Source: an uncultured virus (IMG/VR IMGVR_UViG_3300025277_000015) (taxonomy: Duplodnaviria; Heunggongvirae; Uroviricota; Caudoviricetes). From it: a stretch of 64,000 bases of DNA. Positions 1 to 64,000 of the stretch are shown piece by piece. The DNA is taken from the IMG/VR virus record IMGVR_UViG_3300025277_000015; one strand, given 5' to 3'. The first letter of the stretch is position 1. Each line of letters starts with the position of its first letter. A program made the translations under genes and the position numbers. The notes beneath the pieces were generated by a model that saw nothing but the letters and a program-made list of their open reading frames with translations, was not told the origin of the DNA and made no database searches.

Positions 1-243
1 CTATAACTCGTTACTGGTTGACCATGAAAACGGTATTGATGACAATGAAACAAGCACCGCCGCCGCTATTTCTGCCTTTATAACCTCTTCAGAGTTTGAT
101 TTAGATGATGGGCATCAGTTTATGTTGATGTCTCGTGTTTTACCTGATGTTTCTTTTGAGGGGTCTACGGCTGATAGTCCTGCTATAAATATGACATTCT
201 TCCCACTAAATGCTTCAGGTTCAGGTTATAACTCGCCTACATC
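1..243. repeat. Terminal direct repeat, left copy (circular permutation or assembly overlap)
   Basis: Bases 1-243 match 63758-64000 at 241 of 243 positions. Confidence 0.97.
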
Positions 244-430
244 AGAAAGTGGTGTAAACACAGGTGCAGTTACGCGCTCTGCTACTTCTCCTGTTGAGGC
301 TTATACAAGCCAGATTCACACACGTGTGAGAGGTAGGCAGATGTCTATGAAGATAGAATCTAGCACGACAGGTGTACAATGGCAGTTAGGTTCTCCAAGA
401 GTTGACTTACGTACAGATGGGAGACGCTAA
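1..430 (+). CDS. C-terminal part of the tail tubular/stabilisation-like protein that starts at 62052
   Basis: The frame is open from base 2 (YNSLLVDHENG...) into the 122..430 ORF and is in frame with the ATG at 62052 across the repeat. The joined protein is about 711 aa. Confidence 0.85.
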   Translation, partial: YNSLLVDHENGIDDNETSTAAAISAFITSSEFDLDDGHQFMLMSRVLPDVSFEGSTADSPAINMTFFPLNASGSGYNSPTSESGVNTGAVTRSATSPVEAYTSQIHTRVRGRQMSMKIESSTTGVQWQLGSPRVDLRTDGRR

Positions 431-615
431 TGGCTGATCAATATACTGTAGAGTTTCGTGCCCCTGCTCTACCCTACCCCCCTACAGAATATAGCGCTGC
501 AGAGTTTGAACAGTTTAACAAGATTCTGCGTTTATATTTTAACCAATTAGACAGTGTACTACGAGATACTTCTCTAGCAGATAAGTCTGATGCAGTTGGG
601 TGGTTTGTTAGTTAG
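430..615 (+). CDS. Small hypothetical virion-module protein (61 aa)
   Basis: TAATG stop/start overlap with the upstream gene, within the late operon. Confidence 0.7.
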   Translation: MADQYTVEFRAPALPYPPTEYSAAEFEQFNKILRLYFNQLDSVLRDTSLADKSDAVGWFVS

Positions 616-936
616 ATGGCAAATACTTATACAAATGCAAAACTAGACTTAACATCTACAAGTGTTACGACTTTATATACTTGCGCTGCCTCGACAACGG
701 CTATTTTTAAGTCTATTATCGTATCTGAAGACTCTGGCAACGCTGACACCATAACTTTGACTTTGACTAATAGCAGCGATGTGTATAGTTTATTTAAAAC
801 TAAGTCAGTATCAGCAAATGGTACTGTAGAGCTGTTAACTGCACCGTTAGTAGTGCAAGCGACTGAAATACTAAAAGTTACCGCTGCTACAGCAAATAGA
901 CTACATGTAGTAGCCAGTGTGCTTGAAATAACTTAG
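616..936 (+). CDS. Putative virion structural protein (106 aa, beta-rich)
   Basis: Thr/Ser/Val-rich and abuts the previous gene. Confidence 0.7.
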   Translation: MANTYTNAKLDLTSTSVTTLYTCAASTTAIFKSIIVSEDSGNADTITLTLTNSSDVYSLFKTKSVSANGTVELLTAPLVVQATEILKVTAATANRLHVVASVLEIT

Positions 937-943
937 GTGAATT

Positions 944-1408
944 ATGGAAACTATCGATAGCAACCAAGAGAAGATCGCTCCAGGTCAGGTTATGGCTATC
1001 GCCGCAGAGCAGTTAAACGAAGATAACATACCCGTAGAAGCCATGTTAGCATCTGTTGCTAAAGAAGCGTCAATGGAAAGCGCAGACTTGGTACAAGTAG
1101 GAAACACTGTATTTCTTGGGCATAAGGGTAAAGGCGCAAACAAAACTAAGATGGTCGGACGTGCGTTCAATGTAGACACAGGACGTAATTTTATACGAAA
1201 TATTCTAAACTACTTAGGTTATTTGCAAGGTAAAAAATTTACGCACTACGCTTCTCAATTTAAAGGAGAAACTTTGTTACCCGCAATGAGAGCTTTAGAG
1301 AAAAAAATGGCTAACAAAGACTCTAATATTGCTGTAGCCCGTAGTCAAAATGACCAATACGTTGTTTATATTAATTTGGGCAAAGAACCTTTAGGGGTAG
1401 GAGCATAA
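944..1408 (+). CDS. Hypothetical protein (154 aa)
   Basis: AGGTG RBS and tight operon packing. Confidence 0.75.
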   Translation: METIDSNQEKIAPGQVMAIAAEQLNEDNIPVEAMLASVAKEASMESADLVQVGNTVFLGHKGKGANKTKMVGRAFNVDTGRNFIRNILNYLGYLQGKKFTHYASQFKGETLLPAMRALEKKMANKDSNIAVARSQNDQYVVYINLGKEPLGVGA

Positions 1409-1409
1409 C

Positions 1410-4400
1410 ATGTTTATAGCAAATGCTATCGGCGATGTTTTTGAGTTTGTAATAGGCGCAGTAGAAGACGTTGGTTCTTTTGTTGTTGAAGAAATTATAC
1501 AGCCTGTAGCGACTGCAGTTAGCGACGTTGTAGAAGCCGTAATAGATGACCCCATTGCCACTATTGCTACTATTGCAGCTACAATAACTCCAGGAATGCA
1601 GTGGGCTGTTCCCCTTATAAATGCAGCAGACACACTTGCAAAAGGCGGTAATATTGGCGATGTACTTAAGTCTGCGGCGTTAGGGTATATTGCACCAAAA
1701 GCAGGTAGTTATGTTTCTGAAGCTATTACAGGCGCAACAGGTAATATTCTTGGCGCTGGTGTAAAAGGGGCGATACAAGGAGGCGATTTAAGGAGTGCAT
1801 TATTGGGGGGTGCGACTGCCGAAATAGCTTCTGCTGCTACAAATGTTATAAAAGATAACCTTCCTTCTGGAGACTTTGGGCAGTTTACTTTTAACGAAAC
1901 CACTGAAAACGCTCTTAACAAAGGAATTAAAGCTTATATAGACGCAGGGGGAGATATTAGCGAAGCTGCAGTGGTAGCAACAACAGCGACGGTATCAGGA
2001 CTTCTTAAAGAAAACAGCAACTTTAACGGTGATATTACCGATGGACTTGTAAACGCCACTGTTGCTGCTCTTAAAGGAGGCGACGCTTTAGGTGCGTTTA
2101 ATAGTACTCTAAATGCTGCAGGGGTCAAAGACCTAAACGCAAAGATTGATGAGTTAATATTACCCCCACAAACTAAATTTTACGATGTAAATGGTGGGGA
2201 ACACAGCTCCGCAGACGGTGCAAACGCAGCAAACAAAGACGCTTTAGATGCTTATAATACAGCGTCTGATAACTATAAAAGTGCTGTAAAAGCAAAAAAA
2301 CAAGCCAAAGGCATGATAGTAGATAGCGGCGACGCTTTCCGAGCAAAAAATGCAGCTTTATCTGCAGCAGATTCGGCTATGAATAGTGCTACAGCGGCTA
2401 TGGACAACTACAAAAACGCTGTAACAAACCGCGTAGATTTAGGCCTAAACGATGCTCATACAAAAGAACGTAATGATGAAGCAATCAGGCTTAAGAATGA
2501 AAAAGATGACGCAGCCGCAGACGCACGTATTATAGCTTTAGCAGATGCTAAAACAGAAGCCGAAGGATTTATTGGTGAATATGACGAAATTAATGAAGAA
2601 CTAATTGCTAAAGCAAAAGAAGCGGAAGAGGCTAGAGTAGCGGAAGAGGCTAGAGTAGCGGAAGAGGCTAGAGTAGCAGAAGAAGCTAGAGTAGCGGAAG
2701 AGGCTAGAGTAGCGGAAGAGGCTAGAGTAGCAGAAGAAGCAGAAAAGGTTAGATTAGCTGAAGAAAAAGCTGAAGCTACTCGTTTAAAAACTGAAGCTGA
2801 AGAAGCAGAAAAGGTTAGACTAGCGGAAGAAGCAGAAAAGGTTAGACTAGCGGAAGAAGCAGAAAAGGCTACCACTGCTGAAGAAGAACTAGCTAGTTTA
2901 GGTATATCAGACGCAGATCCTATAGAAACAGACAGTGGATTTGTAGATGAAAGGGAGTTTACTGACGTAGCTTCTATAGGCGATCTAACAGATATAATTT
3001 CAAAACCTGAAGAAGAAACAGATGATATTGAAGACATATTATCTTTATATGATGACACAGAAGCAGGAGATTTTGTTGGAGCCGAAGATGCAGTTGATGT
3101 GGCAGAAGAAAAAGATACTTCCTACCTAGCGGATTACGAACCTGTAACTATAGATACTCCAATAGATAGGCGAAGAGCAGAAGACGAATTTGACCGTATT
3201 ATCGCTGAAGGCGGTGCGATAGACTACGTTGGAGCTAACGCAACTTCAAAACAAGCAAAAGCGTTATTGGCTCCTAAAGTGTCTGAATTAATGCAAGTTG
3301 GTATAAACCACGCTAGAGACCTTGGTTATAATATAAGTTCGGGGTTTTTAGAAGAGGCAGCATTAAGCGCTGCAGGTTTAGGTAAAAATGCAGATGAATT
3401 TATTGAATTTCTCGATGGACACGACGATTATTTAATTGGTGGTTGGTCTGCTAATGACAATACCTACGGACTTACTGACGAAGATATGGCAAGTATAAGC
3501 ATGTATAGCATGTCTTCGTACCCTAAAGGAGCTGGAATTGGCCCTGACACCACTAATTTAGATGCTATAAGCGCTGCTGAACTTGCTAATGAAAGTTATG
3601 AAAGCGTACTTACTGGAACAGATGTACTTAATCCTAATTACGTCCAATATACCTTTGGCACAGAAACTATGCAAGGCGTTGCTGACTACTTAAGTAACTG
3701 GTCTAAAAGCCAAGACGCTAAAATTTCAGACGAGATGCGTGTACGCCAACATTACGCTTTACCCGCAGAGGGTACAACAATAGAGCAGATAGTAAATGGC
3801 ACTGCGTTAGATATGGCAGGGCGTCCTTACGGAACTGATAAAATAGCCACAGCGATGACTGGTGCTCAAGAAGTAGGAGATATTTTTCTTGATCTTGGTT
3901 TGATGGCTATCCCGTTTGTAGGTGTTCCCATAGCTTATGGCATATCTCAATCAGCAGCGTCAGAAGCGGCTAGACAAGATATAGATAGAGCTATTAATAC
4001 TGCTTTAGAAAATGGTACTTTAGAGAACGATCCTGGGTATCAAGCTCTATTAAAAATCTACAATGGAGATGAAACTGAAGCTATCAACCGTTTAAAAGAT
4101 AGGGCTGAAAAATACGCGTTTGCTGCAGGTAATGTTGGCGCTGTAGCTGATTTAGCAGTCGCAAAAATGGCGGCTGTTTCTGGTGTAAAAAGCGTTGTTA
4201 ATTCTATTTCTCCTAAATTTGCAAAATTAATCGGCTTACCTTCTGCTGTTATTACAAATACAGGAGTTGAGGGTGTAGGGGAAGGCATAGAAACATATTT
4301 AGCTAACAAAGCAACAGAATACTTGGGTACAGATCCTAACGAAGGCGTTGGTGGAGCCGTGTTATTGGGAGCTGCAGGAGGAGCTGCAGGTACAACAACA

Positions 4401-6497
4401 GCAGTTGGTACGTTAACTCCAGGAACTGCATTATACAACTTAATAACAAAAGGTGCAGGTAACTCAATAGTTAAAGGTGATGTATTTGTAGATAATGAAG
4501 GAAATTTTAGCACCTCTCCTGAAGGAACCTCAGAATATGTAGGATCAGCTTTTGTCCCTAATTTTGCCAATGAGTTTGAAGATGCAAAATCGGTTTCTGA
4601 TTATACTGAGGCTGAAACAGAAATTGATACAGCAGAAACTACGTTCGCTGATTTAGAGGCAACGGGAGAGATACCTAAAGGTATAACAGAAGATACTGTA
4701 ATAGAAAATGTTATAGAAAACCTTGAAGGTGAAACAGGGGATACACTTACAGGTACAGATACAGATACAACAGAAACAATAGATGATACGTTTACTACGT
4801 TAGAAGAAGCAGGAGTGTCGCCTGCAGAGTTTGCAAGAAATGAAAATTTCAACGATATAATGTCGTTAAATACACAAGCAAACCCAGAATTTAGAGCTAT
4901 TTTTGAAGCGATGACGGGCAATGATGCAACTGATGAAACCATAGCTAATACTCCAAACGATACGTGGAAAAGTATTCTTACTCGTGCAGAAAATAACAAA
5001 ACTTTAGACACTAGCACTGTAAATAATTATAAAGCTCAATTAGATGTAACACCTGCTGACGAGTTTGTAGGTACAGGTACAGACGTTACAGATGTTATAG
5101 AAAACCTTGAAGGTGAGACAGGGGATACACCTACAGGAATAACAGGCTTTACAACTGCTAAAGGTTCTACTTACGAATTAACGTCTGATTCTACAACTGA
5201 AAGGACTCGTGCAGCCCGTGACGATACCGAAGAATCGGGGCTTCAACCTCGTAGCGGTAAAACTGTTTACATGAATGAAAATGATAAAACAACTATTGGT
5301 AGTATATTTCAATCAGGAATACCCGTACAATTTATCCCCGACACCACAAATAATACAGCAAAACTAGTTCATTTAGATAGTTATGGCCCCCTAAACGCTG
5401 GTGACGACGCTTCTGAAACTGTTGATTTTTCTCTTACTCCAGAGGTAGGGTTGTACCCTGTGGAAATTTATGACTCAAACAACTCAGATATTCGCAATGT
5501 GCATTTTGGCAGTGAGATTGTAGGTTTAAATACCGCAGAAGATGCGTTCGTTGATTTAGAGGCAACAGGAGAGATACCCGCAGGTGAAACAACTAAAACA
5601 AGTTATGACATAGCAACTGACCCATTTGATGCAGATGGTTTCTTCGGTGACCCCAGACGTACGCGGCAAGATTTAGTCTTTGATACTGAAACAGGAACTT
5701 ACTCTGCTTTTGGCGAGATAGCTACAGGTACAGACGTTACAGGTACAGACGTTACAGGTACAGACGTTATAGATGTTATAGAAAACCTTGAGAGTGAAGC
5801 AGGGGATACACCTACAGGCATAGTAGAAGATACTGCAGTCGTCACGCCCTATACTGATACCACAGTAGGCACTACAGATGTTACTCCTAATGACGTTGTA
5901 GCTATTCTTGGCGGGGATACTAACAATGTAACAGATGCAGATATAGATGCCGTTGCAAAAGTAGCTGAAATTGTAAAGTCTGAGGTAGACGCTAGCACAG
6001 ATACAACGACAGATACGATTGTAGACACAGCTACGGATATAGCTACTGATACCGTTACCGATACAACAGTCACCATACCAGAAGATGAAGAAGAAAGAAG
6101 AAGGCGGCGGAAACGTAGAAGACAACAGCAAGCACTGCTTGAACAGCAACAGGTAGATCCTGCAGAGCTTGTAAATATTAAATCTTTGTATAATTTTGCT
6201 GACATTTTTGCTACTCCTGAACAGGCACGAGAATTTAAACGCCCGTATGATCTTGCAGATATAACTCCTATGGGAGAAGAAGTTCAGTCTACACAAGACA
6301 TTAATGAAGAAAATTTTTTACAGTTAATTGCGGCTGCAGACATGAACCCAGAGTTGTTAGAACAAGAGAAAGACGAATTATTAGTGGACGAATTGCAAAA
6401 ATTAGGTATAACTAATCCATATGCAGCAGCTAGTGCTGAAAGTTCCGACGAAACAACAGATAGAATACTACAATTATACAACAGGGCTAAAGTTTGA
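1410..6497 (+). CDS. Large acidic, repeat-rich internal virion/ejection-type protein (1695 aa)
   Basis: Long ORF with Gly/Ala-rich hydrophobic segments, EEARVA repeats and acidic Thr-rich repeats, located after the tail genes. Confidence 0.65.
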   Translation: MFIANAIGDVFEFVIGAVEDVGSFVVEEIIQPVATAVSDVVEAVIDDPIATIATIAATITPGMQWAVPLINAADTLAKGGNIGDVLKSAALGYIAPKAGSYVSEAITGATGNILGAGVKGAIQGGDLRSALLGGATAEIASAATNVIKDNLPSGDFGQFTFNETTENALNKGIKAYIDAGGDISEAAVVATTATVSGLLKENSNFNGDITDGLVNATVAALKGGDALGAFNSTLNAAGVKDLNAKIDELILPPQTKFYDVNGGEHSSADGANAANKDALDAYNTASDNYKSAVKAKKQAKGMIVDSGDAFRAKNAALSAADSAMNSATAAMDNYKNAVTNRVDLGLNDAHTKERNDEAIRLKNEKDDAAADARIIALADAKTEAEGFIGEYDEINEELIAKAKEAEEARVAEEARVAEEARVAEEARVAEEARVAEEARVAEEAEKVRLAEEKAEATRLKTEAEEAEKVRLAEEAEKVRLAEEAEKATTAEEELASLGISDADPIETDSGFVDEREFTDVASIGDLTDIISKPEEETDDIEDILSLYDDTEAGDFVGAEDAVDVAEEKDTSYLADYEPVTIDTPIDRRRAEDEFDRIIAEGGAIDYVGANATSKQAKALLAPKVSELMQVGINHARDLGYNISSGFLEEAALSAAGLGKNADEFIEFLDGHDDYLIGGWSANDNTYGLTDEDMASISMYSMSSYPKGAGIGPDTTNLDAISAAELANESYESVLTGTDVLNPNYVQYTFGTETMQGVADYLSNWSKSQDAKISDEMRVRQHYALPAEGTTIEQIVNGTALDMAGRPYGTDKIATAMTGAQEVGDIFLDLGLMAIPFVGVPIAYGISQSAASEAARQDIDRAINTALENGTLENDPGYQALLKIYNGDETEAINRLKDRAEKYAFAAGNVGAVADLAVAKMAAVSGVKSVVNSISPKFAKLIGLPSAVITNTGVEGVGEGIETYLANKATEYLGTDPNEGVGGAVLLGAAGGAAGTTTAVGTLTPGTALYNLITKGAGNSIVKGDVFVDNEGNFSTSPEGTSEYVGSAFVPNFANEFEDAKSVSDYTEAETEIDTAETTFADLEATGEIPKGITEDTVIENVIENLEGETGDTLTGTDTDTTETIDDTFTTLEEAGVSPAEFARNENFNDIMSLNTQANPEFRAIFEAMTGNDATDETIANTPNDTWKSILTRAENNKTLDTSTVNNYKAQLDVTPADEFVGTGTDVTDVIENLEGETGDTPTGITGFTTAKGSTYELTSDSTTERTRAARDDTEESGLQPRSGKTVYMNENDKTTIGSIFQSGIPVQFIPDTTNNTAKLVHLDSYGPLNAGDDASETVDFSLTPEVGLYPVEIYDSNNSDIRNVHFGSEIVGLNTAEDAFVDLEATGEIPAGETTKTSYDIATDPFDADGFFGDPRRTRQDLVFDTETGTYSAFGEIATGTDVTGTDVTGTDVIDVIENLESEAGDTPTGIVEDTAVVTPYTDTTVGTTDVTPNDVVAILGGDTNNVTDADIDAVAKVAEIVKSEVDASTDTTTDTIVDTATDIATDTVTDTTVTIPEDEEERRRRRKRRRQQQALLEQQQVDPAELVNIKSLYNFADIFATPEQAREFKRPYDLADITPMGEEVQSTQDINEENFLQLIAAADMNPELLEQEKDELLVDELQKLGITNPYAAASAESSDETTDRILQLYNRAKV
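2625..2867 (+). repeat. Coding tandem repeats: 18-nt unit x6 (EEARVA), then 27-nt units (EEAEKVRLA)
   Basis: gaagaggctagagtagcg-like unit x6 at 2625-2732. gaagaagcagaaaaggttagactagcg-like units at 2733, 2799, 2826 and a partial one at 2853. Confidence 0.95.
5724..5768 (+). repeat. 15-nt tandem repeat x3 (TGTDV)
   Basis: acaggtacagacgtt three times. Confidence 0.95.
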
Positions 6498-6519
6498 TGT
6501 ATGAAAACGGAGATAGATA

Positions 6520-7446
6520 ATGAGTTTTTTTGGTGATATATGGAATTTTGTTTCAGGAACTGGGACTGGCACTGAAGATAATACTTTATTTAAGAGCGTA
6601 TTTTATGATGATAAAGGCGAAATAGATTACGCTAAAACTGCAGGAATACTTGGAGCTATAGGCGGTGCAACAGGTGTGCTTGGTAGTGGAACTCCACCTC
6701 CTGTAGGTTATCAAGGAGAAATACCTAAGTACCGAGCTACAAGATCTCGTGTTGGTGGTACATATGACCCTCTTCGTAGGCCAGGTAGTGGTGGACAACG
6801 TTATTTTTCTGATATGCGGTTTACACCTAAAGAAATTATAGACGATGATGGTATAGCATCTATTAACCCTGCACTTGCGACTGCAAGAACTGCCTCTGAT
6901 GAACAAGCATTGGGGCTCGCAGCCGCTAATCTAGCTAATCCAGCACGTCAAGCTTCTCCTGCGGCTATAACGCCCTACACCCCCTCAGAAGCCGTTGCAG
7001 AGACTACTACAGGTGGTTCTGGTGTGGTTGACCTATTACCTGCTGTACCAGACTACACAGGAGACACGCTAAAAGATGTTGCTTCTAGGTATATTGATGT
7101 GTCTGATTCTTACATATCTCCCTACAGCCAAAGTGCAGGAGCAGGACGAGGCTCATACGCGGCAGGTGGTATAGCTAAGTTAAGAGAAGGTCGATATTTA
7201 GCTGGGGCTACTGATGGTATGGCTGATAAAATACCTGCTGAAATAGATCAAGTACAACCTGCGGCTCTAAGTGACGGAGAATATGTCATACCTGCTGACG
7301 TAGTTAGTCACCTTGGTAACGGTAATTCAGATGCGGGAGCAAAAGTTTTAGACGAGTTTTTAGTTGAAGTGCGCGAAGCACGTACAGGAAACGGCAAGCA
7401 GGGTAAGGAAATAGACCCTAAAAAATTGCTACCAAAAGTAGCGTGA
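6520..7446 (+). CDS. Putative internal virion protein (308 aa)
   Basis: GGAG RBS. C-terminal GATDGMADKIPA...LSDGEYVIPADVV block of the kind seen in phage virion proteins. Confidence 0.65.
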   Translation: MSFFGDIWNFVSGTGTGTEDNTLFKSVFYDDKGEIDYAKTAGILGAIGGATGVLGSGTPPPVGYQGEIPKYRATRSRVGGTYDPLRRPGSGGQRYFSDMRFTPKEIIDDDGIASINPALATARTASDEQALGLAAANLANPARQASPAAITPYTPSEAVAETTTGGSGVVDLLPAVPDYTGDTLKDVASRYIDVSDSYISPYSQSAGAGRGSYAAGGIAKLREGRYLAGATDGMADKIPAEIDQVQPAALSDGEYVIPADVVSHLGNGNSDAGAKVLDEFLVEVREARTGNGKQGKEIDPKKLLPKVA

Positions 7447-7457
7447 GGAGATAAATA

Positions 7458-8285
7458 ATGGCATTAGAAGAAGGTGACATCTTAGGTAAAGAATCTGCTC
7501 TATCTAATTGGGCGGGTGATTACGTTACTGATATGCTTGGTAGAGGTCAAGCTTTAGCTGATGAAGGGTATCAAGGTTATACTGGGCCGTTAACAGCAGG
7601 GCAATCTGAGTTACAGACAAGTGCATTTCAAGGCATTGGCGGTTTAAATTTACCAACAGAAAACATGGGTGCATTTACTCCTGACACGTTTACAGCAGAT
7701 GCCGCTGCTAGGTACATGAATCCTTACCTTATGGCATCATTAAATCCACAGATTAAAGAAGCGAGACGGCAGTCAGATATAGATAGGTTAAAAAATGCTA
7801 CTCGTATGACACAAGCAGGTGCTTTTGGTGGCAGTCGTCAGGCAATACTTGACGCAGAAAACCAAAGAGCTCTTCAGTCTAATTTATCTGACATAGTGGG
7901 TACAGGCTATAGTAGAGCTTATGATACGGCTATGGGGCAGTTTAATATAGAGCAAGATCGAGCAAGAGGTGCACAAGATGACGTTAACAGATATGGGTTG
8001 GGCGCTATACAAAAACTATATGATATAGGAGAAGAACAAAGGGGTATAGAGTCTGAAGGTATTGCAGCAGATTTAGCGCAGTTTAGAGAAGAGCGCGATT
8101 ACCCATACAAACAAGTGCAGTATATGCAGTCACTACTTCAAGGATTACCTGTAGAAGCTCAACAATATTCTACCCAAGGGCTTAGTGATGTAGGTCAATT
8201 TTCTGAAGACTACGGTGCGTTAGCAGGTTTCTTTAGGGAGTTAGGTAAGCCTACTAAAAAGAATACAGAGGAGACAAGTACATGA
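7458..8285 (+). CDS. Putative internal virion/DNA-transfer protein (275 aa)
   Basis: GAGGAG RBS. Gln/Ala-rich helical sequence with YMNPY and GAFGGSRQ motifs. Confidence 0.6.
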   Translation: MALEEGDILGKESALSNWAGDYVTDMLGRGQALADEGYQGYTGPLTAGQSELQTSAFQGIGGLNLPTENMGAFTPDTFTADAAARYMNPYLMASLNPQIKEARRQSDIDRLKNATRMTQAGAFGGSRQAILDAENQRALQSNLSDIVGTGYSRAYDTAMGQFNIEQDRARGAQDDVNRYGLGAIQKLYDIGEEQRGIESEGIAADLAQFREERDYPYKQVQYMQSLLQGLPVEAQQYSTQGLSDVGQFSEDYGALAGFFRELGKPTKKNTEETST

Positions 8286-9709
8286 TAGATCCAAATGCAA
8301 TGTCTCAGGGAATAGCTGGAGCGATGCCTCAAATAGCAGCAGCAGATCCTCAACGTAGACCGCAAGGACAAGTGGGCGGAGACTTACTAAAAGCTTTAGC
8401 TGCACAGAAATTATTAAAAGAAAAACAAGCGGCGCAACGCCAGATGGCTTTAGCACAAGAGACCGATGCTAATACTGTCGTATCTAAGAATGAAGCAGAG
8501 TTAGCGCAAAGATCTTTGGACGAAGTATCTAAAGGTGTGTCTGGAGTTTTACAAAACAAACAAAGAAACGCACAAAAAAGAATGAACGCTCTTGCAAGTG
8601 GTCAACGCAGGGGTAGACCTCCTCAAGGTTTAGCTGACGCACGTATGGCTCAAGCTCTTGCACAAGGTGGCCCAAGACGTATGGCTCAAGGGGGCATTGT
8701 AGGGTTTCAACAAGGTCAAGAAGTGGAAGGCGCAGAGGTAGACGCTGAGACACAAAGTAAAATAATAGAATACGTAAAAGAAAACCCTTGGGCAACAGCT
8801 TTAAACACAGCAGCGTTAGCTGCACTTGTTGCCCCTGTGCCTGGAGGTCGTCCTTTAGCAGGAGTATTAAAATTAGGAGCTATGGGGGCTAAATATGCTC
8901 CTAAAATAGCTAAAGGGGTAGGAAAATTATTTACAAAACCTAAACCTGGCCTGCAAGGACGTAACTTAAATAGAATTAATACAGGCCAACCGATGGGAGA
9001 AGCTACAAAAAGACTAGGTATAACTGATGACGTAACAGCCGCAAGTAGGCAATTTGATCCACTTAGGTCGGCTGGAGTGTTAGGAACTGCTGGAGGTATT
9101 AGTAGCCTAATTGAAGGTGGGGGAGACGAAAAAATAGTAGATACAGGCAAGGGAGATGAGGACAAAAAAGTAATAACTCCAGCGGCAACATTACCTGCAC
9201 CTGCGGTAGATTCTAATTTACCGACTTACCAAGAAAAAATGACAAAAATTGAACGTGCTTTAGCTCAAGGCGGCATAGAAAGTTTTGCTAAAAATATGCA
9301 AGATATGGATGAAAAAGAAGCTGAACGAGCAATAAAGGAACGTTCAAATGAGCTGCTTGCAGAATATAATAGGTCAGTAGTAGACCAAAGAACTCTTAAT
9401 GCAGCGCAAACACAACTATTAAATTACAGTAAACAATTGCAGATATTAGTAAGTCAAGACCCTATGGTGTTAGCGGCACAACGAGCACTTGAAGCAGCCT
9501 TAGACGACGGCGATGAAAGTGATATAGTAACAACACAAAAAGCACTTTCGAGTGCACAAGGAGCGGCTACGGCATCTATCGGTAAAACTCCAAGTGGGCG
9601 AGCTCTTATATCTCAAATAAAAGCTTTAGAAGCAACATTAAGTAGGTACCAAGGAGGTAGCGCAACTGTAGACAGTAGCGGTTTTGGTGAATTAAAAATT
9701 ACAGGGTAG
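8282..9709 (+). CDS. Putative internal virion protein (475 aa)
   Basis: ATGA overlap with the upstream gene. Gln/Ala-rich coiled-coil segments and AQGG motifs. Confidence 0.6.
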   Translation: MIDPNAMSQGIAGAMPQIAAADPQRRPQGQVGGDLLKALAAQKLLKEKQAAQRQMALAQETDANTVVSKNEAELAQRSLDEVSKGVSGVLQNKQRNAQKRMNALASGQRRGRPPQGLADARMAQALAQGGPRRMAQGGIVGFQQGQEVEGAEVDAETQSKIIEYVKENPWATALNTAALAALVAPVPGGRPLAGVLKLGAMGAKYAPKIAKGVGKLFTKPKPGLQGRNLNRINTGQPMGEATKRLGITDDVTAASRQFDPLRSAGVLGTAGGISSLIEGGGDEKIVDTGKGDEDKKVITPAATLPAPAVDSNLPTYQEKMTKIERALAQGGIESFAKNMQDMDEKEAERAIKERSNELLAEYNRSVVDQRTLNAAQTQLLNYSKQLQILVSQDPMVLAAQRALEAALDDGDESDIVTTQKALSSAQGAATASIGKTPSGRALISQIKALEATLSRYQGGSATVDSSGFGELKITG

Positions 9710-9723
9710 AAACAGGAATTGTT

Positions 9724-12700
9724 ATGCCATTATATTCTATAGAAGGCCCAGGCGGTAAAACTTATGAAATAGAAGGCCCAGAAAACGCGACGCGAGATCA
9801 GGTCATACAGGCTATACAAGCTAAGTTAACACCCGAACAGCCGTCAGCAGAAGATGCACTAGAAGATTATTTACAGGCTAGGGCAGATGCAGAGAATGCT
9901 AAACGTACTGCTCTTGGACGTGGGTTTCGTCGTAGTGTAGACTTAACTGGAGAAGGTATAGGCTCTGCTTTAGAGGGGGTAGGTAGTGTTTTAGGACTTG
10001 AGGGTCTTGAAGAATATGGCGCTGAAATGGCGTTAGAGAACGAGGCTCAACTACAACGTGCAGAAGCATCAGCTACAAGACGGCAAGACGTAGAGGGTCT
10101 TGGTACAGGGTTAAGTTACTTTGGAGAAACTTTAGCAGAGTCTTCAGTTCCTATGGGTGTTGGTATTGGCACAGGTGCGCTTACGGGAGCACTTGTTGGA
10201 GGAGGTATACCTGGAGCTCTTATTGGCGCAGGAGCAGCGGCACTATCACAACTACCTTTATTTTATGGTTGGAACCGTCAACGACAGAAAGAAGCAATAG
10301 AACAAGGAATTAAGACAGAAGTAAGCGAAGGTGCAGCGTTTTTATCTGCAATACCACAAGCAGCGGCAGAAGGTATTGTTGACCGTTTGTTAGTTGGAGG
10401 ATTTTTTGCGACGCCGTTAATGAAACAAGGGGGCGTGCTTACAAGAATAGGTAAAGGGTCAGTCAGAGGTGCAGCGGCTGAAGTACCTACTGAGATAGGA
10501 CAACAAGTTATTGAGCGTGCCCAAGCAGGATTATCGTTGACTAGCGATGAGGCTATTAGTGAGTATATAGACGCAGGTGTAGCAGCAGGTATGATCGGTA
10601 GCACTGTGGGTGCAGCAGGTAATATACGAGCAACTACACCAGAAATGCGAGAAGAAGCTCGAAGAACAGCAGCTCAAGAAAAAATCGCAAGGCTAGAAAC
10701 TGAAGTTGAACCAGACCCAACAGATGAAATATTAGCTATACAAGGGCCGCCAGAAATGCAAGGCCCTCCAGATAGACCTACAGCTTTACCAGCGCCAGGC
10801 ACTCCTGCTGTTATACGCGTTGATACAGAGGGTAAAGCAAAAACAAGCGAAGAGTTATCTGTTGAACGTGATGAAGGCATAAAAATTGCAGAGCGTGCAA
10901 GGCAAGAAATACGTAGGACTGGCGAAGTATCATCTAAAACTATGCAGGATTTACGTAACGCTAACATACCTCTTGAGTCTGTAAGTAAGGTACTAGAACA
11001 AACAAGAATGGAGCCTAGTTTAGCTAAACCTTTAAAAGGAGAAGCCGATGCAGATATTGGAGAGCCTATCACAACAGGAAGTAGAGCTAGCGTTCAAGAT
11101 GTTATATCAACGAGAGACGATAAGGATGCCAAGGAGCCTGATGCACCTGAAGAGGCAAGAGTGGACAGCCCTGAGCCTAGCGTTAGACCTGCTGTTGATA
11201 CAGAAGTCACTGGAGACGATACATTAGAGGTTACACCGAAAGAAGGTGAAGCAGCCGTAGATTTTCTCGCAAGAAAAAGAGAAGCAGAAAAAACAAAAAC
11301 TCCAGTTGAAGAAGAGCCTATATTTAAAGATGAAACAGTAACTAGTCTTTCAGCGTTGACTCGTAATCAACAGGCTAATCTTGATGTAGTAGCAAGAAAA
11401 CTTGAAGCAGGTGAAATAAGTAGAGCTGAAGCAAATCAAAGAGCGGTAGACATTAAAACAGGCAGAGTCCCAGCTCAAGTTCAAACCGCTAGAGAATTAA
11501 AAACTGAAGAAGTTCAAGCAGCAGAGATTAAAAGAGATGAAGCTCAGTTAGCTGAAATAGCTGTAGGAGAACAGGCAGGGCTCGACGCTTCGGCAAGGAA
11601 AGACGTTGAAAAACAAGCATCTTTAGAGAGTATAAACGCAACTAAAGCAGCGTTTGATAAACAAGATAAACGAGGGCGAAGAACTAGATTACAGAGATAC
11701 GAAGAAGAGTTTTCTACTGTAGCCACAGACCCATATGATAGAGGGACTAAAGGCGGTGCGTTAGATTCTTCAGACTTAAAAAAAGTACAAGACCTTGTAA
11801 CAGGTGCTACTTTACCTAAATCTAATCCGTTGTTTAAAGTACAAGAGCGGTTACGAAAAGCTCCTTATCCTGCAGATGTGTTGCTAGATGACGCACCACA
11901 TGAAATATCGGCAAAGGTAAAAAGAACACAGAAATCTTCTACTAAAGATCCAAAAACAGGTAAAGAAACTGTAACCGAGTTAGATGCCGCGCTTAATGAA
12001 AGAATGCAGAACTCAGTTGAAGCATCAGCGCTTTCCATAGAAAAATGGGTTAACGAGAATTTATCTGAAAAAGCTAAAGAAAAATTTGCAGCTCAAAAAA
12101 GAGAAGAAGTAAGAACTCTTAAAGCACAAGCAGATTATATAAAAAGACGAAAAACAAGCGAAGACCAGGTAATTATAAACGATAATAACATTAACATTGA
12201 GAATGAAAGAGCTAAGTTTGAAGCGGGTGAGATAACTGAGGCGCAACTTAATAAAAATATAGACCGTATTAGAGAAAAATCTGCGTTGAAAAAATTACCT
12301 TTAGATTCGGTATCAAACTTAGATACTCCTATGCACCCCGTGGTTGTAGAAATGTTAGCCGCAGGTAATCTTGAAGCTGCACTTAAAGGACTATCGATCA
12401 CGAGCCAAAGTAAACGCGTCAGTGCATTAGCGAAAGTACTTGCTAACAACATAGGAACTACAAAACTTGAAATAGTAGAAGATTTAGATTCTGCAGGTGT
12501 ATTTGATCCTAGAACAAACACTATAAGTTTAAATTCAACAGAGGGTTTAAACACGCACACGTTACTACATGAGATGATACATGCGGTTGTATCTGCCAAG
12601 TTAAGCGACAAATCTAACCCCACAACAGCACAGCTTAACACGTTATTTAAAAAGGTTAAGGGTTTAATCCCAACTGCTCGTGGCAGTACCAACTTAGATG

Positions 12701-15700
12701 AGTTTGTTTCTGAAGCTATGAGCAACCCAGAGTTTCAATCAACACTGGCATCAATAAATATTCAAGGTGAACCCGTAAGTGTATACCGTAGATTTATGAA
12801 TATAATAGCGAACTTTGGGCGTAAGTTAGTAGGAGCGCCTACAGTATCACTAACTTACATACCTAACATAAATGACTCTCTTAAAGGTTTAGATGTGTTT
12901 TCTGCAATAGATACGTTAGTACAAGGTGATAACTTGTTTGACGCTCTTATAGCTCCTGCACCTGAGTATAGAAACGCAGACATGTTACTACTAAACGCAA
13001 CTGCGGGCGGTGTAAACGAGATGGCAAAAGCGTTTGGTACTATACAGAAAAAAATTAACAGCTACGACGGTGTAAAGAGTTTTGGGAATAGTATGTTTGA
13101 CATTCTAAAAAACTTAAGAAAAAGTCCTAGAGTAGGTATTTTAAAGATATTAGGTACACAAGCTTTGGCAGACGTAGCAGAAAAAGCTGGGTTTGGTAAA
13201 CTAGCTGAAAATCTACACATAGCAATAGAAGAACAACGTGGAGCTATGATGGAGTCCGATGCGGCACTAGATGTAGTGATGCGCGATCTCGCTAACTTTA
13301 GGAAAGATAACCCTAAACTTAAAGTGGTTATGGATAAACTTATTTATGATGCAGATTATGGTAGTACCATAAATCAAGTAGACCCACTTCTTTCACAGGC
13401 TGATGCTGAAGCACAATATCTTAGGTATAAATTTGAATATTTAAACGACAAGGGAGACTTAAAAACTAAGTCATTTAAAACTAAAAAAGATAGAGATGCC
13501 GAGTATAAAAAATTTACAGACCCTAAGTATGAGGCAGAAAAACTTAATCCTGAATCTGAAAAGATGGATATATGGAAATTACAACAAAAAGAATTAAATA
13601 AACTTAACCCTGCGGATAGAAAAAAACTGTTAGCTCAGTACACCGCATTACGTAATACGTATAGAAACATGTACGAGAAGTTAAAAGACGTACTCTTTGG
13701 TCGTGTAGACGCCGCGTTAGCAGAAGATCCTGACGCTGCTAAAAAGTTAAAAAGTAGTGTGTTTAAAAAAATATTTAGAGCAAACACTTTAGCTGTGTAT
13801 TTTCCGCTTACGCGTGAAGGTAACTTTAAACTAACCTATGCATACAAAAGCGTAGATGAAGCGCCAGAGTCTGAAGCTAACCCGTCTTACGTAGTACGCA
13901 TGTTTAAGAGCGAAACAGAAAGAGATAGAGCGGCGGCAGAAATAAGAAAAGATAATAAGTTTGAAAGAGTTGAAACTAGCGACGGTGATTTTAAAGAAGC
14001 GCATTTTGAGAACGCTCCCTCATTCTCATTCGTAGGTAAAACATTAGACGCGTTAAAAAAAGGAGATGTTAAGGAAGATGTAAGAACAGAAATTGTTCAG
14101 TTGTTTATTGATACTTTACCTGAAACTTCTTTTGCTAAATCATTTAAAAAACGTGAAAATATTGAAGGGTTTATAGAAGATTCTTTAGATGCTTTCCGTA
14201 TAAAAGCTTATGACTTAGGGCGTCAAACTGAACGTCTAGTTCATGGTAAACGTATTAAAGATATAGAACAACAAATAAGCGGTTTAAAAGTACCTGATCC
14301 TGCAGCGATGAAAGCCGAGAGCATTGTAGGTAGAGGCACTGAGGCCATCACCGCATCATTTGCCGACCTAAAAAAGGAGTTGCTGCAGAGAGGGGGTTTT
14401 GCACGTAACCCTCCTAGCGAACCTCTTATGAAAAAAGCTAATCAGTTTGCGTTTATATACACCATTGGGTTTAACGTATCCTCTGCCATAGTTAACACAT
14501 CTCAAGTACCGTTGTTTGTGCTCCCATATCTCGGCGCTAAGTACGGATACCAACAGAGCGCATCTGACCTTACAAATGCAGGTAGGCTTGTTGGAGGAGC
14601 AAAAAATAATATACTAGCGATGTACGATAGAAATGAACAAGGTGATTACGTAGTAAAAAGTGATATACCTAAAAACCTTAAAGCAGAATACGAGCTTATG
14701 AAACCCGCCGTGCAGATGGCAGCGAAGCGTGGTCTACTAACAACATCATTCTTAAAGGATGCTTTAGGTCTTGATGAGTCAGGCAGGAAACGTACCATTG
14801 GAGATAGTATTTCTTCCATGTCGGCTTTTTTCTTTAACCACGCAGAACGTTTTAACCGCCAAACTACAATACTTGGGGGGTATAATTTAGAGCTTGAGAA
14901 GTTGATGGGTAAATATAAACCCAACGATAAACAAAGTAGAACTGAGTATCTTCTAGGCGCTACAACAGAACAGAAAACAGCCGCCGCTAAAGAGGCAATA
15001 CGCCAAGCACAAGAAACCAACGGTGGAGCAGTGTTAGAAACAGCCCCCGCCCTTACACAAAAAGGTATTGGTAGAGTTGCGTTTATGTATAAGAGCTACG
15101 GACTTCAGATGTATTACACTATGTTGAAGTCTGCAAAAACTATGATGGACTCTGACATGAACGCTGAACAGCGTAAGATCGCGGCTAAACAATTAGCAGG
15201 TGTTCATGGCACAGCGTTATTCTTTGCAGGTGTTCATGGTGTACCGCTCTACGGTGCGTTTAGTGTACTTTACAATTTACTTATCGCAGGTGAAGACGAT
15301 GATGATTTTGATACTGTTGTACGCAAAACAATAGGAGAGGGTTGGTATAAAGGTGTACCTGCTATGTCAGGCATTGACCCATCTAACCGTATAAGATTAA
15401 CAGGTCTATTATTACAAGAAAACAAGTTTGACAGAAACGCTGACTTAGAAGGTTTAATAGGGTTTCATCTTGGTGGCCCATTCTTAAGCAGTGCGAAGAG
15501 GATACAACGGGGTGCAAAAGATTTATATAACGGGGAATTAATGCGTGGTACAGAAAGTCTTCTACCTGCAGGTGTGGCAAATATGATGAAAGCGTTTCCA
15601 TTTATAGGCCGCATAGATGCAGAAGGTGGTTACAAAACCAGACGTGGCGATATTATCTACGATGATGTAAACGTGCTCGAACGTGCAGGACAGTTCCTTG

Positions 15701-16044
15701 GTTTTGCTCCTACGGGGTATATGTTAGAGCAAGAGCGAAACAATATTATCAAGGGTATAGACACCGCCATAAGTAAAAAACGTTCTAAGTTATTAAAACA
15801 ATACTACGTTGCTAAACGTATGGGTGACTTTGACGGCGCACGAGACGTAAGAAAAGAAATGCGTGCGTTTAGTAAGAAGCACAAAGAGGCCGCAATTACT
15901 GCCGAAACTATTGACCGTTCTATGAAGCAACACGCAAAAACATCTTTAGAGATGTACAACGGCATTCGTTTAAACCCACAAATGCGAGAGACTTTGAAAG
16001 ACAGTCGTAACGATTGGGATCGGGGTTTACGGTTGTTTGATTAA
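9724..16044 (+). CDS. Large polyvalent-type internal virion protein with a zincin-like metallopeptidase motif and a PLxRFG-like domain (2106 aa)
   Basis: LLHEMIHAV (HExxH at 12568-12582) followed by DEFVSEAMSNPEFQ. YFPLTREG at 13798-13821. Confidence 0.7.
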   Translation: MPLYSIEGPGGKTYEIEGPENATRDQVIQAIQAKLTPEQPSAEDALEDYLQARADAENAKRTALGRGFRRSVDLTGEGIGSALEGVGSVLGLEGLEEYGAEMALENEAQLQRAEASATRRQDVEGLGTGLSYFGETLAESSVPMGVGIGTGALTGALVGGGIPGALIGAGAAALSQLPLFYGWNRQRQKEAIEQGIKTEVSEGAAFLSAIPQAAAEGIVDRLLVGGFFATPLMKQGGVLTRIGKGSVRGAAAEVPTEIGQQVIERAQAGLSLTSDEAISEYIDAGVAAGMIGSTVGAAGNIRATTPEMREEARRTAAQEKIARLETEVEPDPTDEILAIQGPPEMQGPPDRPTALPAPGTPAVIRVDTEGKAKTSEELSVERDEGIKIAERARQEIRRTGEVSSKTMQDLRNANIPLESVSKVLEQTRMEPSLAKPLKGEADADIGEPITTGSRASVQDVISTRDDKDAKEPDAPEEARVDSPEPSVRPAVDTEVTGDDTLEVTPKEGEAAVDFLARKREAEKTKTPVEEEPIFKDETVTSLSALTRNQQANLDVVARKLEAGEISRAEANQRAVDIKTGRVPAQVQTARELKTEEVQAAEIKRDEAQLAEIAVGEQAGLDASARKDVEKQASLESINATKAAFDKQDKRGRRTRLQRYEEEFSTVATDPYDRGTKGGALDSSDLKKVQDLVTGATLPKSNPLFKVQERLRKAPYPADVLLDDAPHEISAKVKRTQKSSTKDPKTGKETVTELDAALNERMQNSVEASALSIEKWVNENLSEKAKEKFAAQKREEVRTLKAQADYIKRRKTSEDQVIINDNNINIENERAKFEAGEITEAQLNKNIDRIREKSALKKLPLDSVSNLDTPMHPVVVEMLAAGNLEAALKGLSITSQSKRVSALAKVLANNIGTTKLEIVEDLDSAGVFDPRTNTISLNSTEGLNTHTLLHEMIHAVVSAKLSDKSNPTTAQLNTLFKKVKGLIPTARGSTNLDEFVSEAMSNPEFQSTLASINIQGEPVSVYRRFMNIIANFGRKLVGAPTVSLTYIPNINDSLKGLDVFSAIDTLVQGDNLFDALIAPAPEYRNADMLLLNATAGGVNEMAKAFGTIQKKINSYDGVKSFGNSMFDILKNLRKSPRVGILKILGTQALADVAEKAGFGKLAENLHIAIEEQRGAMMESDAALDVVMRDLANFRKDNPKLKVVMDKLIYDADYGSTINQVDPLLSQADAEAQYLRYKFEYLNDKGDLKTKSFKTKKDRDAEYKKFTDPKYEAEKLNPESEKMDIWKLQQKELNKLNPADRKKLLAQYTALRNTYRNMYEKLKDVLFGRVDAALAEDPDAAKKLKSSVFKKIFRANTLAVYFPLTREGNFKLTYAYKSVDEAPESEANPSYVVRMFKSETERDRAAAEIRKDNKFERVETSDGDFKEAHFENAPSFSFVGKTLDALKKGDVKEDVRTEIVQLFIDTLPETSFAKSFKKRENIEGFIEDSLDAFRIKAYDLGRQTERLVHGKRIKDIEQQISGLKVPDPAAMKAESIVGRGTEAITASFADLKKELLQRGGFARNPPSEPLMKKANQFAFIYTIGFNVSSAIVNTSQVPLFVLPYLGAKYGYQQSASDLTNAGRLVGGAKNNILAMYDRNEQGDYVVKSDIPKNLKAEYELMKPAVQMAAKRGLLTTSFLKDALGLDESGRKRTIGDSISSMSAFFFNHAERFNRQTTILGGYNLELEKLMGKYKPNDKQSRTEYLLGATTEQKTAAAKEAIRQAQETNGGAVLETAPALTQKGIGRVAFMYKSYGLQMYYTMLKSAKTMMDSDMNAEQRKIAAKQLAGVHGTALFFAGVHGVPLYGAFSVLYNLLIAGEDDDDFDTVVRKTIGEGWYKGVPAMSGIDPSNRIRLTGLLLQENKFDRNADLEGLIGFHLGGPFLSSAKRIQRGAKDLYNGELMRGTESLLPAGVANMMKAFPFIGRIDAEGGYKTRRGDIIYDDVNVLERAGQFLGFAPTGYMLEQERNNIIKGIDTAISKKRSKLLKQYYVAKRMGDFDGARDVRKEMRAFSKKHKEAAITAETIDRSMKQHAKTSLEMYNGIRLNPQMRETLKDSRNDWDRGLRLFD

Positions 16045-16074
16045 AAAAACCGCCCGTGTCGGTAGCACGAGCGG
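16043..16074 (-). terminator. Rho-independent terminator at the convergence of the two arms
   Basis: Minus strand reads CCGCTCGTG-loop-CACGGGCGG followed by T7. Confidence 0.75.
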
Positions 16075-16122
16075 CCTAGTTAGGGTGGAGAGTGACAGTT
16101 ATTTCCTGTCTTTCCCTCTATA

Positions 16123-16356
16123 TCACACAGTTCTCCATATGCGAACCCCTAATTTGTTATCCTCTACTCTGACCTGACTTTCAGTCTGCCAACCCCTCGC
16201 ATCGGTTATTTTTTTGGCTTGCTCTATCGCCGCCTGGGTATTGACACACAAGATAAACACAGAGGAACTTGTTACCATGTCATCCCAATTAACTATAATC
16301 CTTACCCCGTCAGGGCTGAGATCATTCGTCTTCAGTATCCCTTGTCTTATTCTCAT
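16123..16356 (-). CDS. Hypothetical protein (77 aa)
   Basis: Overlaps the 3' end of the primase gene and is the last gene before the terminator. Confidence 0.65.
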   Translation of the reverse strand: MRIRQGILKTNDLSPDGVRIIVNWDDMVTSSSVFILCVNTQAAIEQAKKITDARGWQTESQVRVEDNKLGVRIWRTV

Positions 16357-19078
16357 TCTCTATCGAACAGTCCACAGCTATTACCCATGTTGGGGGTAAG
16401 TTCATATGCGTGCCCCTACTTAGACGCATCTTTACTTTAGTAGCGCCCAGCTTGCTTGTAAGGTCATGTATAAACGAGTTATAGTTTATTTGTTGTTCTC
16501 CGCACCATAGCTTTAGTGGTTTCACAACAAGGTACGCACGTTTCAAATCAGTCTCGTATCGTGCAACTAACTTACCCCTTGGGAGCGCCTCTGGGATAAC
16601 GAGTGACGTAACACCGTCATCTTGCTTACGGAGGTCATCAGTGCTCTTAATCCACAGCACATTGCTCCAATGCTCATGTATGTAATCGTTTAGTGTTTCT
16701 TCGACAGATATGCTCATGTCTGCTACCTGACGCTTGTTCTCTTTTAAACGCTCTATAATCCATGAGAAGACCTTTGAGGTGTCATATTGGATAAGCCCTG
16801 CACGTTTTGCCATTATCAGTCCGACAATCGTAGAGGTTGCAAGGACAGACCAATAACGGTTCTCAGCAGTTAGCCGTGCTTTGCGATCTACAACCTCTTG
16901 CACTTCCTCAAGAAGCTTAATCACTGCATCTAGGTTATTCATAATATATTGGATGTAGACCTCACCCGCATGACCGTAGTTATTCTGTATGGCGGTGCTA
17001 AAAGAATCTGTTTCTTCTTTTGTTTCAAAGTTTATACGGCTCACCCTACATTCTAGTATTCTCTGTGCCTCTGCTTTTGGCATGGCTTTTATGATACTAA
17101 TACGCTCTACAATGCTTGTGTTTCCTGTAGTTACAGCGAGTAGCTTCCAAGCATCGCCACGGGCACGTTCTGTGTTACTACCGCTAGACATACGTCCACG
17201 TTGGCGGCCACCCGTAAGTTGATAGGCAAGGTTTGATAACTCCTTACCGTGTGTGTTCGTCAGCTCATCCATGTACAGAGGTAAGTTATGATACACCTCA
17301 CCACGGTTCATCTTTGTGTTAAAGGTATCTCTTTCATGGATAATCAGGTCATCAGGGTTACCCCACACAGATATACCTGCTGACATTGCGGTGGTTTTAC
17401 CTACCCCTGACTCCTTACTGTATATATGTAATCCTGCACAATGTATGGGTAGAAACTGCATAAGAGGAGAACCAAAGGATGTACCCACTACAAATTGGTG
17501 TAGTTCAAAGTCATCTCGATTGTAAAAGTTTATCGCTTCCTTCCAAGCATCTAAAGAACCCTTTGGTTCGAACGAGGGAAACAACCCCGCAGTCTGGGAA
17601 GATGGTGGATTAAAATCTACCTTGTCTTTAAATATCTCTTGGTTACCAAGTATAAAAGACTCACAGGCGTCGTTAGCCCAACCAAACTGCCTATGTGCTT
17701 CATCTGCTTCCTTCTGTGACTGTAATTCGTTTACCCATGTTGTTGTGTATTGCATTAATTCATCCATCCTCGCTACTGCTATGCCTTGCATAGACAACTG
17801 TTTACGTAGTTCTTCCTTGGATGTTACTGCCGTAAGCGGTACTGTGAACTCCCTTATACCGTCTTTTGGGAGATGTAACCGCATAACGATAGCCTCTCCA
17901 AGCTCTACATCCCTAAGCCTCCTAACAACGTACAGGTCGTTATGATATATCTGTCTATGTTCTTCCTCCCCGTCAGCACCTCTGACGCTTACATATATAC
18001 CGCCATTCTCTCCCCTAAAGTACGGTGCGGGGTAATCTGGTATATCTGGAGCGCTCTGCGCCTGTTTAACCACACGACCTAATGTTATAGGAGATTTTAT
18101 CTTGCCCCAATGTTTACAGTTTGTACAGACATCAGGGTTATATTCATCAAATCTATTGCAAAGGTACGGCCCTTTTATGAGAGATACCTTATCTTCTGTT
18201 AACTTCTCATCGTAACCTTCATGCCCTTTGGACATCAGTTCTATAGCTTTGTCGCTATCAGCACAGAACTTTGCTATGGATAACCCTGCTCTCCACATGG
18301 GCTCGCTTACAGTTTCTCTGTTCTGTATTATATTCTTTATCTGTTCGCACCCATTACCCTTCACAGTCTTAGATAGTATGACCTTAAACTCAGTATCAGA
18401 GTTATCCATAAACAAAGAAGCTACAGAGTTAGGCGTCATTTTCTTAGGTTGTGGTATAGCTTCCCCACCTAACAACTCAGAGAACTTATCAAAATCCACT
18501 AACTCATTTGTAGGCACGCCAATAAAACTTACTTCTTTTGCGACCCCGTTCTTATAGTTATGTGTGTTTGGTACGCGTAGTATCCTAGCAACATCGGCTG
18601 TGACCACAGGGTCAGCCAGTAGTTTATGATCTGCACATAGTTTCTTCAGACGTGTTGCTATAGGTAACCAGTCGTCAATCACCACTGATTCTGACAACAG
18701 CCAGTACACGTGCACTCCATTACCAGAACTCACCATAACAGGTTTAGGTAAAGATAGCGTCTTACAAAACCGAATCAGATCTGTCAGCGCATCCTTCTGG
18801 GTAGGGTATTCCTTACTCGGCCCACAATCTAGGTCAAGAAAGAATGACCTGATGTTCTTTACGTTATCTGCTTTACGTGATTGGCCTGTCTCAAACGTGG
18901 ACAACCCAAAGTATATATCAAATCCTTGCTCGTCTAGGTCTTTAGACGCGTCTACAACCGCATCTATTGAGGGGTATAGCTTCTGTATCCTACGCTCATC
19001 GCTAAAAGCACATACGCAGTAAAAGCCGTCGTCACCTAGTACCCTCTTTAAAAATGTTTTTGTTTCCATAATATCCAC
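16322..19078 (-). CDS. Primase-helicase (AEP-type primase N-terminus, DUF927-type P-loop helicase C-terminus)
   Basis: FFLDLDCG and SGNGVHVYW primase motifs, Walker A GVGKTT, Walker B LYMDE. The true start is probably the ATG at 19069. Confidence 0.85.
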   Translation of the reverse strand: MDIMETKTFLKRVLGDDGFYCVCAFSDERRIQKLYPSIDAVVDASKDLDEQGFDIYFGLSTFETGQSRKADNVKNIRSFFLDLDCGPSKEYPTQKDALTDLIRFCKTLSLPKPVMVSSGNGVHVYWLLSESVVIDDWLPIATRLKKLCADHKLLADPVVTADVARILRVPNTHNYKNGVAKEVSFIGVPTNELVDFDKFSELLGGEAIPQPKKMTPNSVASLFMDNSDTEFKVILSKTVKGNGCEQIKNIIQNRETVSEPMWRAGLSIAKFCADSDKAIELMSKGHEGYDEKLTEDKVSLIKGPYLCNRFDEYNPDVCTNCKHWGKIKSPITLGRVVKQAQSAPDIPDYPAPYFRGENGGIYVSVRGADGEEEHRQIYHNDLYVVRRLRDVELGEAIVMRLHLPKDGIREFTVPLTAVTSKEELRKQLSMQGIAVARMDELMQYTTTWVNELQSQKEADEAHRQFGWANDACESFILGNQEIFKDKVDFNPPSSQTAGLFPSFEPKGSLDAWKEAINFYNRDDFELHQFVVGTSFGSPLMQFLPIHCAGLHIYSKESGVGKTTAMSAGISVWGNPDDLIIHERDTFNTKMNRGEVYHNLPLYMDELTNTHGKELSNLAYQLTGGRQRGRMSSGSNTERARGDAWKLLAVTTGNTSIVERISIIKAMPKAEAQRILECRVSRINFETKEETDSFSTAIQNNYGHAGEVYIQYIMNNLDAVIKLLEEVQEVVDRKARLTAENRYWSVLATSTIVGLIMAKRAGLIQYDTSKVFSWIIERLKENKRQVADMSISVEETLNDYIHEHWSNVLWIKSTDDLRKQDDGVTSLVIPEALPRGKLVARYETDLKRAYLVVKPLKLWCGEQQINYNSFIHDLTSKLGATKVKMRLSRGTHMNLPPTWVIAVDCSIENENKTRDTEDE

Positions 19079-19087
19079 CCACTAGTG

Positions 19088-19148
19088 CCGAAAGACACCA
19101 CGACTGGACATCGGCAGATATCCTTTTCGGTATAAACCTAGTCGTGGC
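19088..19148 (-). ncRNA. Candidate structured cis-regulatory RNA in the primase 5' leader
   Basis: 9-bp closing stem (19097-19105 with 19140-19148) encloses a 7-bp hairpin and a 3-bp hairpin. Confidence 0.5.
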
Positions 19149-19164
19149 GGAGTTCCATTGAGAC

Positions 19165-19875
19165 TTAATCGTCCCAAGCATCGAGTACGGAACTCAAGTC
19201 GTCTTCCGCCGTGGGTGGTGGTGGAGCGGGCTTTTTAACAACTTTCTTTGGTTCTTTTACTGGTTCTTCATCAAAGTCATCTACAGGTTCAGCAATGCTT
19301 ACCACGTTAGACTTCTCAGCAGTCTTAGTAAAAGGATTAGCATCTTCTATGGTGAAGCCACCATCTACTTTACCAAACGGATTGTACTCACTTCGTTCAG
19401 AAAGCTTGATAACTTGTACAGCACGTAACCTTAAGTTTACAGAATTTTGACCGTAACCTTTATACGGGTTAAACTGCACGGCAACATTGACTGTACTACC
19501 TGTCGTTAGTTGAAAATCAGCAGGTAACTTGTTACCCTGGGAATCTAATTGCATAGGAGGTTTAGATAAACCCGAACTATACTTACCTTTTAGGTTAGCT
19601 TTGTAGGTATAAGTGCCATCATCATCTTTAATGAAAGGGTTTGATAGTTTCTCATCCCAGTCTTTCTCCCTGTTAGCTTGGTAGCTTTTTGACATAGCCA
19701 TAAACAATTTCTTCGCTGTCTCGTTATCCATACGAAACTGTATAGAATACTCTGCGTCTTTTTCTGAAGGGTCACAGGGCATACTTCTACCTATTGGCTT
19801 TGGTTTAAACACATAGGTGGTGTCAATTTTAGGCCATAGGGCTTCTACATTCTCAATAATATACATCTCAGTCAT
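19165..19875 (-). CDS. Single-stranded DNA-binding protein-like (T7 gp2.5/DUF2815-like)
   Basis: GSTVNVAV...NLRLRAVQVIKL core and an acidic tail ending in AWDD, within the replication module. Confidence 0.7.
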   Translation of the reverse strand: MTEMYIIENVEALWPKIDTTYVFKPKPIGRSMPCDPSEKDAEYSIQFRMDNETAKKLFMAMSKSYQANREKDWDEKLSNPFIKDDDGTYTYKANLKGKYSSGLSKPPMQLDSQGNKLPADFQLTTGSTVNVAVQFNPYKGYGQNSVNLRLRAVQVIKLSERSEYNPFGKVDGGFTIEDANPFTKTAEKSNVVSIAEPVDDFDEEPVKEPKKVVKKPAPPPPTAEDDLSSVLDAWDD

Positions 19876-19905
19876 TTTTCGCTCTCCTTAAGAGGTTTAG
19901 GGGTT

Positions 19906-20169
19906 TTATATATCGTCGTCTAAATCAATATCAGCAACGATATCGGTTGGTTCTTCGAAGTGTTGCTCCCACTTATTAGCAGGTTCACTTTCTTTCTCTT
20001 TATTAGTTAAAGCATGAGACACATCACTCACGTTAAACCTATAAGTATTACCTATTTTAATGTAGGTATCTTTAGGTATGTGGTTCTGTCTTACCCACGC
20101 TCGTACAGTAGATATGGAAACAGAGAAATGTTTCGCCACATCTTCGATTGGTACAAATGGTTCACTCAT
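19906..20169 (-). CDS. Excisionase/MerR-like helix-turn-helix DNA-binding protein
   Basis: IEDVAKHFSVSISTVRAWVR HTH plus a KIGNTYRF wing. Confidence 0.8.
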   Translation of the reverse strand: MSEPFVPIEDVAKHFSVSISTVRAWVRQNHIPKDTYIKIGNTYRFNVSDVSHALTNKEKESEPANKWEQHFEEPTDIVADIDLDDDI

Positions 20170-20561
20170 TATTTCTTCCTTACAGAAATTACATATTCCT
20201 TATCGATGTTTAAACCATCAGGAACTGTGTTTGGGTTTTCTTCTAGGAACTGCTTAATATTGCTCGTGTTAAGACGCTTGTCAAGAAACTCTGGCACATT
20301 ATGCTCTAATATAAATTTATGCATAGCCTCCCAATCGCTTGTCCAATACTTCGTCTTAGTAGATCTAAAAAACAATCCCGCAGAAGTTCTTACGCTTTCC
20401 AAACCGTGGTTCTCACAGTAGTCAAGCAATGCTCGTTTGAGAACGTCTTGTTGTCTCACAAGTTTATCGTCCTCTGCCTTAAATTTTGCTGATAGCGCTG
20501 ACCTCTCGGCACGTATCTTTATGTATGCACTGGTCATCTTTTCAGCCGTAGCGTCGCTCAT
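20169..20561 (-). CDS. Phage protein of unknown function with an N-terminal coiled coil (130 aa)
   Basis: AAGGAG RBS and coupling to the HTH gene. Confidence 0.7.
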   Translation of the reverse strand: MSDATAEKMTSAYIKIRAERSALSAKFKAEDDKLVRQQDVLKRALLDYCENHGLESVRTSAGLFFRSTKTKYWTSDWEAMHKFILEHNVPEFLDKRLNTSNIKQFLEENPNTVPDGLNIDKEYVISVRKK

Positions 20562-20590
20562 TATACTCTCCTTTGCCTATCGAGAATTTA

Positions 20591-20619
20591 TATATAGTAT
20601 CTATTGATACGCTAGTCAA
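20591..20619 (-). promoter_or_regulatory. Putative sigma70-type promoter
   Basis: Minus strand TTGACT-17 nt-TATATA, upstream of the 20561 start. Confidence 0.5.
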
Positions 20620-22147
20620 GTACCTCGTTGTAAAGATCTATCAACTTTGTGTGAACGTTGATTCTCTTATCTAATAACCTGTAAACGTGTTTTTCTGCGG
20701 CAGAACCTTGGAGTTGCACAACGGTAGATTTATGTACCTGTCCTGACCTATGCACCCTAGCGTTGGCTTGTTCATAAGTTTCTAGCGAACTCGTCGGCCC
20801 CCACCAGACCACTGTGTTAGCGGCTGTTAACGTGACACCATGTGCGGCGGCTTGTGGTTGGATTACCAGCACACGTGGGTTCGGGGTTGTCTGAAAGGTT
20901 CTGAATATCTGTGTTCGTTGAGGTGCAGATACATCGCCACGTATAACTTCAGTTGTTATACCCTCTGACCGTAACTTGTCTGTTAAGATGTCTATGACAT
21001 GCTTAAAGGGTACAAACACTAAGATCTTTTGACTTGATTCGTCAATTACTTCTCGAAGCACTTTGTATCTATGCTTGATATCAAACTCTAGTGTAGACCC
21101 ATCATCAGTATATACAGCCCCTGCCGATATCTGTAGGAGTTTGTTCAGACTTACCGCCGCGTTCATAGCCGTGACCTCTGCCCCTGTAATCTCCATTACT
21201 AACTTGTCTTTGAGTTGTTTGTAGTATTTCTTCTGTTGCCGTGTGAGTTCTACCTCACGCTTTACATACACCATTGGTGGTAAGTCCAAGCACTCTTCCT
21301 TTGTAAACCTAACCGCAGGTTGTAGTGCTTTGAACACGACCTCTGTAGCATCGGGCTTGGGTCTCCATGTAAACTGAGATACCCTGTGCATAACTTGGTC
21401 TTTGAATGACCCAAAGAACCTTGGCACTGATCTGGGGTTGACCATCTTAGCTAGACCATAGGCATCTGTTGGAGCTTGCGCGGCGGGTGTACCTGTCATC
21501 ATCCACAGCCATGTATCTTCGTTAATTAGCTTGTTCAGTGTCTTCCAACGTGTCGTTTGTGCGTTCTTATAGTGGGTCGCTTCATCAACAATCACTAGGT
21601 CAAAGCCACCTTTCTTTATCTCATCAGCTACAATAGCAACGCCATCATAGTTAATGATTACATACTCAGACCCTTCTTCAATAATCTTTTTACGTTTTGC
21701 CGCCGCACCGTGAGCCACGGATACTGTCCTGTGGGTAGCAAAGGTAAACAAGTCATCACGCCATGCGCTATCCATGATTGACAGCGGGCAGATAACCAAT
21801 ACACGTTTTATTAGTTTTTGTTGTAGTAAATAGTCCGACGCCCATATCGCACTAGCTGTCTTGCCTGTACCCTGCTCGTTAAAACAAAAGGCTCTCTTGT
21901 TCATTGTCAAGAACCCTGCTGTTGTCTTCTGGTGGTCAAAGGGTTTGTGCTTGCCTGTCCACTTGTACCTACCCTCAATGGGTGACGGTGCTTTTATGTT
22001 TAGTGTCTTAAGGCTCGATGCTTCGGCAAGCCCCCAGTTAACTAGTACCTTATTGTCTGGTAATTGTTGGCTCTTTGGTATGAGGGCTGTAACTCTGTTA
22101 GGGTCACGTACTCTAAGCAACAAAGCTTTGTTGTCAATAATCTTCAA
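20612..22147 (-). CDS. SNF2-family (SF2) helicase
   Basis: EQGTGKT Walker A, VDEATH, MTGTP, and QANARVHRSGQ motif VI. Confidence 0.92.
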   Translation of the reverse strand: MKIIDNKALLLRVRDPNRVTALIPKSQQLPDNKVLVNWGLAEASSLKTLNIKAPSPIEGRYKWTGKHKPFDHQKTTAGFLTMNKRAFCFNEQGTGKTASAIWASDYLLQQKLIKRVLVICPLSIMDSAWRDDLFTFATHRTVSVAHGAAAKRKKIIEEGSEYVIINYDGVAIVADEIKKGGFDLVIVDEATHYKNAQTTRWKTLNKLINEDTWLWMMTGTPAAQAPTDAYGLAKMVNPRSVPRFFGSFKDQVMHRVSQFTWRPKPDATEVVFKALQPAVRFTKEECLDLPPMVYVKREVELTRQQKKYYKQLKDKLVMEITGAEVTAMNAAVSLNKLLQISAGAVYTDDGSTLEFDIKHRYKVLREVIDESSQKILVFVPFKHVIDILTDKLRSEGITTEVIRGDVSAPQRTQIFRTFQTTPNPRVLVIQPQAAAHGVTLTAANTVVWWGPTSSLETYEQANARVHRSGQVHKSTVVQLQGSAAEKHVYRLLDKRINVHTKLIDLYNEVLD

Positions 22148-22165
22148 AATACTCTCCAGTATATT

Positions 22166-22417
22166 TTATTTTTTCTTTTTCTTCTGTCCGTTTCTTGCAC
22201 GGTTCTTTGAAGGGCTTTCCAGTCTAGTGCCGTCTTTGTTACTGCCCCCCTTACTTAACATCTTATTGTGACTTACATCTTTACCTTTGCGGTTTATTTT
22301 TTTCTTGTCGTAAGCACGTCTGGCACGTTGCCGTTCCATTCTGTCTGAGTGTTCCCCACGTTCCTTTTGTTTTTTGTATTCTTTCTTGTAGGGTCTAGGT
22401 GATTTAGTATATGGCAT
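22166..22417 (-). CDS. Small basic HNH-like endonuclease
   Basis: DVSHNKMLSKGGSN...SPSKNR pattern. Confidence 0.6.
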   Translation of the reverse strand: MPYTKSPRPYKKEYKKQKERGEHSDRMERQRARRAYDKKKINRKGKDVSHNKMLSKGGSNKDGTRLESPSKNRARNGQKKKKK

Positions 22418-23085
22418 CAGTTACTCCCATTATAAACACATTCAATTACTGCACAGTGGCGTTTACATAATCCGCTCGGATGTGCGTTCCAAATATCGTT
22501 CTCGTATGCTATCTCCATACGCTTGTAATTAGACATCCACTTCTCCCAGAGAGAAGGAATCATATCTTCAGTATACTTATCTTTAACAATATTATTTATT
22601 TTGACAAACAATAATGCGGCGTTCACCTGTTTTATTTCTGGGAAATACTTAAACGTAGCGAGTGCCATCAGCTCTAACTGTCCTTTGTCTGCGTAAGCAG
22701 AAGACTTACCTGTCTTGTAGTCCACGACCCACGCCTTACTATCATCAACAATAACAAGGTCAGCGATACCACGCCACCAAACATTCTTATCTCTAAAGCC
22801 ACAAGGCTCTAGCTCTCTGGTCAACCCCATCTTTATTTCTGTTAACTTCTTACCACGTCTTTTGTTAAGTGACTCCAGGGCCCCCTCCATGTAGGAGAAC
22901 TTACTAGGCACTGGTTTCCCATCTCTTATGTATTCTTCAGCCACAAGATGGGCTTCAGTACCATACCGCATGGCATCTGTTTGTGGTTCTGGGTAATCTT
23001 TAGCTATCTTCATATGGTAAAATTGTTTGGGGCATTGCTCGAACGCCTTAATCTTACTAAATGACCACGGGGCTATACTCATCAA
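22417..23085 (-). CDS. PD-(D/E)XK (RecB/Cas4-like) exonuclease
   Basis: WSFS..FEQCP, GIADL, VVDYKTGK, QLELMA and a C-terminal CxxxCxxxxC. Confidence 0.88.
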   Translation of the reverse strand: MMSIAPWSFSKIKAFEQCPKQFYHMKIAKDYPEPQTDAMRYGTEAHLVAEEYIRDGKPVPSKFSYMEGALESLNKRRGKKLTEIKMGLTRELEPCGFRDKNVWWRGIADLVIVDDSKAWVVDYKTGKSSAYADKGQLELMALATFKYFPEIKQVNAALLFVKINNIVKDKYTEDMIPSLWEKWMSNYKRMEIAYENDIWNAHPSGLCKRHCAVIECVYNGSN

Positions 23086-23396
23086 TGAAGCTTTGATTTA
23101 TCAACCCAAGTAATTTGGATTGTAACCCCACCTAAATTATTCTCTCTAGTTTCAGATGTAAATTCGTCTTCGTGCCCACATTTAACACACAAAGTTTTAA
23201 ATTTAGAATCAACAGCATAAGTAAATTCTGTAAAACTATCGCACTTTCTACAGTCTGCAAACGTGTCAAGAACTTGTTGGATTACATCATCCGATGTTGA
23301 GTCTGTCATAAAGCGTTCAGTTATACCTCGCAAACTTGCGCGATCTAACCTATGTGATTCGCCAAGATCTAATTTTTTTACTTCTTCTTTTTTCAT
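23082..23396 (-). CDS. Hypothetical protein with two CxxC pairs (104 aa)
   Basis: CRKC and CVKC, with ATGA overlaps at both ends. Confidence 0.65.
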   Translation of the reverse strand: MKKEEVKKLDLGESHRLDRASLRGITERFMTDSTSDDVIQQVLDTFADCRKCDSFTEFTYAVDSKFKTLCVKCGHEDEFTSETRENNLGGVTIQITWVDKSKLH

Positions 23397-25216
23397 TCAC
23401 AATCTCCATATGATTTGCCTGTACCGCTCTCGCAGTTGATAGGTAGGCCGTCTGCCCAATGAGGTGTCCAACGCATACATTTCTCAATATACTCTTGCGC
23501 TTCTTCCAATACATCGTCCTTTACACAGCATACAATCGAGTCATGTACCGTCAGTACGACACGATATTTCTTAGCTATTTGTAGCATTTGTTCGCCAATA
23601 ATGCAACGCGCTATCGCTTGGCATACGTTCTCGATCACCTTACCGCCATATATTCTGGTGCGACCACGCCTTGTTTTGTAGTCAAACTCTACACCCTTAT
23701 CTGTCTGTGTAAACTGTAGATCATCATAGCCTAGCTTCAGTCCTGATGGTAACAGTATCGCACCGTCAACCACCTTGAGTACACCTTCTAGTCCAAATTG
23801 AATGTTCTCACCACGTGCCAGTCCAGTAAGCATGTTCTGAGCATCGCGCCATAGTTGGTTTATCTTCCAATTCGCTTCTCTGTAGATACTAATAACACGC
23901 CGTGCTTCATCAAGTTCCATGTCAAAACCAAACGTCTGCAACTGTGCTTGGAACTTCACCGCACCCATACCATAACCTGCACCAAGAATTGTAGTCTTAC
24001 CCACAAACCTTTGATTTTTATCAACATCTTCTTCGGGGACTCCGTAGATGCGTGAAGCCATCTTCTTGTAAACATCTTCTCCTGCGTTGAATGATTGGGT
24101 CAGGTCATCTTGCTCGGCAAGCCAAGCCAACACCCTCGCTTCAATCTGTGATGAATCACAATCAATCAGAGAACACCCCACTGGTGCAATGATACTACGC
24201 TTGAGTTTCTTCCCATCGCGTCCACGACTTGGTAGATTTTGCAGATTAATCTTGTCGTCGCCACCCCACCGTCCAGTGTGTGCCGCGTAGTATCTTACAG
24301 GTACAGGCAACAGGCCACGCTTGGATATATCAATGAACCTCTGTGTCCGTGTCTCTTCCAATGTACTTTTATTACCAAGCCTTGCCGCTACAAGAAGTTG
24401 CACCTTCTCGTTCTCATGTTCTTCGAGTGCCTTGAACCCCTCGTCAGACTTAGCAAAGGCAAAGGTCTCTTTACCTGTAGTCGGACTTACCTTCATGGGG
24501 GGCTTCACACCTAACTGCTCTAAGAGTTCAGCAAACTTAGGGTTTGACATAAGATCAGCTTTCTCAACTTTAGCGCTGCGTAACAAGTCATCCTTACGAG
24601 AACGTGTTTCCATGAGATGTTGTTCTAACAGATTCAAATCAAGGTCTAAGATAGGCTCAATAAACATACGCAATGTACGGTCTATCAGCTTGAGTTCATC
24701 CTTTGGAAACCCCTTGACCATGATAGAGAAGAGTTTGTATGTCAGGTCTACGTCATTAATACAGTAGTCACCGAACCTACTTAGTTCTTCCTCTGAGAAA
24801 TCTCTTCTTTTCTTTCCGAGGGTGTTGAGTACCTCGTCTCCTTTAACTCCGATCTGATACCTCTCAGCCAACGCCTTGAGACTACTAGAAGTTTCCACCC
24901 CGTGAAGAGCACGGGAGATACACAAAGTATCGGTATACACGCGAGGATAAATATTGTAATGCCAATTAAGAATAGCACCATCGAACATAGTATTATGGCA
25001 CAGTACCATAGACTTCGCCCAATCAAAGGTGTGTAAGTAACTCTTGAGTTGTTCATGTGTTCCACTCGCCCACTCCGTTTCTTGATTGTTAACTTTGATA
25101 CCAACCCCAATCACTTCAAAGTTGGGGTCACGTACGTACGCTTCAGTTGTCATCTTACGTAAAGATGTTTCCTTGTCATAGAAGGTCTCGAAGTCCAGTG
25201 TAATTAGATCCATCAC
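23393..25216 (-). CDS. polA: Family A DNA polymerase with 3'-5' exonuclease domain
   Basis: ExoI LDFETF, motif A DSSQIEARV, motif B RFVGKTTILGAGYG, motif C TVHDS. Confidence 0.93.
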   Translation of the reverse strand: MMDLITLDFETFYDKETSLRKMTTEAYVRDPNFEVIGVGIKVNNQETEWASGTHEQLKSYLHTFDWAKSMVLCHNTMFDGAILNWHYNIYPRVYTDTLCISRALHGVETSSSLKALAERYQIGVKGDEVLNTLGKKRRDFSEEELSRFGDYCINDVDLTYKLFSIMVKGFPKDELKLIDRTLRMFIEPILDLDLNLLEQHLMETRSRKDDLLRSAKVEKADLMSNPKFAELLEQLGVKPPMKVSPTTGKETFAFAKSDEGFKALEEHENEKVQLLVAARLGNKSTLEETRTQRFIDISKRGLLPVPVRYYAAHTGRWGGDDKINLQNLPSRGRDGKKLKRSIIAPVGCSLIDCDSSQIEARVLAWLAEQDDLTQSFNAGEDVYKKMASRIYGVPEEDVDKNQRFVGKTTILGAGYGMGAVKFQAQLQTFGFDMELDEARRVISIYREANWKINQLWRDAQNMLTGLARGENIQFGLEGVLKVVDGAILLPSGLKLGYDDLQFTQTDKGVEFDYKTRRGRTRIYGGKVIENVCQAIARCIIGEQMLQIAKKYRVVLTVHDSIVCCVKDDVLEEAQEYIEKCMRWTPHWADGLPINCESGTGKSYGDCE

Positions 25217-25374
25217 TCTTTCCCCACGTTATCTTCTTTCGGATAATATACGTCTACATGACACGCACATTTAGGACAGCTTAGGTTAGTTACTATAGAC
25301 CAATTAGAATCTTCTTCTTCTATGTCGTGATCTCCACCCCATATTAACTCCGTTTTACAGTGCCAACAATTCAT
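25213..25374 (-). CDS. Small zinc-ribbon protein (53 aa; not in the ORF track)
   Basis: MNCWHCKTELIWGGDHD...NLSCPKCACHVDVYYP, with TGATG overlaps on both sides. Confidence 0.7.
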   Translation of the reverse strand: MNCWHCKTELIWGGDHDIEEEDSNWSIVTNLSCPKCACHVDVYYPKEDNVGKE

Positions 25375-25817
25375 CATTCTTCCTCCACTTCACACTCATA
25401 AGCAATACCAACGTAGGCCATGATGTCTACGTAGTGGTCTCTCTTGAGTGGACTTGTTCTCCTACGTGCTAACTTTGTAGCAATATGGAACATAGGCACT
25501 TCTGATGGTTTTATCTTGTGCCCTGTCATAGCATTAAATATATTTGCTATGTGGGTCATATTCTCCACAGGGTCACCGTAATCTTTGTTACGTTCACCAG
25601 ACGTAAGGCTCGATGCTTCGGCAAGTAAAACACTGCGGTTAGCGTCTTTCTTGAACTGTTCTTTCACGAAAACTTCTTTTGGTGTACCTACGCGAGCTAG
25701 TGTTTCTTTTGCGTAGCTATATGAACAACCAACCGCCTTGGTAATCTCATCTGCCGTAGCCAGTGGGTTATCTAACAAGTACTCAAATACTTTTTCTTCT
25801 ACTTTCCGTTTCTTCAT
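25374..25817 (-). CDS. DUF6378-like protein with an N-terminal HTH-like segment
   Basis: RNKDYGDP.EN..HIA...KLAR...DHYVDIMAY pattern. Confidence 0.65.
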   Translation of the reverse strand: MKKRKVEEKVFEYLLDNPLATADEITKAVGCSYSYAKETLARVGTPKEVFVKEQFKKDANRSVLLAEASSLTSGERNKDYGDPVENMTHIANIFNAMTGHKIKPSEVPMFHIATKLARRRTSPLKRDHYVDIMAYVGIAYECEVEEE

Positions 25818-25827
25818 TTCTCTCTCC

Positions 25828-26004
25828 CTAAATATTGTAGCCTTTTAATCTCAGCCCTTCTACAAATTTTTTTAACTCTACTTGTGCGGCGTTGTACATT
25901 GTGTCTCCTATCATAGTACGATGTTCATCCGCTTGGCGTTCGTAGTTGTCTACCTGTTTACGTAAGAACGTCAGTTCCTCTTGTTGTGCAGGGGTTAGTT
26001 CCAT
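25828..26004 (-). CDS. Hypothetical protein (58 aa; not in the ORF track)
   Basis: MELTPAQQEELTFLRKQVD...GYNI with a GAGGAG RBS. Confidence 0.65.
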   Translation of the reverse strand: MELTPAQQEELTFLRKQVDNYERQADEHRTMIGDTMYNAAQVELKKFVEGLRLKGYNI

Positions 26005-26234
26005 CGCTCCTCCTCGTTCATATCAAACTCCCATGTCTCTTTATCCCAAGGGTAATAACCTTTGTTCATTGTAAATCCTGCTACAGGTAATGACCGCCCT
26101 CTCTGTATACCACTTTGAATACTCCATCTCATGTTGCATGTGTGGCAATGGTAATAGCTTCTAATCCTACGCCCTACGCGTCTCCATTCTCCTGTCTTTT
26201 CTACTGTGTCACTAAGACACCACTCACACTCCAT
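25995..26234 (-). CDS. Zinc-ribbon hypothetical protein (79 aa)
   Basis: CEWC and CHTC, GAGGAG RBS. Confidence 0.65.
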   Translation of the reverse strand: MECEWCLSDTVEKTGEWRRVGRRIRSYYHCHTCNMRWSIQSGIQRGRSLPVAGFTMNKGYYPWDKETWEFDMNEEERWN

Positions 26235-26382
26235 AACATCTCCTCATGTGCCTCCCATTTACAGATGAGAGGACTAAGCTTATCGTGCCTTACCCGACAA
26301 GATCACCGTATGGAACTTCGGAGGACGGCTCTTGTTGCGGTGGATATCAAGGGCACAAAATATAAAGCCCCCATATACGCCA

Positions 26383-26676
26383 TTACCTCTCACCGCTTAG
26401 TAATACTTCAACGTCATTCATATTCTCTTCATTAACAACTATAGCGATTCCACGCTGTGCGTCTATATCTCTTAAGTTCTTTTCCTGTAATGGTGTAGGT
26501 GTGTTCTTACCTGCTTTACATTCAATACCAAAGAACTTCCCTTGATAGCACCCAACTATGTCAGGCACGCCGCTACCGCCGTAGCCACCTGTGACTGGGT
26601 AAAAGTAATACGCTCCCATAGCTTTAAGGTGTTTAACTACAGTTTTCTTTACCTTCGCTTCTGGTGTCATCGCCAT
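26383..26676 (-). CDS. VRR-NUC domain nuclease (Holliday-junction resolvase-like)
   Basis: TPEAKVK...GVPDIV...FFGIECKA...TPLQ. Confidence 0.88.
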   Translation of the reverse strand: MAMTPEAKVKKTVVKHLKAMGAYYFYPVTGGYGGSGVPDIVGCYQGKFFGIECKAGKNTPTPLQEKNLRDIDAQRGIAIVVNEENMNDVEVLLSGER

Positions 26677-26759
26677 GTTTTTACCTCCAAAAAAACTGGT
26701 TTCACATAGGAGAATGTGGACACCCCCCTATGTTTAATCCCTAGCCATTGGCTAGCATG

Positions 26760-27032
26760 TTAATCTAAATAAAAGGTGTCAGCACCTACAAAGTTAGTCT
26801 TTCGCATACCAACACCTTTAATTTTCCTCCCACGCTCTACCATCATTAACACAGACACGCGGCCTTTGATAAACTCAGGTAGTGCATCCCAATGGTCATA
26901 GCTATCTTCTAATGCATTGTCAACACAATTCATACCAATACATCGTACTCTGATATTATTTGTATCAGGATCTGCCCACACTTGGTATAACGTGTCAGAG
27001 GGAATATCAGATTGAGACATAGTACATACCAT
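26760..27032 (-). CDS. Hypothetical protein (about 86-90 aa)
   Basis: ORF in the early operon; the start is probably the ATG at 27020. Confidence 0.65.
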   Translation of the reverse strand: MVCTMSQSDIPSDTLYQVWADPDTNNIRVRCIGMNCVDNALEDSYDHWDALPEFIKGRVSVLMMVERGRKIKGVGMRKTNFVGADTFYLD

Positions 27033-27870
27033 CTCCCAACGCGTAGCCTACATCCTCAACATACTGATCTTGTGATAAGATGTTTACAACAGATAGCTTA
27101 CCTGCCAGCTCCTGGGGAATCGTATCGTCGGTGTAGGTCTTTAAGCCCTCTGCGTTGAACATCGACCTGTCTCGTAAATAATGTTTGTTAGCGTTATCTA
27201 TCGGCAATACATCAAAGTGTTGCGTACCGAACTTCTCATAAACCTTGACAAGACACAGATTTAACATCTTGGCTTCGGATATTTTATGCTCCTGTTGAGA
27301 CGTTATGAAGTCTTTGACTTGTTGCCCAAACGCGGGGTCTATGAACACATGCCCAGAGTTGGATAGGTGTTCCATCTCACGATACATAGCTTCGCTTGTA
27401 AACAATTTATCTTTAATATCCTTCGCGTTCTTACGTACCTTATCACGTGCCGAACCAAATTGTAGCTTCACGTTGTGTACTGTTTCCACCGCTATGTCAA
27501 TCATATCAAAGTTCTGAAGATACCGCTTCGCATTCTTCACACCGTCTTTCAAATGTATAGACATTGCCATATGACGTTGGTGACTGTAGGTTGAATACTT
27601 CATATTCCGTATCTTATGAGAATACACAACGTAGTTACTGTCTCCCTTACCACTTTCGCGGAAGTCACCAAAGGCAATATACCCCATGCAAAAGGGGTGA
27701 CCTTCCATGTACACATATGCTTGGTACGTATTTTTGTATTCAAACTGTAGACCACGCATCTCTTTACTCAGTTGAAATACAAACTCTTGTATCTCAGGCA
27801 TGATATCAGAGTGTCCTCCTCTATATCCTTTACCTTTAATATCGCTCACGCGTTTTGCTTCATAGTTCAT
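27007..27870 (-). CDS. Hypothetical early protein (287 aa)
   Basis: GAGGAG RBS and long ORF. Confidence 0.8.
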   Translation of the reverse strand: MNYEAKRVSDIKGKGYRGGHSDIMPEIQEFVFQLSKEMRGLQFEYKNTYQAYVYMEGHPFCMGYIAFGDFRESGKGDSNYVVYSHKIRNMKYSTYSHQRHMAMSIHLKDGVKNAKRYLQNFDMIDIAVETVHNVKLQFGSARDKVRKNAKDIKDKLFTSEAMYREMEHLSNSGHVFIDPAFGQQVKDFITSQQEHKISEAKMLNLCLVKVYEKFGTQHFDVLPIDNANKHYLRDRSMFNAEGLKTYTDDTIPQELAGKLSVVNILSQDQYVEDVGYALGDGMYYVSI

Positions 27871-28145
27871 TTTGTTTTCTCCTCTTCTCTATCTTGGTTA
27901 AAACATTTTTTACACAACAATCCTTCTTCGTGGGATTTTAAGTCTTCAGGATAATCCCAACCACACCAAGAACATTCTTTATGCTCATCATAATAAAAGA
28001 TTATGCTAGGCATTTTATCTCCTAGTTTTTTGTCCTTGATCTCAAGTAACTCATCGGCAGAGAGGGTGTCAGCAAATGCCCAATTAGTATGCCCATATTC
28101 GCTATTGCAAATATCATCTATTTGCTCTGTTATATCTCTACTCAT
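27867..28145 (-). CDS. Hypothetical protein with C-terminal CxxC pairs (92 aa)
   Basis: GGAGG RBS, CSWC and CKKC. Confidence 0.7.
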   Translation of the reverse strand: MSRDITEQIDDICNSEYGHTNWAFADTLSADELLEIKDKKLGDKMPSIIFYYDEHKECSWCGWDYPEDLKSHEEGLLCKKCFNQDREEEKTK

Positions 28146-28441
28146 TTTGTTTCCTCCTTGTTATAAAATTCATCATAGGCTTCATAGAAATCAGATTTAT
28201 ACCAACTCCAATCGTCGTAAAAATAGCGTACTTCGCCTTGTCTCCAAACTCCCCATTTGCCTATAAAAGAAAGCCAATTATTTTCAAAATCATCTGGGTC
28301 ATTTCCAAAATCATCATCACCAATTTCGATTGACCCGATACCTTCTTTATAAAAATCCTGATAAGCAAGTGTATCCACTATCTTGTTTGCAAGTTTTATT
28401 GCGTTAACTCGATCAAACACTCTTTTTATATCTTCACTCAT
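28142..28441 (-). CDS. Acidic, aromatic-rich hypothetical protein (99 aa)
   Basis: GGAG RBS and ATGA overlap with the next gene. Confidence 0.7.
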   Translation of the reverse strand: MSEDIKRVFDRVNAIKLANKIVDTLAYQDFYKEGIGSIEIGDDDFGNDPDDFENNWLSFIGKWGVWRQGEVRYFYDDWSWYKSDFYEAYDEFYNKEETK

Positions 28442-29444
28442 TTTGTTTCTCCTTGATTATAATTTCAGCCGACCCTTCTATTGTAGATACGAGTTGACAG
28501 TATTTATTGATGAAGTCGTTGTACCTCGCCCGTAGCGTCGGCAAGTCCACATCACCTCCTAACTTGTTTTCTATATTATCACGTTCACTCCACAGTTGAC
28601 GGTCACGTAAGTACTGCCACACCTCATATTGAAACAGACTTGTTACATGCCTGTGCCACTCTGGATCACATATAACATCAGAAAGATTTTGGTTATGAAG
28701 GGTGTACCAATTTGAATGGCCGCAATGTACCTTAATTTCTTCTTGCATCTTATTGAAGTAATCAAAGTCAGTGCTTGGCAAGATATTGTACATACTCACT
28801 ACATACTCTAGTAGCTTATCACTGTATGGTTTGATCTCTGCTTTACGCTTCTTGTCCACACGCTTCTTGGGGTGCACATACTTATACGTGTCACCACGTA
28901 CACGCCATAGATGCGTGTTCACCTCTCGCTCGAACTCAAGTGGATAGTCACCCTTGGGTAGAAAGTAATCGCGGTCTTTCTGATATTTCTTCCCATCGCC
29001 ATGCTCTATACCAACGTACTGTTTGCCGTTGTCACTGTAGAACACCATGTTACTCGGCAACGCGTTCTCTAGCATAGTGTAGCGTATTGTATGTGCACTG
29101 TTATCTAGTCCGTTGCGTATGCGTATCCGCTCCCTCGTTCCATCGTATGTCCAAAGTATCGGCGCGAACTCCTGTTCTTGTTTGATGTCCGAAGGTTTTA
29201 AGGTGCGCCTGTCATACCACTGTCGTGTATGCTCACCCAGACCATCGTAGTCACCGCCGTCCATCAGACCGTAGCAATTATATGAGAACTTCTTTATACG
29301 TTCCCACTTACGGTTGCGCGGGCCGAGTGGCCTTATGTCATCTGATAGCGAGTGCTTCTTACTCACCATCGGCTTGGTTGTGTTGTACATTTCCTCCACT
29401 CTGTGAAACGTATCCAGATTTGTTTTGTAGTGTCTATATGACAT
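28434..29444 (-). CDS. Hypothetical early protein (336 aa)
   Basis: Long ORF preceded by a palindrome and RBS. Confidence 0.8.
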   Translation of the reverse strand: MSYRHYKTNLDTFHRVEEMYNTTKPMVSKKHSLSDDIRPLGPRNRKWERIKKFSYNCYGLMDGGDYDGLGEHTRQWYDRRTLKPSDIKQEQEFAPILWTYDGTRERIRIRNGLDNSAHTIRYTMLENALPSNMVFYSDNGKQYVGIEHGDGKKYQKDRDYFLPKGDYPLEFEREVNTHLWRVRGDTYKYVHPKKRVDKKRKAEIKPYSDKLLEYVVSMYNILPSTDFDYFNKMQEEIKVHCGHSNWYTLHNQNLSDVICDPEWHRHVTSLFQYEVWQYLRDRQLWSERDNIENKLGGDVDLPTLRARYNDFINKYCQLVSTIEGSAEIIIKEKQNE

Positions 29445-29477
29445 TTTGTTTTTCCTCTCTAGCCAGTGGCTACTTGT

Positions 29478-29774
29478 TTATAATATGTTAAATTTGCTTT
29501 CGTTAGTTATATGGCCTTTAATGAGTTCATATGTATGCTTGTCGATCTCGGTTCGTAGTCCTAGATAGTAACGATCACCCGAAGCATTGGTGTAACACTG
29601 TTCTTCGTCACTCCATTTTGCAGTGCTATTATCAACAGGATCACACCTATCACGCACAATTTCATGGTGTGCATCAAGATCATCTCTTTCGGTTATAAAC
29701 GTAACGGTGTTTACACTGTACATATTACCTGTATCATCAGAGTAATAGCCGATATCTGCTAAGTAATATCTCAT
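29478..29774 (-). CDS. Hypothetical protein (98 aa)
   Basis: AGGAG RBS. Confidence 0.7.
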   Translation of the reverse strand: MRYYLADIGYYSDDTGNMYSVNTVTFITERDDLDAHHEIVRDRCDPVDNSTAKWSDEEQCYTNASGDRYYLGLRTEIDKHTYELIKGHITNESKFNIL

Positions 29775-29784
29775 CTTCTCCTCC

Positions 29785-31020
29785 TTACATATTGTTTGAT
29801 TTGACGTGGACTACTTTACCCACGCTTGGTTTCGCGGTCTTATTATCTAAGACTGTCCACAGTACAGGGCATGTCCACTGACCCCAACCACCGTACAGGT
29901 AACCATCTGTTAACACGATAACGGCTTGTGGTTTAATGCCATGCTCGGCCATATACTCTGGCACACACTCTACATTCGTACCACCGCCACCTCTCGGCTT
30001 GGTTGACTTGACCAACGTATCCAGTTCATGTGTCTCGTACTTCTCATCACGACACACCTCGGTATCCCAATACAACACGCGTACACATGACGGCTTGACC
30101 GTATCACAGATAGACTTGATCTCAGACAAGAACACCGACAATTCATTCCTGCCAATCGAGCCTGATGTATCAATAGCTAATACCAGTTCCTCGACCTTCT
30201 CAGAGATACCGCTTGGCATATAGATATCCATACCAATGTATCTGCGGTTGGGCTTGTTCCACGTAGAGTAGTCACTCCCTGCACATGTAGACGAGATGAA
30301 CTCACGCAACACCTCACGCCAGTTGACTTGGGGTTCAAGTAGCTCACCCAGATCACGCGCACCCTTGTTGCCTAGCTTCCCTGCAACCATGTCACCTTGG
30401 CGTATCGCTTCGTCGATCTCACGTTCGAGTTCTTGCTTCTCGCCCTCGGTCATCTCCTTCGCACCCTCGAAGTCATGGTCATCGAACGGCTCACCGATAG
30501 CGGTGTTTTGTTCACCTGTGGTACTTGAATCACCTCCGCCATTAACGTCGCCATCACCTGATGACGTGTTACCTTGTTTCTTCTCATACAGTAGCTTGAA
30601 CACTTCCTCGGTATTCATACCCCGATACTTCTCATCGAGACACCCACCATCGATCCACTCCACGAACCCATTCTTGTTCTCGTCCATGATCTGTATGTTG
30701 ATAACATAGTCCATTGCCATGTTTGTCAGTTCAGGATCTAGCTTGGCCAGATGTTGGTAGTTGTGAATGTGTCTGTACATCTTGTGTCCTACTTCGTGCA
30801 GTACAAGAAAGCGCAGTTGCGGATCGGTCAACCCTGCAACAAACTCACGACCATAGTACTCATCTCTACCGTTGGTGTAGGCAGTTGGTACATCATCTTT
30901 GATGCCCCTCTCACCCACCATCAACACACCAGACAACGCGGCGTAGTCATCGTTGCCCATGATAGAGACAACGGCCTTGGATAGGCGTTGCTCCTCAGTT
31001 AGATTATTTAACATTAACAT
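29785..31020 (-). CDS. DUF2201-type metallopeptidase plus vWA-like domain protein
   Basis: LVLHEVGH (HExxH), MIDAS DTSGS, GGGGT and LTDG. Confidence 0.88.
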   Translation of the reverse strand: MLMLNNLTEEQRLSKAVVSIMGNDDYAALSGVLMVGERGIKDDVPTAYTNGRDEYYGREFVAGLTDPQLRFLVLHEVGHKMYRHIHNYQHLAKLDPELTNMAMDYVINIQIMDENKNGFVEWIDGGCLDEKYRGMNTEEVFKLLYEKKQGNTSSGDGDVNGGGDSSTTGEQNTAIGEPFDDHDFEGAKEMTEGEKQELEREIDEAIRQGDMVAGKLGNKGARDLGELLEPQVNWREVLREFISSTCAGSDYSTWNKPNRRYIGMDIYMPSGISEKVEELVLAIDTSGSIGRNELSVFLSEIKSICDTVKPSCVRVLYWDTEVCRDEKYETHELDTLVKSTKPRGGGGTNVECVPEYMAEHGIKPQAVIVLTDGYLYGGWGQWTCPVLWTVLDNKTAKPSVGKVVHVKSNNM

Positions 31021-31048
31021 TTTGTTTTCCTCTCTAGCCAGTGGCTAA

Positions 31049-31147
31049 TTAAAATGGTGGTTCATCGTCGGGTTCTTCGGGCAACCATACGATATCGTAT
31101 TGAAACATCGCCCAAAGAAACTCACGTAGATTTCTACCATATAACAC
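31049..31147 (-). CDS. Very small acidic protein (about 32 aa, ends EPDDEPPF)
   Basis: GTG start just after the ATPase stop; it fills the gap up to the palindrome. Confidence 0.4.
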   Translation of the reverse strand: MLYGRNLREFLWAMFQYDIVWLPEEPDDEPPF

Positions 31148-31148
31148 C

Positions 31149-32243
31149 TTACTTCTTATCAGCAGTGAACATATACGTGTTGTCCTTCGCCCACTCAGTG
31201 AACTTGGCGTTAGACATAACCACGTCGATCCTACTGTACTTCGGGTTCCTCGCACCATTGACGAACATACCTTGGGCTTCTTTGTTTAGCCTTGGCATGT
31301 AGTCCATCCACGCGTTGATCCAGTCTTTCTCCATCGATGCCAATGATCTGTACACAACCATACACGTGGCACTCGCACTGTCTGGAACCCTCGCGTTCTT
31401 GGGATCATTCTTGATACTGTCGAGTGACGGTAATTGATCCGCTAGTTTGACAAAGGCCATCATGTCCATCGCACCTTGCTCACCGATAGTACCCATGAGT
31501 AAACTTGTTAGGGTGTGATCATCTATCGACCCTCGTGCGTGCAGTAAGTCGGACGCCATATGTAGGGAACGTGGTGTCGTAAAGGCCGTGCGTTGTAGTT
31601 GTGGGTGATAGATGTATGGGTTCTCAGTTGGGTCTTTGACATCTTCGAATGTCTGCAATACCGCAGGGAAGTCTTTGACAAACCCCAATACCGATGGGTG
31701 TACATCGTTGTTGATACCCCACTCGATCCACTCAAGGTGGTCAGGTTTACGTATCTTAACAGTTGCTACACGATCACGTTGATGTGGTAACAACATATCA
31801 CCAACGCCCTCTGCTCCAAGGTTCGTCGTGGCAAACACGATGCTTCCCTCTGGTAGTTCATAGCTACCAATCTTGCGCTCTAGTATAATACGCAGTAGTG
31901 CGTTCTTCACCGCAGGGTTAGCTTTACCGAACTCGTCAATCATCAGTATGATAGGTTTGTTCAAGTGTACGCCAAGTTCTTCATTGGTTGCATAGGTCAC
32001 ATAGTTCTGACCATCTAACTGTGCCATCTTCGGTATCATAATGTCACCGAGATCCTTGGTGGTACAGTCGAAGTAACAGGGCGTATGGTTTGGTAGTCGC
32101 TCTGCTAGTGTCGTAAGCATCGACGATTTACCGATACCCATGTGACCTTGAGCAAGTATGGTTCGCTTGTCACCATATGCCACGATTGCATCTACGCATT
32201 GGTCAAGTGACACCGCGTACATTTGTGTTGCTGAATTATTCAT
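31149..32243 (-). CDS. MoxR-like AAA+ ATPase
   Basis: Walker A GHMGIGKS, Walker B LMIDE, ATTN sensor 1, TPRS sensor 2. Confidence 0.9.
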   Translation of the reverse strand: MNNSATQMYAVSLDQCVDAIVAYGDKRTILAQGHMGIGKSSMLTTLAERLPNHTPCYFDCTTKDLGDIMIPKMAQLDGQNYVTYATNEELGVHLNKPIILMIDEFGKANPAVKNALLRIILERKIGSYELPEGSIVFATTNLGAEGVGDMLLPHQRDRVATVKIRKPDHLEWIEWGINNDVHPSVLGFVKDFPAVLQTFEDVKDPTENPYIYHPQLQRTAFTTPRSLHMASDLLHARGSIDDHTLTSLLMGTIGEQGAMDMMAFVKLADQLPSLDSIKNDPKNARVPDSASATCMVVYRSLASMEKDWINAWMDYMPRLNKEAQGMFVNGARNPKYSRIDVVMSNAKFTEWAKDNTYMFTADKK

Positions 32244-32410
32244 TTGTTTTCCTCCTCATTAATTAAATTCCATAGTTCTTCTGCGAACTCTTTGCGACCT
32301 TCAAGTATCCCATCGTCAAAGCTATCCACATCTCCTATGTCATTTTCGTATTTGGAATATGCTTGGAGTTCACCTTCTATGGCATTGTTTATTTTCTCTA
32401 TTAGTTTCAT
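32240..32410 (-). CDS. Small acidic protein (56 aa; not in the ORF track)
   Basis: MKLIEKINNAIEGEL...NEEENK. Palindrome and RBS upstream, ATGA overlap with the ATPase. Confidence 0.7.
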   Translation of the reverse strand: MKLIEKINNAIEGELQAYSKYENDIGDVDSFDDGILEGRKEFAEELWNLINEEENK

Positions 32411-32445
32411 TTTGTTTTCCTCTTTGTTGTTAGCCAGTGGCTAGA

Positions 32446-33324
32446 TTAAATACCGATTGTTGGTAATGATTTAAGAATGTCGTCCACGTTCTTCTTGGTT
32501 TGAGCGCGGAAGTGTGCGTCTTCACGTAGTGCATCAGGTGTAACACCTTGGAACACATACTCTAGTTGTTGACGTATCTTCTCCTTCTCAGGATTATTAT
32601 CGAGATTGAAGTCGGCAAGCATATCAATGAGCATCGTCGCATTGGATACGAGCGTGTCACGGAATATGTTTTTCTTCTCGCCATCATTGAAGTCGATAGT
32701 CCTGGACATCTTTGTGAGTGACTCATGTAAACGTGTCCACACATCATTCATAGATTTCTGGAACATACCATTGTAGCTTGCTTCGCAGTCTTCTTGAACT
32801 TGCTTGAGTGCTTCGGCAGGTAGATCGACACGTATGTCACCTGCATCTGGACATGGGAACGTGTATATATTCCACGCGAACTTGAGCTTAAGTTCATCTA
32901 ATGTTGGATAGTCACTCGCATTGAATAGGTCACCGAGTTTAGCCTTTGCTTGCTCTACTTGGAACTCATACTCCGTAAAGAACTTCTCACACAAACTATC
33001 AAACTCATTCTTCATGTCTGACATTGTGTTGGTGTAGTCGAAGTATCGCTTGGTTGGTATCAGGCGTTGACCACCATCGCTCCAAGGTGTCGTCATACTC
33101 ACGTGCAAGTTACGTGCATTGCCCACGTGTCTACCAATAGCTTGGAAGATATCGCTATCACCAAGAAGAGATTTGTAAACATCTGCAACACCGCTCTTGG
33201 CATTGTTTGTGTTAACAACTTCTTGTGAAGCTTTCTTGTCTTTCTTCCTAAGCGTTGCTTGTGATATGCGTAGGTCAACCAGTAGTGCTGACGACGCAAG
33301 GGTTGGGGTTGATATTGTATTCAT
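32446..33324 (-). CDS. DUF3150-like protein (292 aa)
   Basis: TTPWSDGGQRLIP...LGDLFNASDYPTLDELKLKFAW pattern recognised by eye, next to the AAA/vWA genes. Confidence 0.6.
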   Translation of the reverse strand: MNTISTPTLASSALLVDLRISQATLRKKDKKASQEVVNTNNAKSGVADVYKSLLGDSDIFQAIGRHVGNARNLHVSMTTPWSDGGQRLIPTKRYFDYTNTMSDMKNEFDSLCEKFFTEYEFQVEQAKAKLGDLFNASDYPTLDELKLKFAWNIYTFPCPDAGDIRVDLPAEALKQVQEDCEASYNGMFQKSMNDVWTRLHESLTKMSRTIDFNDGEKKNIFRDTLVSNATMLIDMLADFNLDNNPEKEKIRQQLEYVFQGVTPDALREDAHFRAQTKKNVDDILKSLPTIGI

Positions 33325-33458
33325 TGGTCTTCTCCTAAATATGATTGCATACTTTTTTCTGGTACGTTTTGAAGCAACTCTTCGATAGCGGTCATGTCAC
33401 CCATGCCCACATCTTCTTTGATTTGATCTATTACTTGATCGATAATTTCTTTACTCAT
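33321..33458 (-). CDS. Small acidic protein (45 aa; not in the ORF track)
   Basis: MSKEIIDQVIDQIKEDV..., GGAGGAG RBS, ATGA overlap. Confidence 0.6.
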   Translation of the reverse strand: MSKEIIDQVIDQIKEDVGMGDMTAIEELLQNVPEKSMQSYLGEDQ

Positions 33459-33621
33459 CTTCTCCTCCTCTGTTCCAATACTCATGGTTTGGATGTTGCA
33501 TTATAAACTCTTTACGTAGGCGGTCATGTTCTCGTCTGGTTCTGACCACCTTGGTTAACACGTATGGCACGTAAACAAGTAGTGCCCCCACGTACATTGA
33601 TATTAGTATTTCAAATGTCAT
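33451..33621 (-). CDS. Small single-pass membrane protein (56 aa; not in the ORF track)
   Basis: MTFEILISMYVGALLVYVPYVLTKVV hydrophobic N-terminus. Palindrome and RBS upstream. Confidence 0.6.
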   Translation of the reverse strand: MTFEILISMYVGALLVYVPYVLTKVVRTRREHDRLRKEFIMQHPNHEYWNRGGEDE

Positions 33622-33635
33622 TCTGTTTCTCCTCT

Positions 33636-33839
33636 CTAGCCAGTGGCTAATGATTTTTGGTTAAGGTGTTTTAGTTCTTCGACATTGGTGATACGCGTGT
33701 AACCTTGTTTAGGTAAGGGTACGACAGTCCAGCCGAGTCGGACTTGGGTCGCGTCTTGCTCACCACAATCGAGACAGGTCGTATAACCTAACATGGCTCG
33801 ATCTACTGAGAATTGATTGTCACATTTCTTACATTGCAT
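33636..33839 (-). CDS. C4 zinc-finger protein (DksA/TraR-finger-like spacing)
   Basis: CKKC...R...CLDC; first gene after a strong promoter. Confidence 0.65.
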   Translation of the reverse strand: MQCKKCDNQFSVDRAMLGYTTCLDCGEQDATQVRLGWTVVPLPKQGYTRITNVEELKHLNQKSLATG

Positions 33840-33938
33840 TTGTTTCTCCGTTTGTTGCTAGCCAGTGGCTAGGGGTTGTATGACGTGTTACTGTGTGTTG
33901 CGTCATAGTAAATAATTTTTTTTCTTGAACATACTTGC

Positions 33939-33967
33939 AGTATAACACAAGTATCGGGAAATGTCAA
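33939..33967 (-). promoter_or_regulatory. Near-consensus sigma70 promoter of the early operon
   Basis: TTGACA-17 nt-TATACT with an extended -10 TG. Confidence 0.85.
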
Positions 33968-34024
33968 ACAATGTGGTTACTTATTGTTTTCACTTATTTG
34001 GTGTTAAATGGTGGTGTTTGGTGT

Positions 34025-34397
34025 AATGTCCTGCAATGTTCCATAATGTTCCAAAGTGGTGGTCTGGAAGTGCTTGAAAAGATTGGAATGTTCCAAAGTT
34101 CCTTTTAGGTCAAAATTGGACGGTCTTGAGATGTGCGGATTTTAGAATGGAACAAATGGACTCGCGCAAAGGCGGATCTTACAGGCGGATAGTAATTTTT
34201 TACTTTTGGAACATTATAAAAATATATATATATATAGACCTTTTTACTACTACTACACATTACTGCTAGCCACTGGCTACCACCATTTACCACGAAAACA
34301 TAATGTACCTTTTTCGTAAATATTTTGGAACATTATGGAACATTACACCCCTTTTTTGGAACATTGCAATAATATCAATAACTTACGTTGGAACATT
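34025..34397. repeat. Inverted 9-bp iteron array around an AT-rich core (candidate replication origin)
   Basis: AATGTTCCA at 34035, 34045, 34087. Its reverse complement TGGAACATT at 34207, 34326, 34336, 34357, 34389. (AT)n run at about 34222-34236. Confidence 0.75.
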
Positions 34398-34502
34398 CGC
34401 TCGACGCTCCGCAGTCACTGGTATCTTTTCTAGCCATTGGCTAACGTGTTATAGTGCGAGGCTCGGTGCGTCTGAGTCACTGGTATCTTAAAAATTTGGC
34501 AC

Positions 34503-34530
34503 AAAAAAAAGGGGAGCAATTAAGCTCCCC
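34503..34530 (-). terminator. Rho-independent terminator after the 179-aa gene
   Basis: Minus strand GGGGAGC-TTAATT-GCTCCCC followed by T8. Confidence 0.88.
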
Positions 34531-34537
34531 AATAGTT

Positions 34538-35077
34538 TTATTTGATTGCTTTGAGCAATTCCAAAGTATTCTCTAATTGCTCTTGCTTGTCGAAGTCATC
34601 GACTTTTTCAATCTCTTTCTTGACTGCCGTCTTAAGCTTGGCAATCTCATCTTTAACACGTGTAAAGATATCACGAGGCGTATTTGCACCACCAGAGATT
34701 TGCTTGACCTTGCGGTTCTCGATGGCTTGTCCTAGCTTGTTAAGACCAGAGGTAATTTGGCCTTTCCAATGCGCTTGGTTCTTAGGTTTGCCACCTGTAG
34801 TAAAGTGACAGCCATTGTGATCTGGCGCCGTGTCATGGCCTTGTGCGTTCTTATTACTGATAAGCTTGATTGCTTCAGGTGTGAACCTAAGCGCAAATGC
34901 ATCGCGTAAAGCTTGTCGATCATCACCTTGAAGATCCTGCTCACGTGTCCAACCAATCTTTATCAATTGGTCAATCAACGTTGACGATCTTTTCTGGCTG
35001 GCCTTGTGGCCTTTACTATCTTCCCTCACAAGGTGAAGTGTTCGGTCGCATAGTACTACGTTTGTATTGTTTGGCAT
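34538..35077 (-). CDS. Hypothetical basic protein (179 aa), monocistronic
   Basis: AGGAGG RBS and its own terminator. Confidence 0.8.
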   Translation of the reverse strand: MPNNTNVVLCDRTLHLVREDSKGHKASQKRSSTLIDQLIKIGWTREQDLQGDDRQALRDAFALRFTPEAIKLISNKNAQGHDTAPDHNGCHFTTGGKPKNQAHWKGQITSGLNKLGQAIENRKVKQISGGANTPRDIFTRVKDEIAKLKTAVKKEIEKVDDFDKQEQLENTLELLKAIK

Positions 35078-35420
35078 AACTGCCTCCTATAAATATGCTA
35101 GCCATTGGCTAGCGGTTACATCGTCTCAAGGTTTCCCTTGCCGATAATTATTTATAACACGTGATAACGTGTTACCCTATGATATAGCGGAGTTAGCCAT
35201 TGGCTAGACCATACCCGCCCCCCATGCCCCACTTTTGCCAGACTAGTTACATACATGTATATGTATTACTATTTTCCACAAATAATTACCGAAATTTTGA
35301 GTTTGGCGACCCCACACCCCCCTTATATAGGAAGACCCCCCTATAGGAGTCCCAAAATCCTTTACAAAAAAATTTTTTATATTATAACATGTTTATCGGC
35401 TAACAACCTGCGATATAGAA

Positions 35421-36035
35421 ATGACTCTAGTAGTAGAACCTGAATTAGGTGTAAAAATAGATAAGAATACACCCTCTATTGATCTTAAGGATCGTATGGA
35501 GTCAGCAGCTAACACCGCAAAAGAGCTTGGTGAGCATGGGTTAAACGTAGAACCTACCAAGGAAGATAAGGATGTAGCAGCAAAACTTGCCGTTGCATAC
35601 GCAGATAACCCAGAAAAGACCTCTAAGAAGGCCACACCCAAGAAAGTAGCCACACTTACACCCGCATCTTTGATACTTACAGACAGTATTTTGCAGGAAT
35701 TTGGTCGTTCTGTGGTAGAGAGCTCGGTGCAGATACGTCACCTTGTGACAAATAAGCTACTATTGGAGACAGATAACCCTGATCCGCGCGTACGCATACG
35801 TGCATTGGAGCTTTTAGGTAAGATTAGTGACGTAGGGCTGTTCGCAGAGAAGTCTGAAGTGACAATAACGCACCAGTCTACGGATGATATTAAGGAAAAA
35901 CTACGAAGTAAACTCGCAAAACTCGTAAATCCGCCTCAAGAAATAGAAGATGCGATAGAAATTGACGGTGAACCCGTAGATGTGAGTAAAGAACTCGGTA
36001 TTGACGACTCCGAAGAGGGGTTTGACGATGAGTGA
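35421..36035 (+). CDS. Putative terminase small subunit
   Basis: Directly upstream of and overlapping the large terminase; helical RIRALELLGK segment. Confidence 0.6.
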   Translation: MTLVVEPELGVKIDKNTPSIDLKDRMESAANTAKELGEHGLNVEPTKEDKDVAAKLAVAYADNPEKTSKKATPKKVATLTPASLILTDSILQEFGRSVVESSVQIRHLVTNKLLLETDNPDPRVRIRALELLGKISDVGLFAEKSEVTITHQSTDDIKEKLRSKLAKLVNPPQEIEDAIEIDGEPVDVSKELGIDDSEEGFDDE

Positions 36036-37581
36036 AGCTGCTTTGGCCTTCACTGAAGAAGAAATCCAAGTAATGTTGGACAATTTAGACCATTATAGCA
36101 CAGATGAAGTGGCAGAGATTGACCGTATGGTCGATGAACTGAGTGTTCGCAAAGAAAACACCCTTGCTTATGATGATCTGATTGAATTTTGTAAGAGGAT
36201 GCAGCCTGACTACATCGTTGGGAAGCATCACAGACTATTAGCAAATATGCTTATGGGTATAGAACGAGGAGATAAAGACCGTATATGTGTAAACATACCA
36301 CCACGTCATGGTAAATCTCAACTTGTGTCTATATTTTTCCCTGCATGGTTTTTAGGAAGGAATCCGAACAAGAAGGTTATGATGGTGTCTCATACCACAG
36401 ACTTAGCGGTAGATTTTGGACGTAAAGTACGTAATTTAATCGCTACAGATGAGTATTTATCTATATTTCCCACAGTTAGGTTGGCTTCTGACTCTAAATC
36501 AGCGGGTCGTTGGAACACTAACTCTGGAGGTGAATATTATGCGTGTGGTATTGGTTCTTCTATTGCTGGGCGGGGTGCTGACCTCCTGCTCATCGATGAC
36601 CCACATTCTGAACAAGACGTCATCAATGGAAATTTCGAAGTGTTCGAAAAAGCCTACGAATGGTTCACATTTGGGGCGCGTACTCGGCTTATGCCTGGAG
36701 GTCGCGTTGCCATAATACAGACACGTTGGCATATGGACGACTTAACAGGACGTGTTGTACGGGATATGGGGCAGAATGAGCGGTCAGATCAATATGAGGT
36801 AGTCGAGTTCCCTGCAATACTAGATGTTGTAGACGAGAAAACAAATAAATCTGCTCAAAAACCCCTCTGGCCTGAGTTTTTTGACTTGGATGCCCTACTC
36901 AGAACAAAAGCGTCTATGCCTGTATTTCAGTGGAACGCGCAGTATCAACAAGAACCCACCGCTGAAGAGGCTGCTTTGGTCAAACGGGAGTGGTGGCAGA
37001 TGTGGCAGAAAGAAAGCCCCCCTGCATGTGAGTATATTATCATGTCTCTCGATGCTGCGGCAGAGACACACAACCGCGCAGACTTTACAGCATTGACCAC
37101 GTGGGGTGTGTTTTTGAACGAGGAAGTAAATAATTACAATATTATTTTGCTAAATAGCATAAAAAAGCGTATGGAGTTCCCAGAGTTAAAAGATTTGGCT
37201 ATGGAGGAGTACTCTGAGTGGGAACCAGATGCGTTCATTGTGGAGAAAAAGAGTGCGGGTACTGCGCTTTACCAAGAGATGAGACGTATGGGACTACCTG
37301 TACAAGAGTACACACCTCACAGGGGCTCAGGTGACAAATTGGCACGTTTAAACTCCGTAACTGATATTGTAGCGTCGGGGTTATGTTGGGTTCCAGAGAC
37401 ACGTTGGGCAGAAGAAGTAATAGAAGAGATTGCAGGATTCCCATTTATGAGCCATGATGACCTTGTTGACTCTACCGTAATGGCACTCATGCGTTTTAGG
37501 CAGGGTGGATTTATAAGATTACCAAATGATGAGCCTGACGAGGTTCAGTACTTTAAACAAAGACGAAGTGGATTTTATTGA
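36028..37581 (+). CDS. terL: Terminase large subunit
   Basis: PPRHGKS Walker A, LLIDDP Walker B, QTRWH, nuclease SLD and HDDLVDS. Confidence 0.95.
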   Translation: MSEAALAFTEEEIQVMLDNLDHYSTDEVAEIDRMVDELSVRKENTLAYDDLIEFCKRMQPDYIVGKHHRLLANMLMGIERGDKDRICVNIPPRHGKSQLVSIFFPAWFLGRNPNKKVMMVSHTTDLAVDFGRKVRNLIATDEYLSIFPTVRLASDSKSAGRWNTNSGGEYYACGIGSSIAGRGADLLLIDDPHSEQDVINGNFEVFEKAYEWFTFGARTRLMPGGRVAIIQTRWHMDDLTGRVVRDMGQNERSDQYEVVEFPAILDVVDEKTNKSAQKPLWPEFFDLDALLRTKASMPVFQWNAQYQQEPTAEEAALVKREWWQMWQKESPPACEYIIMSLDAAAETHNRADFTALTTWGVFLNEEVNNYNIILLNSIKKRMEFPELKDLAMEEYSEWEPDAFIVEKKSAGTALYQEMRRMGLPVQEYTPHRGSGDKLARLNSVTDIVASGLCWVPETRWAEEVIEEIAGFPFMSHDDLVDSTVMALMRFRQGGFIRLPNDEPDEVQYFKQRRSGFY

Positions 37582-39983
37582 TGGCTATTGAGAAGGGACT
37601 ATACTCCGCCCCAAAGGGGATCGACGAGGAAGTTGGTGAAGGAGAACTAGAAATTGAAATCGTAAACCCTGAAAGCGTTACGCTAGATGATGGGAGTATG
37701 GAGATAACACTCGTCCCAGGCGCAGAAGACGCCATGACAGGTGAGTTTGATGATAACCTTGCAGATATGCTAGAGGATAGTGACCTCAACTCTCTCGCTA
37801 AAGATATATGTGATATGGTCGAGTCTGACATCGACAGCCGCAAAGAGTGGGCAGATACCTTTGTTAAGGGTTTAGATGTACTTGGATTTAAGTATGAAGA
37901 GCGTACAGAACCTTGGGAAGGTGCGTGCGGTGTGTATTCTACAGTGCTTGCAGAGGCCGCTATTAGATTTCAAGCGGAGACAATGAGTGAGACGTTTCCC
38001 TCTTCTGGGCCAGTAAAGACTAAGATACTAGGGGAAGAGACTAAAGAGAAAGAAGAAGCCGCTGAACGTGTCAAAGCAGACATGAACTACGAGCTTACAG
38101 AGACTATGGTCGAGTACAGGCCAGAGCATGAGAGATTACTTTACAGCCTTGGGTTGGCAGGATCAGCCTTTAAGAAAGTATATTACGATCCTAACATGGG
38201 TCGTCAGGTAGCTGTGTATATCCCAGCAGAAGATGTTATCGTGCCTTACGGTGCGTCACACATAGAAACCGCAGAGCGTGTTACACATGTTATGCGTAAA
38301 ACTAAGAACGAGCTAAAGAAATTACAGGCAAATGGGTTCTACAGAGAAGTAGAACTTGGAGACCCCCAACCATATCACAGTGATATAGAGGAGCGGAAAG
38401 CAGAAGAAGGTGGATACTCACTTACGGATGATGATCGTTTCACTGTTTATGAAATACACGCTGACCTTATAATAGACGGTGCAGGCGATTCTGAGGAGGA
38501 TGATATCGCTAAACCCTATGTTGTAACGTTGGAGAGGGGTTCAAACGAGATACTAGCAATACGTAGAAATTGGAGTCAAGATGATGAACTGATGTTAAAA
38601 CGTCAACATTTTGTGCACTATGTATATGTTCCAGGATTTGGGTTTTACGGGCTTGGGTTGATCCACATTATCGGTGGGTATGCCAAGGCGGGAACATCCT
38701 TGATACGTCAATTAGTAGACGCTGGTACGCTCGCAAACCTCCCTGGCGGGTTGAAATCGCGCGGATTGCGTATCAAGGGTGACGATGCTCCCATAGAACC
38801 TGGGGAGTTCAAGGATGTCGATGTGCCGTCAGGGTCTATCCGTGACAACATCATGCCGCTACCTTACAAGGAGCCAAGCCAGACATTACTCGCACTCCTA
38901 GACAAGATAACACAAGAAGGCCGTAGACTCGGCGCGATTAGTGACATGAACATCTCAGATATGTCTGCTAATGCCCCTGTAGGAACAACACTCGCACTCT
39001 TGGAGCGCACACTCAAGCCGATGGCTGCAGTACAAGCACGTGTACATTATGCGATGAAGCAGGAGTTTAAACTTCTAAAAGTATTGATGTCAGAGTACGC
39101 ACCGATGGAGTATGCCTACCAGCCTGCTAGAGGGGAAGTAAGCGCACGACAAGCTGACTACATGCTCATAGACGTCATACCTGTCAGTGATCCAAACAGT
39201 TCCACTATGGCGCAGCGCGTTGTGCAGTATCAAGCTGTACTACAGATGGCGCAACAGGCTCCGCAGATATATGACTTACCGCAACTGCACAGGCAGATGA
39301 TAGATGTGTTAGGAATTAAAAATGCAGATAAACTTGTTCCAACAAAAGACGACATGAAACCCGTAGATCCTATCAGTGAGAATATGGCTGCATTACAGGG
39401 TAAACCGATGAAAGCCTTTATCTACCAAGATCAAGATGCTCACATTGAGACACACATGGCGTTTATGCAAGATCCGATGATCGCACAGATGATTGGGCAG
39501 AACCCACAGGCCAAACAGATAATGGCGTCTTTACAGGCACATATTGCTGAACACCTTGGGTTTAAATACCGCAAAGACATCGAAGAGCGTGTGGGTGTCG
39601 AGCTCCCTGCACCGAATGCAGAGTTACCTGAAGAGATTGAGGTTAACCTCGCTAGACTTGTCGCCACTGCCGCTAAAGATCTAACGCAAGCACATCAGCA
39701 ACAAGCAGCGCAACAACAGGCGCAGAAACAAGCTCAAGATCCGTTGTTCCAGCTTAAACAAGCAGAGGTGCAGATCAAACAAGCAGATGTAGATCGTAAA
39801 GCTAAGAAAGATCAAGCAGATGCAATGCGGGACGCTAAGAAGTTAGAACTAGACGAGCAAGAGATTATACTCGATGCGAAGAAAGACGGTATAAAGATGG
39901 CCGCAGATCGACGCACTTCTAACGCAAAAATTGATCTTGATACAATGAAGACAATGCAAGGAAGTAGAACTGGGAGAAAATAA
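37581..39983 (+). CDS. Portal protein
   Basis: About 800 aa directly after terL, with GSAFKKVYYD and a Gln-rich C-terminal coiled-coil barrel. Confidence 0.85.
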   Translation: MAIEKGLYSAPKGIDEEVGEGELEIEIVNPESVTLDDGSMEITLVPGAEDAMTGEFDDNLADMLEDSDLNSLAKDICDMVESDIDSRKEWADTFVKGLDVLGFKYEERTEPWEGACGVYSTVLAEAAIRFQAETMSETFPSSGPVKTKILGEETKEKEEAAERVKADMNYELTETMVEYRPEHERLLYSLGLAGSAFKKVYYDPNMGRQVAVYIPAEDVIVPYGASHIETAERVTHVMRKTKNELKKLQANGFYREVELGDPQPYHSDIEERKAEEGGYSLTDDDRFTVYEIHADLIIDGAGDSEEDDIAKPYVVTLERGSNEILAIRRNWSQDDELMLKRQHFVHYVYVPGFGFYGLGLIHIIGGYAKAGTSLIRQLVDAGTLANLPGGLKSRGLRIKGDDAPIEPGEFKDVDVPSGSIRDNIMPLPYKEPSQTLLALLDKITQEGRRLGAISDMNISDMSANAPVGTTLALLERTLKPMAAVQARVHYAMKQEFKLLKVLMSEYAPMEYAYQPARGEVSARQADYMLIDVIPVSDPNSSTMAQRVVQYQAVLQMAQQAPQIYDLPQLHRQMIDVLGIKNADKLVPTKDDMKPVDPISENMAALQGKPMKAFIYQDQDAHIETHMAFMQDPMIAQMIGQNPQAKQIMASLQAHIAEHLGFKYRKDIEERVGVELPAPNAELPEEIEVNLARLVATAAKDLTQAHQQQAAQQQAQKQAQDPLFQLKQAEVQIKQADVDRKAKKDQADAMRDAKKLELDEQEIILDAKKDGIKMAADRRTSNAKIDLDTMKTMQGSRTGRK

Positions 39984-40180
39984 TGGCAAAAACCGTCTTT
40001 GACGTGCTTAAAGATAACATCGAGGTTGATAAAGCCTCTGCACTAGAATTTCTTGGGAGTGGGGGCGCAAAAGACTTCGCTCAATACAAGGAAGTTGCTG
40101 GCCTTATACGGGGTCTGGAGTCCAGCATAGCACATATACAAGACCTCTCGCGCAACTATATGGAAGATGATAATGAATAA
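39983..40180 (+). CDS. Small head-module protein (65 aa)
   Basis: TAATG overlap; YKEVAGLIRGL motif. Confidence 0.7.
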   Translation: MAKTVFDVLKDNIEVDKASALEFLGSGGAKDFAQYKEVAGLIRGLESSIAHIQDLSRNYMEDDNE

Positions 40181-40559
40181 AGTAGCAGAACTGGATATAA
40201 ATGAGGTAGACGAGCAGGAACTAGAAGCACAACTACCCCGTCCTGTAGGGTATCGCATACTTATTGCAATGCCTGAAATAGAAGAAACTTTCGCAGATAC
40301 CAAGGTATTAAAAACCACCACTATAATACATCAAGAACATATCATGTCTATTATTGGACTTGTTTTAGATATGGGAGATCAGGCTTATTCTGATGTGGAA
40401 CGTTTTGGTGACACCCCTTGGTGTAAAGTAGGCGATTACGTAATGTTTCGTGCAAACACAGGCACGAGATTTAAAGTTGGTGGAGTTGAGTATCGTTTGA
40501 TGAACGATGATTCAATAGAAGCCGTAGTCAGCGACCCCCGTGGTGTATCACGAGCATAA
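40167..40559 (+). CDS. groES: GroES-like co-chaperonin
   Basis: PVGYRILI...GLVLDMG...WCKVGDYVMF...YRLMNDDSIEAVV. Confidence 0.8.
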   Translation: MIMNKVAELDINEVDEQELEAQLPRPVGYRILIAMPEIEETFADTKVLKTTTIIHQEHIMSIIGLVLDMGDQAYSDVERFGDTPWCKVGDYVMFRANTGTRFKVGGVEYRLMNDDSIEAVVSDPRGVSRA

Positions 40560-40570
40560 GGAAATAAGAA

Positions 40571-41626
40571 ATGGCATTTGAAAAAGTTGAGTATAGTTTT
40601 CCTGATGAGCAGGAAGATATTAAGAAACCCGAAATTGAAAGTTCATCGGCAATAGAGATTGATCTGGATAAAGGTAAGGATAAGAAAGAAGAGGCAAAAG
40701 CTGAGCCTGAACCCGAACCTGAAGTTAAACCTGAGCCTGAAGCTGAGAAAGAATTAGAAATTGAAGTCGTAGACGATACGCCTAAAGCAGATAGAAATCG
40801 TAAAACGTCAGAACCTCCAGAAGATGTAACTGAGGAAGAGCTTGAAGATTATTCTGAAAAAGTGCGTAAACGTATCCAACACTTTAGTAAGGGTTACCAC
40901 GATGAACGGCGTGCTAAAGAAGCGGCTTTTAGGGAGAAGCAGGAACTTGAGGCGTTAGCTCAATCTCTTGTTGATGAGAATAAAAAGTTAAAAGGTAGCG
41001 TTAACAAGAATCAGACAGCTCTACTAGAGCAAGCTAAGAAGGGAGCAAAGTCTGAGCTAGAAACAGCTAAGAACGCATACAAGGTTGCGTATGAGGCTGG
41101 GGACGCAGAAGCTGTCGTAGCTGCACAAGAAAGTTTAACGGCTGCTAAGATTAAAACTGATAAGTTAAATAATTTTAAGTTACCGACTTTACAGGAAGAA
41201 GAAACTCCTGTAAACAAGACAGCAGATACTAAATCTACTCCAGCGCCACAGGTTGCTGACGAACGAGCGATGACATGGGCGAAAGCCAATCCGTGGTTCG
41301 GCACCGATGATGAGATGACGAGTCTCGCGCTAGGGTTACATAATAAACTCGCTAAACAAGGTGTAGACCTTCAAAGCGATGAATACTACGAGGCAATAAA
41401 TACTCGTATGCAGCAACTATTCCCAGAGCAGTTTGAGGATGTTGCCCAAATGGAGGTTGAAAAGCCCAAACGCAAGGCCAACGTGGTTGCACCCGCTACG
41501 CGGAGCACGTCACCCCGAAAAGTGACATTAACGCAAACACAAGTGTCTGTAGCTAAGAGACTTGGATTAACTCCAGAACAATACGCCAAACAGGTTGCAA
41601 TAGAAATGAGGAAAGACAATGGCTGA
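40571..41626 (+). CDS. Putative scaffolding protein
   Basis: Acidic N-terminus, long coiled coil, NPWFG, C-terminal AKRLGLTPEQYAK; upstream of the capsid genes. Confidence 0.7.
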   Translation: MAFEKVEYSFPDEQEDIKKPEIESSSAIEIDLDKGKDKKEEAKAEPEPEPEVKPEPEAEKELEIEVVDDTPKADRNRKTSEPPEDVTEEELEDYSEKVRKRIQHFSKGYHDERRAKEAAFREKQELEALAQSLVDENKKLKGSVNKNQTALLEQAKKGAKSELETAKNAYKVAYEAGDAEAVVAAQESLTAAKIKTDKLNNFKLPTLQEEETPVNKTADTKSTPAPQVADERAMTWAKANPWFGTDDEMTSLALGLHNKLAKQGVDLQSDEYYEAINTRMQQLFPEQFEDVAQMEVEKPKRKANVVAPATRSTSPRKVTLTQTQVSVAKRLGLTPEQYAKQVAIEMRKDNG

Positions 41627-42068
41627 AAATCGCATAGACCGTGAATTAACTACTCGTGAAACATCAACACGTAAAAAGGCTTGGACACGTCCTGAAGTAT
41701 TACCTTCACCGACACCACAACCTGGGTACGCGTTTCGTTGGATCAGAACAAGTACTCAAGGGCAATCAGACGCCACAAACGTTTCTTCAAAATTACGTGA
41801 AGGTTGGGAGCCTGCAAAAGCTTCAGATCATCCTGAGATTACAATGGTAACTGTAGAAAATGAAAGATTTGCAGATAACGTTGTGATTGGTGGTTTGATG
41901 TTATGTAAAGCTCCGATTGAATTGGTAAACGAGCGCAGTGATTATTATAAACAGCAAACGGATAACCAAATACAGTCAGTAGACAACAACCTCATGCGAG
42001 AGAACGACCCTAGAATGCCCTTGTTTCACGACAGGAAATCTAAGGTTACTTTTGGAAAAGGCAATTAA
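41619..42068 (+). CDS. Head-module protein (149 aa)
   Basis: Overlaps the scaffold stop; GYAFRWIR and EGWEP motifs. Confidence 0.7.
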   Translation: MAENRIDRELTTRETSTRKKAWTRPEVLPSPTPQPGYAFRWIRTSTQGQSDATNVSSKLREGWEPAKASDHPEITMVTVENERFADNVVIGGLMLCKAPIELVNERSDYYKQQTDNQIQSVDNNLMRENDPRMPLFHDRKSKVTFGKGN

Positions 42069-42085
42069 TTTAGATCAAAGGAGAA

Positions 42086-42727
42086 TTGGATATGGCTTAT
42101 CCAACTATAGACGCCCCTTATGGGCTTGTTCCCGTTGGCCTGATTGGTGGTCGTCCTTACACAGGTGCTACTCGACAAATGAAAATAGCTAGTAACTACG
42201 GTACAGCTATTGGAAAAGGCGATCTGGTAAAACGTGTAAACGACGGAACTATTGAGCGTGACGGGAGTACAACAGCTTTCCCAGCTACTGGCACATTAGG
42301 TGTCTTCATGGGATGTCAGTACACTGACCCAAATACGAGTCAGTTAACATTCAGCAATTCGTATCCTGCTAGCACTGTTGCTAGTGATATTCATGCATAC
42401 GTTGCTGATGATCCTGACTTGATAATGAAAGTAGCTATTTGTTCTTCAGGAACAACAATGGCGACGTTGGGAAGAACTGTTATTGGTAATAAAACTTCAA
42501 TCATTAGTAATACATTAACTACTATTAATGGGCGTTCGAAGTTAGCTGCTAGTAGCAGCATTAATACCACCTCAACACTACCACTTCATATTATTGATGT
42601 AGTTGATAGCACGGCAACTGGAAGCGATACCTTCCAAGAATTGCTTGTTATCTTCAGCACCCATACTGATAATGGTAGCAACGTGTTCATTGGTGGACAT
42701 GCTTATCGTAACCCAGTTGGCCTATAA
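42086..42727 (+). CDS. Putative capsid decoration/minor capsid protein
   Basis: DAPYGLVPV...GDLVK...YVADDP, immediately upstream of the major capsid gene. Confidence 0.6.
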   Translation: MDMAYPTIDAPYGLVPVGLIGGRPYTGATRQMKIASNYGTAIGKGDLVKRVNDGTIERDGSTTAFPATGTLGVFMGCQYTDPNTSQLTFSNSYPASTVASDIHAYVADDPDLIMKVAICSSGTTMATLGRTVIGNKTSIISNTLTTINGRSKLAASSSINTTSTLPLHIIDVVDSTATGSDTFQELLVIFSTHTDNGSNVFIGGHAYRNPVGL

Positions 42728-42740
42728 AGGAGAATAACTA

Positions 42741-43649
42741 ATGGCTATTTCACGCGCACAGCTCCTTAAAGAACTGCTTCCTGGCTTGAACGCATTATTC
42801 GGTTTGGAATATGCAAAGTACGGTGAGGAGCACGCAGAGATCTTTGAATCAGAGACCTCTGATCGTTCTTTTGAGGAAGAAACTAAGCTATCAGGCTTTT
42901 CTGCAGCACCAGTCAAAGACGAGGGCTCTGCCATCGAATACGACAATGCTCAAGAGGCTTTCACGGCTCGCTATAACCATGAGACAATCGCAATGGGCTT
43001 TTCAATTACTGAAGAGGCTATCGAGGATAACTTGTATGATTCTTTATCAGCTCGTTATACTAAAGCGCTTGCTCGTGCTATGGCATACACAAAACAAGTT
43101 AAGGCAGCTACAATTTTAAATAATGCCTTTGACTCTGGCACTACTTATGGAGATGGAGTGGAGCTTTGTTCTACTGCACACCCACTAGTAAGTGGCGGCA
43201 CTAACTCGAATGAGCCAGCAACTGCGGCAGATTTGAATGAGACTTCACTAGAAGCAGCTATCATTCAAGTGGCAGGTTGGACAGACGAGCGCGGCTTGTT
43301 AATCGCTGCAAAACCTCGCAAACTTGTGATTCCACCGAACTTGCAATTCGTTGCAACTAGATTGTTGGAAACAGAAGGTCGCGTAGGCACAGCAGATAAC
43401 GATCTAAACGCGATCCGCAACAACGGTGCTGTTCCTGAAGGTTATACAATAAACCACTATCTAACAGATACAGATGCATGGTTCTTGTTAACCGACGTTC
43501 CAAACGGTCTTAAACACTTTAACCGTAGTCCAATGGCGACATCTATGGATGCTGACTTTGACACAGGTAACAGTCGTTATAAAGCCCGTGAGCGATACAG
43601 CTTTGGTGTATCAGATCCACTAGGGATCTTCGGCTCACCTGGAGCATAA
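42741..43649 (+). CDS. Major capsid protein (Mu gpT-like)
   Basis: Strong AAGGAG RBS, MAISRAQLLKELLPGLNALFG...RYKARERYSFG, followed by a terminator. Confidence 0.85.
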   Translation: MAISRAQLLKELLPGLNALFGLEYAKYGEEHAEIFESETSDRSFEEETKLSGFSAAPVKDEGSAIEYDNAQEAFTARYNHETIAMGFSITEEAIEDNLYDSLSARYTKALARAMAYTKQVKAATILNNAFDSGTTYGDGVELCSTAHPLVSGGTNSNEPATAADLNETSLEAAIIQVAGWTDERGLLIAAKPRKLVIPPNLQFVATRLLETEGRVGTADNDLNAIRNNGAVPEGYTINHYLTDTDAWFLLTDVPNGLKHFNRSPMATSMDADFDTGNSRYKARERYSFGVSDPLGIFGSPGA

Positions 43650-43657
43650 AACTTTTT

Positions 43658-43690
43658 AGAGGGGGCGGTGCAAATCGCCCCTTTCTTTTT
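43658..43690 (+). terminator. Rho-independent terminator after the major capsid gene
   Basis: GGGGCGGT-GCAA-ATCGCCCC followed by TTTCTTTTT. Confidence 0.85.
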
Positions 43691-43771
43691 ACACGGGTTC
43701 GTGTATAATACAAAAATTACCTTGACAGTTGCATCGGGCGACTGACACTAGCCAAGACAAGGAGATTTTAC

Positions 43772-44677
43772 ATGGCTAATACAACATTTAACGGTTCCGT
43801 CCGTTCTGAAAACGGTTTCAAGCAAGTAACAAAAAGTTCTACTTTAGGTACTTTTACAGATAATTTTACTGTTAATTCTAGCGGCGCTGTCTACGGAACA
43901 GCAGGCGCACATTTTAAATACACTGCAGCAGCAGGCTACGGCCCAGCCGACCTTGTTGTAGGTAAAGGTGGTTCAATAGGGGGTACAGTAAACCCTTATG
44001 CAGAAAGTTCTACAGCGCTGTTCCAAACAGGTACAAAACTATTTTACGGTAATAACATCTACCGATATGGTCAATGTGGCGGTACAGCGGTTACTGCAGG
44101 TAAACTTGTTCAACACGCAGCAATAGACTCCAACCACGCGAACATGACCGCAACTGCGGCTGTATCTGCAGGTGAGACTGATATCTCAGTTGAAACAGGT
44201 GGTAACGACATGACTCTTAACGAGTATGCAAATGGTTATCTCTGGGTAAATGACGTGAATGGTGAAGGCCAAACAATGCGGGTTAAATCTAATCCAGCTC
44301 ACGATCACTCAGCAGATCCTAGTGTTGTCATTACTACATATGATGCTTTAGCAACTGCACTGACTACAAGTTCGCAACTTTCAATAATTCACGATCCGTA
44401 CACAGGTTTGATCGTAGCTCCTGCTACAGAGACAGGCTGCGTTATGGGTGCAACAGTTATTGATATGACCGCAGACTACTATGGTTGGTTTACAGTATCA
44501 GGCCCACAAGCTTTGTTAACTGTTGGCACAGTCGTTGTTGGTAACATCGCAGTTCGTTCAGGCGGCACTGCTGGAGGCGTTGCTCCTGCTACTGATAATG
44601 TTCTTACCGAGATTGGGGAAGTGATGGCAGTGAGCGCTAACACAGAATACTCTCTTGTTTGGATGAACATACAATAA
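43772..44677 (+). CDS. Putative head fibre/decoration protein (301 aa)
   Basis: MANTTFNGSVRSENGF N-terminus, Gly/Thr/Ala-rich beta content. Confidence 0.55.
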   Translation: MANTTFNGSVRSENGFKQVTKSSTLGTFTDNFTVNSSGAVYGTAGAHFKYTAAAGYGPADLVVGKGGSIGGTVNPYAESSTALFQTGTKLFYGNNIYRYGQCGGTAVTAGKLVQHAAIDSNHANMTATAAVSAGETDISVETGGNDMTLNEYANGYLWVNDVNGEGQTMRVKSNPAHDHSADPSVVITTYDALATALTTSSQLSIIHDPYTGLIVAPATETGCVMGATVIDMTADYYGWFTVSGPQALLTVGTVVVGNIAVRSGGTAGGVAPATDNVLTEIGEVMAVSANTEYSLVWMNIQ

Positions 44678-44685
44678 TTAAATTA

Positions 44686-44705
44686 GGTAGGGGGAAACCC
44701 CTACC
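44686..44705 (+). other. Intergenic GNRA-capped hairpin without a U-tract
   Basis: GGTAGGGG-GAAA-CCCCTACC. Confidence 0.6.
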
Positions 44706-44725
44706 GCCTCATAAAGGAGATTTAA

Positions 44726-45337
44726 ATGAGCCATTCAGCAAATTCTGATGTTTCCGCCTTAACAGTAAGTGATGAGAACGCTGCAGATGCAGATCGTCTA
44801 GTTACTGCCGCAAGACCCGACACTTCAGCAACTATGGCTAATACGACCTTTGCAGGAGGAGCAGCTAGAAATGTTACTGTAACAACTGCAGGGACAGGCG
44901 ATAATGCAAAAACGTGTACGATTACAGGTACAGACGTGTTTGGAGATGCTATGACCGAGGTTATTACTTCTACAAGTTCTGCCGAGGCAGTTGCAGGAGC
45001 AAAATTATTTCTTACGGTTTCAGCCGTAGAGTGTTCCGCGCAATATGCAGCTAATATAACAGTAGGTTCAGGAACACTATGTGCTCAAGCTATACAAGGT
45101 AGTAATAGAATAAGACTTAAAGGTATGTCTATTGTTTCAGGTGGTACAGCAGGAACTGTAGAGTTTGTAAATGGAGCCCCTGAAGATGGTACTACTTTGT
45201 TTAAGGCTAGAACTATAGGTACAGCCAATACGACTGTAGATAGAACAATACCTGCCGAAGGTGTTTTATTTGATAGCGGTATGAGCGTTAAATATACAGT
45301 TGACGTCGCAGATATGATAACGTTCTTCTATGCGTAA
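44726..45337 (+). CDS. Putative virion structural protein (203 aa)
   Basis: AAGGAG RBS, Thr/Ala-rich. Confidence 0.65.
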   Translation: MSHSANSDVSALTVSDENAADADRLVTAARPDTSATMANTTFAGGAARNVTVTTAGTGDNAKTCTITGTDVFGDAMTEVITSTSSAEAVAGAKLFLTVSAVECSAQYAANITVGSGTLCAQAIQGSNRIRLKGMSIVSGGTAGTVEFVNGAPEDGTTLFKARTIGTANTTVDRTIPAEGVLFDSGMSVKYTVDVADMITFFYA

Positions 45338-45644
45338 GTATTACAAAGCTGGTCGAAAAGTTCGCAAAGACACGGGCATGAAAGGCATGTCTATAAAAAG
45401 CGGCGATAAACGTCCTACCAAGTCTGGTGCGGGCATGACCGCTAAAGGTGTTGCAAAATACAGACGTAACAACCCTGGCAGTAAATTAAAAACAGCAGTT
45501 ACAGAAAAGAAACCAACGGGTAAGCGGGCATCTAGGCGAAAGTCTTATTGCGCTCGTTCTGCGGGACAAATGAAACAGTTCCCTAAAGCCGCTAAAGATC
45601 CTAACAGTCGCCTAAGACAGGCACGCAAACGATGGAGATGTTAA
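45330..45644 (+). CDS. Small very basic protein (DUF6321-like)
   Basis: RRKSYCARSAG...KDPNSRLRQARKRWRC. Confidence 0.65.
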   Translation: MRKYYKAGRKVRKDTGMKGMSIKSGDKRPTKSGAGMTAKGVAKYRRNNPGSKLKTAVTEKKPTGKRASRRKSYCARSAGQMKQFPKAAKDPNSRLRQARKRWRC

Positions 45645-46088
45645 ATGCCCGCAGGTAAAAGAAGTAAAAAATTAGGTAACTTGAGAGACCTTACACCCGC
45701 TACCGCAGAACAAAAAGCGCTAAAGAAAAGAAGAATAAAAAAAGGGATGCAGCTCGCTCCCTTTTATGAGCCAGAAAAAGGGCCAGCGTTTGAACAAACA
45801 GGTAGGGGGACACCTCCTAGCAGGTCTATGGCTCCTAAAAAATCAGTACGCCCTAAAGCTGCACCGAGGGCATCTCAAAAGTTAAGTGCTAGAGAAGCTG
45901 CAGAGTTAAAACAAAGCGGTGTTAAGTACGAGGGTATACCTGAAGGATCTGTACCAGCTACAGCTATGCCAAAAGGTAATATGATGTTGTCAGCTAGAGA
46001 ACGAGCTGAGATGGGTATGAAAAAAGGCGGTAAAGTTCGCGGTGCAGGTATTGCTCGTAAAGGTGTACGTCCAGCAAAAATGGTATAG
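45645..46088 (+). CDS. Basic protein with C-terminal KKGG/RGAGIARKG tag (147 aa)
   Basis: In-operon ORF whose tail is shared with the next gene. Confidence 0.7.
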   Translation: MPAGKRSKKLGNLRDLTPATAEQKALKKRRIKKGMQLAPFYEPEKGPAFEQTGRGTPPSRSMAPKKSVRPKAAPRASQKLSAREAAELKQSGVKYEGIPEGSVPATAMPKGNMMLSARERAEMGMKKGGKVRGAGIARKGVRPAKMV

Positions 46089-46091
46089 TTT

Positions 46092-46349
46092 ATGGAAGAA
46101 GATGATCCTAATGAAATTGAAAAGTTAGCTACTAAAGGTAGAGACTACATTAAGAAACTCAAAGAGAAGTTTCGTGAAGGTATGTCAGAAATGGATTATA
46201 AACTCTATAGTATGCAAACAGAAAAAGGGGCAAAAGAGTACAATACACCTTACCCAGAAGTTCGTAGTGAACCAAGGTATAAAAAAGGCGGTAGAGTTCG
46301 TGGAGCAGGTATTGCCCGTAAAGGTGTACGAAAGTGTAAAATGAGGTAG
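46092..46349 (+). CDS. Small protein with C-terminal KKGG/RGAGIARKG tag (85 aa)
   Basis: 46281-46330 matches 46020-46069 at 46 of 50 nt. Confidence 0.7.
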   Translation: MEEDDPNEIEKLATKGRDYIKKLKEKFREGMSEMDYKLYSMQTEKGAKEYNTPYPEVRSEPRYKKGGRVRGAGIARKGVRKCKMR

Positions 46350-46351
46350 TC

Positions 46352-46795
46352 ATGTATGAGTACGCTATAAAAGAAGTTGTTAAGATTGTTGATGGCGATA
46401 CCGTAGATGTTATTATTGATTTAGGGTTTAACCTTTCTAAAAAAGAACGAATACGGCTTGCTGGTATAGACACGCCTGAGAGTAGAACTAGAGACCTAGA
46501 AGAAAAAGCAATGGGTCTCGAAGCTAAAGATTATCTAACAAACAAAATTGAAGCTTGCGATGCTTTACGGGTTAAAACCGAGAAGGATGGTAAGTATGGG
46601 CGTATGCTAGGTTGGCTATACGACGGAGATGCTAATATAAACATGATAATGGTGACGGATGGTTATGCTTGGGAGTATGATGGGGGTACAAAAGACAAAA
46701 GCCTCGAAGCTCTCAGAGCTATACGAAATGCTAAAGGAGATGCTGATGGCGATAAATCGATCACAGATGCAGACGCAGATACAACGTCCACCTAA
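46352..46795 (+). CDS. Thermonuclease (SNase-like)
   Basis: IVDGDTVDV, RIRLAGIDTPE, GKYGRMLG. Confidence 0.9.
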   Translation: MYEYAIKEVVKIVDGDTVDVIIDLGFNLSKKERIRLAGIDTPESRTRDLEEKAMGLEAKDYLTNKIEACDALRVKTEKDGKYGRMLGWLYDGDANINMIMVTDGYAWEYDGGTKDKSLEALRAIRNAKGDADGDKSITDADADTTST

Positions 46796-46877
46796 TAAAT
46801 ATTCAAAGCTTTCACAAAAACGAAAGAAAGTAGCTGCAAGGGAGAGAAAAAGAAAGGATGGCGTATCTACAAAGTAA
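46746..46877 (+). CDS. Small basic protein (43 aa) overlapping the SNase 3' end
   Basis: AAGGAG RBS before MAINRSQMQTQIQRPP... Confidence 0.55.
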   Translation: MAINRSQMQTQIQRPPNKYSKLSQKRKKVAARERKRKDGVSTK

Positions 46878-47547
46878 TATACCGTATTTTAAAGCGTGGG
46901 TTCGGAGAGAATACACTAAAAATTTAGAAGAATATCATGGAGATTTTTTACACGCTATGGTCGTCGCAGTAACAACAATGCCAAACAGAACACTCAGTTT
47001 TCAAGTTATATTTACTGGGTGTGAGTCTGATGATACTGACGATCCAAATGTTCATGGAGGGGCTATGTGGGCACGTATGCCGCTAACAGCACTTGTTGCA
47101 GATGTGTTATACGAAGAGTGGCCTACAGAACTTCCCCCCTATATAGCGCAACCTTGGGATTGTATGTCCCATAACCACGCTGTTTATAAGATAGAGAGGG
47201 CTTCACCTGCACCTTGGATAGCAAAAGTTGATGGTGAGTTCTTCCCTGCTAAATACTATTTCACTGTGGATTATACGGACAGTGAGGTAGCAGATGACCC
47301 CGCACAACATAAACAGAGTCATGTACTTGAATTATTAGACGCAGGAGAGTATACAGGTAATATTGTTGCTCTACCCAACAATAGAGTTCGGGTTACTCAC
47401 CCTGCGTGGTTTGAAACAGGTCAAGGTGCACCAGATTTTAAACCAAACCAACATACTTTTAATTCAAAAGAAGACGTGTCTTATGTTTGGGATACGCAAC
47501 GTGTGTTTAACAATATGTATACGGAGGAAGAAGAAGAAGATGCGTAG
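46858..47547 (+). CDS. Phage protein of unknown function (229 aa)
   Basis: Globular-looking ORF with GGAMWARMP, QPWDC and QHKQSHV. Confidence 0.8.
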   Translation: MAYLQSNIPYFKAWVRREYTKNLEEYHGDFLHAMVVAVTTMPNRTLSFQVIFTGCESDDTDDPNVHGGAMWARMPLTALVADVLYEEWPTELPPYIAQPWDCMSHNHAVYKIERASPAPWIAKVDGEFFPAKYYFTVDYTDSEVADDPAQHKQSHVLELLDAGEYTGNIVALPNNRVRVTHPAWFETGQGAPDFKPNQHTFNSKEDVSYVWDTQRVFNNMYTEEEEEDA

Positions 47548-47704
47548 ATACTATAAATCAGGGGGCAAGATTTGTGCCAAAGGCAAGTCTTGGGCAAAAC
47601 GTACTTTTGATACTTACCCTAGCGCATACGCTAATATGGCTGCCTCTAAGTACTGTAAAGATCCTAACTATGCTAAGGGTAGTAAAGGAAAGAAGAAAAA
47701 GTAA
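47540..47704 (+). CDS. Small basic protein (54 aa)
   Basis: MRRYYKSGGKICAKG...YPSAYAN; this is the 3' part of the 47363..47704 ORF in the track. Confidence 0.65.
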   Translation: MRRYYKSGGKICAKGKSWAKRTFDTYPSAYANMAASKYCKDPNYAKGSKGKKKK

Positions 47705-48033
47705 TGGGTGATTTAAAGAAATGGGTAGACCAAGACTGGGTTAGGATTGGTACAGACGGTAAGATTAAAGGTAAGTGTGGTACTTCTAAGGATAAGAAGA
47801 ACCCAGATCGATGTTTGCCCAGAAGTAAAGCAAGTAGTTTAAGTCAGTCACAACGAGCAACGACTGCAAAAAAGAAAAAGCGGGAGGGAGCAAAAGGAAA
47901 AACAGTAGTAAAGAACACAAAACCTGCTACAGTACGCCTTAATGGTGGCGGTTTAGCCCGAAAAAGGAGAGATGTAGCAAGGGGTTGTGGGGCTGTTCAA
48001 GAGTCAAGACGTAAGAAAACTTTATATATTTAG
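47704..48033 (+). CDS. Small very basic protein (109 aa)
   Basis: TAATG overlap; LKKWVDQDWV...RCLP...ARGCGAV. Confidence 0.7.
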   Translation: MGDLKKWVDQDWVRIGTDGKIKGKCGTSKDKKNPDRCLPRSKASSLSQSQRATTAKKKKREGAKGKTVVKNTKPATVRLNGGGLARKRRDVARGCGAVQESRRKKTLYI

Positions 48034-48042
48034 GAGATAAGT

Positions 48043-48420
48043 ATGGCAGATTTAGAGATGATTAGTATTGGTAGTAACCTCGATGGTGACCCTGTTTACC
48101 AAGTAGGAAGTAGAAACAGCGACGGTAAAATGATGTTAGCATCTACCACAATAATGACTGAAGCCGAAGCAAAAGCTATGATTGCGAGTAAAGCATCTGC
48201 GGAAGTAGTTGAAGAAGCTGAAGTAATTGAAGAAGCTGAAGTAATTGAAGAAGCTGAAGTAATTGAAGAAGCTGAAGAGATTAATGACACTGTTGTAGAT
48301 GTAGATAGCATGAGTAAGCTACAACTAGAGGCATATATGCGTGAGCATGGTATTGAGCTTGATCGACGTAAAAAGAAAAAAGATTTACTAAGTCAAGTAA
48401 AAGCGTTTTTTAAGGAATAG
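48043..48420 (+). CDS. Acidic protein with EEAEVI repeats and a small C-terminal helical module
   Basis: 18-nt unit gaagaagctgaagtaatt, about 3.7 copies at 48211-48276; MSKLQLEAYMREHGIEL tail. Confidence 0.7.
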   Translation: MADLEMISIGSNLDGDPVYQVGSRNSDGKMMLASTTIMTEAEAKAMIASKASAEVVEEAEVIEEAEVIEEAEVIEEAEEINDTVVDVDSMSKLQLEAYMREHGIELDRRKKKKDLLSQVKAFFKE

Positions 48421-48423
48421 ACA

Positions 48424-49107
48424 ATGGCTACTTCGGGAACCACCGCCTTTGATATGGACTTCACAGAGATTGCTGAAGAAGCGTGGGAGCGTGCGGGACG
48501 CGAAATGCGTTCTGGTTATGATTTAAGAACTGCCCGTAGGTCTATGAATTTAATGACCATTGAGTGGCAGAACCGTGGCATTAATATGTGGACTATCGAT
48601 AGTGGTACAGTGACACTGGTATCAGGTACTTCACGGTATGATTTACCAGCAGATACAGTAGACCTTCTTGAACATGTGGTACGCACGGATAGTGGTAACA
48701 CTACGAAACAATCTGATCTCACCATAAGTCGTATTAGTGTGAGTACCTACGCTGCTATCCCAAACAAGTTAACACAAGGTAGACCTATCCAGGTGTGGGT
48801 TGAACGGCTAGCGACCCCAAAAATTAATGTGTGGCCTGTGCCTGATAAAAGTGGGTATATATTTGCGTATTGGCGTATACGTAGAGTAGAAGATGCAGGT
48901 AGTGGTGTAGAGACCGCAGACATGACATTTAGGTTTTTACCTTGTCTTGTAGCAGGACTAGCGTACCACATAGCTATGAAAATTCCTGAACTTGTCGAAA
49001 GAGTGCCGATGCTAAAGGCCGCATATGAAGAAGAATTTGCTAGAGCTGCAAGTGAAGATAGAGAGAAAACCTCCGCTATCTTTGTACCTCGTGTGAGTAG
49101 CATTTAA
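48424..49107 (+). CDS. Putative head-tail adaptor protein (227 aa)
   Basis: EEAWERAG...ARRSMNL...WPVPD...RFLPCLVAGLAY. Confidence 0.65.
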   Translation: MATSGTTAFDMDFTEIAEEAWERAGREMRSGYDLRTARRSMNLMTIEWQNRGINMWTIDSGTVTLVSGTSRYDLPADTVDLLEHVVRTDSGNTTKQSDLTISRISVSTYAAIPNKLTQGRPIQVWVERLATPKINVWPVPDKSGYIFAYWRIRRVEDAGSGVETADMTFRFLPCLVAGLAYHIAMKIPELVERVPMLKAAYEEEFARAASEDREKTSAIFVPRVSSI

Positions 49108-49108
49108 T

Positions 49109-49462
49109 ATGGCACGAGCGTTCGCATCTAACGATAAAGCGATAGCAGAATGTGATGTTTGTGGGTTTCGCTACAAATTAAAAGAGTTGCGTAACATAAT
49201 CAAAAAAGGTAAAGATACAAACATAAAAGCGTGTCGTGAGTGTTGGGGGCCAGACCATCCGCAGAATAAATTAGGGATGCGCCCTGTACACGATCCACAA
49301 GCAATACGTAACCCACGTCCTGATTTTGCAGGGTATGATAGTAATAGAAATATACAATGGGGTTGGAACCCTGTAGGTGATGGCAAGAACATATATGATT
49401 TAACCATTAACAACCTAGAAGCAACTGGAGCTATAGGTGACGTAACAGTAACAACCACATAG
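49109..49462 (+). CDS. Zinc-binding morphogenesis-module protein (117 aa)
   Basis: CDVCG...CREC...HPQ...DPQAIRNPRPD. Confidence 0.7.
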   Translation: MARAFASNDKAIAECDVCGFRYKLKELRNIIKKGKDTNIKACRECWGPDHPQNKLGMRPVHDPQAIRNPRPDFAGYDSNRNIQWGWNPVGDGKNIYDLTINNLEATGAIGDVTVTTT

Positions 49463-49472
49463 AGGTGCAATT

Positions 49473-49652
49473 ATGATGAAGAAAAAAGGTTACGCTAACG
49501 GCGGCAAAATGATGAAAAAGGGTTACGCTAACGGTGGTAAAGTAAACACCAAAGGTGGCGCTAAAGGTGGCAAAAAGAAAGAACGTAAAGTTAAAATACG
49601 CGGCACAGGTGCAGCCACTAAAGGGTTATTTTCAAGAGGGCCAATGGGATAA
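49473..49652 (+). CDS. Small Lys/Gly-rich protein (59 aa; not in the ORF track)
   Basis: GAGG RBS; MMKKKGYANGGKMMKKGYANGGK...IRGTGAATKGLFSRGPMG. Confidence 0.7.
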   Translation: MMKKKGYANGGKMMKKGYANGGKVNTKGGAKGGKKKERKVKIRGTGAATKGLFSRGPMG

Positions 49653-49655
49653 GAT

Positions 49656-50285
49656 ATGAATTATTCTTCGCTCAAAACAAATATAGAGGATATCTGTGAG
49701 ACTTCTTTTACAGATGACCAACTTGCTATGTTTACGCAACAGGCAGAAGAGAAGATATATAACGCAGTACAAATACCTGCTCTACGTAAGGTAGATACTG
49801 GCCCTTTGGTATCTACAAACAAGCTATACACTCTGCCAAGTGATTATTTGTATACCTACAGCATCTCTATTATTAGCAGTAGCACGCATACATACTTGTT
49901 AAATAAAGACGTAAATTTCCTACGAGAAGCTTATCCAGTAAATACAAGCGCAAAGTACGGTGCTCCTAAGTTTTATGCTCAGTATAGTGAAACTCAGATT
50001 GAGCTCGCTCCAACACCAGACGCTAACTATGAGCTTGAGCATGTGTATGGATTCTACCCTACATCTATTGTAACTGCATCTACAACATGGCTTGGAGATA
50101 ACGCGAGTTCTGCATTGCTAAACGGCGCATTGGTTGAAGCTATACGGTTCCAAAAAGGAGAACCAGATGTTGTTGCTAATTACGAGAAATTATATTTAAT
50201 ATCTATGGAATTGTTAAAAAATCTTGGGGATGGGTATTTACGTAGAGACGCTTATCGATCTGGGCAGTATAGGGAAAAAGTATAG
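49656..50285 (+). CDS. Putative adaptor/tail tubular protein (209 aa)
   Basis: QQAEEKIYN...LPSDY...PKFYA...LAPTPD...LLNGALVEA. Confidence 0.65.
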   Translation: MNYSSLKTNIEDICETSFTDDQLAMFTQQAEEKIYNAVQIPALRKVDTGPLVSTNKLYTLPSDYLYTYSISIISSSTHTYLLNKDVNFLREAYPVNTSAKYGAPKFYAQYSETQIELAPTPDANYELEHVYGFYPTSIVTASTTWLGDNASSALLNGALVEAIRFQKGEPDVVANYEKLYLISMELLKNLGDGYLRRDAYRSGQYREKV

Positions 50286-50288
50286 ATA

Positions 50289-50729
50289 ATGGCTTTTACT
50301 GGTAATTATATGTGTACATCGTTTAAAGTCGCTCTGTTAAACGGAGAGATGGACTTTAGCTCTGATACGTCTCAGTCCTTCAAGATTGCTTTATATACCT
50401 CTGACGCAACTCTGAACGCTGCTACAACCGCATATAGTACAACAAATGAAGCATCAGGTACAGGATACACCGCAGGGGGTAACACATTAACCATAGCTAC
50501 AAACCCTACTAGTGATACAGATGGTACTGTGGCTTACTTAGACTTTTCAGATACATCATGGACGAGTTCCTCAATTACAGCGCGTGGGGCGCTGATATAC
50601 AAATCTGGTGGTACAACTCCCGCAGTTGCAGTACTAGACTTTGGTTCAGAGAAAACGTCAAGTGATAGCACATTTACAATAACATTCCCCACATCAGCGG
50701 CTTCAAGCGCAATTATACGTGTTGGATAG
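50289..50729 (+). CDS. Putative tail-associated structural protein (146 aa)
   Basis: SFKVALL...FKIALYT...GYTAGG...TARGALIY...VLDFG. Confidence 0.65.
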   Translation: MAFTGNYMCTSFKVALLNGEMDFSSDTSQSFKIALYTSDATLNAATTAYSTTNEASGTGYTAGGNTLTIATNPTSDTDGTVAYLDFSDTSWTSSSITARGALIYKSGGTTPAVAVLDFGSEKTSSDSTFTITFPTSAASSAIIRVG

Positions 50730-50742
50730 AAAGGTTTAGACG

Positions 50743-53700
50743 ATGGCAAGTACTTATGAGAATGACCTCAGACTTCAAGAGATTGGCACAGGCGAGCAGT
50801 CTGGTACATGGGGTACGACCACAAACACAAACTTAGAATTAATTGGTGAAGCACTTTCCTACAGCGCCACAGGCGAAGCAATAGCTAACGCAAGCACACA
50901 TACTATAACAGTAGCAGATGGGGTAGCCGACGAAGCACGTTGTTTCTACTTAAAATGCACAGGTGGCGGGCAAGCATGTACAGTTACACTTGCGCCTAAC
51001 TCGCTGTCTAAAGTCTGGGTTATTGAGAACACAACTAGCTATACATTGACGTTCTCACAAGGGTCTGGCGCTAACGTCGCTATACTTGCAGGTCAAGTTA
51101 AGATGATAGCTACCGATGGCGCAGGTTCTGGCGCAGCAATTTATGACCTTATGCAAGACCTGGCTGTACCTGATTTGTTTGTAGATGATGACTTAACTCT
51201 GCAGTCTGACGCTGCGGTACTTGGCTTTGGTGCAGATAAAGATACTACACTGACACATGTTGCTGACACTGGGTTACTATTAAACAGTACACGACAACTA
51301 CAGTTTGGAGACTCAGGAACGTATATTCATCAAAGTGCTGATGGAGTCCTTGATTTAGTATCCGATACAGAAATAGAGATTAACGCTACAACCATAGATA
51401 TAAATGGTGCAGTAGATGTTTCTGGTACATATACTGGTGGTGGTTTAATGACCACAGGTGGCAACATAGTTATCCCTGACGCGGGTAATATTGGATCTGC
51501 TAGTGACACAAATGCAATCGCTATAGGCGCTGATGGTGATGTTACGCTAACTCAAGATTTAGAGCTACAACATGATGCCGCAACATTATCTTTCGGGGCA
51601 GACAACGATGTTATTCTTACGCACGTAGCTGATACAGGGTTGCTGTTAAATTCAACAATGCAACTTCAGTTTAATGATGCATCACAATATATTAATGCTC
51701 CTAGTGCCACAGTACTAGATATTAATGCTACAGATGAGATTGAGCTTAACGCCACTCTTATTGATGTAAACGGTAACTTAGACGTTTCTGGTACATCACA
51801 ACTTACAGGAGTAGTTACCTTTACAGCCACTCCAGTGTTTAGTTCAGACATTACTATTGAAGATGATTTATTCCTAGATAGTGACGCAGCAGTAATTCAC
51901 TTAGGTGAAGATGGAGACGTAACTCTTACGCACGTAGCTGATACAGGCATATTGTTAAATTCAACAATGCAACTTCAGTTTAACGATGCGTCACAATATA
52001 TTAATGCTCCTAGCGCGACTGTCCTAGATATTAACGCTACAGATGAGGTAGAACTTAACGCTACATTAGTAGATATTAATGCTAACTTAGAAGTTTCAGG
52101 CACTGCCGCAATAACAGGAATTGCTACCTTTACTGACGATATAATCATTGGTGATGGTAAGACTATTGGCTCTGCCTCAGATGTGGACGCCATGACTATA
52201 GCTTCTAACGGGCAAGTAACCTTTACGCAGACACTCATTGGTACGGCACTAGACATTTCTGGTGATATTGATGTGGATGGAACGACTAACCTAGACGTGG
52301 TGGATATTGATGGTGCTGTTGATATGGCAAGCACTCTTGCTGTAGGCGGTGTCGTTACAGCCAACGCAGGTGTAGTTGTAGATAATATTACAATCGATGG
52401 CACTGAAATAGACTTATCTTCTGGTGATCTTACGATAGATGTTGCAGGAAATATTGACCTTGATGCAGATGGAGGACAAGTTAGTATATCAGATGGTGGT
52501 ACGGAGATAGGTTATCTATATAATAGTTCTAGTGATTTTATTATCCAAAGTGCAGTTTCTGATAAAGATATTAAGATTCAAGGTAACGATGGTGGTTCAA
52601 CCGTTACAGCCCTGACCCTTGATATGTCAGATGCAGGTACTGCTTTATTTAACAGTGATGTTCGTCTAAATGATGCCAAGGTACTTCGCCTTGGTAATGA
52701 CCAAGATTTTAGAATTTCATTTGATGGTAGTCACGGTGTTATACAAAATACAACAACTGACTCAGATATACTTTTAAAAGGTAACGATGATGGTTCAACC
52801 ATTACAGCTCTCACCCTTGATATGTCAGCGGCAGGTGCGGCTACGTTTAATGATAAAATTACAGCAGTTGGTACATCTGTATTTACTAACTTAGACATCT
52901 CAGGTGACATAGACGTAGACGGTACAACAAACTTAGACGCTGTAGACGTAGATGGTGCAGTTAACTTTGCGGCAGACGTTACCTTTGCAGATGGTGCAGA
53001 TATTATTACTGCTTCAGCAGGTACATCTAACTTCAGAGCAGGTGTTAATGCAGGTAACTCAATAGCATCTGGCGGTAACTACAACGTAGCTGTAGGTGAT
53101 AGTTCTGGTACTGCGATTACAACTGGTGATGAGAATGTTTTTGTAGGATTTAAAGCTGGGTTTGGTACTACAACTTCAGGGCAAAATATAGCTATAGGGT
53201 CAGGTGCTTTAGAAACTAATATTTTAGGTAGTCATAATGTTGGTATAGGTAATGCAGCTCTTGCTACTATGAACCAAGGTACTGCTACAAATACATACAA
53301 TACCGCAGTTGGTTCATCAGCAGGTGGAGCAATAACCACAGGCACAAATAATACCTTAATTGGTGGATTAGCTGGTGATGCAATTACAACAGGTGTTTCT
53401 AATAATGCAGTTGGATACGGTGCTTTAGGTGCAACCACTACTGCTAATCAGAACAATGCTTTTGGTAGAAACTCTTTAGGGGCTAATACAACTGGTGCTG
53501 ATAATACTGCTTTCGGACAAAATACTTTAGGAACAAATGTACTAGGTAGTAAGTCTACCGCAGTGGGTTCTGACGCTTTATCCACTCAAAACTATGCAAC
53601 AGCTACGGATGGGTATAATACAGCAGTAGGTTATCTAGCAGGATCAGCAGTAACCACAGGCATACAGAACACTCTTTTAGGCGCAAACTCAGGGGATGCC

Positions 53701-55740
53701 TTAACGGATGCTGATTTTAATGTTGCTGTCGGTACTTATGCTTTAACGTCTGATACTTTAGGATCTCGTTCTGTTGCAATGGGGTGGGGAGCTTTATTTA
53801 ACCAAAACTTTACCACAGCTACCGATTCTTACAATACTGCCGTAGGGCATGGTGCAGGTTCAGAAGTAACCACAGGCGTCAACAATACCCTAATCGGTGG
53901 TCTTGCAGGAGATGCGATTACGACAGGGTCAACTAATACAGGGGTCGGAAAGAATGCTTTAAGTGCAACAACAACTGCTTCTGATAATACAGCAGTGGGT
54001 GCTGAAGCATTAAAAACTAACACAACAGCGGCAAACGGAACTGCGGTAGGATACAATGCTCTATCTAGTAACACGACAGGTGCAGGTAATACAGCCGTTG
54101 GTCGTAGAGCTTTAGCGGCAAACACGACTGCTGATAACAATGTGGCTGTTGGAATAGATGCAGGACTATCAGTAACAACAGGCGCTCAGAATACGTTTAT
54201 CGGTGCAGCGGCAGGAGATGCTGTTACGACAGGGGGTCAGAATACTGCCCTTGGAAATGATGCTTTAGGTGTTTTGACTGTTGGTTCTGACAATGTAGCA
54301 ATAGGTAAAAATGCACTAGAAGGTGATACTAAAGGTAGTAAAACTGTTGCTATAGGTAGATCAGCTTTAGGAACACAAAACTTTACAACTGCTACAGACG
54401 CTTACAATACAGCAGTAGGATATAACGCTGGACTATCAGTAAGCACAGGCGTTGAAAACACCGTCATTGGTGGCCTTACAGGTGATGCTCTTACTACAGG
54501 TTCATATAATGTTTTTGTAGGTAAAGGTGCAGGTTCTGCGGCAACAACGTCTGATGATAATACAGCAGTTGGTAAGGATGCATTACTTACTTGTACTACA
54601 GGTAACTCTAATACTGTTCTTGGAAAAAGAGCAGGAAAATTATTAACAACAGGCTCTCAAAACACTTTTATAGGTAAAGAAGCAGGTAATGCAAATACTA
54701 CCGCTGGAACTAATGTTGCGGTGGGGTATCAAGCAATGACTGACAACACAACTGGTGCTAACAACACAGCAGTTGGCTACCTTGCATTAGGCAATAACAC
54801 GACTGCTGCTGGTAACTCTGCTGTTGGATACAAGGCACTAGAAGATTGTACAACTGGACACAGCAATGCTGGAAGTGGAGCGTATGCTTTATCTAGCGTT
54901 ACAACTGGTGATAAAAATACAGGAGTTGGTTATTCTGTTGGTGCTAAAATGACAACGTCAGATGAAAATACTTGTATAGGCAATGTAGCTGGTTTTGAGC
55001 TTACTACTGGAGCAGATAATACTTTTGTTGGCTCTGAAGCTGGTGATGGTACTGATGATGGTGCTGAAAACGTGGCTGTAGGTAAGTCTGCCCTATCCGC
55101 TAATTGTGGTAATGGAAATGCCGCTGTTGGTCACGCTGCTTTATTAGCTTGTACAGGAGCATTTAATACTGCAATGGGAGTTAGTGCAGGTAGTGCTGTA
55201 ACAAGTGGCGGCAACAATTTAATTTTAGGAAAAGACGCTGGATTAACAGGAAGTCCTGGTGGTAACATAACCACAGGTAGCAATGAAATTGTGCTTGGTG
55301 ATGAAAATATTAGTGAAGCTCATATACAAGTAGATTGGACAGTAGCTTCTGACCAACGTGATAAGACAGACTTTACAGCACTAGACTTAGGTTTAGATTT
55401 TGTTAAAGGACTAGCACCTGTAACATACAAGTGGGATAAACGCTCTAAGTATGGCGATAAGACTGCTGATGGTTATGACCTTAACGCACAGTCTCCAGAC
55501 GGAACACATAAAGAAGACTGGTTAGACATAGGCTTTAAGGCACAAGAAGTTCAAGCACTTGAAGAGGCCGCAGGATATACAACAGCCGCTAAGAAAAACC
55601 TTACTGTATCTACATCAGAAGATGGCAAGCAGATGGGTATACAATACAGCAAGTTTGTACCCATTTTAGTAAAAGCGATTCAAGAACAGAACGCATTAAT
55701 TGAAGCACTCACTGCAAGAGTGGCAACTTTAGAAGGATAA
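50743..55740 (+). CDS. Tail fibre/spike with C-terminal intramolecular chaperone (peptidase S74-like), 1665 aa
   Basis: Many NTAVG-type repeats of about 14 aa, SDQRDK autocleavage motif, IGFKAQEV and a terminal coiled coil. Confidence 0.88.
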   Translation: MASTYENDLRLQEIGTGEQSGTWGTTTNTNLELIGEALSYSATGEAIANASTHTITVADGVADEARCFYLKCTGGGQACTVTLAPNSLSKVWVIENTTSYTLTFSQGSGANVAILAGQVKMIATDGAGSGAAIYDLMQDLAVPDLFVDDDLTLQSDAAVLGFGADKDTTLTHVADTGLLLNSTRQLQFGDSGTYIHQSADGVLDLVSDTEIEINATTIDINGAVDVSGTYTGGGLMTTGGNIVIPDAGNIGSASDTNAIAIGADGDVTLTQDLELQHDAATLSFGADNDVILTHVADTGLLLNSTMQLQFNDASQYINAPSATVLDINATDEIELNATLIDVNGNLDVSGTSQLTGVVTFTATPVFSSDITIEDDLFLDSDAAVIHLGEDGDVTLTHVADTGILLNSTMQLQFNDASQYINAPSATVLDINATDEVELNATLVDINANLEVSGTAAITGIATFTDDIIIGDGKTIGSASDVDAMTIASNGQVTFTQTLIGTALDISGDIDVDGTTNLDVVDIDGAVDMASTLAVGGVVTANAGVVVDNITIDGTEIDLSSGDLTIDVAGNIDLDADGGQVSISDGGTEIGYLYNSSSDFIIQSAVSDKDIKIQGNDGGSTVTALTLDMSDAGTALFNSDVRLNDAKVLRLGNDQDFRISFDGSHGVIQNTTTDSDILLKGNDDGSTITALTLDMSAAGAATFNDKITAVGTSVFTNLDISGDIDVDGTTNLDAVDVDGAVNFAADVTFADGADIITASAGTSNFRAGVNAGNSIASGGNYNVAVGDSSGTAITTGDENVFVGFKAGFGTTTSGQNIAIGSGALETNILGSHNVGIGNAALATMNQGTATNTYNTAVGSSAGGAITTGTNNTLIGGLAGDAITTGVSNNAVGYGALGATTTANQNNAFGRNSLGANTTGADNTAFGQNTLGTNVLGSKSTAVGSDALSTQNYATATDGYNTAVGYLAGSAVTTGIQNTLLGANSGDALTDADFNVAVGTYALTSDTLGSRSVAMGWGALFNQNFTTATDSYNTAVGHGAGSEVTTGVNNTLIGGLAGDAITTGSTNTGVGKNALSATTTASDNTAVGAEALKTNTTAANGTAVGYNALSSNTTGAGNTAVGRRALAANTTADNNVAVGIDAGLSVTTGAQNTFIGAAAGDAVTTGGQNTALGNDALGVLTVGSDNVAIGKNALEGDTKGSKTVAIGRSALGTQNFTTATDAYNTAVGYNAGLSVSTGVENTVIGGLTGDALTTGSYNVFVGKGAGSAATTSDDNTAVGKDALLTCTTGNSNTVLGKRAGKLLTTGSQNTFIGKEAGNANTTAGTNVAVGYQAMTDNTTGANNTAVGYLALGNNTTAAGNSAVGYKALEDCTTGHSNAGSGAYALSSVTTGDKNTGVGYSVGAKMTTSDENTCIGNVAGFELTTGADNTFVGSEAGDGTDDGAENVAVGKSALSANCGNGNAAVGHAALLACTGAFNTAMGVSAGSAVTSGGNNLILGKDAGLTGSPGGNITTGSNEIVLGDENISEAHIQVDWTVASDQRDKTDFTALDLGLDFVKGLAPVTYKWDKRSKYGDKTADGYDLNAQSPDGTHKEDWLDIGFKAQEVQALEEAAGYTTAAKKNLTVSTSEDGKQMGIQYSKFVPILVKAIQEQNALIEALTARVATLEG

Positions 55741-55745
55741 ATAAA

Positions 55746-55991
55746 ATGACAGACAGAACAACAGAAGAACTAGCACAAGACTACACAGCGATGGGTCACT
55801 CAATAGACCTTATTACTGCTGTGATAGCAGGTAACGCTATGGCTGGTGAACTAGCAGCAAATAGACAAGATACTGTAGACAGAAATGTAGCACACCTTGA
55901 GCTAATGAAAGCTAAGTCAGATTGGGGTAGCGAGTCTATGACAGCAACCACCAATGCAATTACAGCAGGTAAAGGTTACACTGCATCTTAA
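55746..55991 (+). CDS. Tail fibre-associated small protein (81 aa)
   Basis: Directly follows the fibre gene; has a truncated paralogue at 56643. Confidence 0.7.
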   Translation: MTDRTTEELAQDYTAMGHSIDLITAVIAGNAMAGELAANRQDTVDRNVAHLELMKAKSDWGSESMTATTNAITAGKGYTAS

Positions 55992-56005
55992 TATAAGGGT
56001 TTACT

Positions 56006-56641
56006 ATGGAGCTAATGCCACGCCACTTTCCTAACATAGGGGTTGTTGAAGGACAACTTCCAGAGGATGTTGTGGCTAACCTATGGACTGTGATTAACGA
56101 GGCAAGAGAGAAGCCAGATGACATGAAGCCTGAACTTGCAGGTAACATCAGCTCCTCTATACGCCTTGATGGTAGCTCACCCTTACTAGAAGAGTTTGTC
56201 GGTGAGATAGTTCCTAAGTTTATGGACAGTCACATTGGGTCTTATGGCCCACCTTGGAGAGCTGTAATGAAGGAAGGTGAAGGGTTTAACTTAGAAAGCC
56301 TTTGGGTAAACTTTCAGAAGAAGCATGAGTTTAACCCACCACACGATCACGGTGGAGTTTACAGTTTTGTAATATGGATGCAAATACCGACATCCTTTGC
56401 AGAACAACGCAAGCTACCTGTATGCGCTGAGTCAAATGCAGATAATCACATATCTAACTTTGCGTTTAGTTACACAAATACGTTAGGCAAAGTATCTACA
56501 TTTGCGTATAATATGGAGAAAGAAGCAGAAGGGTACATGGTTATGTTTCCTGCACAAATGCTCCACCAAGTTTTTCCGTTTTATGAGAATGACGGAGAGA
56601 GAATATCAATATCAGGTAATATTAACATAGAGGAAAAATAA
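56006..56641 (+). CDS. Putative 2OG-Fe(II) oxygenase
   Basis: NPPHDH (HxH), MFPAQMLHQVFP, RISISGN. Confidence 0.82.
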   Translation: MELMPRHFPNIGVVEGQLPEDVVANLWTVINEAREKPDDMKPELAGNISSSIRLDGSSPLLEEFVGEIVPKFMDSHIGSYGPPWRAVMKEGEGFNLESLWVNFQKKHEFNPPHDHGGVYSFVIWMQIPTSFAEQRKLPVCAESNADNHISNFAFSYTNTLGKVSTFAYNMEKEAEGYMVMFPAQMLHQVFPFYENDGERISISGNINIEEK

Positions 56642-56642
56642 A

Positions 56643-56753
56643 ATGGCAAGAGAAACAGATCAGATTGCACAAGACTACTCAGCAATGCTGGGCAGTGAAA
56701 ACATGACTCCAGTAACAAATGCGATTAATGCTGCTACAACCTTTATAGGTTAA
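56643..56753 (+). pseudogene. Internally deleted paralogue of the 55746..55991 gene (36 aa)
   Basis: AQDYSAMLGS joins directly to ENMTPVTNAI, matching only the N- and C-termini of the 81-aa protein. Confidence 0.7.
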
Positions 56754-56779
56754 ACAAACCATAACAAAGGGAGAAAATT

Positions 56780-57025
56780 ATGGCTAAAAAAGAAGAAGTT
56801 AAGGAAAATGTAATTAATATTGACGGTAAAGGGTACAAAGAAACTGATTTAAGTCAGCAACAAAAGTATCTTATAGCGCAACTAAAAGACTTAGGGGCAA
56901 AAGCTGGTAAACTTAGAGCTGATTTAGATCAAGTACAAAGAGCCGCAGATAGCTTCCAGAAAGATTTATTAGAGTCTTTTAAAGAAGTGTCTGATGAGAC
57001 CTCTGAAGAAGCTGAAGCAAGTTAG
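56780..57025 (+). CDS. Small coiled-coil protein (81 aa)
   Basis: GGGAG RBS; INIDGKGY...LSQQQK. Confidence 0.7.
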   Translation: MAKKEEVKENVINIDGKGYKETDLSQQQKYLIAQLKDLGAKAGKLRADLDQVQRAADSFQKDLLESFKEVSDETSEEAEAS

Positions 57026-57033
57026 GATTAACA

Positions 57034-57225
57034 ATGGCAAGAACAGTAGTGCAAGCTCACAACCGCATAGACACAATCGAACCTAAGATTACTAAACTAG
57101 AGACTGAAAATCACATTCAGTTTAAAGAAGTGTTTTACAGGTTAAAACGTTTAGAGGTGTTTTTAGTGGGTGGGCTTGGCGCTACTATTGCTATGTTAGT
57201 GAGTATACTACTTAAAATGGGGTAG
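57034..57225 (+). CDS. Small protein with coiled coil and C-terminal TM helix (63 aa)
   Basis: RLKRLE followed by VFLVGGLGATIAMLVSILL. Confidence 0.7.
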   Translation: MARTVVQAHNRIDTIEPKITKLETENHIQFKEVFYRLKRLEVFLVGGLGATIAMLVSILLKMG

Positions 57226-57228
57226 GTA

Positions 57229-57834
57229 ATGAAAAAATCTTTGTTATATTTGTCTTGGAGTCTTTTAGCGTTATTGTTTTTAATTATACTAGTACCTATG
57301 GTTTATGCAGAGGGTTGTGACAGTACGACAAATAGTAATTGTGTAGAAGCTAACAGCTATACAAACTCTAAATCAACCTCTACGATAGATAGCACGACTA
57401 CTGTAAAGTCTCCACCACCATCCGCTATTTCACCTAGTATTAATTCATCAAGCTCAGACACGTGTCATATACCTGCTGGTGGCTCTGTACAGACACAAAT
57501 ACTGGGAATTAGTGGTGGCACAACAATTAGAGATTTAAACTGTGAACGACTAAAAAACGCTAAGGTTATGTACGATATGGGCTTAAAAATAAGTGCTGTA
57601 GCAATAATGTGCCAGGACAAAAGGATTCACCTTGCGATGGCAAATTCTGGCACTCCATGTCCAATCAACGGTCTTGTAGGAGATGCAGCTAAGGCTGAGT
57701 GGGAAAACAATCCACATCTAGTACCTGGGTATGTTGCAGGTAAGAAGGAGAAATGGGATGAAGACGATAAGGCGACAGCTCGTGGGGCTGCTGGCATTGG
57801 TGGTCTTTTCTTGGCCTTGTTATTCTTACTCTGA
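57229..57834 (+). CDS. Exported Cys-rich protein with C-terminal hydrophobic anchor (201 aa)
   Basis: Signal peptide ending VYA, six Cys, GIGGLFLALLFLL tail. Confidence 0.75.
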   Translation: MKKSLLYLSWSLLALLFLIILVPMVYAEGCDSTTNSNCVEANSYTNSKSTSTIDSTTTVKSPPPSAISPSINSSSSDTCHIPAGGSVQTQILGISGGTTIRDLNCERLKNAKVMYDMGLKISAVAIMCQDKRIHLAMANSGTPCPINGLVGDAAKAEWENNPHLVPGYVAGKKEKWDEDDKATARGAAGIGGLFLALLFLL

Positions 57835-58645
57835 GAATATTTACGGCAACACAAAAAACGCAGCTTCTGATGCACACAAATGGGTAATGAATAACCTACT
57901 GCCAGCACAAACTGGTTTGACGGTAGAGGGTGTGTTCCACAAGTACACAATAACCAAACAACCAACAACAAATTCAACTGTCTCGATTACCAATAAAAAA
58001 GTGGGTGGTGATGAATATGTTTACGAGTATGTAGACGATTGGAACAATTTACCCAGCGGCACAAAGATTAAATATGACCAAATAGTGCCTACACTTGGTA
58101 ATTTGTTTGGTGATGGTGAGATAAAAGTTACGGGAGATGGGTCTCTTTCCGATGTTTTAATACTATACCACTATAAATATGACCCATGCCACACACCACT
58201 TAGCGACTCAAGTTGTCCTAATTTTAAAGATGCATTGTATGATTATCTATCAACCAACGGTTTGCTCACGTCACCGAACGTAGACGACCCGTATTATAAT
58301 CAGTGGGTACAGATACAATTAGATGAACAAGCAGAGGTAGAAGAACAGGAAGTTGATGAGCCTGAAGAAGAGGAAGCAAGTGAGGAATTGACTGTAGAAG
58401 AGGTACTCTCCGTAGCAGGTGTTGTAGATAAAATTGCAGATCCTGTGCAACAGTTAAAAATGATGCAACAGATAGCCGCTATTGGGAAACTTGAATTATA
58501 CACAAATCGTGATATAGATGGTGGTGTCTATGAAGATGTTTTACAAATAGACGGCGGTGAATTTGAAGATAACGTCAAGGCTTACAGAAGTTTAGGTCAA
58601 GACAGCACCCACAGAAGTATGGTTCGTTCTCAGTATGACGACTAA
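57758..58645 (+). CDS. Exported protein (about 295 aa)
   Basis: AAGGAG RBS before the ATG at 57758, signal-peptide-like N-terminus, DPC...C pair and an acidic linker. Confidence 0.75.
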   Translation: MKTIRRQLVGLLALVVFSWPCYSYSENIYGNTKNAASDAHKWVMNNLLPAQTGLTVEGVFHKYTITKQPTTNSTVSITNKKVGGDEYVYEYVDDWNNLPSGTKIKYDQIVPTLGNLFGDGEIKVTGDGSLSDVLILYHYKYDPCHTPLSDSSCPNFKDALYDYLSTNGLLTSPNVDDPYYNQWVQIQLDEQAEVEEQEVDEPEEEEASEELTVEEVLSVAGVVDKIADPVQQLKMMQQIAAIGKLELYTNRDIDGGVYEDVLQIDGGEFEDNVKAYRSLGQDSTHRSMVRSQYDD

Positions 58646-58659
58646 ACAATGGAGATAAC

Positions 58660-59157
58660 ATGATTAAAAAAATAACACCTTTAATATTTTTGCTTTCAAC
58701 CAGTTACGCTTGGGCAGTCAACTCACCAATTACAGGCACGGTTCAAGCTAGTTGTAGCATTGTAACGACCACACCAGGACAATACGGTGTGCCAAATATA
58801 TGGAAACTTTCAACTGCTTCTGCAGATGGGGGTCAAGATGCTGTTATAAAAACGACGATTGGCACTGCTGATAAGTATAAAGTAAAGATTACCCACCCGA
58901 ATAGTTTTAGCTCATCACCTTCTCTGTCTGATACATTAACTTGGACAGGAAGCAGTGTGTACACATCTGGAAGTGTTTCTGGAATGTCAGCATATAATGC
59001 CGCTAAAGTCGTTGTAGGTAATGAAACAACCTTTGATATGACTTTGGCAGGGACGACATTCTTTACAGTAGCTTCAACCGCTTCATATGGATATAATCGT
59101 GCATTCCCTAGTGGGTCTTATACAGCATTGATATTAGCTGAATGTATCGCCAAGTAG
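58660..59157 (+). CDS. Exported beta-rich protein, fimbrial/Csu-pilin-like (165 aa)
   Basis: Signal peptide ending AWA, ITGTVQASCSI start, GSYTA terminal strand, two Cys. Confidence 0.5.
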   Translation: MIKKITPLIFLLSTSYAWAVNSPITGTVQASCSIVTTTPGQYGVPNIWKLSTASADGGQDAVIKTTIGTADKYKVKITHPNSFSSSPSLSDTLTWTGSSVYTSGSVSGMSAYNAAKVVVGNETTFDMTLAGTTFFTVASTASYGYNRAFPSGSYTALILAECIAK

Positions 59158-59516
59158 CTTTAATTTTCATGTTGCTTGGGTTTCAGGCTCAAGCGCACGA
59201 AATGACTCCAGCATACCCAAAGTTTAACTATAGTTATATCGAAGGTGTGTCTGTCACAAAGATGTTTTTGTTTAACAGGCGTAATGATGTTTCATATTAC
59301 CAAATAGGTGTATTTACATTAGATTGGAAAGAAATACCCTTTGCATCTACATCAAAACTTATAAAGGTAAAACACGCTAAGAAATATCCATTTGATGTTT
59401 ATATACGAAACTCTGACCTAGATAGGGTTGGATACATATGTACAATATCAAAAGTTTTTAAGGGGGAAGAGCAGAAAGCTTTGATAACTTCAAGGATTTG
59501 CTCAAAGATAGAATAA
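59142..59516 (+). CDS. Exported small beta protein, possibly PapD-N chaperone-like (124 aa)
   Basis: Signal peptide ending AQA; MTPAY...LFN...YYQIGV; two C-terminal Cys. Confidence 0.45.
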   Translation: MYRQVALIFMLLGFQAQAHEMTPAYPKFNYSYIEGVSVTKMFLFNRRNDVSYYQIGVFTLDWKEIPFASTSKLIKVKHAKKYPFDVYIRNSDLDRVGYICTISKVFKGEEQKALITSRICSKIE

Positions 59517-59945
59517 ATGAGAATATGGTTATTTATTATAGTTGTTATGTCTGTAACAGGTTGCAGTGTAATAAGTGTTTTTGCCGATAGCACGTCAAAT
59601 TCTTTAAGTTTATCTCTCCCAAACACAGGCGGTAACTACCAGTCAGATTCTTTTAGAGCAGGAGAACTGGATTGTAGCATGGCGCTAGGGAGTGCAACAA
59701 ACATTGAGTTTGGCATCACATCTATCATTCAGGGCGGCACAGCGGAGAACAGTAGAAAAACTGGAGATATTGGGTTATACTCAAAGATAACAATTCCACT
59801 GGGTAGACGAAATAAAGGGTCTCGTTTAGACTGTAACAGACTGTATGAGATTGAATTAAAGAAAAAACATTTAGAAGTAATGAAGTTACAACAAGAGATT
59901 GATAGGTTACGTGAGTTAGGTAATGACTTATCGTTTGAAAATTAG
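59517..59945 (+). CDS. Exported protein or lipoprotein (142 aa)
   Basis: Hydrophobic N-terminus with VTGC lipobox-like motif, beta hairpin, C-terminal coiled coil. Confidence 0.65.
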   Translation: MRIWLFIIVVMSVTGCSVISVFADSTSNSLSLSLPNTGGNYQSDSFRAGELDCSMALGSATNIEFGITSIIQGGTAENSRKTGDIGLYSKITIPLGRRNKGSRLDCNRLYEIELKKKHLEVMKLQQEIDRLRELGNDLSFEN

Positions 59946-59954
59946 GAGAAGATT

Positions 59955-60512
59955 ATGGCTGAAATGGAGGTAGGTGGCGTAAAGTTTTCTGGCTTTGGCA
60001 AAATCGGTATTGCAGTCACAGCATTAAGCACACTGGCGGGTTCGGCCTATGTGGGATATGAGTTTTACTTTGATTATCTTGATTTGCGCGAGGTAGTACA
60101 AGAGATTGATATTGATGCAATTAAAGCGGAAAATGAGCTCGTTTTAACAAAACTAGATGACGCCATTGTCTACACCAGAGACATTAAGAACAATCTCCGA
60201 GATGATCTTCTTAAACTAGAGGGATATATTGATAAGTTGGAGAAGAAGATTGAGACATCTTCAGAGCGCATAAAAACCACGCAAGGCTCCATAGACTTAG
60301 TATTAGAAGACGTTCTTAATCAAATGAACGAGGTGCAGAAAGACGTGACAGCCGCAATAAGAGAGGTTGAAACCTTAAATAGAGAGACAGAGAAAGACGT
60401 CCGTGATACGATGCGGGATATAGAAAACAGAATAGAAGAAGATATGCGAAAGCTTGAAGAGCAGTTAAACGAAAGATTACAAGAAGCGTTAGATAATCCC
60501 TTGGCTAATTAA
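59955..60512 (+). CDS. Membrane-anchored coiled-coil protein (185 aa)
   Basis: N-terminal TM helix followed by a long heptad-rich region. Confidence 0.7.
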   Translation: MAEMEVGGVKFSGFGKIGIAVTALSTLAGSAYVGYEFYFDYLDLREVVQEIDIDAIKAENELVLTKLDDAIVYTRDIKNNLRDDLLKLEGYIDKLEKKIETSSERIKTTQGSIDLVLEDVLNQMNEVQKDVTAAIREVETLNRETEKDVRDTMRDIENRIEEDMRKLEEQLNERLQEALDNPLAN

Positions 60513-60558
60513 CGTAATTGGTGTATATAAAAGTTGTTTAGGTACGTAGGAGTTTACT

Positions 60559-60885
60559 ATGGCAGGAAAAAAACTACAGGAAAACAGTAAATACGCAATG
60601 GCAGATGCCGATGGCGACGGTGTAATAACCGATGATGAGATGGATCGCCACGAGCGTTGGATACGTTTAGAAAACGAAGATAAGCTAGCGGATACACAAC
60701 GTGTAATGGCCTGGATTGCAATGGTTGTGACGATTGTAGCTGTTGTTGTCTTGTTAACACCCGTTGTTGCTGTTGATAGACTTTCGGCGGCGGCAGGTTT
60801 TTTAAATACATTTATCGTTGCACAATTAGGAGTCGTTGTTGGTTTTATGGGTGCTACGGCTATTTCTAAAACTAAACTAAAATAG
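60559..60885 (+). CDS. Two-TM holin-like protein with an EF-hand-like loop
   Basis: DADGDGVITDDE followed by two hydrophobic helices; in the lysis cluster. Confidence 0.55.
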   Translation: MAGKKLQENSKYAMADADGDGVITDDEMDRHERWIRLENEDKLADTQRVMAWIAMVVTIVAVVVLLTPVVAVDRLSAAAGFLNTFIVAQLGVVVGFMGATAISKTKLK

Positions 60886-60894
60886 GAGGATAAC

Positions 60895-61359
60895 ATGTTA
60901 TCACTGCTAGGAGCAGCACTGGGGTTTGGTACATCTGTACTACCAAGTGTCATTGATTTATTTCAACAACGTCAGAAAGATGCACAAGAGCTAAAGATGC
61001 TCGAAGCGAAGGGTAAATACGCAGCGCAGCTATCTTCCCTTAAATTAGACGAACTTGAGTCTAAAGCAGATATAGCTGAAACCGAGGGCATATACGCTTC
61101 TATGAGGGCGGCAAATGCTAAATCAGGCTTTGCGGCGGCCTTGAGTGGTTCTGTACGACCTGTAATAACATATTTGTTTGTTGGGTTTTTTCTATTGGTT
61201 AAAATAACGACCTTAATGTATGCGATGAATAACGGTGCAGACTTTAGAGATGCGGTCAATGAGGTGTATTCGGACGATGTAAATTTATTGTTCACAAGCA
61301 TAATCTCATTTTGGTTTGGATCACGCCAATTTGCTAAATTAAGAAAGAATGCAAAATGA
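60895..61359 (+). CDS. Holin (3TM, GTA-holin-like)
   Basis: SVRPVITY...IISFWFGSR; overlaps the endolysin start. Confidence 0.75.
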   Translation: MLSLLGAALGFGTSVLPSVIDLFQQRQKDAQELKMLEAKGKYAAQLSSLKLDELESKADIAETEGIYASMRAANAKSGFAAALSGSVRPVITYLFVGFFLLVKITTLMYAMNNGADFRDAVNEVYSDDVNLLFTSIISFWFGSRQFAKLRKNAK

Positions 61360-61868
61360 AACAAAACTTTGAAGAATGTATGGCGCGTCTCCTTGAACAC
61401 GAAGGGGGCTATGTAAATTTGGCTGCTGATCCTGGGGGTGAAACTAATTATGGAGTTACCCGTGCAGTCTATGAGCAATACGTTGGACGGCAAGTTATGG
61501 ATGGTGAGATGAAAGGTCTTACTCACGATGACGTTTACCCTATATACAAAGAGAATTATTGGGATAGGCTTCGGGCAGACGATCTCCCTTCTGGGGTTGA
61601 CTGGAGTTGCTTCGATTGGGGTGTGAATAGCGGGACAAGTCGTGCAGCTAAAGCACTGCAACGTATTGTAGGTGTAGAACAAGATGGTGGTATCGGACCA
61701 ATGACATTACAGGCAGTTGCTGAAGTAGAGCCCACAGAAATAATAGAACAGATGCACCATATGCGTGATAAGTTTTACAGAGAGCTTAGTACCTTTGACA
61801 CGTTCGGACGTGGTTGGATAAGACGAAACGATGAGACTAAAGAGCAGGCACTTAATCTAGTAGAGTAA
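61356..61868 (+). CDS. Endolysin, glycoside hydrolase family 108 with peptidoglycan-binding domain
   Basis: HEGGYVN..DPGGETNYG, FDWGVNSG, DGGIGPMTL, FGRGWIRR. Confidence 0.92.
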   Translation: MKQNFEECMARLLEHEGGYVNLAADPGGETNYGVTRAVYEQYVGRQVMDGEMKGLTHDDVYPIYKENYWDRLRADDLPSGVDWSCFDWGVNSGTSRAAKALQRIVGVEQDGGIGPMTLQAVAEVEPTEIIEQMHHMRDKFYRELSTFDTFGRGWIRRNDETKEQALNLVE

Positions 61869-61879
61869 AGGAGAATATT

Positions 61880-62041
61880 ATGGATTGGATTAAAGGAAGA
61901 CTAAAAGAACCTTCAAGTTATGGAGCTGCCGCTGTTGTAGGCGTAGGGCTTGGTATTTTGTTTAGTATGCCAATATTAACTTGGGCAGGCATTGTTTGTG
62001 CTATTTTTGGGTTAGTACTTAAGGAAAAATCAGACGAGTAG
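61880..62041 (+). CDS. Small two-TM membrane protein (53 aa; not in the ORF track)
   Basis: AAGGAG RBS; MDWIKGRLKEPSSYGAAAVVGVGLGILF...FGLVLKEK. Confidence 0.65.
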   Translation: MDWIKGRLKEPSSYGAAAVVGVGLGILFSMPILTWAGIVCAIFGLVLKEKSDE

Positions 62042-62051
62042 TAGGTAAGAT

Positions 62052-64000
62052 ATGCCGTTAAAGAAGTTATTATTAAAACCAGGAGTTAATCGAGAGAACA
62101 CTAGATACACCACTGAGGGTGGTTGGTATGAGTGTAATAACATCCGTTTTCGTCAAGGAACCCCTGAAAAGATTGGTGGTTGGACGCGTATATCAGAAGC
62201 AACTTTTTTAGGTATTGCCCGTTCTTTGTGGAATTGGATTACTCTAGGCAGTCAGAACTTGATTGCTATAGGTACACACCTAAAGTTTTATATTGAAAAC
62301 GGCGGTGGCTATAACGACATAACACCTTTACGTGCAACCACTTCTGCAGGAGATGTTACTTTTTTAGCCTCAGCAGATCAGTTAGATGGCGCTATAGATG
62401 CCGATGACACCACAATAACCATAGATGATACTACAGGATTCCCTACTTCTGGTAAACTTATAATAGATAGTGAAGTTATAGACTACTCGGCTATAAGCAG
62501 TAACACGTTTACAGGTTGTACACGAGGCGCTTCTTATCTTGTTTCTGGTGTAACAACGAGCACTACTGCAGCTACACATAGCGATAACGCTACTGTAAAT
62601 TGTTTTACTATAGTCGTTACGGACAGTAGTCATGGCGCAGAAGTTAATGATTTTGTTACTTTTAGTGGCGCCGCTGCACTAGGTGGTAATGTAACCGCTG
62701 AAATGCTCAACCAAGAGTATCAGATACTTAATATCGAAGACGCAAACAAATACACTATTACAGCAAAAAGTTTTAACTCGGATACTATAACTAACGCTTT
62801 ATATACAAATATTGCGGCTACAAGCTCTGACTCAGGGAACGGTGGTAGTTCTGTTGTAGGCGCTTACCAAATAAACACAGGCGCATCATCTGCTAACCCT
62901 CTTGTTGGTTGGGGTGCTAGTGGTTGGGGTTCTGGTGCTTGGGGACAAGGTATCTCAGATACAGAAACCTTACGTATATGGTCACAACAAAACTTTGGTG
63001 AAGACCTAATATTTGGACATAGAGACGGGGCTATTTTTTACTGGGACGCTTCAGGTACGTTAACTACCCGTGCGGTCTTATTGTCTAGTAAAGCAGGGGC
63101 TTCAAATGTGCCAACAGTACAGAATTCTATACTTGTGTCAGATATTAGCAGGTTTGTCTTTTGTTTTGGTACAAATGTACTTGGTTCCGCAACAAAAGAT
63201 CCCATGCTTATTCGTTGGTCTGACCAAGAAGACGCCACAAATTGGACTCCTGCAGCTACAAACCAAGCAGGTAGCTTAAGATTATCCCGTGGTACAGAAA
63301 TAGTTACTGCATCCCAAGCACGACAAGAGGTTCTTGTTTGGACAGACTCATCTTTATATTCTTTACAGTACGTCGGTATAGGCTCAGGTGTGTGGAGCGC
63401 AACGCTTGTTGGAGAGCAAATCTCGATAACTTCGCAAAATAGTGTCGCTTACGCCAACGGTGTGTCTTACTGGATGGGTAAGGACAAGTTCTATAAATAT
63501 GATGGTAGAGCTCAACCGCTCCCTTGTGACTTACGTAAACACGTATTCACAGACTTTAATCCTCTACAGTATAACCAAGTATTTGGAGGAAGTAACGAAG
63601 CGTTCCACGAGGTGTGGTGGTTCTATTGTTCAGCAGGTGCATCTAGTATCGATAAATACGTGGTGTATAACTACCTCGAAGACATATGGTACTATGGTTC
63701 TATGGCACGTACAGCATGGCTTGACTCAGGTCTACGTGCTTACCCACTTGCCGCTACCTATAACTCGTTACTGGTTGACCATGAAAACGGTATTGATGAC
63801 AATGAAACAAGCACCGCCGCCGCTATTTCTGCCTTTATAACCTCTTCAGAGTTTGATTTAGATGATGGGCATCAGTTTATGTTAATGTCTCGTGTTCTAC
63901 CTGATGTTTCTTTTGAGGGGTCTACGGCTGATAGTCCTGCTATAAATATGACATTCTTCCCACTAAATGCTTCAGGTTCAGGTTATAACTCGCCTACATC
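62052..64000 (+). CDS. Tail tubular/stabilisation-like protein, N-terminal part (runs off the window, completed at 1..430)
   Basis: ATG at 62052, MPLKKLLLKPGVNRENT...NIRFRQGTPEKIGGW...IRWSDQE. Missing from the ORF track because it has no stop inside the window. Confidence 0.85.
   Translation, partial: MPLKKLLLKPGVNRENTRYTTEGGWYECNNIRFRQGTPEKIGGWTRISEATFLGIARSLWNWITLGSQNLIAIGTHLKFYIENGGGYNDITPLRATTSAGDVTFLASADQLDGAIDADDTTITIDDTTGFPTSGKLIIDSEVIDYSAISSNTFTGCTRGASYLVSGVTTSTTAATHSDNATVNCFTIVVTDSSHGAEVNDFVTFSGAAALGGNVTAEMLNQEYQILNIEDANKYTITAKSFNSDTITNALYTNIAATSSDSGNGGSSVVGAYQINTGASSANPLVGWGASGWGSGAWGQGISDTETLRIWSQQNFGEDLIFGHRDGAIFYWDASGTLTTRAVLLSSKAGASNVPTVQNSILVSDISRFVFCFGTNVLGSATKDPMLIRWSDQEDATNWTPAATNQAGSLRLSRGTEIVTASQARQEVLVWTDSSLYSLQYVGIGSGVWSATLVGEQISITSQNSVAYANGVSYWMGKDKFYKYDGRAQPLPCDLRKHVFTDFNPLQYNQVFGGSNEAFHEVWWFYCSAGASSIDKYVVYNYLEDIWYYGSMARTAWLDSGLRAYPLAATYNSLLVDHENGIDDNETSTAAAISAFITSSEFDLDDGHQFMLMSRVLPDVSFEGSTADSPAINMTFFPLNASGSGYNSPT
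63758..64000. repeat. Terminal direct repeat, right copy
   Basis: Matches 1-243 except at 63884 (A vs G127) and 63897 (C vs T140). Confidence 0.97.

Follow-up and report, generated by a model that had tools for sequence, protein, structure and literature searches.

In the temperate Streptomyces phage phiC31, repressor c binds conserved inverted repeats (CIR), highly conserved elements of ~17 bp that recur intergenically in the early region, one copy of which autoregulates the repressor gene; we know of no set of many alternative specificities in this system. KorB of plasmid RK2, a ParB-family dimer, controls its own operon and binds a dozen-odd 13-bp palindromic OB operators. Temperate lambdoid phages carry heteroimmune repressor-operator and N-nut cassettes, with sites at two promoters or two nut sites. 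A system of stoperators and an immunity repressor is described for Cluster A mycobacteriophages, including L5 (gp71) and Bxb1 (PMC6550527; PMC9283540). The former source gives 20 to 30 repressor sites per genome, most of which block elongation, with site motifs that co-vary with the repressor (PMC6550527). For Cluster K mycobacteriophages, the published account describes SAS, an asymmetric 13-mer of unknown function at the ribosome-binding site, and ESAS repeats, which are imperfect 17-mers with a 4- to 13-bp spacer (PMC3203893).

The palindrome system analyzed here resembles in its mode of action the stoperators of mycobacteriophages and the inverted repeats of phiC31 but belongs to neither group. 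Many copies on a 13-bp scale, mostly in short operon gaps rather than at promoters, and co-variation of motif and protein are shared with stoperators, as are a phage-encoded reader protein and a block to elongation, both of which are proposed here. Unlike the elements of this study, stoperators are asymmetric, oriented with transcription, read by a monomeric two-domain repressor, and present at 20 to 30 sites genome-wide in temperate phages. Here, perfect palindromes within 8.5 kb are paired with a predicted dimer of an unrelated all-helical family, and, unlike in temperate stoperator phages, no integrase was found in the open reading frames (ORFs) scanned (Pfam and PHROGs). As with the CIR of phiC31, an inverted repeat recurs between early genes, with one at the candidate regulator's own gene, but the protein family differs from that of repressor c: a scan of 132 family members gave no match to the Pfam entry Phage_Repressor_c (PF25746) down to an E value of ≤0.05, and a language-model lead to a phiC31-type repressor (0.78) was below noise. 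About a dozen 13-bp palindromes (6-N-6) dispersed over a replicon and a dimeric global regulator (here a predicted dimer) recall KorB, but the replicon is a phage rather than a plasmid, KorB is not known to have a hypervariable specificity series, and the family members had no ParB match in Pfam or PHROG. As in lambdoid cassettes, phages that are otherwise alike differ in the candidate regulator, by replacement or strong divergence, and the sites change to match, but here they are spread through an operon, and the protein families differ. SAS and ESAS share a conserved element directly upstream of the starts of a subset of genes, an extended form with inverted repeats, and a gene-by-gene placement kept among relatives, whereas that account describes neither a cognate protein nor type switching (PMC3203893). 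Unlike SAS, 4 of the 10 palindromes were not start associated.

RESULTS

The window, i.e., the whole stretch of 64,000 nucleotides that was analyzed, came from an uncultured marine phage. A motif scan of the whole window found 10 exact copies of TAGCCANTGGCTA, all within positions 26742 to 35206 (starting at 26742, 29460, 31035, 32431, 33637, 33859, 34267, 34431, 35099, and 35194), and none outside that interval; in 100 shuffles that preserved dinucleotides, the count averaged 0.01 and never exceeded 1. Allowing ≤2 mismatches yielded 13 sites (2.9 expected), just three more than the exact set, at 25757 (2 mismatches), 42735 (2 mismatches), and 48418 (1 mismatch). Comparison of the window with itself showed that bases 1 to 243 recur at 63758 to 64000 with 99.2% identity, which makes the window a complete phage genome of ~63.76 kb, so that the absence of other copies holds for the entire phage. 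All 10 exact copies were thus packed into 8.5 kb of a 63.8-kb genome, in which the minus strand carries the genes from 16.1 to 35.1 kb. On the plus strand, the central base was G in five copies, C in one, and T in four, and three copies extended to longer palindromes (17 bp at 35099 and 15 bp at 33859 and 26742). The scan and shuffles agree with the preliminary description, which had reported ten copies and none noticed elsewhere, a central base that tracks position, and three extended copies.

Numbered along the early (minus) strand, the copies begin with S1 (35194 to 35206; TAGCCAATGGCTA on that strand), which overlaps the −35-like hexamer of a weak candidate promoter for a gene encoding a 179-aa protein (35206 to 35179; TAGCCA-16-TATCAT, 9/12). 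S2 (35099 to 35111), the 17-bp palindrome, lies in the leader 21 nt before the ATG, and an equivalent precedes the homologous gene in all other palindrome types. The 179-aa gene itself (34538 to 35077, minus strand) is the candidate cognate regulator, based on co-variation, family, and dimer prediction, and an intrinsic-terminator-like hairpin followed by T8 (34511 to 34530, minus strand) would end its transcript. S3 (34431 to 34443), 68 nt past this terminator, has TAACACGT adjoining its upstream side and AGATACCAGTGACT direct repeats on both sides. S4 (34267 to 34279) lies within a candidate replication origin (34036 to 34396) containing a TA run and eight ATGTTCCA repeats (three on the plus strand and five on the minus strand), and both S3 and S4 sit in the region with these features. 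S4 was altered at 6 of 13 bases in contigs of a related strain, which counts against a DNA operator. The window held 11 copies of ATGTTCCA (2.0 expected), 8 of them inside the candidate origin; since these repeats are similar across palindrome types, they represent an element separate from the palindrome.

The strong sigma-70-like early promoter (33939 to 33967, minus strand; TTGACA-17-TATACT with TG, 11/12) was overlapped by no site, which likewise argues against DNA operators. S5 (33859 to 33871) lies ~68 nt downstream of its −10 hexamer, between the promoter and the first gene, and 19 nt before the ATG of that zinc-ribbon gene; the equivalent copy in contigs G002, G003, and G004 is within a longer zinc-ribbon ORF. 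S6 (33637 to 33649) shares 2 nt with the stop codon (TAG) of the zinc-ribbon ORF of 67 aa, and the next ATG follows it by 15 nt. S7 (32431 to 32443) follows the 292-aa gene and precedes by 20 nt the start codon (ATG) of a 56-aa gene absent from relatives, S8 (31035 to 31047) is 14 nt before the ATG of a DUF2201 metallopeptidase/VWA gene, and S9 (29460 to 29472) is 15 nt before that of a 336-aa gene. The last copy, S10 (26742 to 26754), past the stop of a 90-aa gene, marks the border between the site-bearing early block and the replication genes, which have no sites. Directly after it come a hairpin with a 13-bp stem (26733 to 26704) and then AAACCAGT and T7 (together 26695 to 26733, minus strand; −27.9 kcal/mol for the hairpin region, z = −2.98), and in relatives of other palindrome types the last copy is followed by the same arrangement. 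Six of the copies (S2 and S5 to S9) are just upstream of a GAGG-type Shine-Dalgarno sequence on the minus strand. The earlier placements were thereby reproduced: six copies 14 to 21 nt upstream of a start, one overlapping a stop codon (33637), one between the strong promoter and its first gene (33859), two in or beside the candidate origin (34267 and 34431), and two preceding the 179-aa gene (35099 and 35194).

Among 23 relative loci collected via the DUF2201 protein, the exact motif was kept in 12, where that protein was ≥87% identical, and was absent from the other 11, where it was ≤75% identical; 6 of these 11 loci (L020 to L024 and L027) had other perfect palindromes in the same syntenic places. 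A survey of 52 early regions of ≥1.1 kb, anchored on a TerS-like gene and including many redundant strains, revealed a repeated palindrome (2 to 12 copies in the same syntenic places) in 47. Its sequence varied between phages, with 14 types among the 47 regions and a 15th at locus L248. In whole contigs G002 to G005, the type-specific palindrome was the most repeated palindrome and was confined to ~9 kb. All types had one to three copies among the origin repeats, and in all of them the candidate regulator gene at the 179-aa position was flanked by sites.

In these sequence comparisons, palindrome type follows the 179-aa gene. Proteins at that position in 50 loci formed eight BLAST clusters, each with its own palindrome(s), and 11 of 11 cluster 1 loci had TAGCCA. 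Positional proteins of loci with the same palindrome were at least 31% identical (median, 66%; 118 pairs), whereas those of loci with different palindromes were at most 42% identical (median, 0; 872 pairs); 38 of the 872 fell within the same-palindrome range, which is evidence against a regulator. Loci with different palindromes could be as much as 83% identical in the zinc-ribbon protein, 93% in the 292-aa protein, and 99% or 92% in the AAA ATPase. G004 and G002 have unrelated palindromes, and most of their genes were 75 to 99% identical (HTH-DUF6378, 90%; HTH_17, 80%); the positional gene had no match between them, and the zinc-ribbon protein was 42% identical. A tree of the positional proteins from 26 loci, with 10 labels, had 9 changes of palindrome type, the minimum possible (shuffled labels: mean, 17.7; minimum, 15), but the backbone AAA tree, with 11 changes, was nearly as congruent, which weighs against a regulator. 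Clusters, pair identities, and tree changes agree on the co-variation with the 179-aa gene that had been suggested as a check. The earlier statement that no recognizable cognate protein is encoded stands as far as family matches go, but a candidate, the 179-aa gene, is encoded.

The 179-aa homologues constitute a hyperdivergent, basic (median pI, 9.4), all-helical family, with 359 representatives in a profile search at an E value of ≤1e-3. Profile-profile comparison joined the positional clusters into one family (probability, 85.6%; E = 5.6e-6; 156 columns). The family profile did not pick up the G002 and G004 positional proteins at an E value of ≤1e-3, which speaks against the regulator reading; that of G004 was joined to the family solely via its G003 counterpart (30% identity, E = 7e-10), and the G002 cluster was assigned by position alone. 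Also unfavorable to a regulator, 13 representatives and 132 family members had no match in Pfam or PHROG. A Foldseek search of the 179-aa protein against the PDB returned nothing at an E value of ≤1e-3, and a wide structural search returned a generic helical hairpin alone (residues 135 to 179; Z about 7). The protein was predicted to form a symmetric homodimer, with a score of 0.75 versus 0.00 for the best of three controls and with three runs sharing ≥86% of contacts (pLDDT, ≥81). Of solved structures, 20 of 30 homodimers and 1 of 23 monomers attain a score of 0.75, counts that are an approximate calibration because an alignment made for this analysis was used. The best-conserved block (residues 97 to 122) lies outside the predicted dimer interface except for residue 122.

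DISCUSSION

Because different versions of one small, rapidly evolving phage protein go with different palindromes in related phages, the palindromes most likely serve as its docking sites; the protein belongs to a family not described before. Confinement to one region, conserved synteny, type switching, and co-variation with the 179-aa gene are all observed for the sites; we infer that the gene product binds DNA and acts repressively, and activation or control of replication would be an equally possible effect. We lean toward the interpretation that the ten palindromes are double-stranded DNA operators for a 179-aa homodimer that roadblocks or paces the early block and co-evolves with its sites. 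The gene stands alone, with a weak candidate promoter before it and a terminator-like hairpin after it, and the candidate origin and strong early promoter lie downstream. Two sites at its promoter and leader would give negative autoregulation; one to three are found in the origin region, another closely follows the early promoter, and the rest occupy every true gap between genes over the operon's first 7 kb, as far as the replication-gene border. The sites would adjoin ribosome-binding sites because the short gaps are the sole noncoding DNA available, and bound dimers would most likely be roadblocks that shut down or pace early-block transcription. The palindromes would form a set of many operators for a regulator of the phage that controls its own gene and probably halts early transcription. 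Co-evolution would have produced at least 15 operator specificities with one protein version each, resembling heteroimmune repressor-operator sets. The region-wide control by a dimeric factor proposed in the preliminary description is supported by the comparative evidence, and a dimeric repressor or roadblock on DNA is the best fit among the three mechanisms offered there.

A second of these mechanisms, in which transcribed copies are short RNA hairpins (UAGCC-ANU-GGCUA) beside the Shine-Dalgarno sequence, bound by the 179-aa or another protein to control translation, cut polycistronic mRNA into blocks, or protect mRNA ends, is unlikely but accounts for several observations. Six of ten copies end 14 to 21 nt before a start in the transcribed orientation of one operon, which they split into translationally uncoupled blocks; in all six the central base is C on the coding strand and the ribosome-binding sequence is nearly the same, which could indicate an RNA function, and the 28 palindromes in the distant relative RHph_TM3_14A, which often include the Shine-Dalgarno sequence, look RNA level. 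Double-stranded DNA is nevertheless favored because symmetry is conserved to the dyad, copies occur in the origin region, and there is no wobble bias. A6 and T8, which adjoin the single central base and could not pair, given that a 1-nt loop cannot form, are invariant, and dyad-adjacent bases are likewise conserved in GTACGTCA-N-TGACGTAC and spacer-less types. Hairpin-binding proteins usually read the loop, whereas within a genome the arms are identical and the center varies. Four of ten copies are away from start codons, two of them (S3 and S4) between the regulator's terminator and the early promoter. The hairpins are weak (−5 to −7.5 kcal/mol) and do not outdo shuffled sequences (z = −0.6 to −1.0), no site reached the gathering score of any Rfam family, and, against 154 perfect distinct sites, the 20 with a single mismatch had no G·U excess (G·U, 4; A·C, 4; other, 12). 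Somewhat less probable still is a role in replication or genome handling, with the 179-aa protein as a type-specific origin-binding or organizing protein and the operon copies as secondary loading sites, in parallel with lambda O and its dyad-symmetric iterons or ParB or KorB and their dispersed palindromes. The gene adjoins the candidate origin, sites are dispersed over ~8.5 kb around it with one to three copies among its repeats in all types, and a conserved A(A/T)ACCAGT element follows both S3 and S10. However, this element is not enriched window-wide (7 versus 5.4 expected), the origin already has conserved ATGTTCCA repeats that are constant across palindrome types, and most copies are remote from the origin, in gaps of the operon where gene boundaries are conserved.

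That another trans-acting factor reads the palindromes, the 179-aa gene being a linked hypervariable gene (for example, for anti-defense or exclusion), is improbable. It would fit a protein without a recognizable nucleic acid-binding fold (Pfam, PHROG, and PDB), the divergence of the zinc-ribbon protein between some types, and short contigs in which most of each genome is unseen. Yet the zinc-ribbon, 292-aa, and AAA proteins can be 83 to 99% identical across types and both HTH proteins are conserved between genomes with unrelated palindromes, whereas the 179-aa gene is flanked by sites in all types, its predicted symmetric dimer matches a symmetric site, and type changes on its tree are at the minimum. 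Recombination sites or homology patches for gain and loss of small gene cassettes, the third mechanism offered earlier, are very improbable. In comparisons of the window with relatives of its own type, an insert of 100 nt stops exactly at S8, a 98-aa gene ends 8 to 10 nt before S9, and the 56-aa gene starts ~25 nt past S7; only two or three of six indels adjoin a copy, and the indels of a 54-aa gene and of a 99-aa plus a 92-aa gene are distant from all copies. Whole-gene indels necessarily fall at gene boundaries, and the repeated ribosome-binding sequence that flanks them provides homology unaided and explains the pattern equally well; nor would recombination account for a change of sequence that is shared by every copy in a genome and tied to one gene. 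Least probable of all are N4-like hairpin promoters of a phage RNA polymerase, an analogy that draws on the short stem, 3-nt center, and position upstream of early genes. In N4, transcription starts 11 nt from the loop center, a distance that here would cut the Shine-Dalgarno sequence, and palindrome type tracks the 179-aa protein rather than a polymerase. No RNA polymerase was recognized among the ORFs scanned (Pfam or PHROGs), and two giant proteins had no PDB sequence match; one of them, of 2,106 aa, looks like a polyvalent LPD-type virion protein.

Distribution of the palindrome and genome content

An exact scan of the window recovered all 10 copies of TAGCCANTGGCTA reported in the preliminary description, at positions 35194 (S1), 35099 (S2), 34431 (S3), 34267 (S4), 33859 (S5), 33637 (S6), 32431 (S7), 31035 (S8), 29460 (S9), and 26742 (S10), compared to a mean of 0.01 in shuffled sequences. 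Allowing two mismatches added only three unrelated sites (13 matches compared to 2.9 expected). Because bases 1 to 243 of the window recurred at its end with 99.2% identity, the window holds a complete genome of ~63.76 kb, with the motif limited to 8.5 kb of it. Genes between 16.1 and 35.1 kb were carried on the minus strand, and all of the positional relationships first described for the palindromes held when this strand was read. Each site was a perfect 6-N-6 palindrome. A start codon was located 14 to 21 nt downstream of 6 of the 10 copies, which lay upstream of the Shine-Dalgarno sequence and not on it; the other four were not associated with start codons. One copy overlapped a stop codon, one lay between a strong sigma-70-like promoter (33967 to 33939) and its first gene, two were within a region bearing eight ATGTTCCA repeats, and two were upstream of the gene for a 179-aa protein (34538 to 35077, minus strand). 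No copy occurred between genes with overlapping start and stop codons, and the operon gaps that held sites were only ~30 nt long, which would account for the sites abutting ribosome-binding sites.

The genome is that of an uncultured tailed phage. The minus-strand block encoded a DUF927 primase-helicase, a Gp2.5-like single-stranded DNA-binding protein (SSB), an SNF2 helicase, a PD-(D/E)XK exonuclease, DNA polymerase A, an AAA ATPase, and a DUF2201 metallopeptidase/VWA protein, and the plus-strand blocks encoded terminase, portal, capsid, tail spike, endolysin, and two giant virion proteins. Among the scanned ORFs, no integrase was recognized and no RNA polymerase family was matched. The giant proteins of 2,106 aa (9724 to 16044, plus strand) and 1,695 aa (1410 to 6497, plus strand) had no PDB sequence match; the former resembled LPD-type “large polyvalent proteins” (atlas scores, 0.93 to 0.98), with a DarB-like C-terminal part (phrog_10089, E = 4e-44), and the latter had no informative match. 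The sole Rfam 15 match in the window was Mu-gpT-DE RNA (43720 to 43774, plus strand; 61.2 bits; gathering score, 49), just 3' of the major capsid gene, and no match at the gathering score was found at the palindrome sites.

The closest isolates were distant, with DNA polymerase A 36% identical to those of Rhizobium phage RHph_TM3_14A and Pseudomonas phage KPP25 and TerL 46% identical to those of pelagiphages HTVC027P and HTVC023P. No near-identical DNA was found among GenBank phages. A TerL search of genome contigs returned three metagenome-assembled genome (MAG) contigs (3 to 55 kb), none evidently integrated, with bin labels that are unreliable as hosts. Four RNA-library runs yielded fragmentary contigs of related strains, which carry no information on transcript starts, ends, or strand.

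Palindrome types in related phages

Among 23 related viral loci gathered with the DUF2201 protein, the exact motif was kept in the 12 loci in which this protein was ≥87% identical (2 to 10 copies, depending on locus length) and was absent from the 11 in which it was ≤75% identical. Six of these 11 had other perfect palindromes in the corresponding syntenic places, namely, GGTTAGTC-NNN-GACTAACC (L020 and L021), GGTTAGTG-NNN-CACTAACC (L024 and L027), GTTAGTG-NNN-CACTAAC (L023), and GATAAGT-NNNN-ACTTATC (L022). Further types included GTTAGGG (L193), GTACGTCA (L234), and GTTATGGG (L219). In the related whole contigs G002 to G005, the contig's own palindrome was the most repeated one and was restricted to ~9 kb of the early region, with gene order kept throughout; a fifth contig, G001, was the same phage as the window and was not counted as independent.

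Anchoring on a conserved TerS-like gene yielded 80 further loci. A palindrome was repeated 2 to 12 times in 47 of the 52 early regions of at least 1.1 kb, and the remaining 5 regions were short (1.1 to 1.9 kb). Fourteen types were distinguished, with a 15th (CGTCTAA-NN-TTAGACG) on a 55-kb MAG contig; since many loci were strains of one phage, independent lineages were fewer than loci. The related loci were mostly short fragments. All types shared one layout. The leader of the first early-strand gene held a site, one to three more lay among origin-like repeats in the stretch from the terminator of this gene to the early promoter, and a further site was downstream of this promoter. Sites also occupied the gaps upstream of the same conserved genes, and the final copy preceded a strong hairpin, A(A/T)ACCAGT, and a T run. 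Neither KPP25 nor HTVC027P contained an enriched palindrome, and a literature search found no description of the palindrome element or of the 179-aa protein family.

The first early-strand gene follows the palindrome type

The 179-aa gene and two helix-turn-helix (HTH) proteins had been proposed as genes with which the motif might co-vary. The first early-strand gene, which in the window encodes the 179-aa protein, was the only syntenic gene replaced or unrecognizable between types; its product (the positional protein) was 229 aa long in G004, 226 in G003, 278 in G002, and 224 in L023. BLAST grouped the positional proteins of 50 loci into eight clusters that each had one or more palindromes of their own, and all 11 loci of cluster 1 carried TAGCCA. 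Between loci with different palindromes, positional proteins were at most 42% identical (median, 0; 872 pairs), and between loci with the same palindrome, the median identity was 66% (minimum, 31%; 118 pairs); the two ranges overlapped slightly, since 38 of the 872 different-palindrome pairs were ≥31% identical. Backbone early proteins reached far higher identities across different palindromes, with maxima of 83% for the zinc ribbon, 93% for the 292-aa protein, and 99% for the AAA ATPase (between two GTTAGTG flank subtypes; 92% between TTAGGGA and GGTTAGTG). A tree of positional proteins (26 loci, 10 labels) required nine type changes, the minimum possible, compared to 11 for the AAA ATPase tree (shuffled labels: mean, 17.7; minimum, 15). 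The contrast between trees was modest, and the pairwise identities were the stronger result. Clusters, identities, and tree thus bore out co-variation with the 179-aa gene. The two HTH proteins were 90% and 80% identical between G004 and G002, whose palindromes are unrelated, and are therefore poor candidates for the cognate factor.

A family of putative dimeric proteins

Based on sequence similarity, the positional-protein clusters appear to form one family. Profile-profile comparison between clusters gave an end-to-end match (probability, 85.6%; E = 5.6e-6; 156 columns), and searching 1.84 billion representatives with the profile returned 359 proteins at E ≤ 1e-3 (158 of them at E ≤ 1e-10), with lengths of 103 to 341 aa (most ~165 to 240 aa) among the 150 matches listed. 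The positional proteins of G002 and G004 were missed by the family profile at E ≤ 1e-3; that of G004 was linked to the family via the G003 protein (30% identity, E = 7e-10), and the G002 cluster was assigned by position only. BLAST of the 179-aa protein found nothing among G004 positional proteins or in a genome search of G002 to G005, tblastn of two family members found no match in 50,697 phage records, and the family profile matched nothing in HTVC027P, KPP25, or RHph_TM3_14A. No Pfam or PHROG match was found for 13 representatives or 132 family members, and the 179-aa protein had no PDB sequence match. Two low-ranking annotations were discarded: DUF3102 (atlas score, 0.79), which was below noise and gained no confirmation in Pfam scans of the 132 members, and Phage_Repressor_c PF25746 (atlas score, 0.78, below noise), which matched no member at E ≤ 0.05.

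The first structure model relied on 17 close homologues and was of poor quality (pLDDT, 55), and an alignment of 132 rows gave a confident, all-helical model of the 179-aa protein (pLDDT, 90.4; pTM, 0.66). Foldseek found no match in PDB at E ≤ 1e-3 (best match in BFVD, E = 0.17), and a wide fold search, which barely probed residues 1 to 134, recovered only a generic C-terminal helical hairpin. These sequence and fold searches recognized no helix-turn-helix, ribbon-helix-helix, or ParB-type DNA-binding domain in the family. Two copies were modeled as a symmetric dimer with a score of 0.75, compared to 0.00 for the best of three controls; three runs shared ≥86% of contacts with pLDDT of ≥81. Among solved structures, 20 of 30 homodimers and 1 of 23 monomers attained this mark, a calibration that is only rough because the alignment was our own. 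The model lends support to a predicted symmetric homodimer of the 179-aa protein. The family was basic (median pI, 9.4), and its best-conserved block (residues 97 to 122) was outside the predicted interface except for residue 122. In an alignment of 179-aa homologues, the C-terminal 40 to 50 residues looked mosaic, with P0019 and other proteins only 55 to 65% identical overall sharing the exact C terminus of the window protein and homologues closer overall carrying another variant.

Recognition of the sites and alternative explanations

Several observations favored recognition of duplex DNA by a protein with twofold symmetry. In the window type, the A and T beside the single central base were invariant, and these bases could not pair in a hairpin because a one-base loop is impossible; conservation next to the dyad was also observed in GTACGTCA-N-TGACGTAC and in types with 0 to 2 central bases. 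Arms were identical within a genome and centers varied, and some copies lay between the terminator and the early promoter. Predicted RNA hairpins were weak (-5 to -7.5 kcal/mol; z, -0.6 to -1.0) and no better than those of shuffled sequences. All loci together held 174 distinct sites; 154 were perfect, and 20 had a single mismatch, which on the transcribed strand was G·U in 4, A·C in 4, and another non-pair in 12. Copies linked to ribosome-binding sites had a common central base and almost identical ribosome-binding sequences, so that the palindromes may function at the RNA level.

N4-type hairpin promoters have a stem of 5 to 7 bp and a 3-nt loop, pairing in them outweighs dyad symmetry, and an RNA polymerase is encoded. 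The palindromes described here, which might be taken for such promoters, differ in that complementary bases next to the dyad were conserved in several types and some centers were 0 to 2 nt; no polymerase family was matched among the scanned ORFs, and a cryptic polymerase may be present. Recombination of gene cassettes at the copies draws weak support from the two to three of six indels between same-type genomes that abutted a copy, but these indels were flanked by the repeated ribosome-binding sequence too. A role of the sites in replication or genome organization is a live alternative to control of early genes.

In phiC31, conserved inverted repeats (CIRs) occupy intergenic positions in the early region, including upstream of the phage's own regulator gene. 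The palindromes share this placement, including upstream of the candidate regulator, and the protein family differs from repressor c in having no PF25746 match (0 of 132 members). In their proposed function, the palindromes would work like stoperators (PMC6550527), at which a bound phage protein blocks elongation and with which they share a site motif that co-varies with a candidate phage-encoded binding protein; they depart from the definition given there in being perfect 6-N-6 palindromes. Membership in the stoperator or phiC31 class fails on symmetry and protein family. Start-associated sequences (SAS/ESAS) of Cluster K phages (PMC3203893) are placed immediately upstream of start codons and overlap the ribosome-binding site; 6 of the 10 copies here were 14 to 21 nt before ATG and upstream of the Shine-Dalgarno sequence, and 4 were not start associated.

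Proposed mechanism and implications

Under the proposed mechanism, a dimer of the 179-aa protein would bind all 10 sites. Occupancy of S1 and S2, located at the candidate promoter and leader of its own gene, would result in autoregulation; at S5 to S10, the dimer would presumably be a roadblock to transcription of the early operon as far as the replication-gene boundary, and S3 and S4 would bring the protein to the origin. A wider reading, which as a whole we consider rather unlikely, is that this abundant, apparently lytic marine phage lineage has an immunity-like specificity system, in which small dimeric DNA-binding proteins from a so far undescribed family (at 50% identity, at least 359 clusters) would each have ~10 copies of a matching early-operon palindrome. 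The specificities (15 seen) would diversify through conflict among co-infecting relatives, shutoff of the early genes of same-type kin would confer superinfection immunity without lysogeny, and a large natural set of orthogonal regulator-operator pairs would arise as a by-product.

If the 179-aa family binds the sites, it represents a new, so far unannotated fold family with sequence-specific nucleic acid binding, and its 15 operator specificities, already paired in nature, could serve as orthogonal regulator-operator parts. Multisite, stoperator-like control and heteroimmune-style diversification would then exist beyond temperate actinophages, in uncultured marine phages without an integrase among scanned ORFs, which would leave the driver of specificity turnover in lytic phages to be explained. 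The most repeated palindrome near terminase genes would also mark the early region, origin, and regulator in metagenomic genomes of the lineage.

Additional sequence elements

The eight ATGTTCCA repeats, three on the plus strand and five on the minus strand, surrounded a TA run and S4 between 34036 and 34396, with 11 copies in the window compared to 2.0 expected. These repeats look like origin iterons and were similar in relatives with other palindromes; their probable reader is therefore a conserved protein. TAACACGT occurred nine times in the window (2.9 expected), including an inverted repeat (TAACACGT-tatc-ACGTGTTA) between S1 and S2 (35155 to 35174), a copy abutting S3 (34444 to 34451), and another 12 nt upstream of S5 (33883 to 33890). 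GTAACACGTTAC was the repeated palindrome of another type (L235 and L241).

After S10, a strong hairpin with a 13-bp stem, A(A/T)ACCAGT, and a T run (26695 to 26733, minus strand) lay directly 5' of the first replication-module gene, and the same combination followed the final copy in L018, L022, L024, L193, L218, L219, and L235. This element could terminate early transcription, serve as a signal for middle genes, or belong to the origin. A similar ATACCAGT element followed the origin copy S3 (34417 to 34424 and 34479 to 34486), and the A(A/T)ACCAGT 8-mer was not enriched in the whole window (7 copies compared to 5.4 expected).

A short upstream ORF (ATGACG...; 33840 to 33912, minus strand) ran through S5 and ended overlapping the zinc-ribbon gene start (ATGcaATGTAA); in G002, G003, and G004, this stretch was fused in frame to give a zinc-ribbon protein of 85 to 95 aa with the palindrome within the coding sequence. 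Early genes between 26680 and 33840 (minus strand) had a near-identical ribosome-binding context, GAGG(A)AAAACAAAATG, with or without an upstream palindrome. Window genes missing in same-type relatives and flanked by this repeat encoded proteins of 56 aa (32240 to 32410) and of 99 and 92 aa (27867 to 28441).

Palindromes of other kinds were observed in more distant phages. RHph_TM3_14A (L246; MN988472.1, 12000 to 60889) carried 28 copies of TTACC-N4-7-GGTAA genome-wide, compared to 0 in a reversed-sequence control; many ended 2 to 4 nt short of a start codon and had the Shine-Dalgarno sequence (GAGGT) as their 3' arm, an arrangement that would form an anti-Shine-Dalgarno/Shine-Dalgarno hairpin. 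In L026, a relative with 41% identity, four copies of aacTTTTAAGGTTAAAAg(a)(a)ATG (at 1111, 3225, 3541, and 5280) formed a palindrome centered on the Shine-Dalgarno sequence itself.
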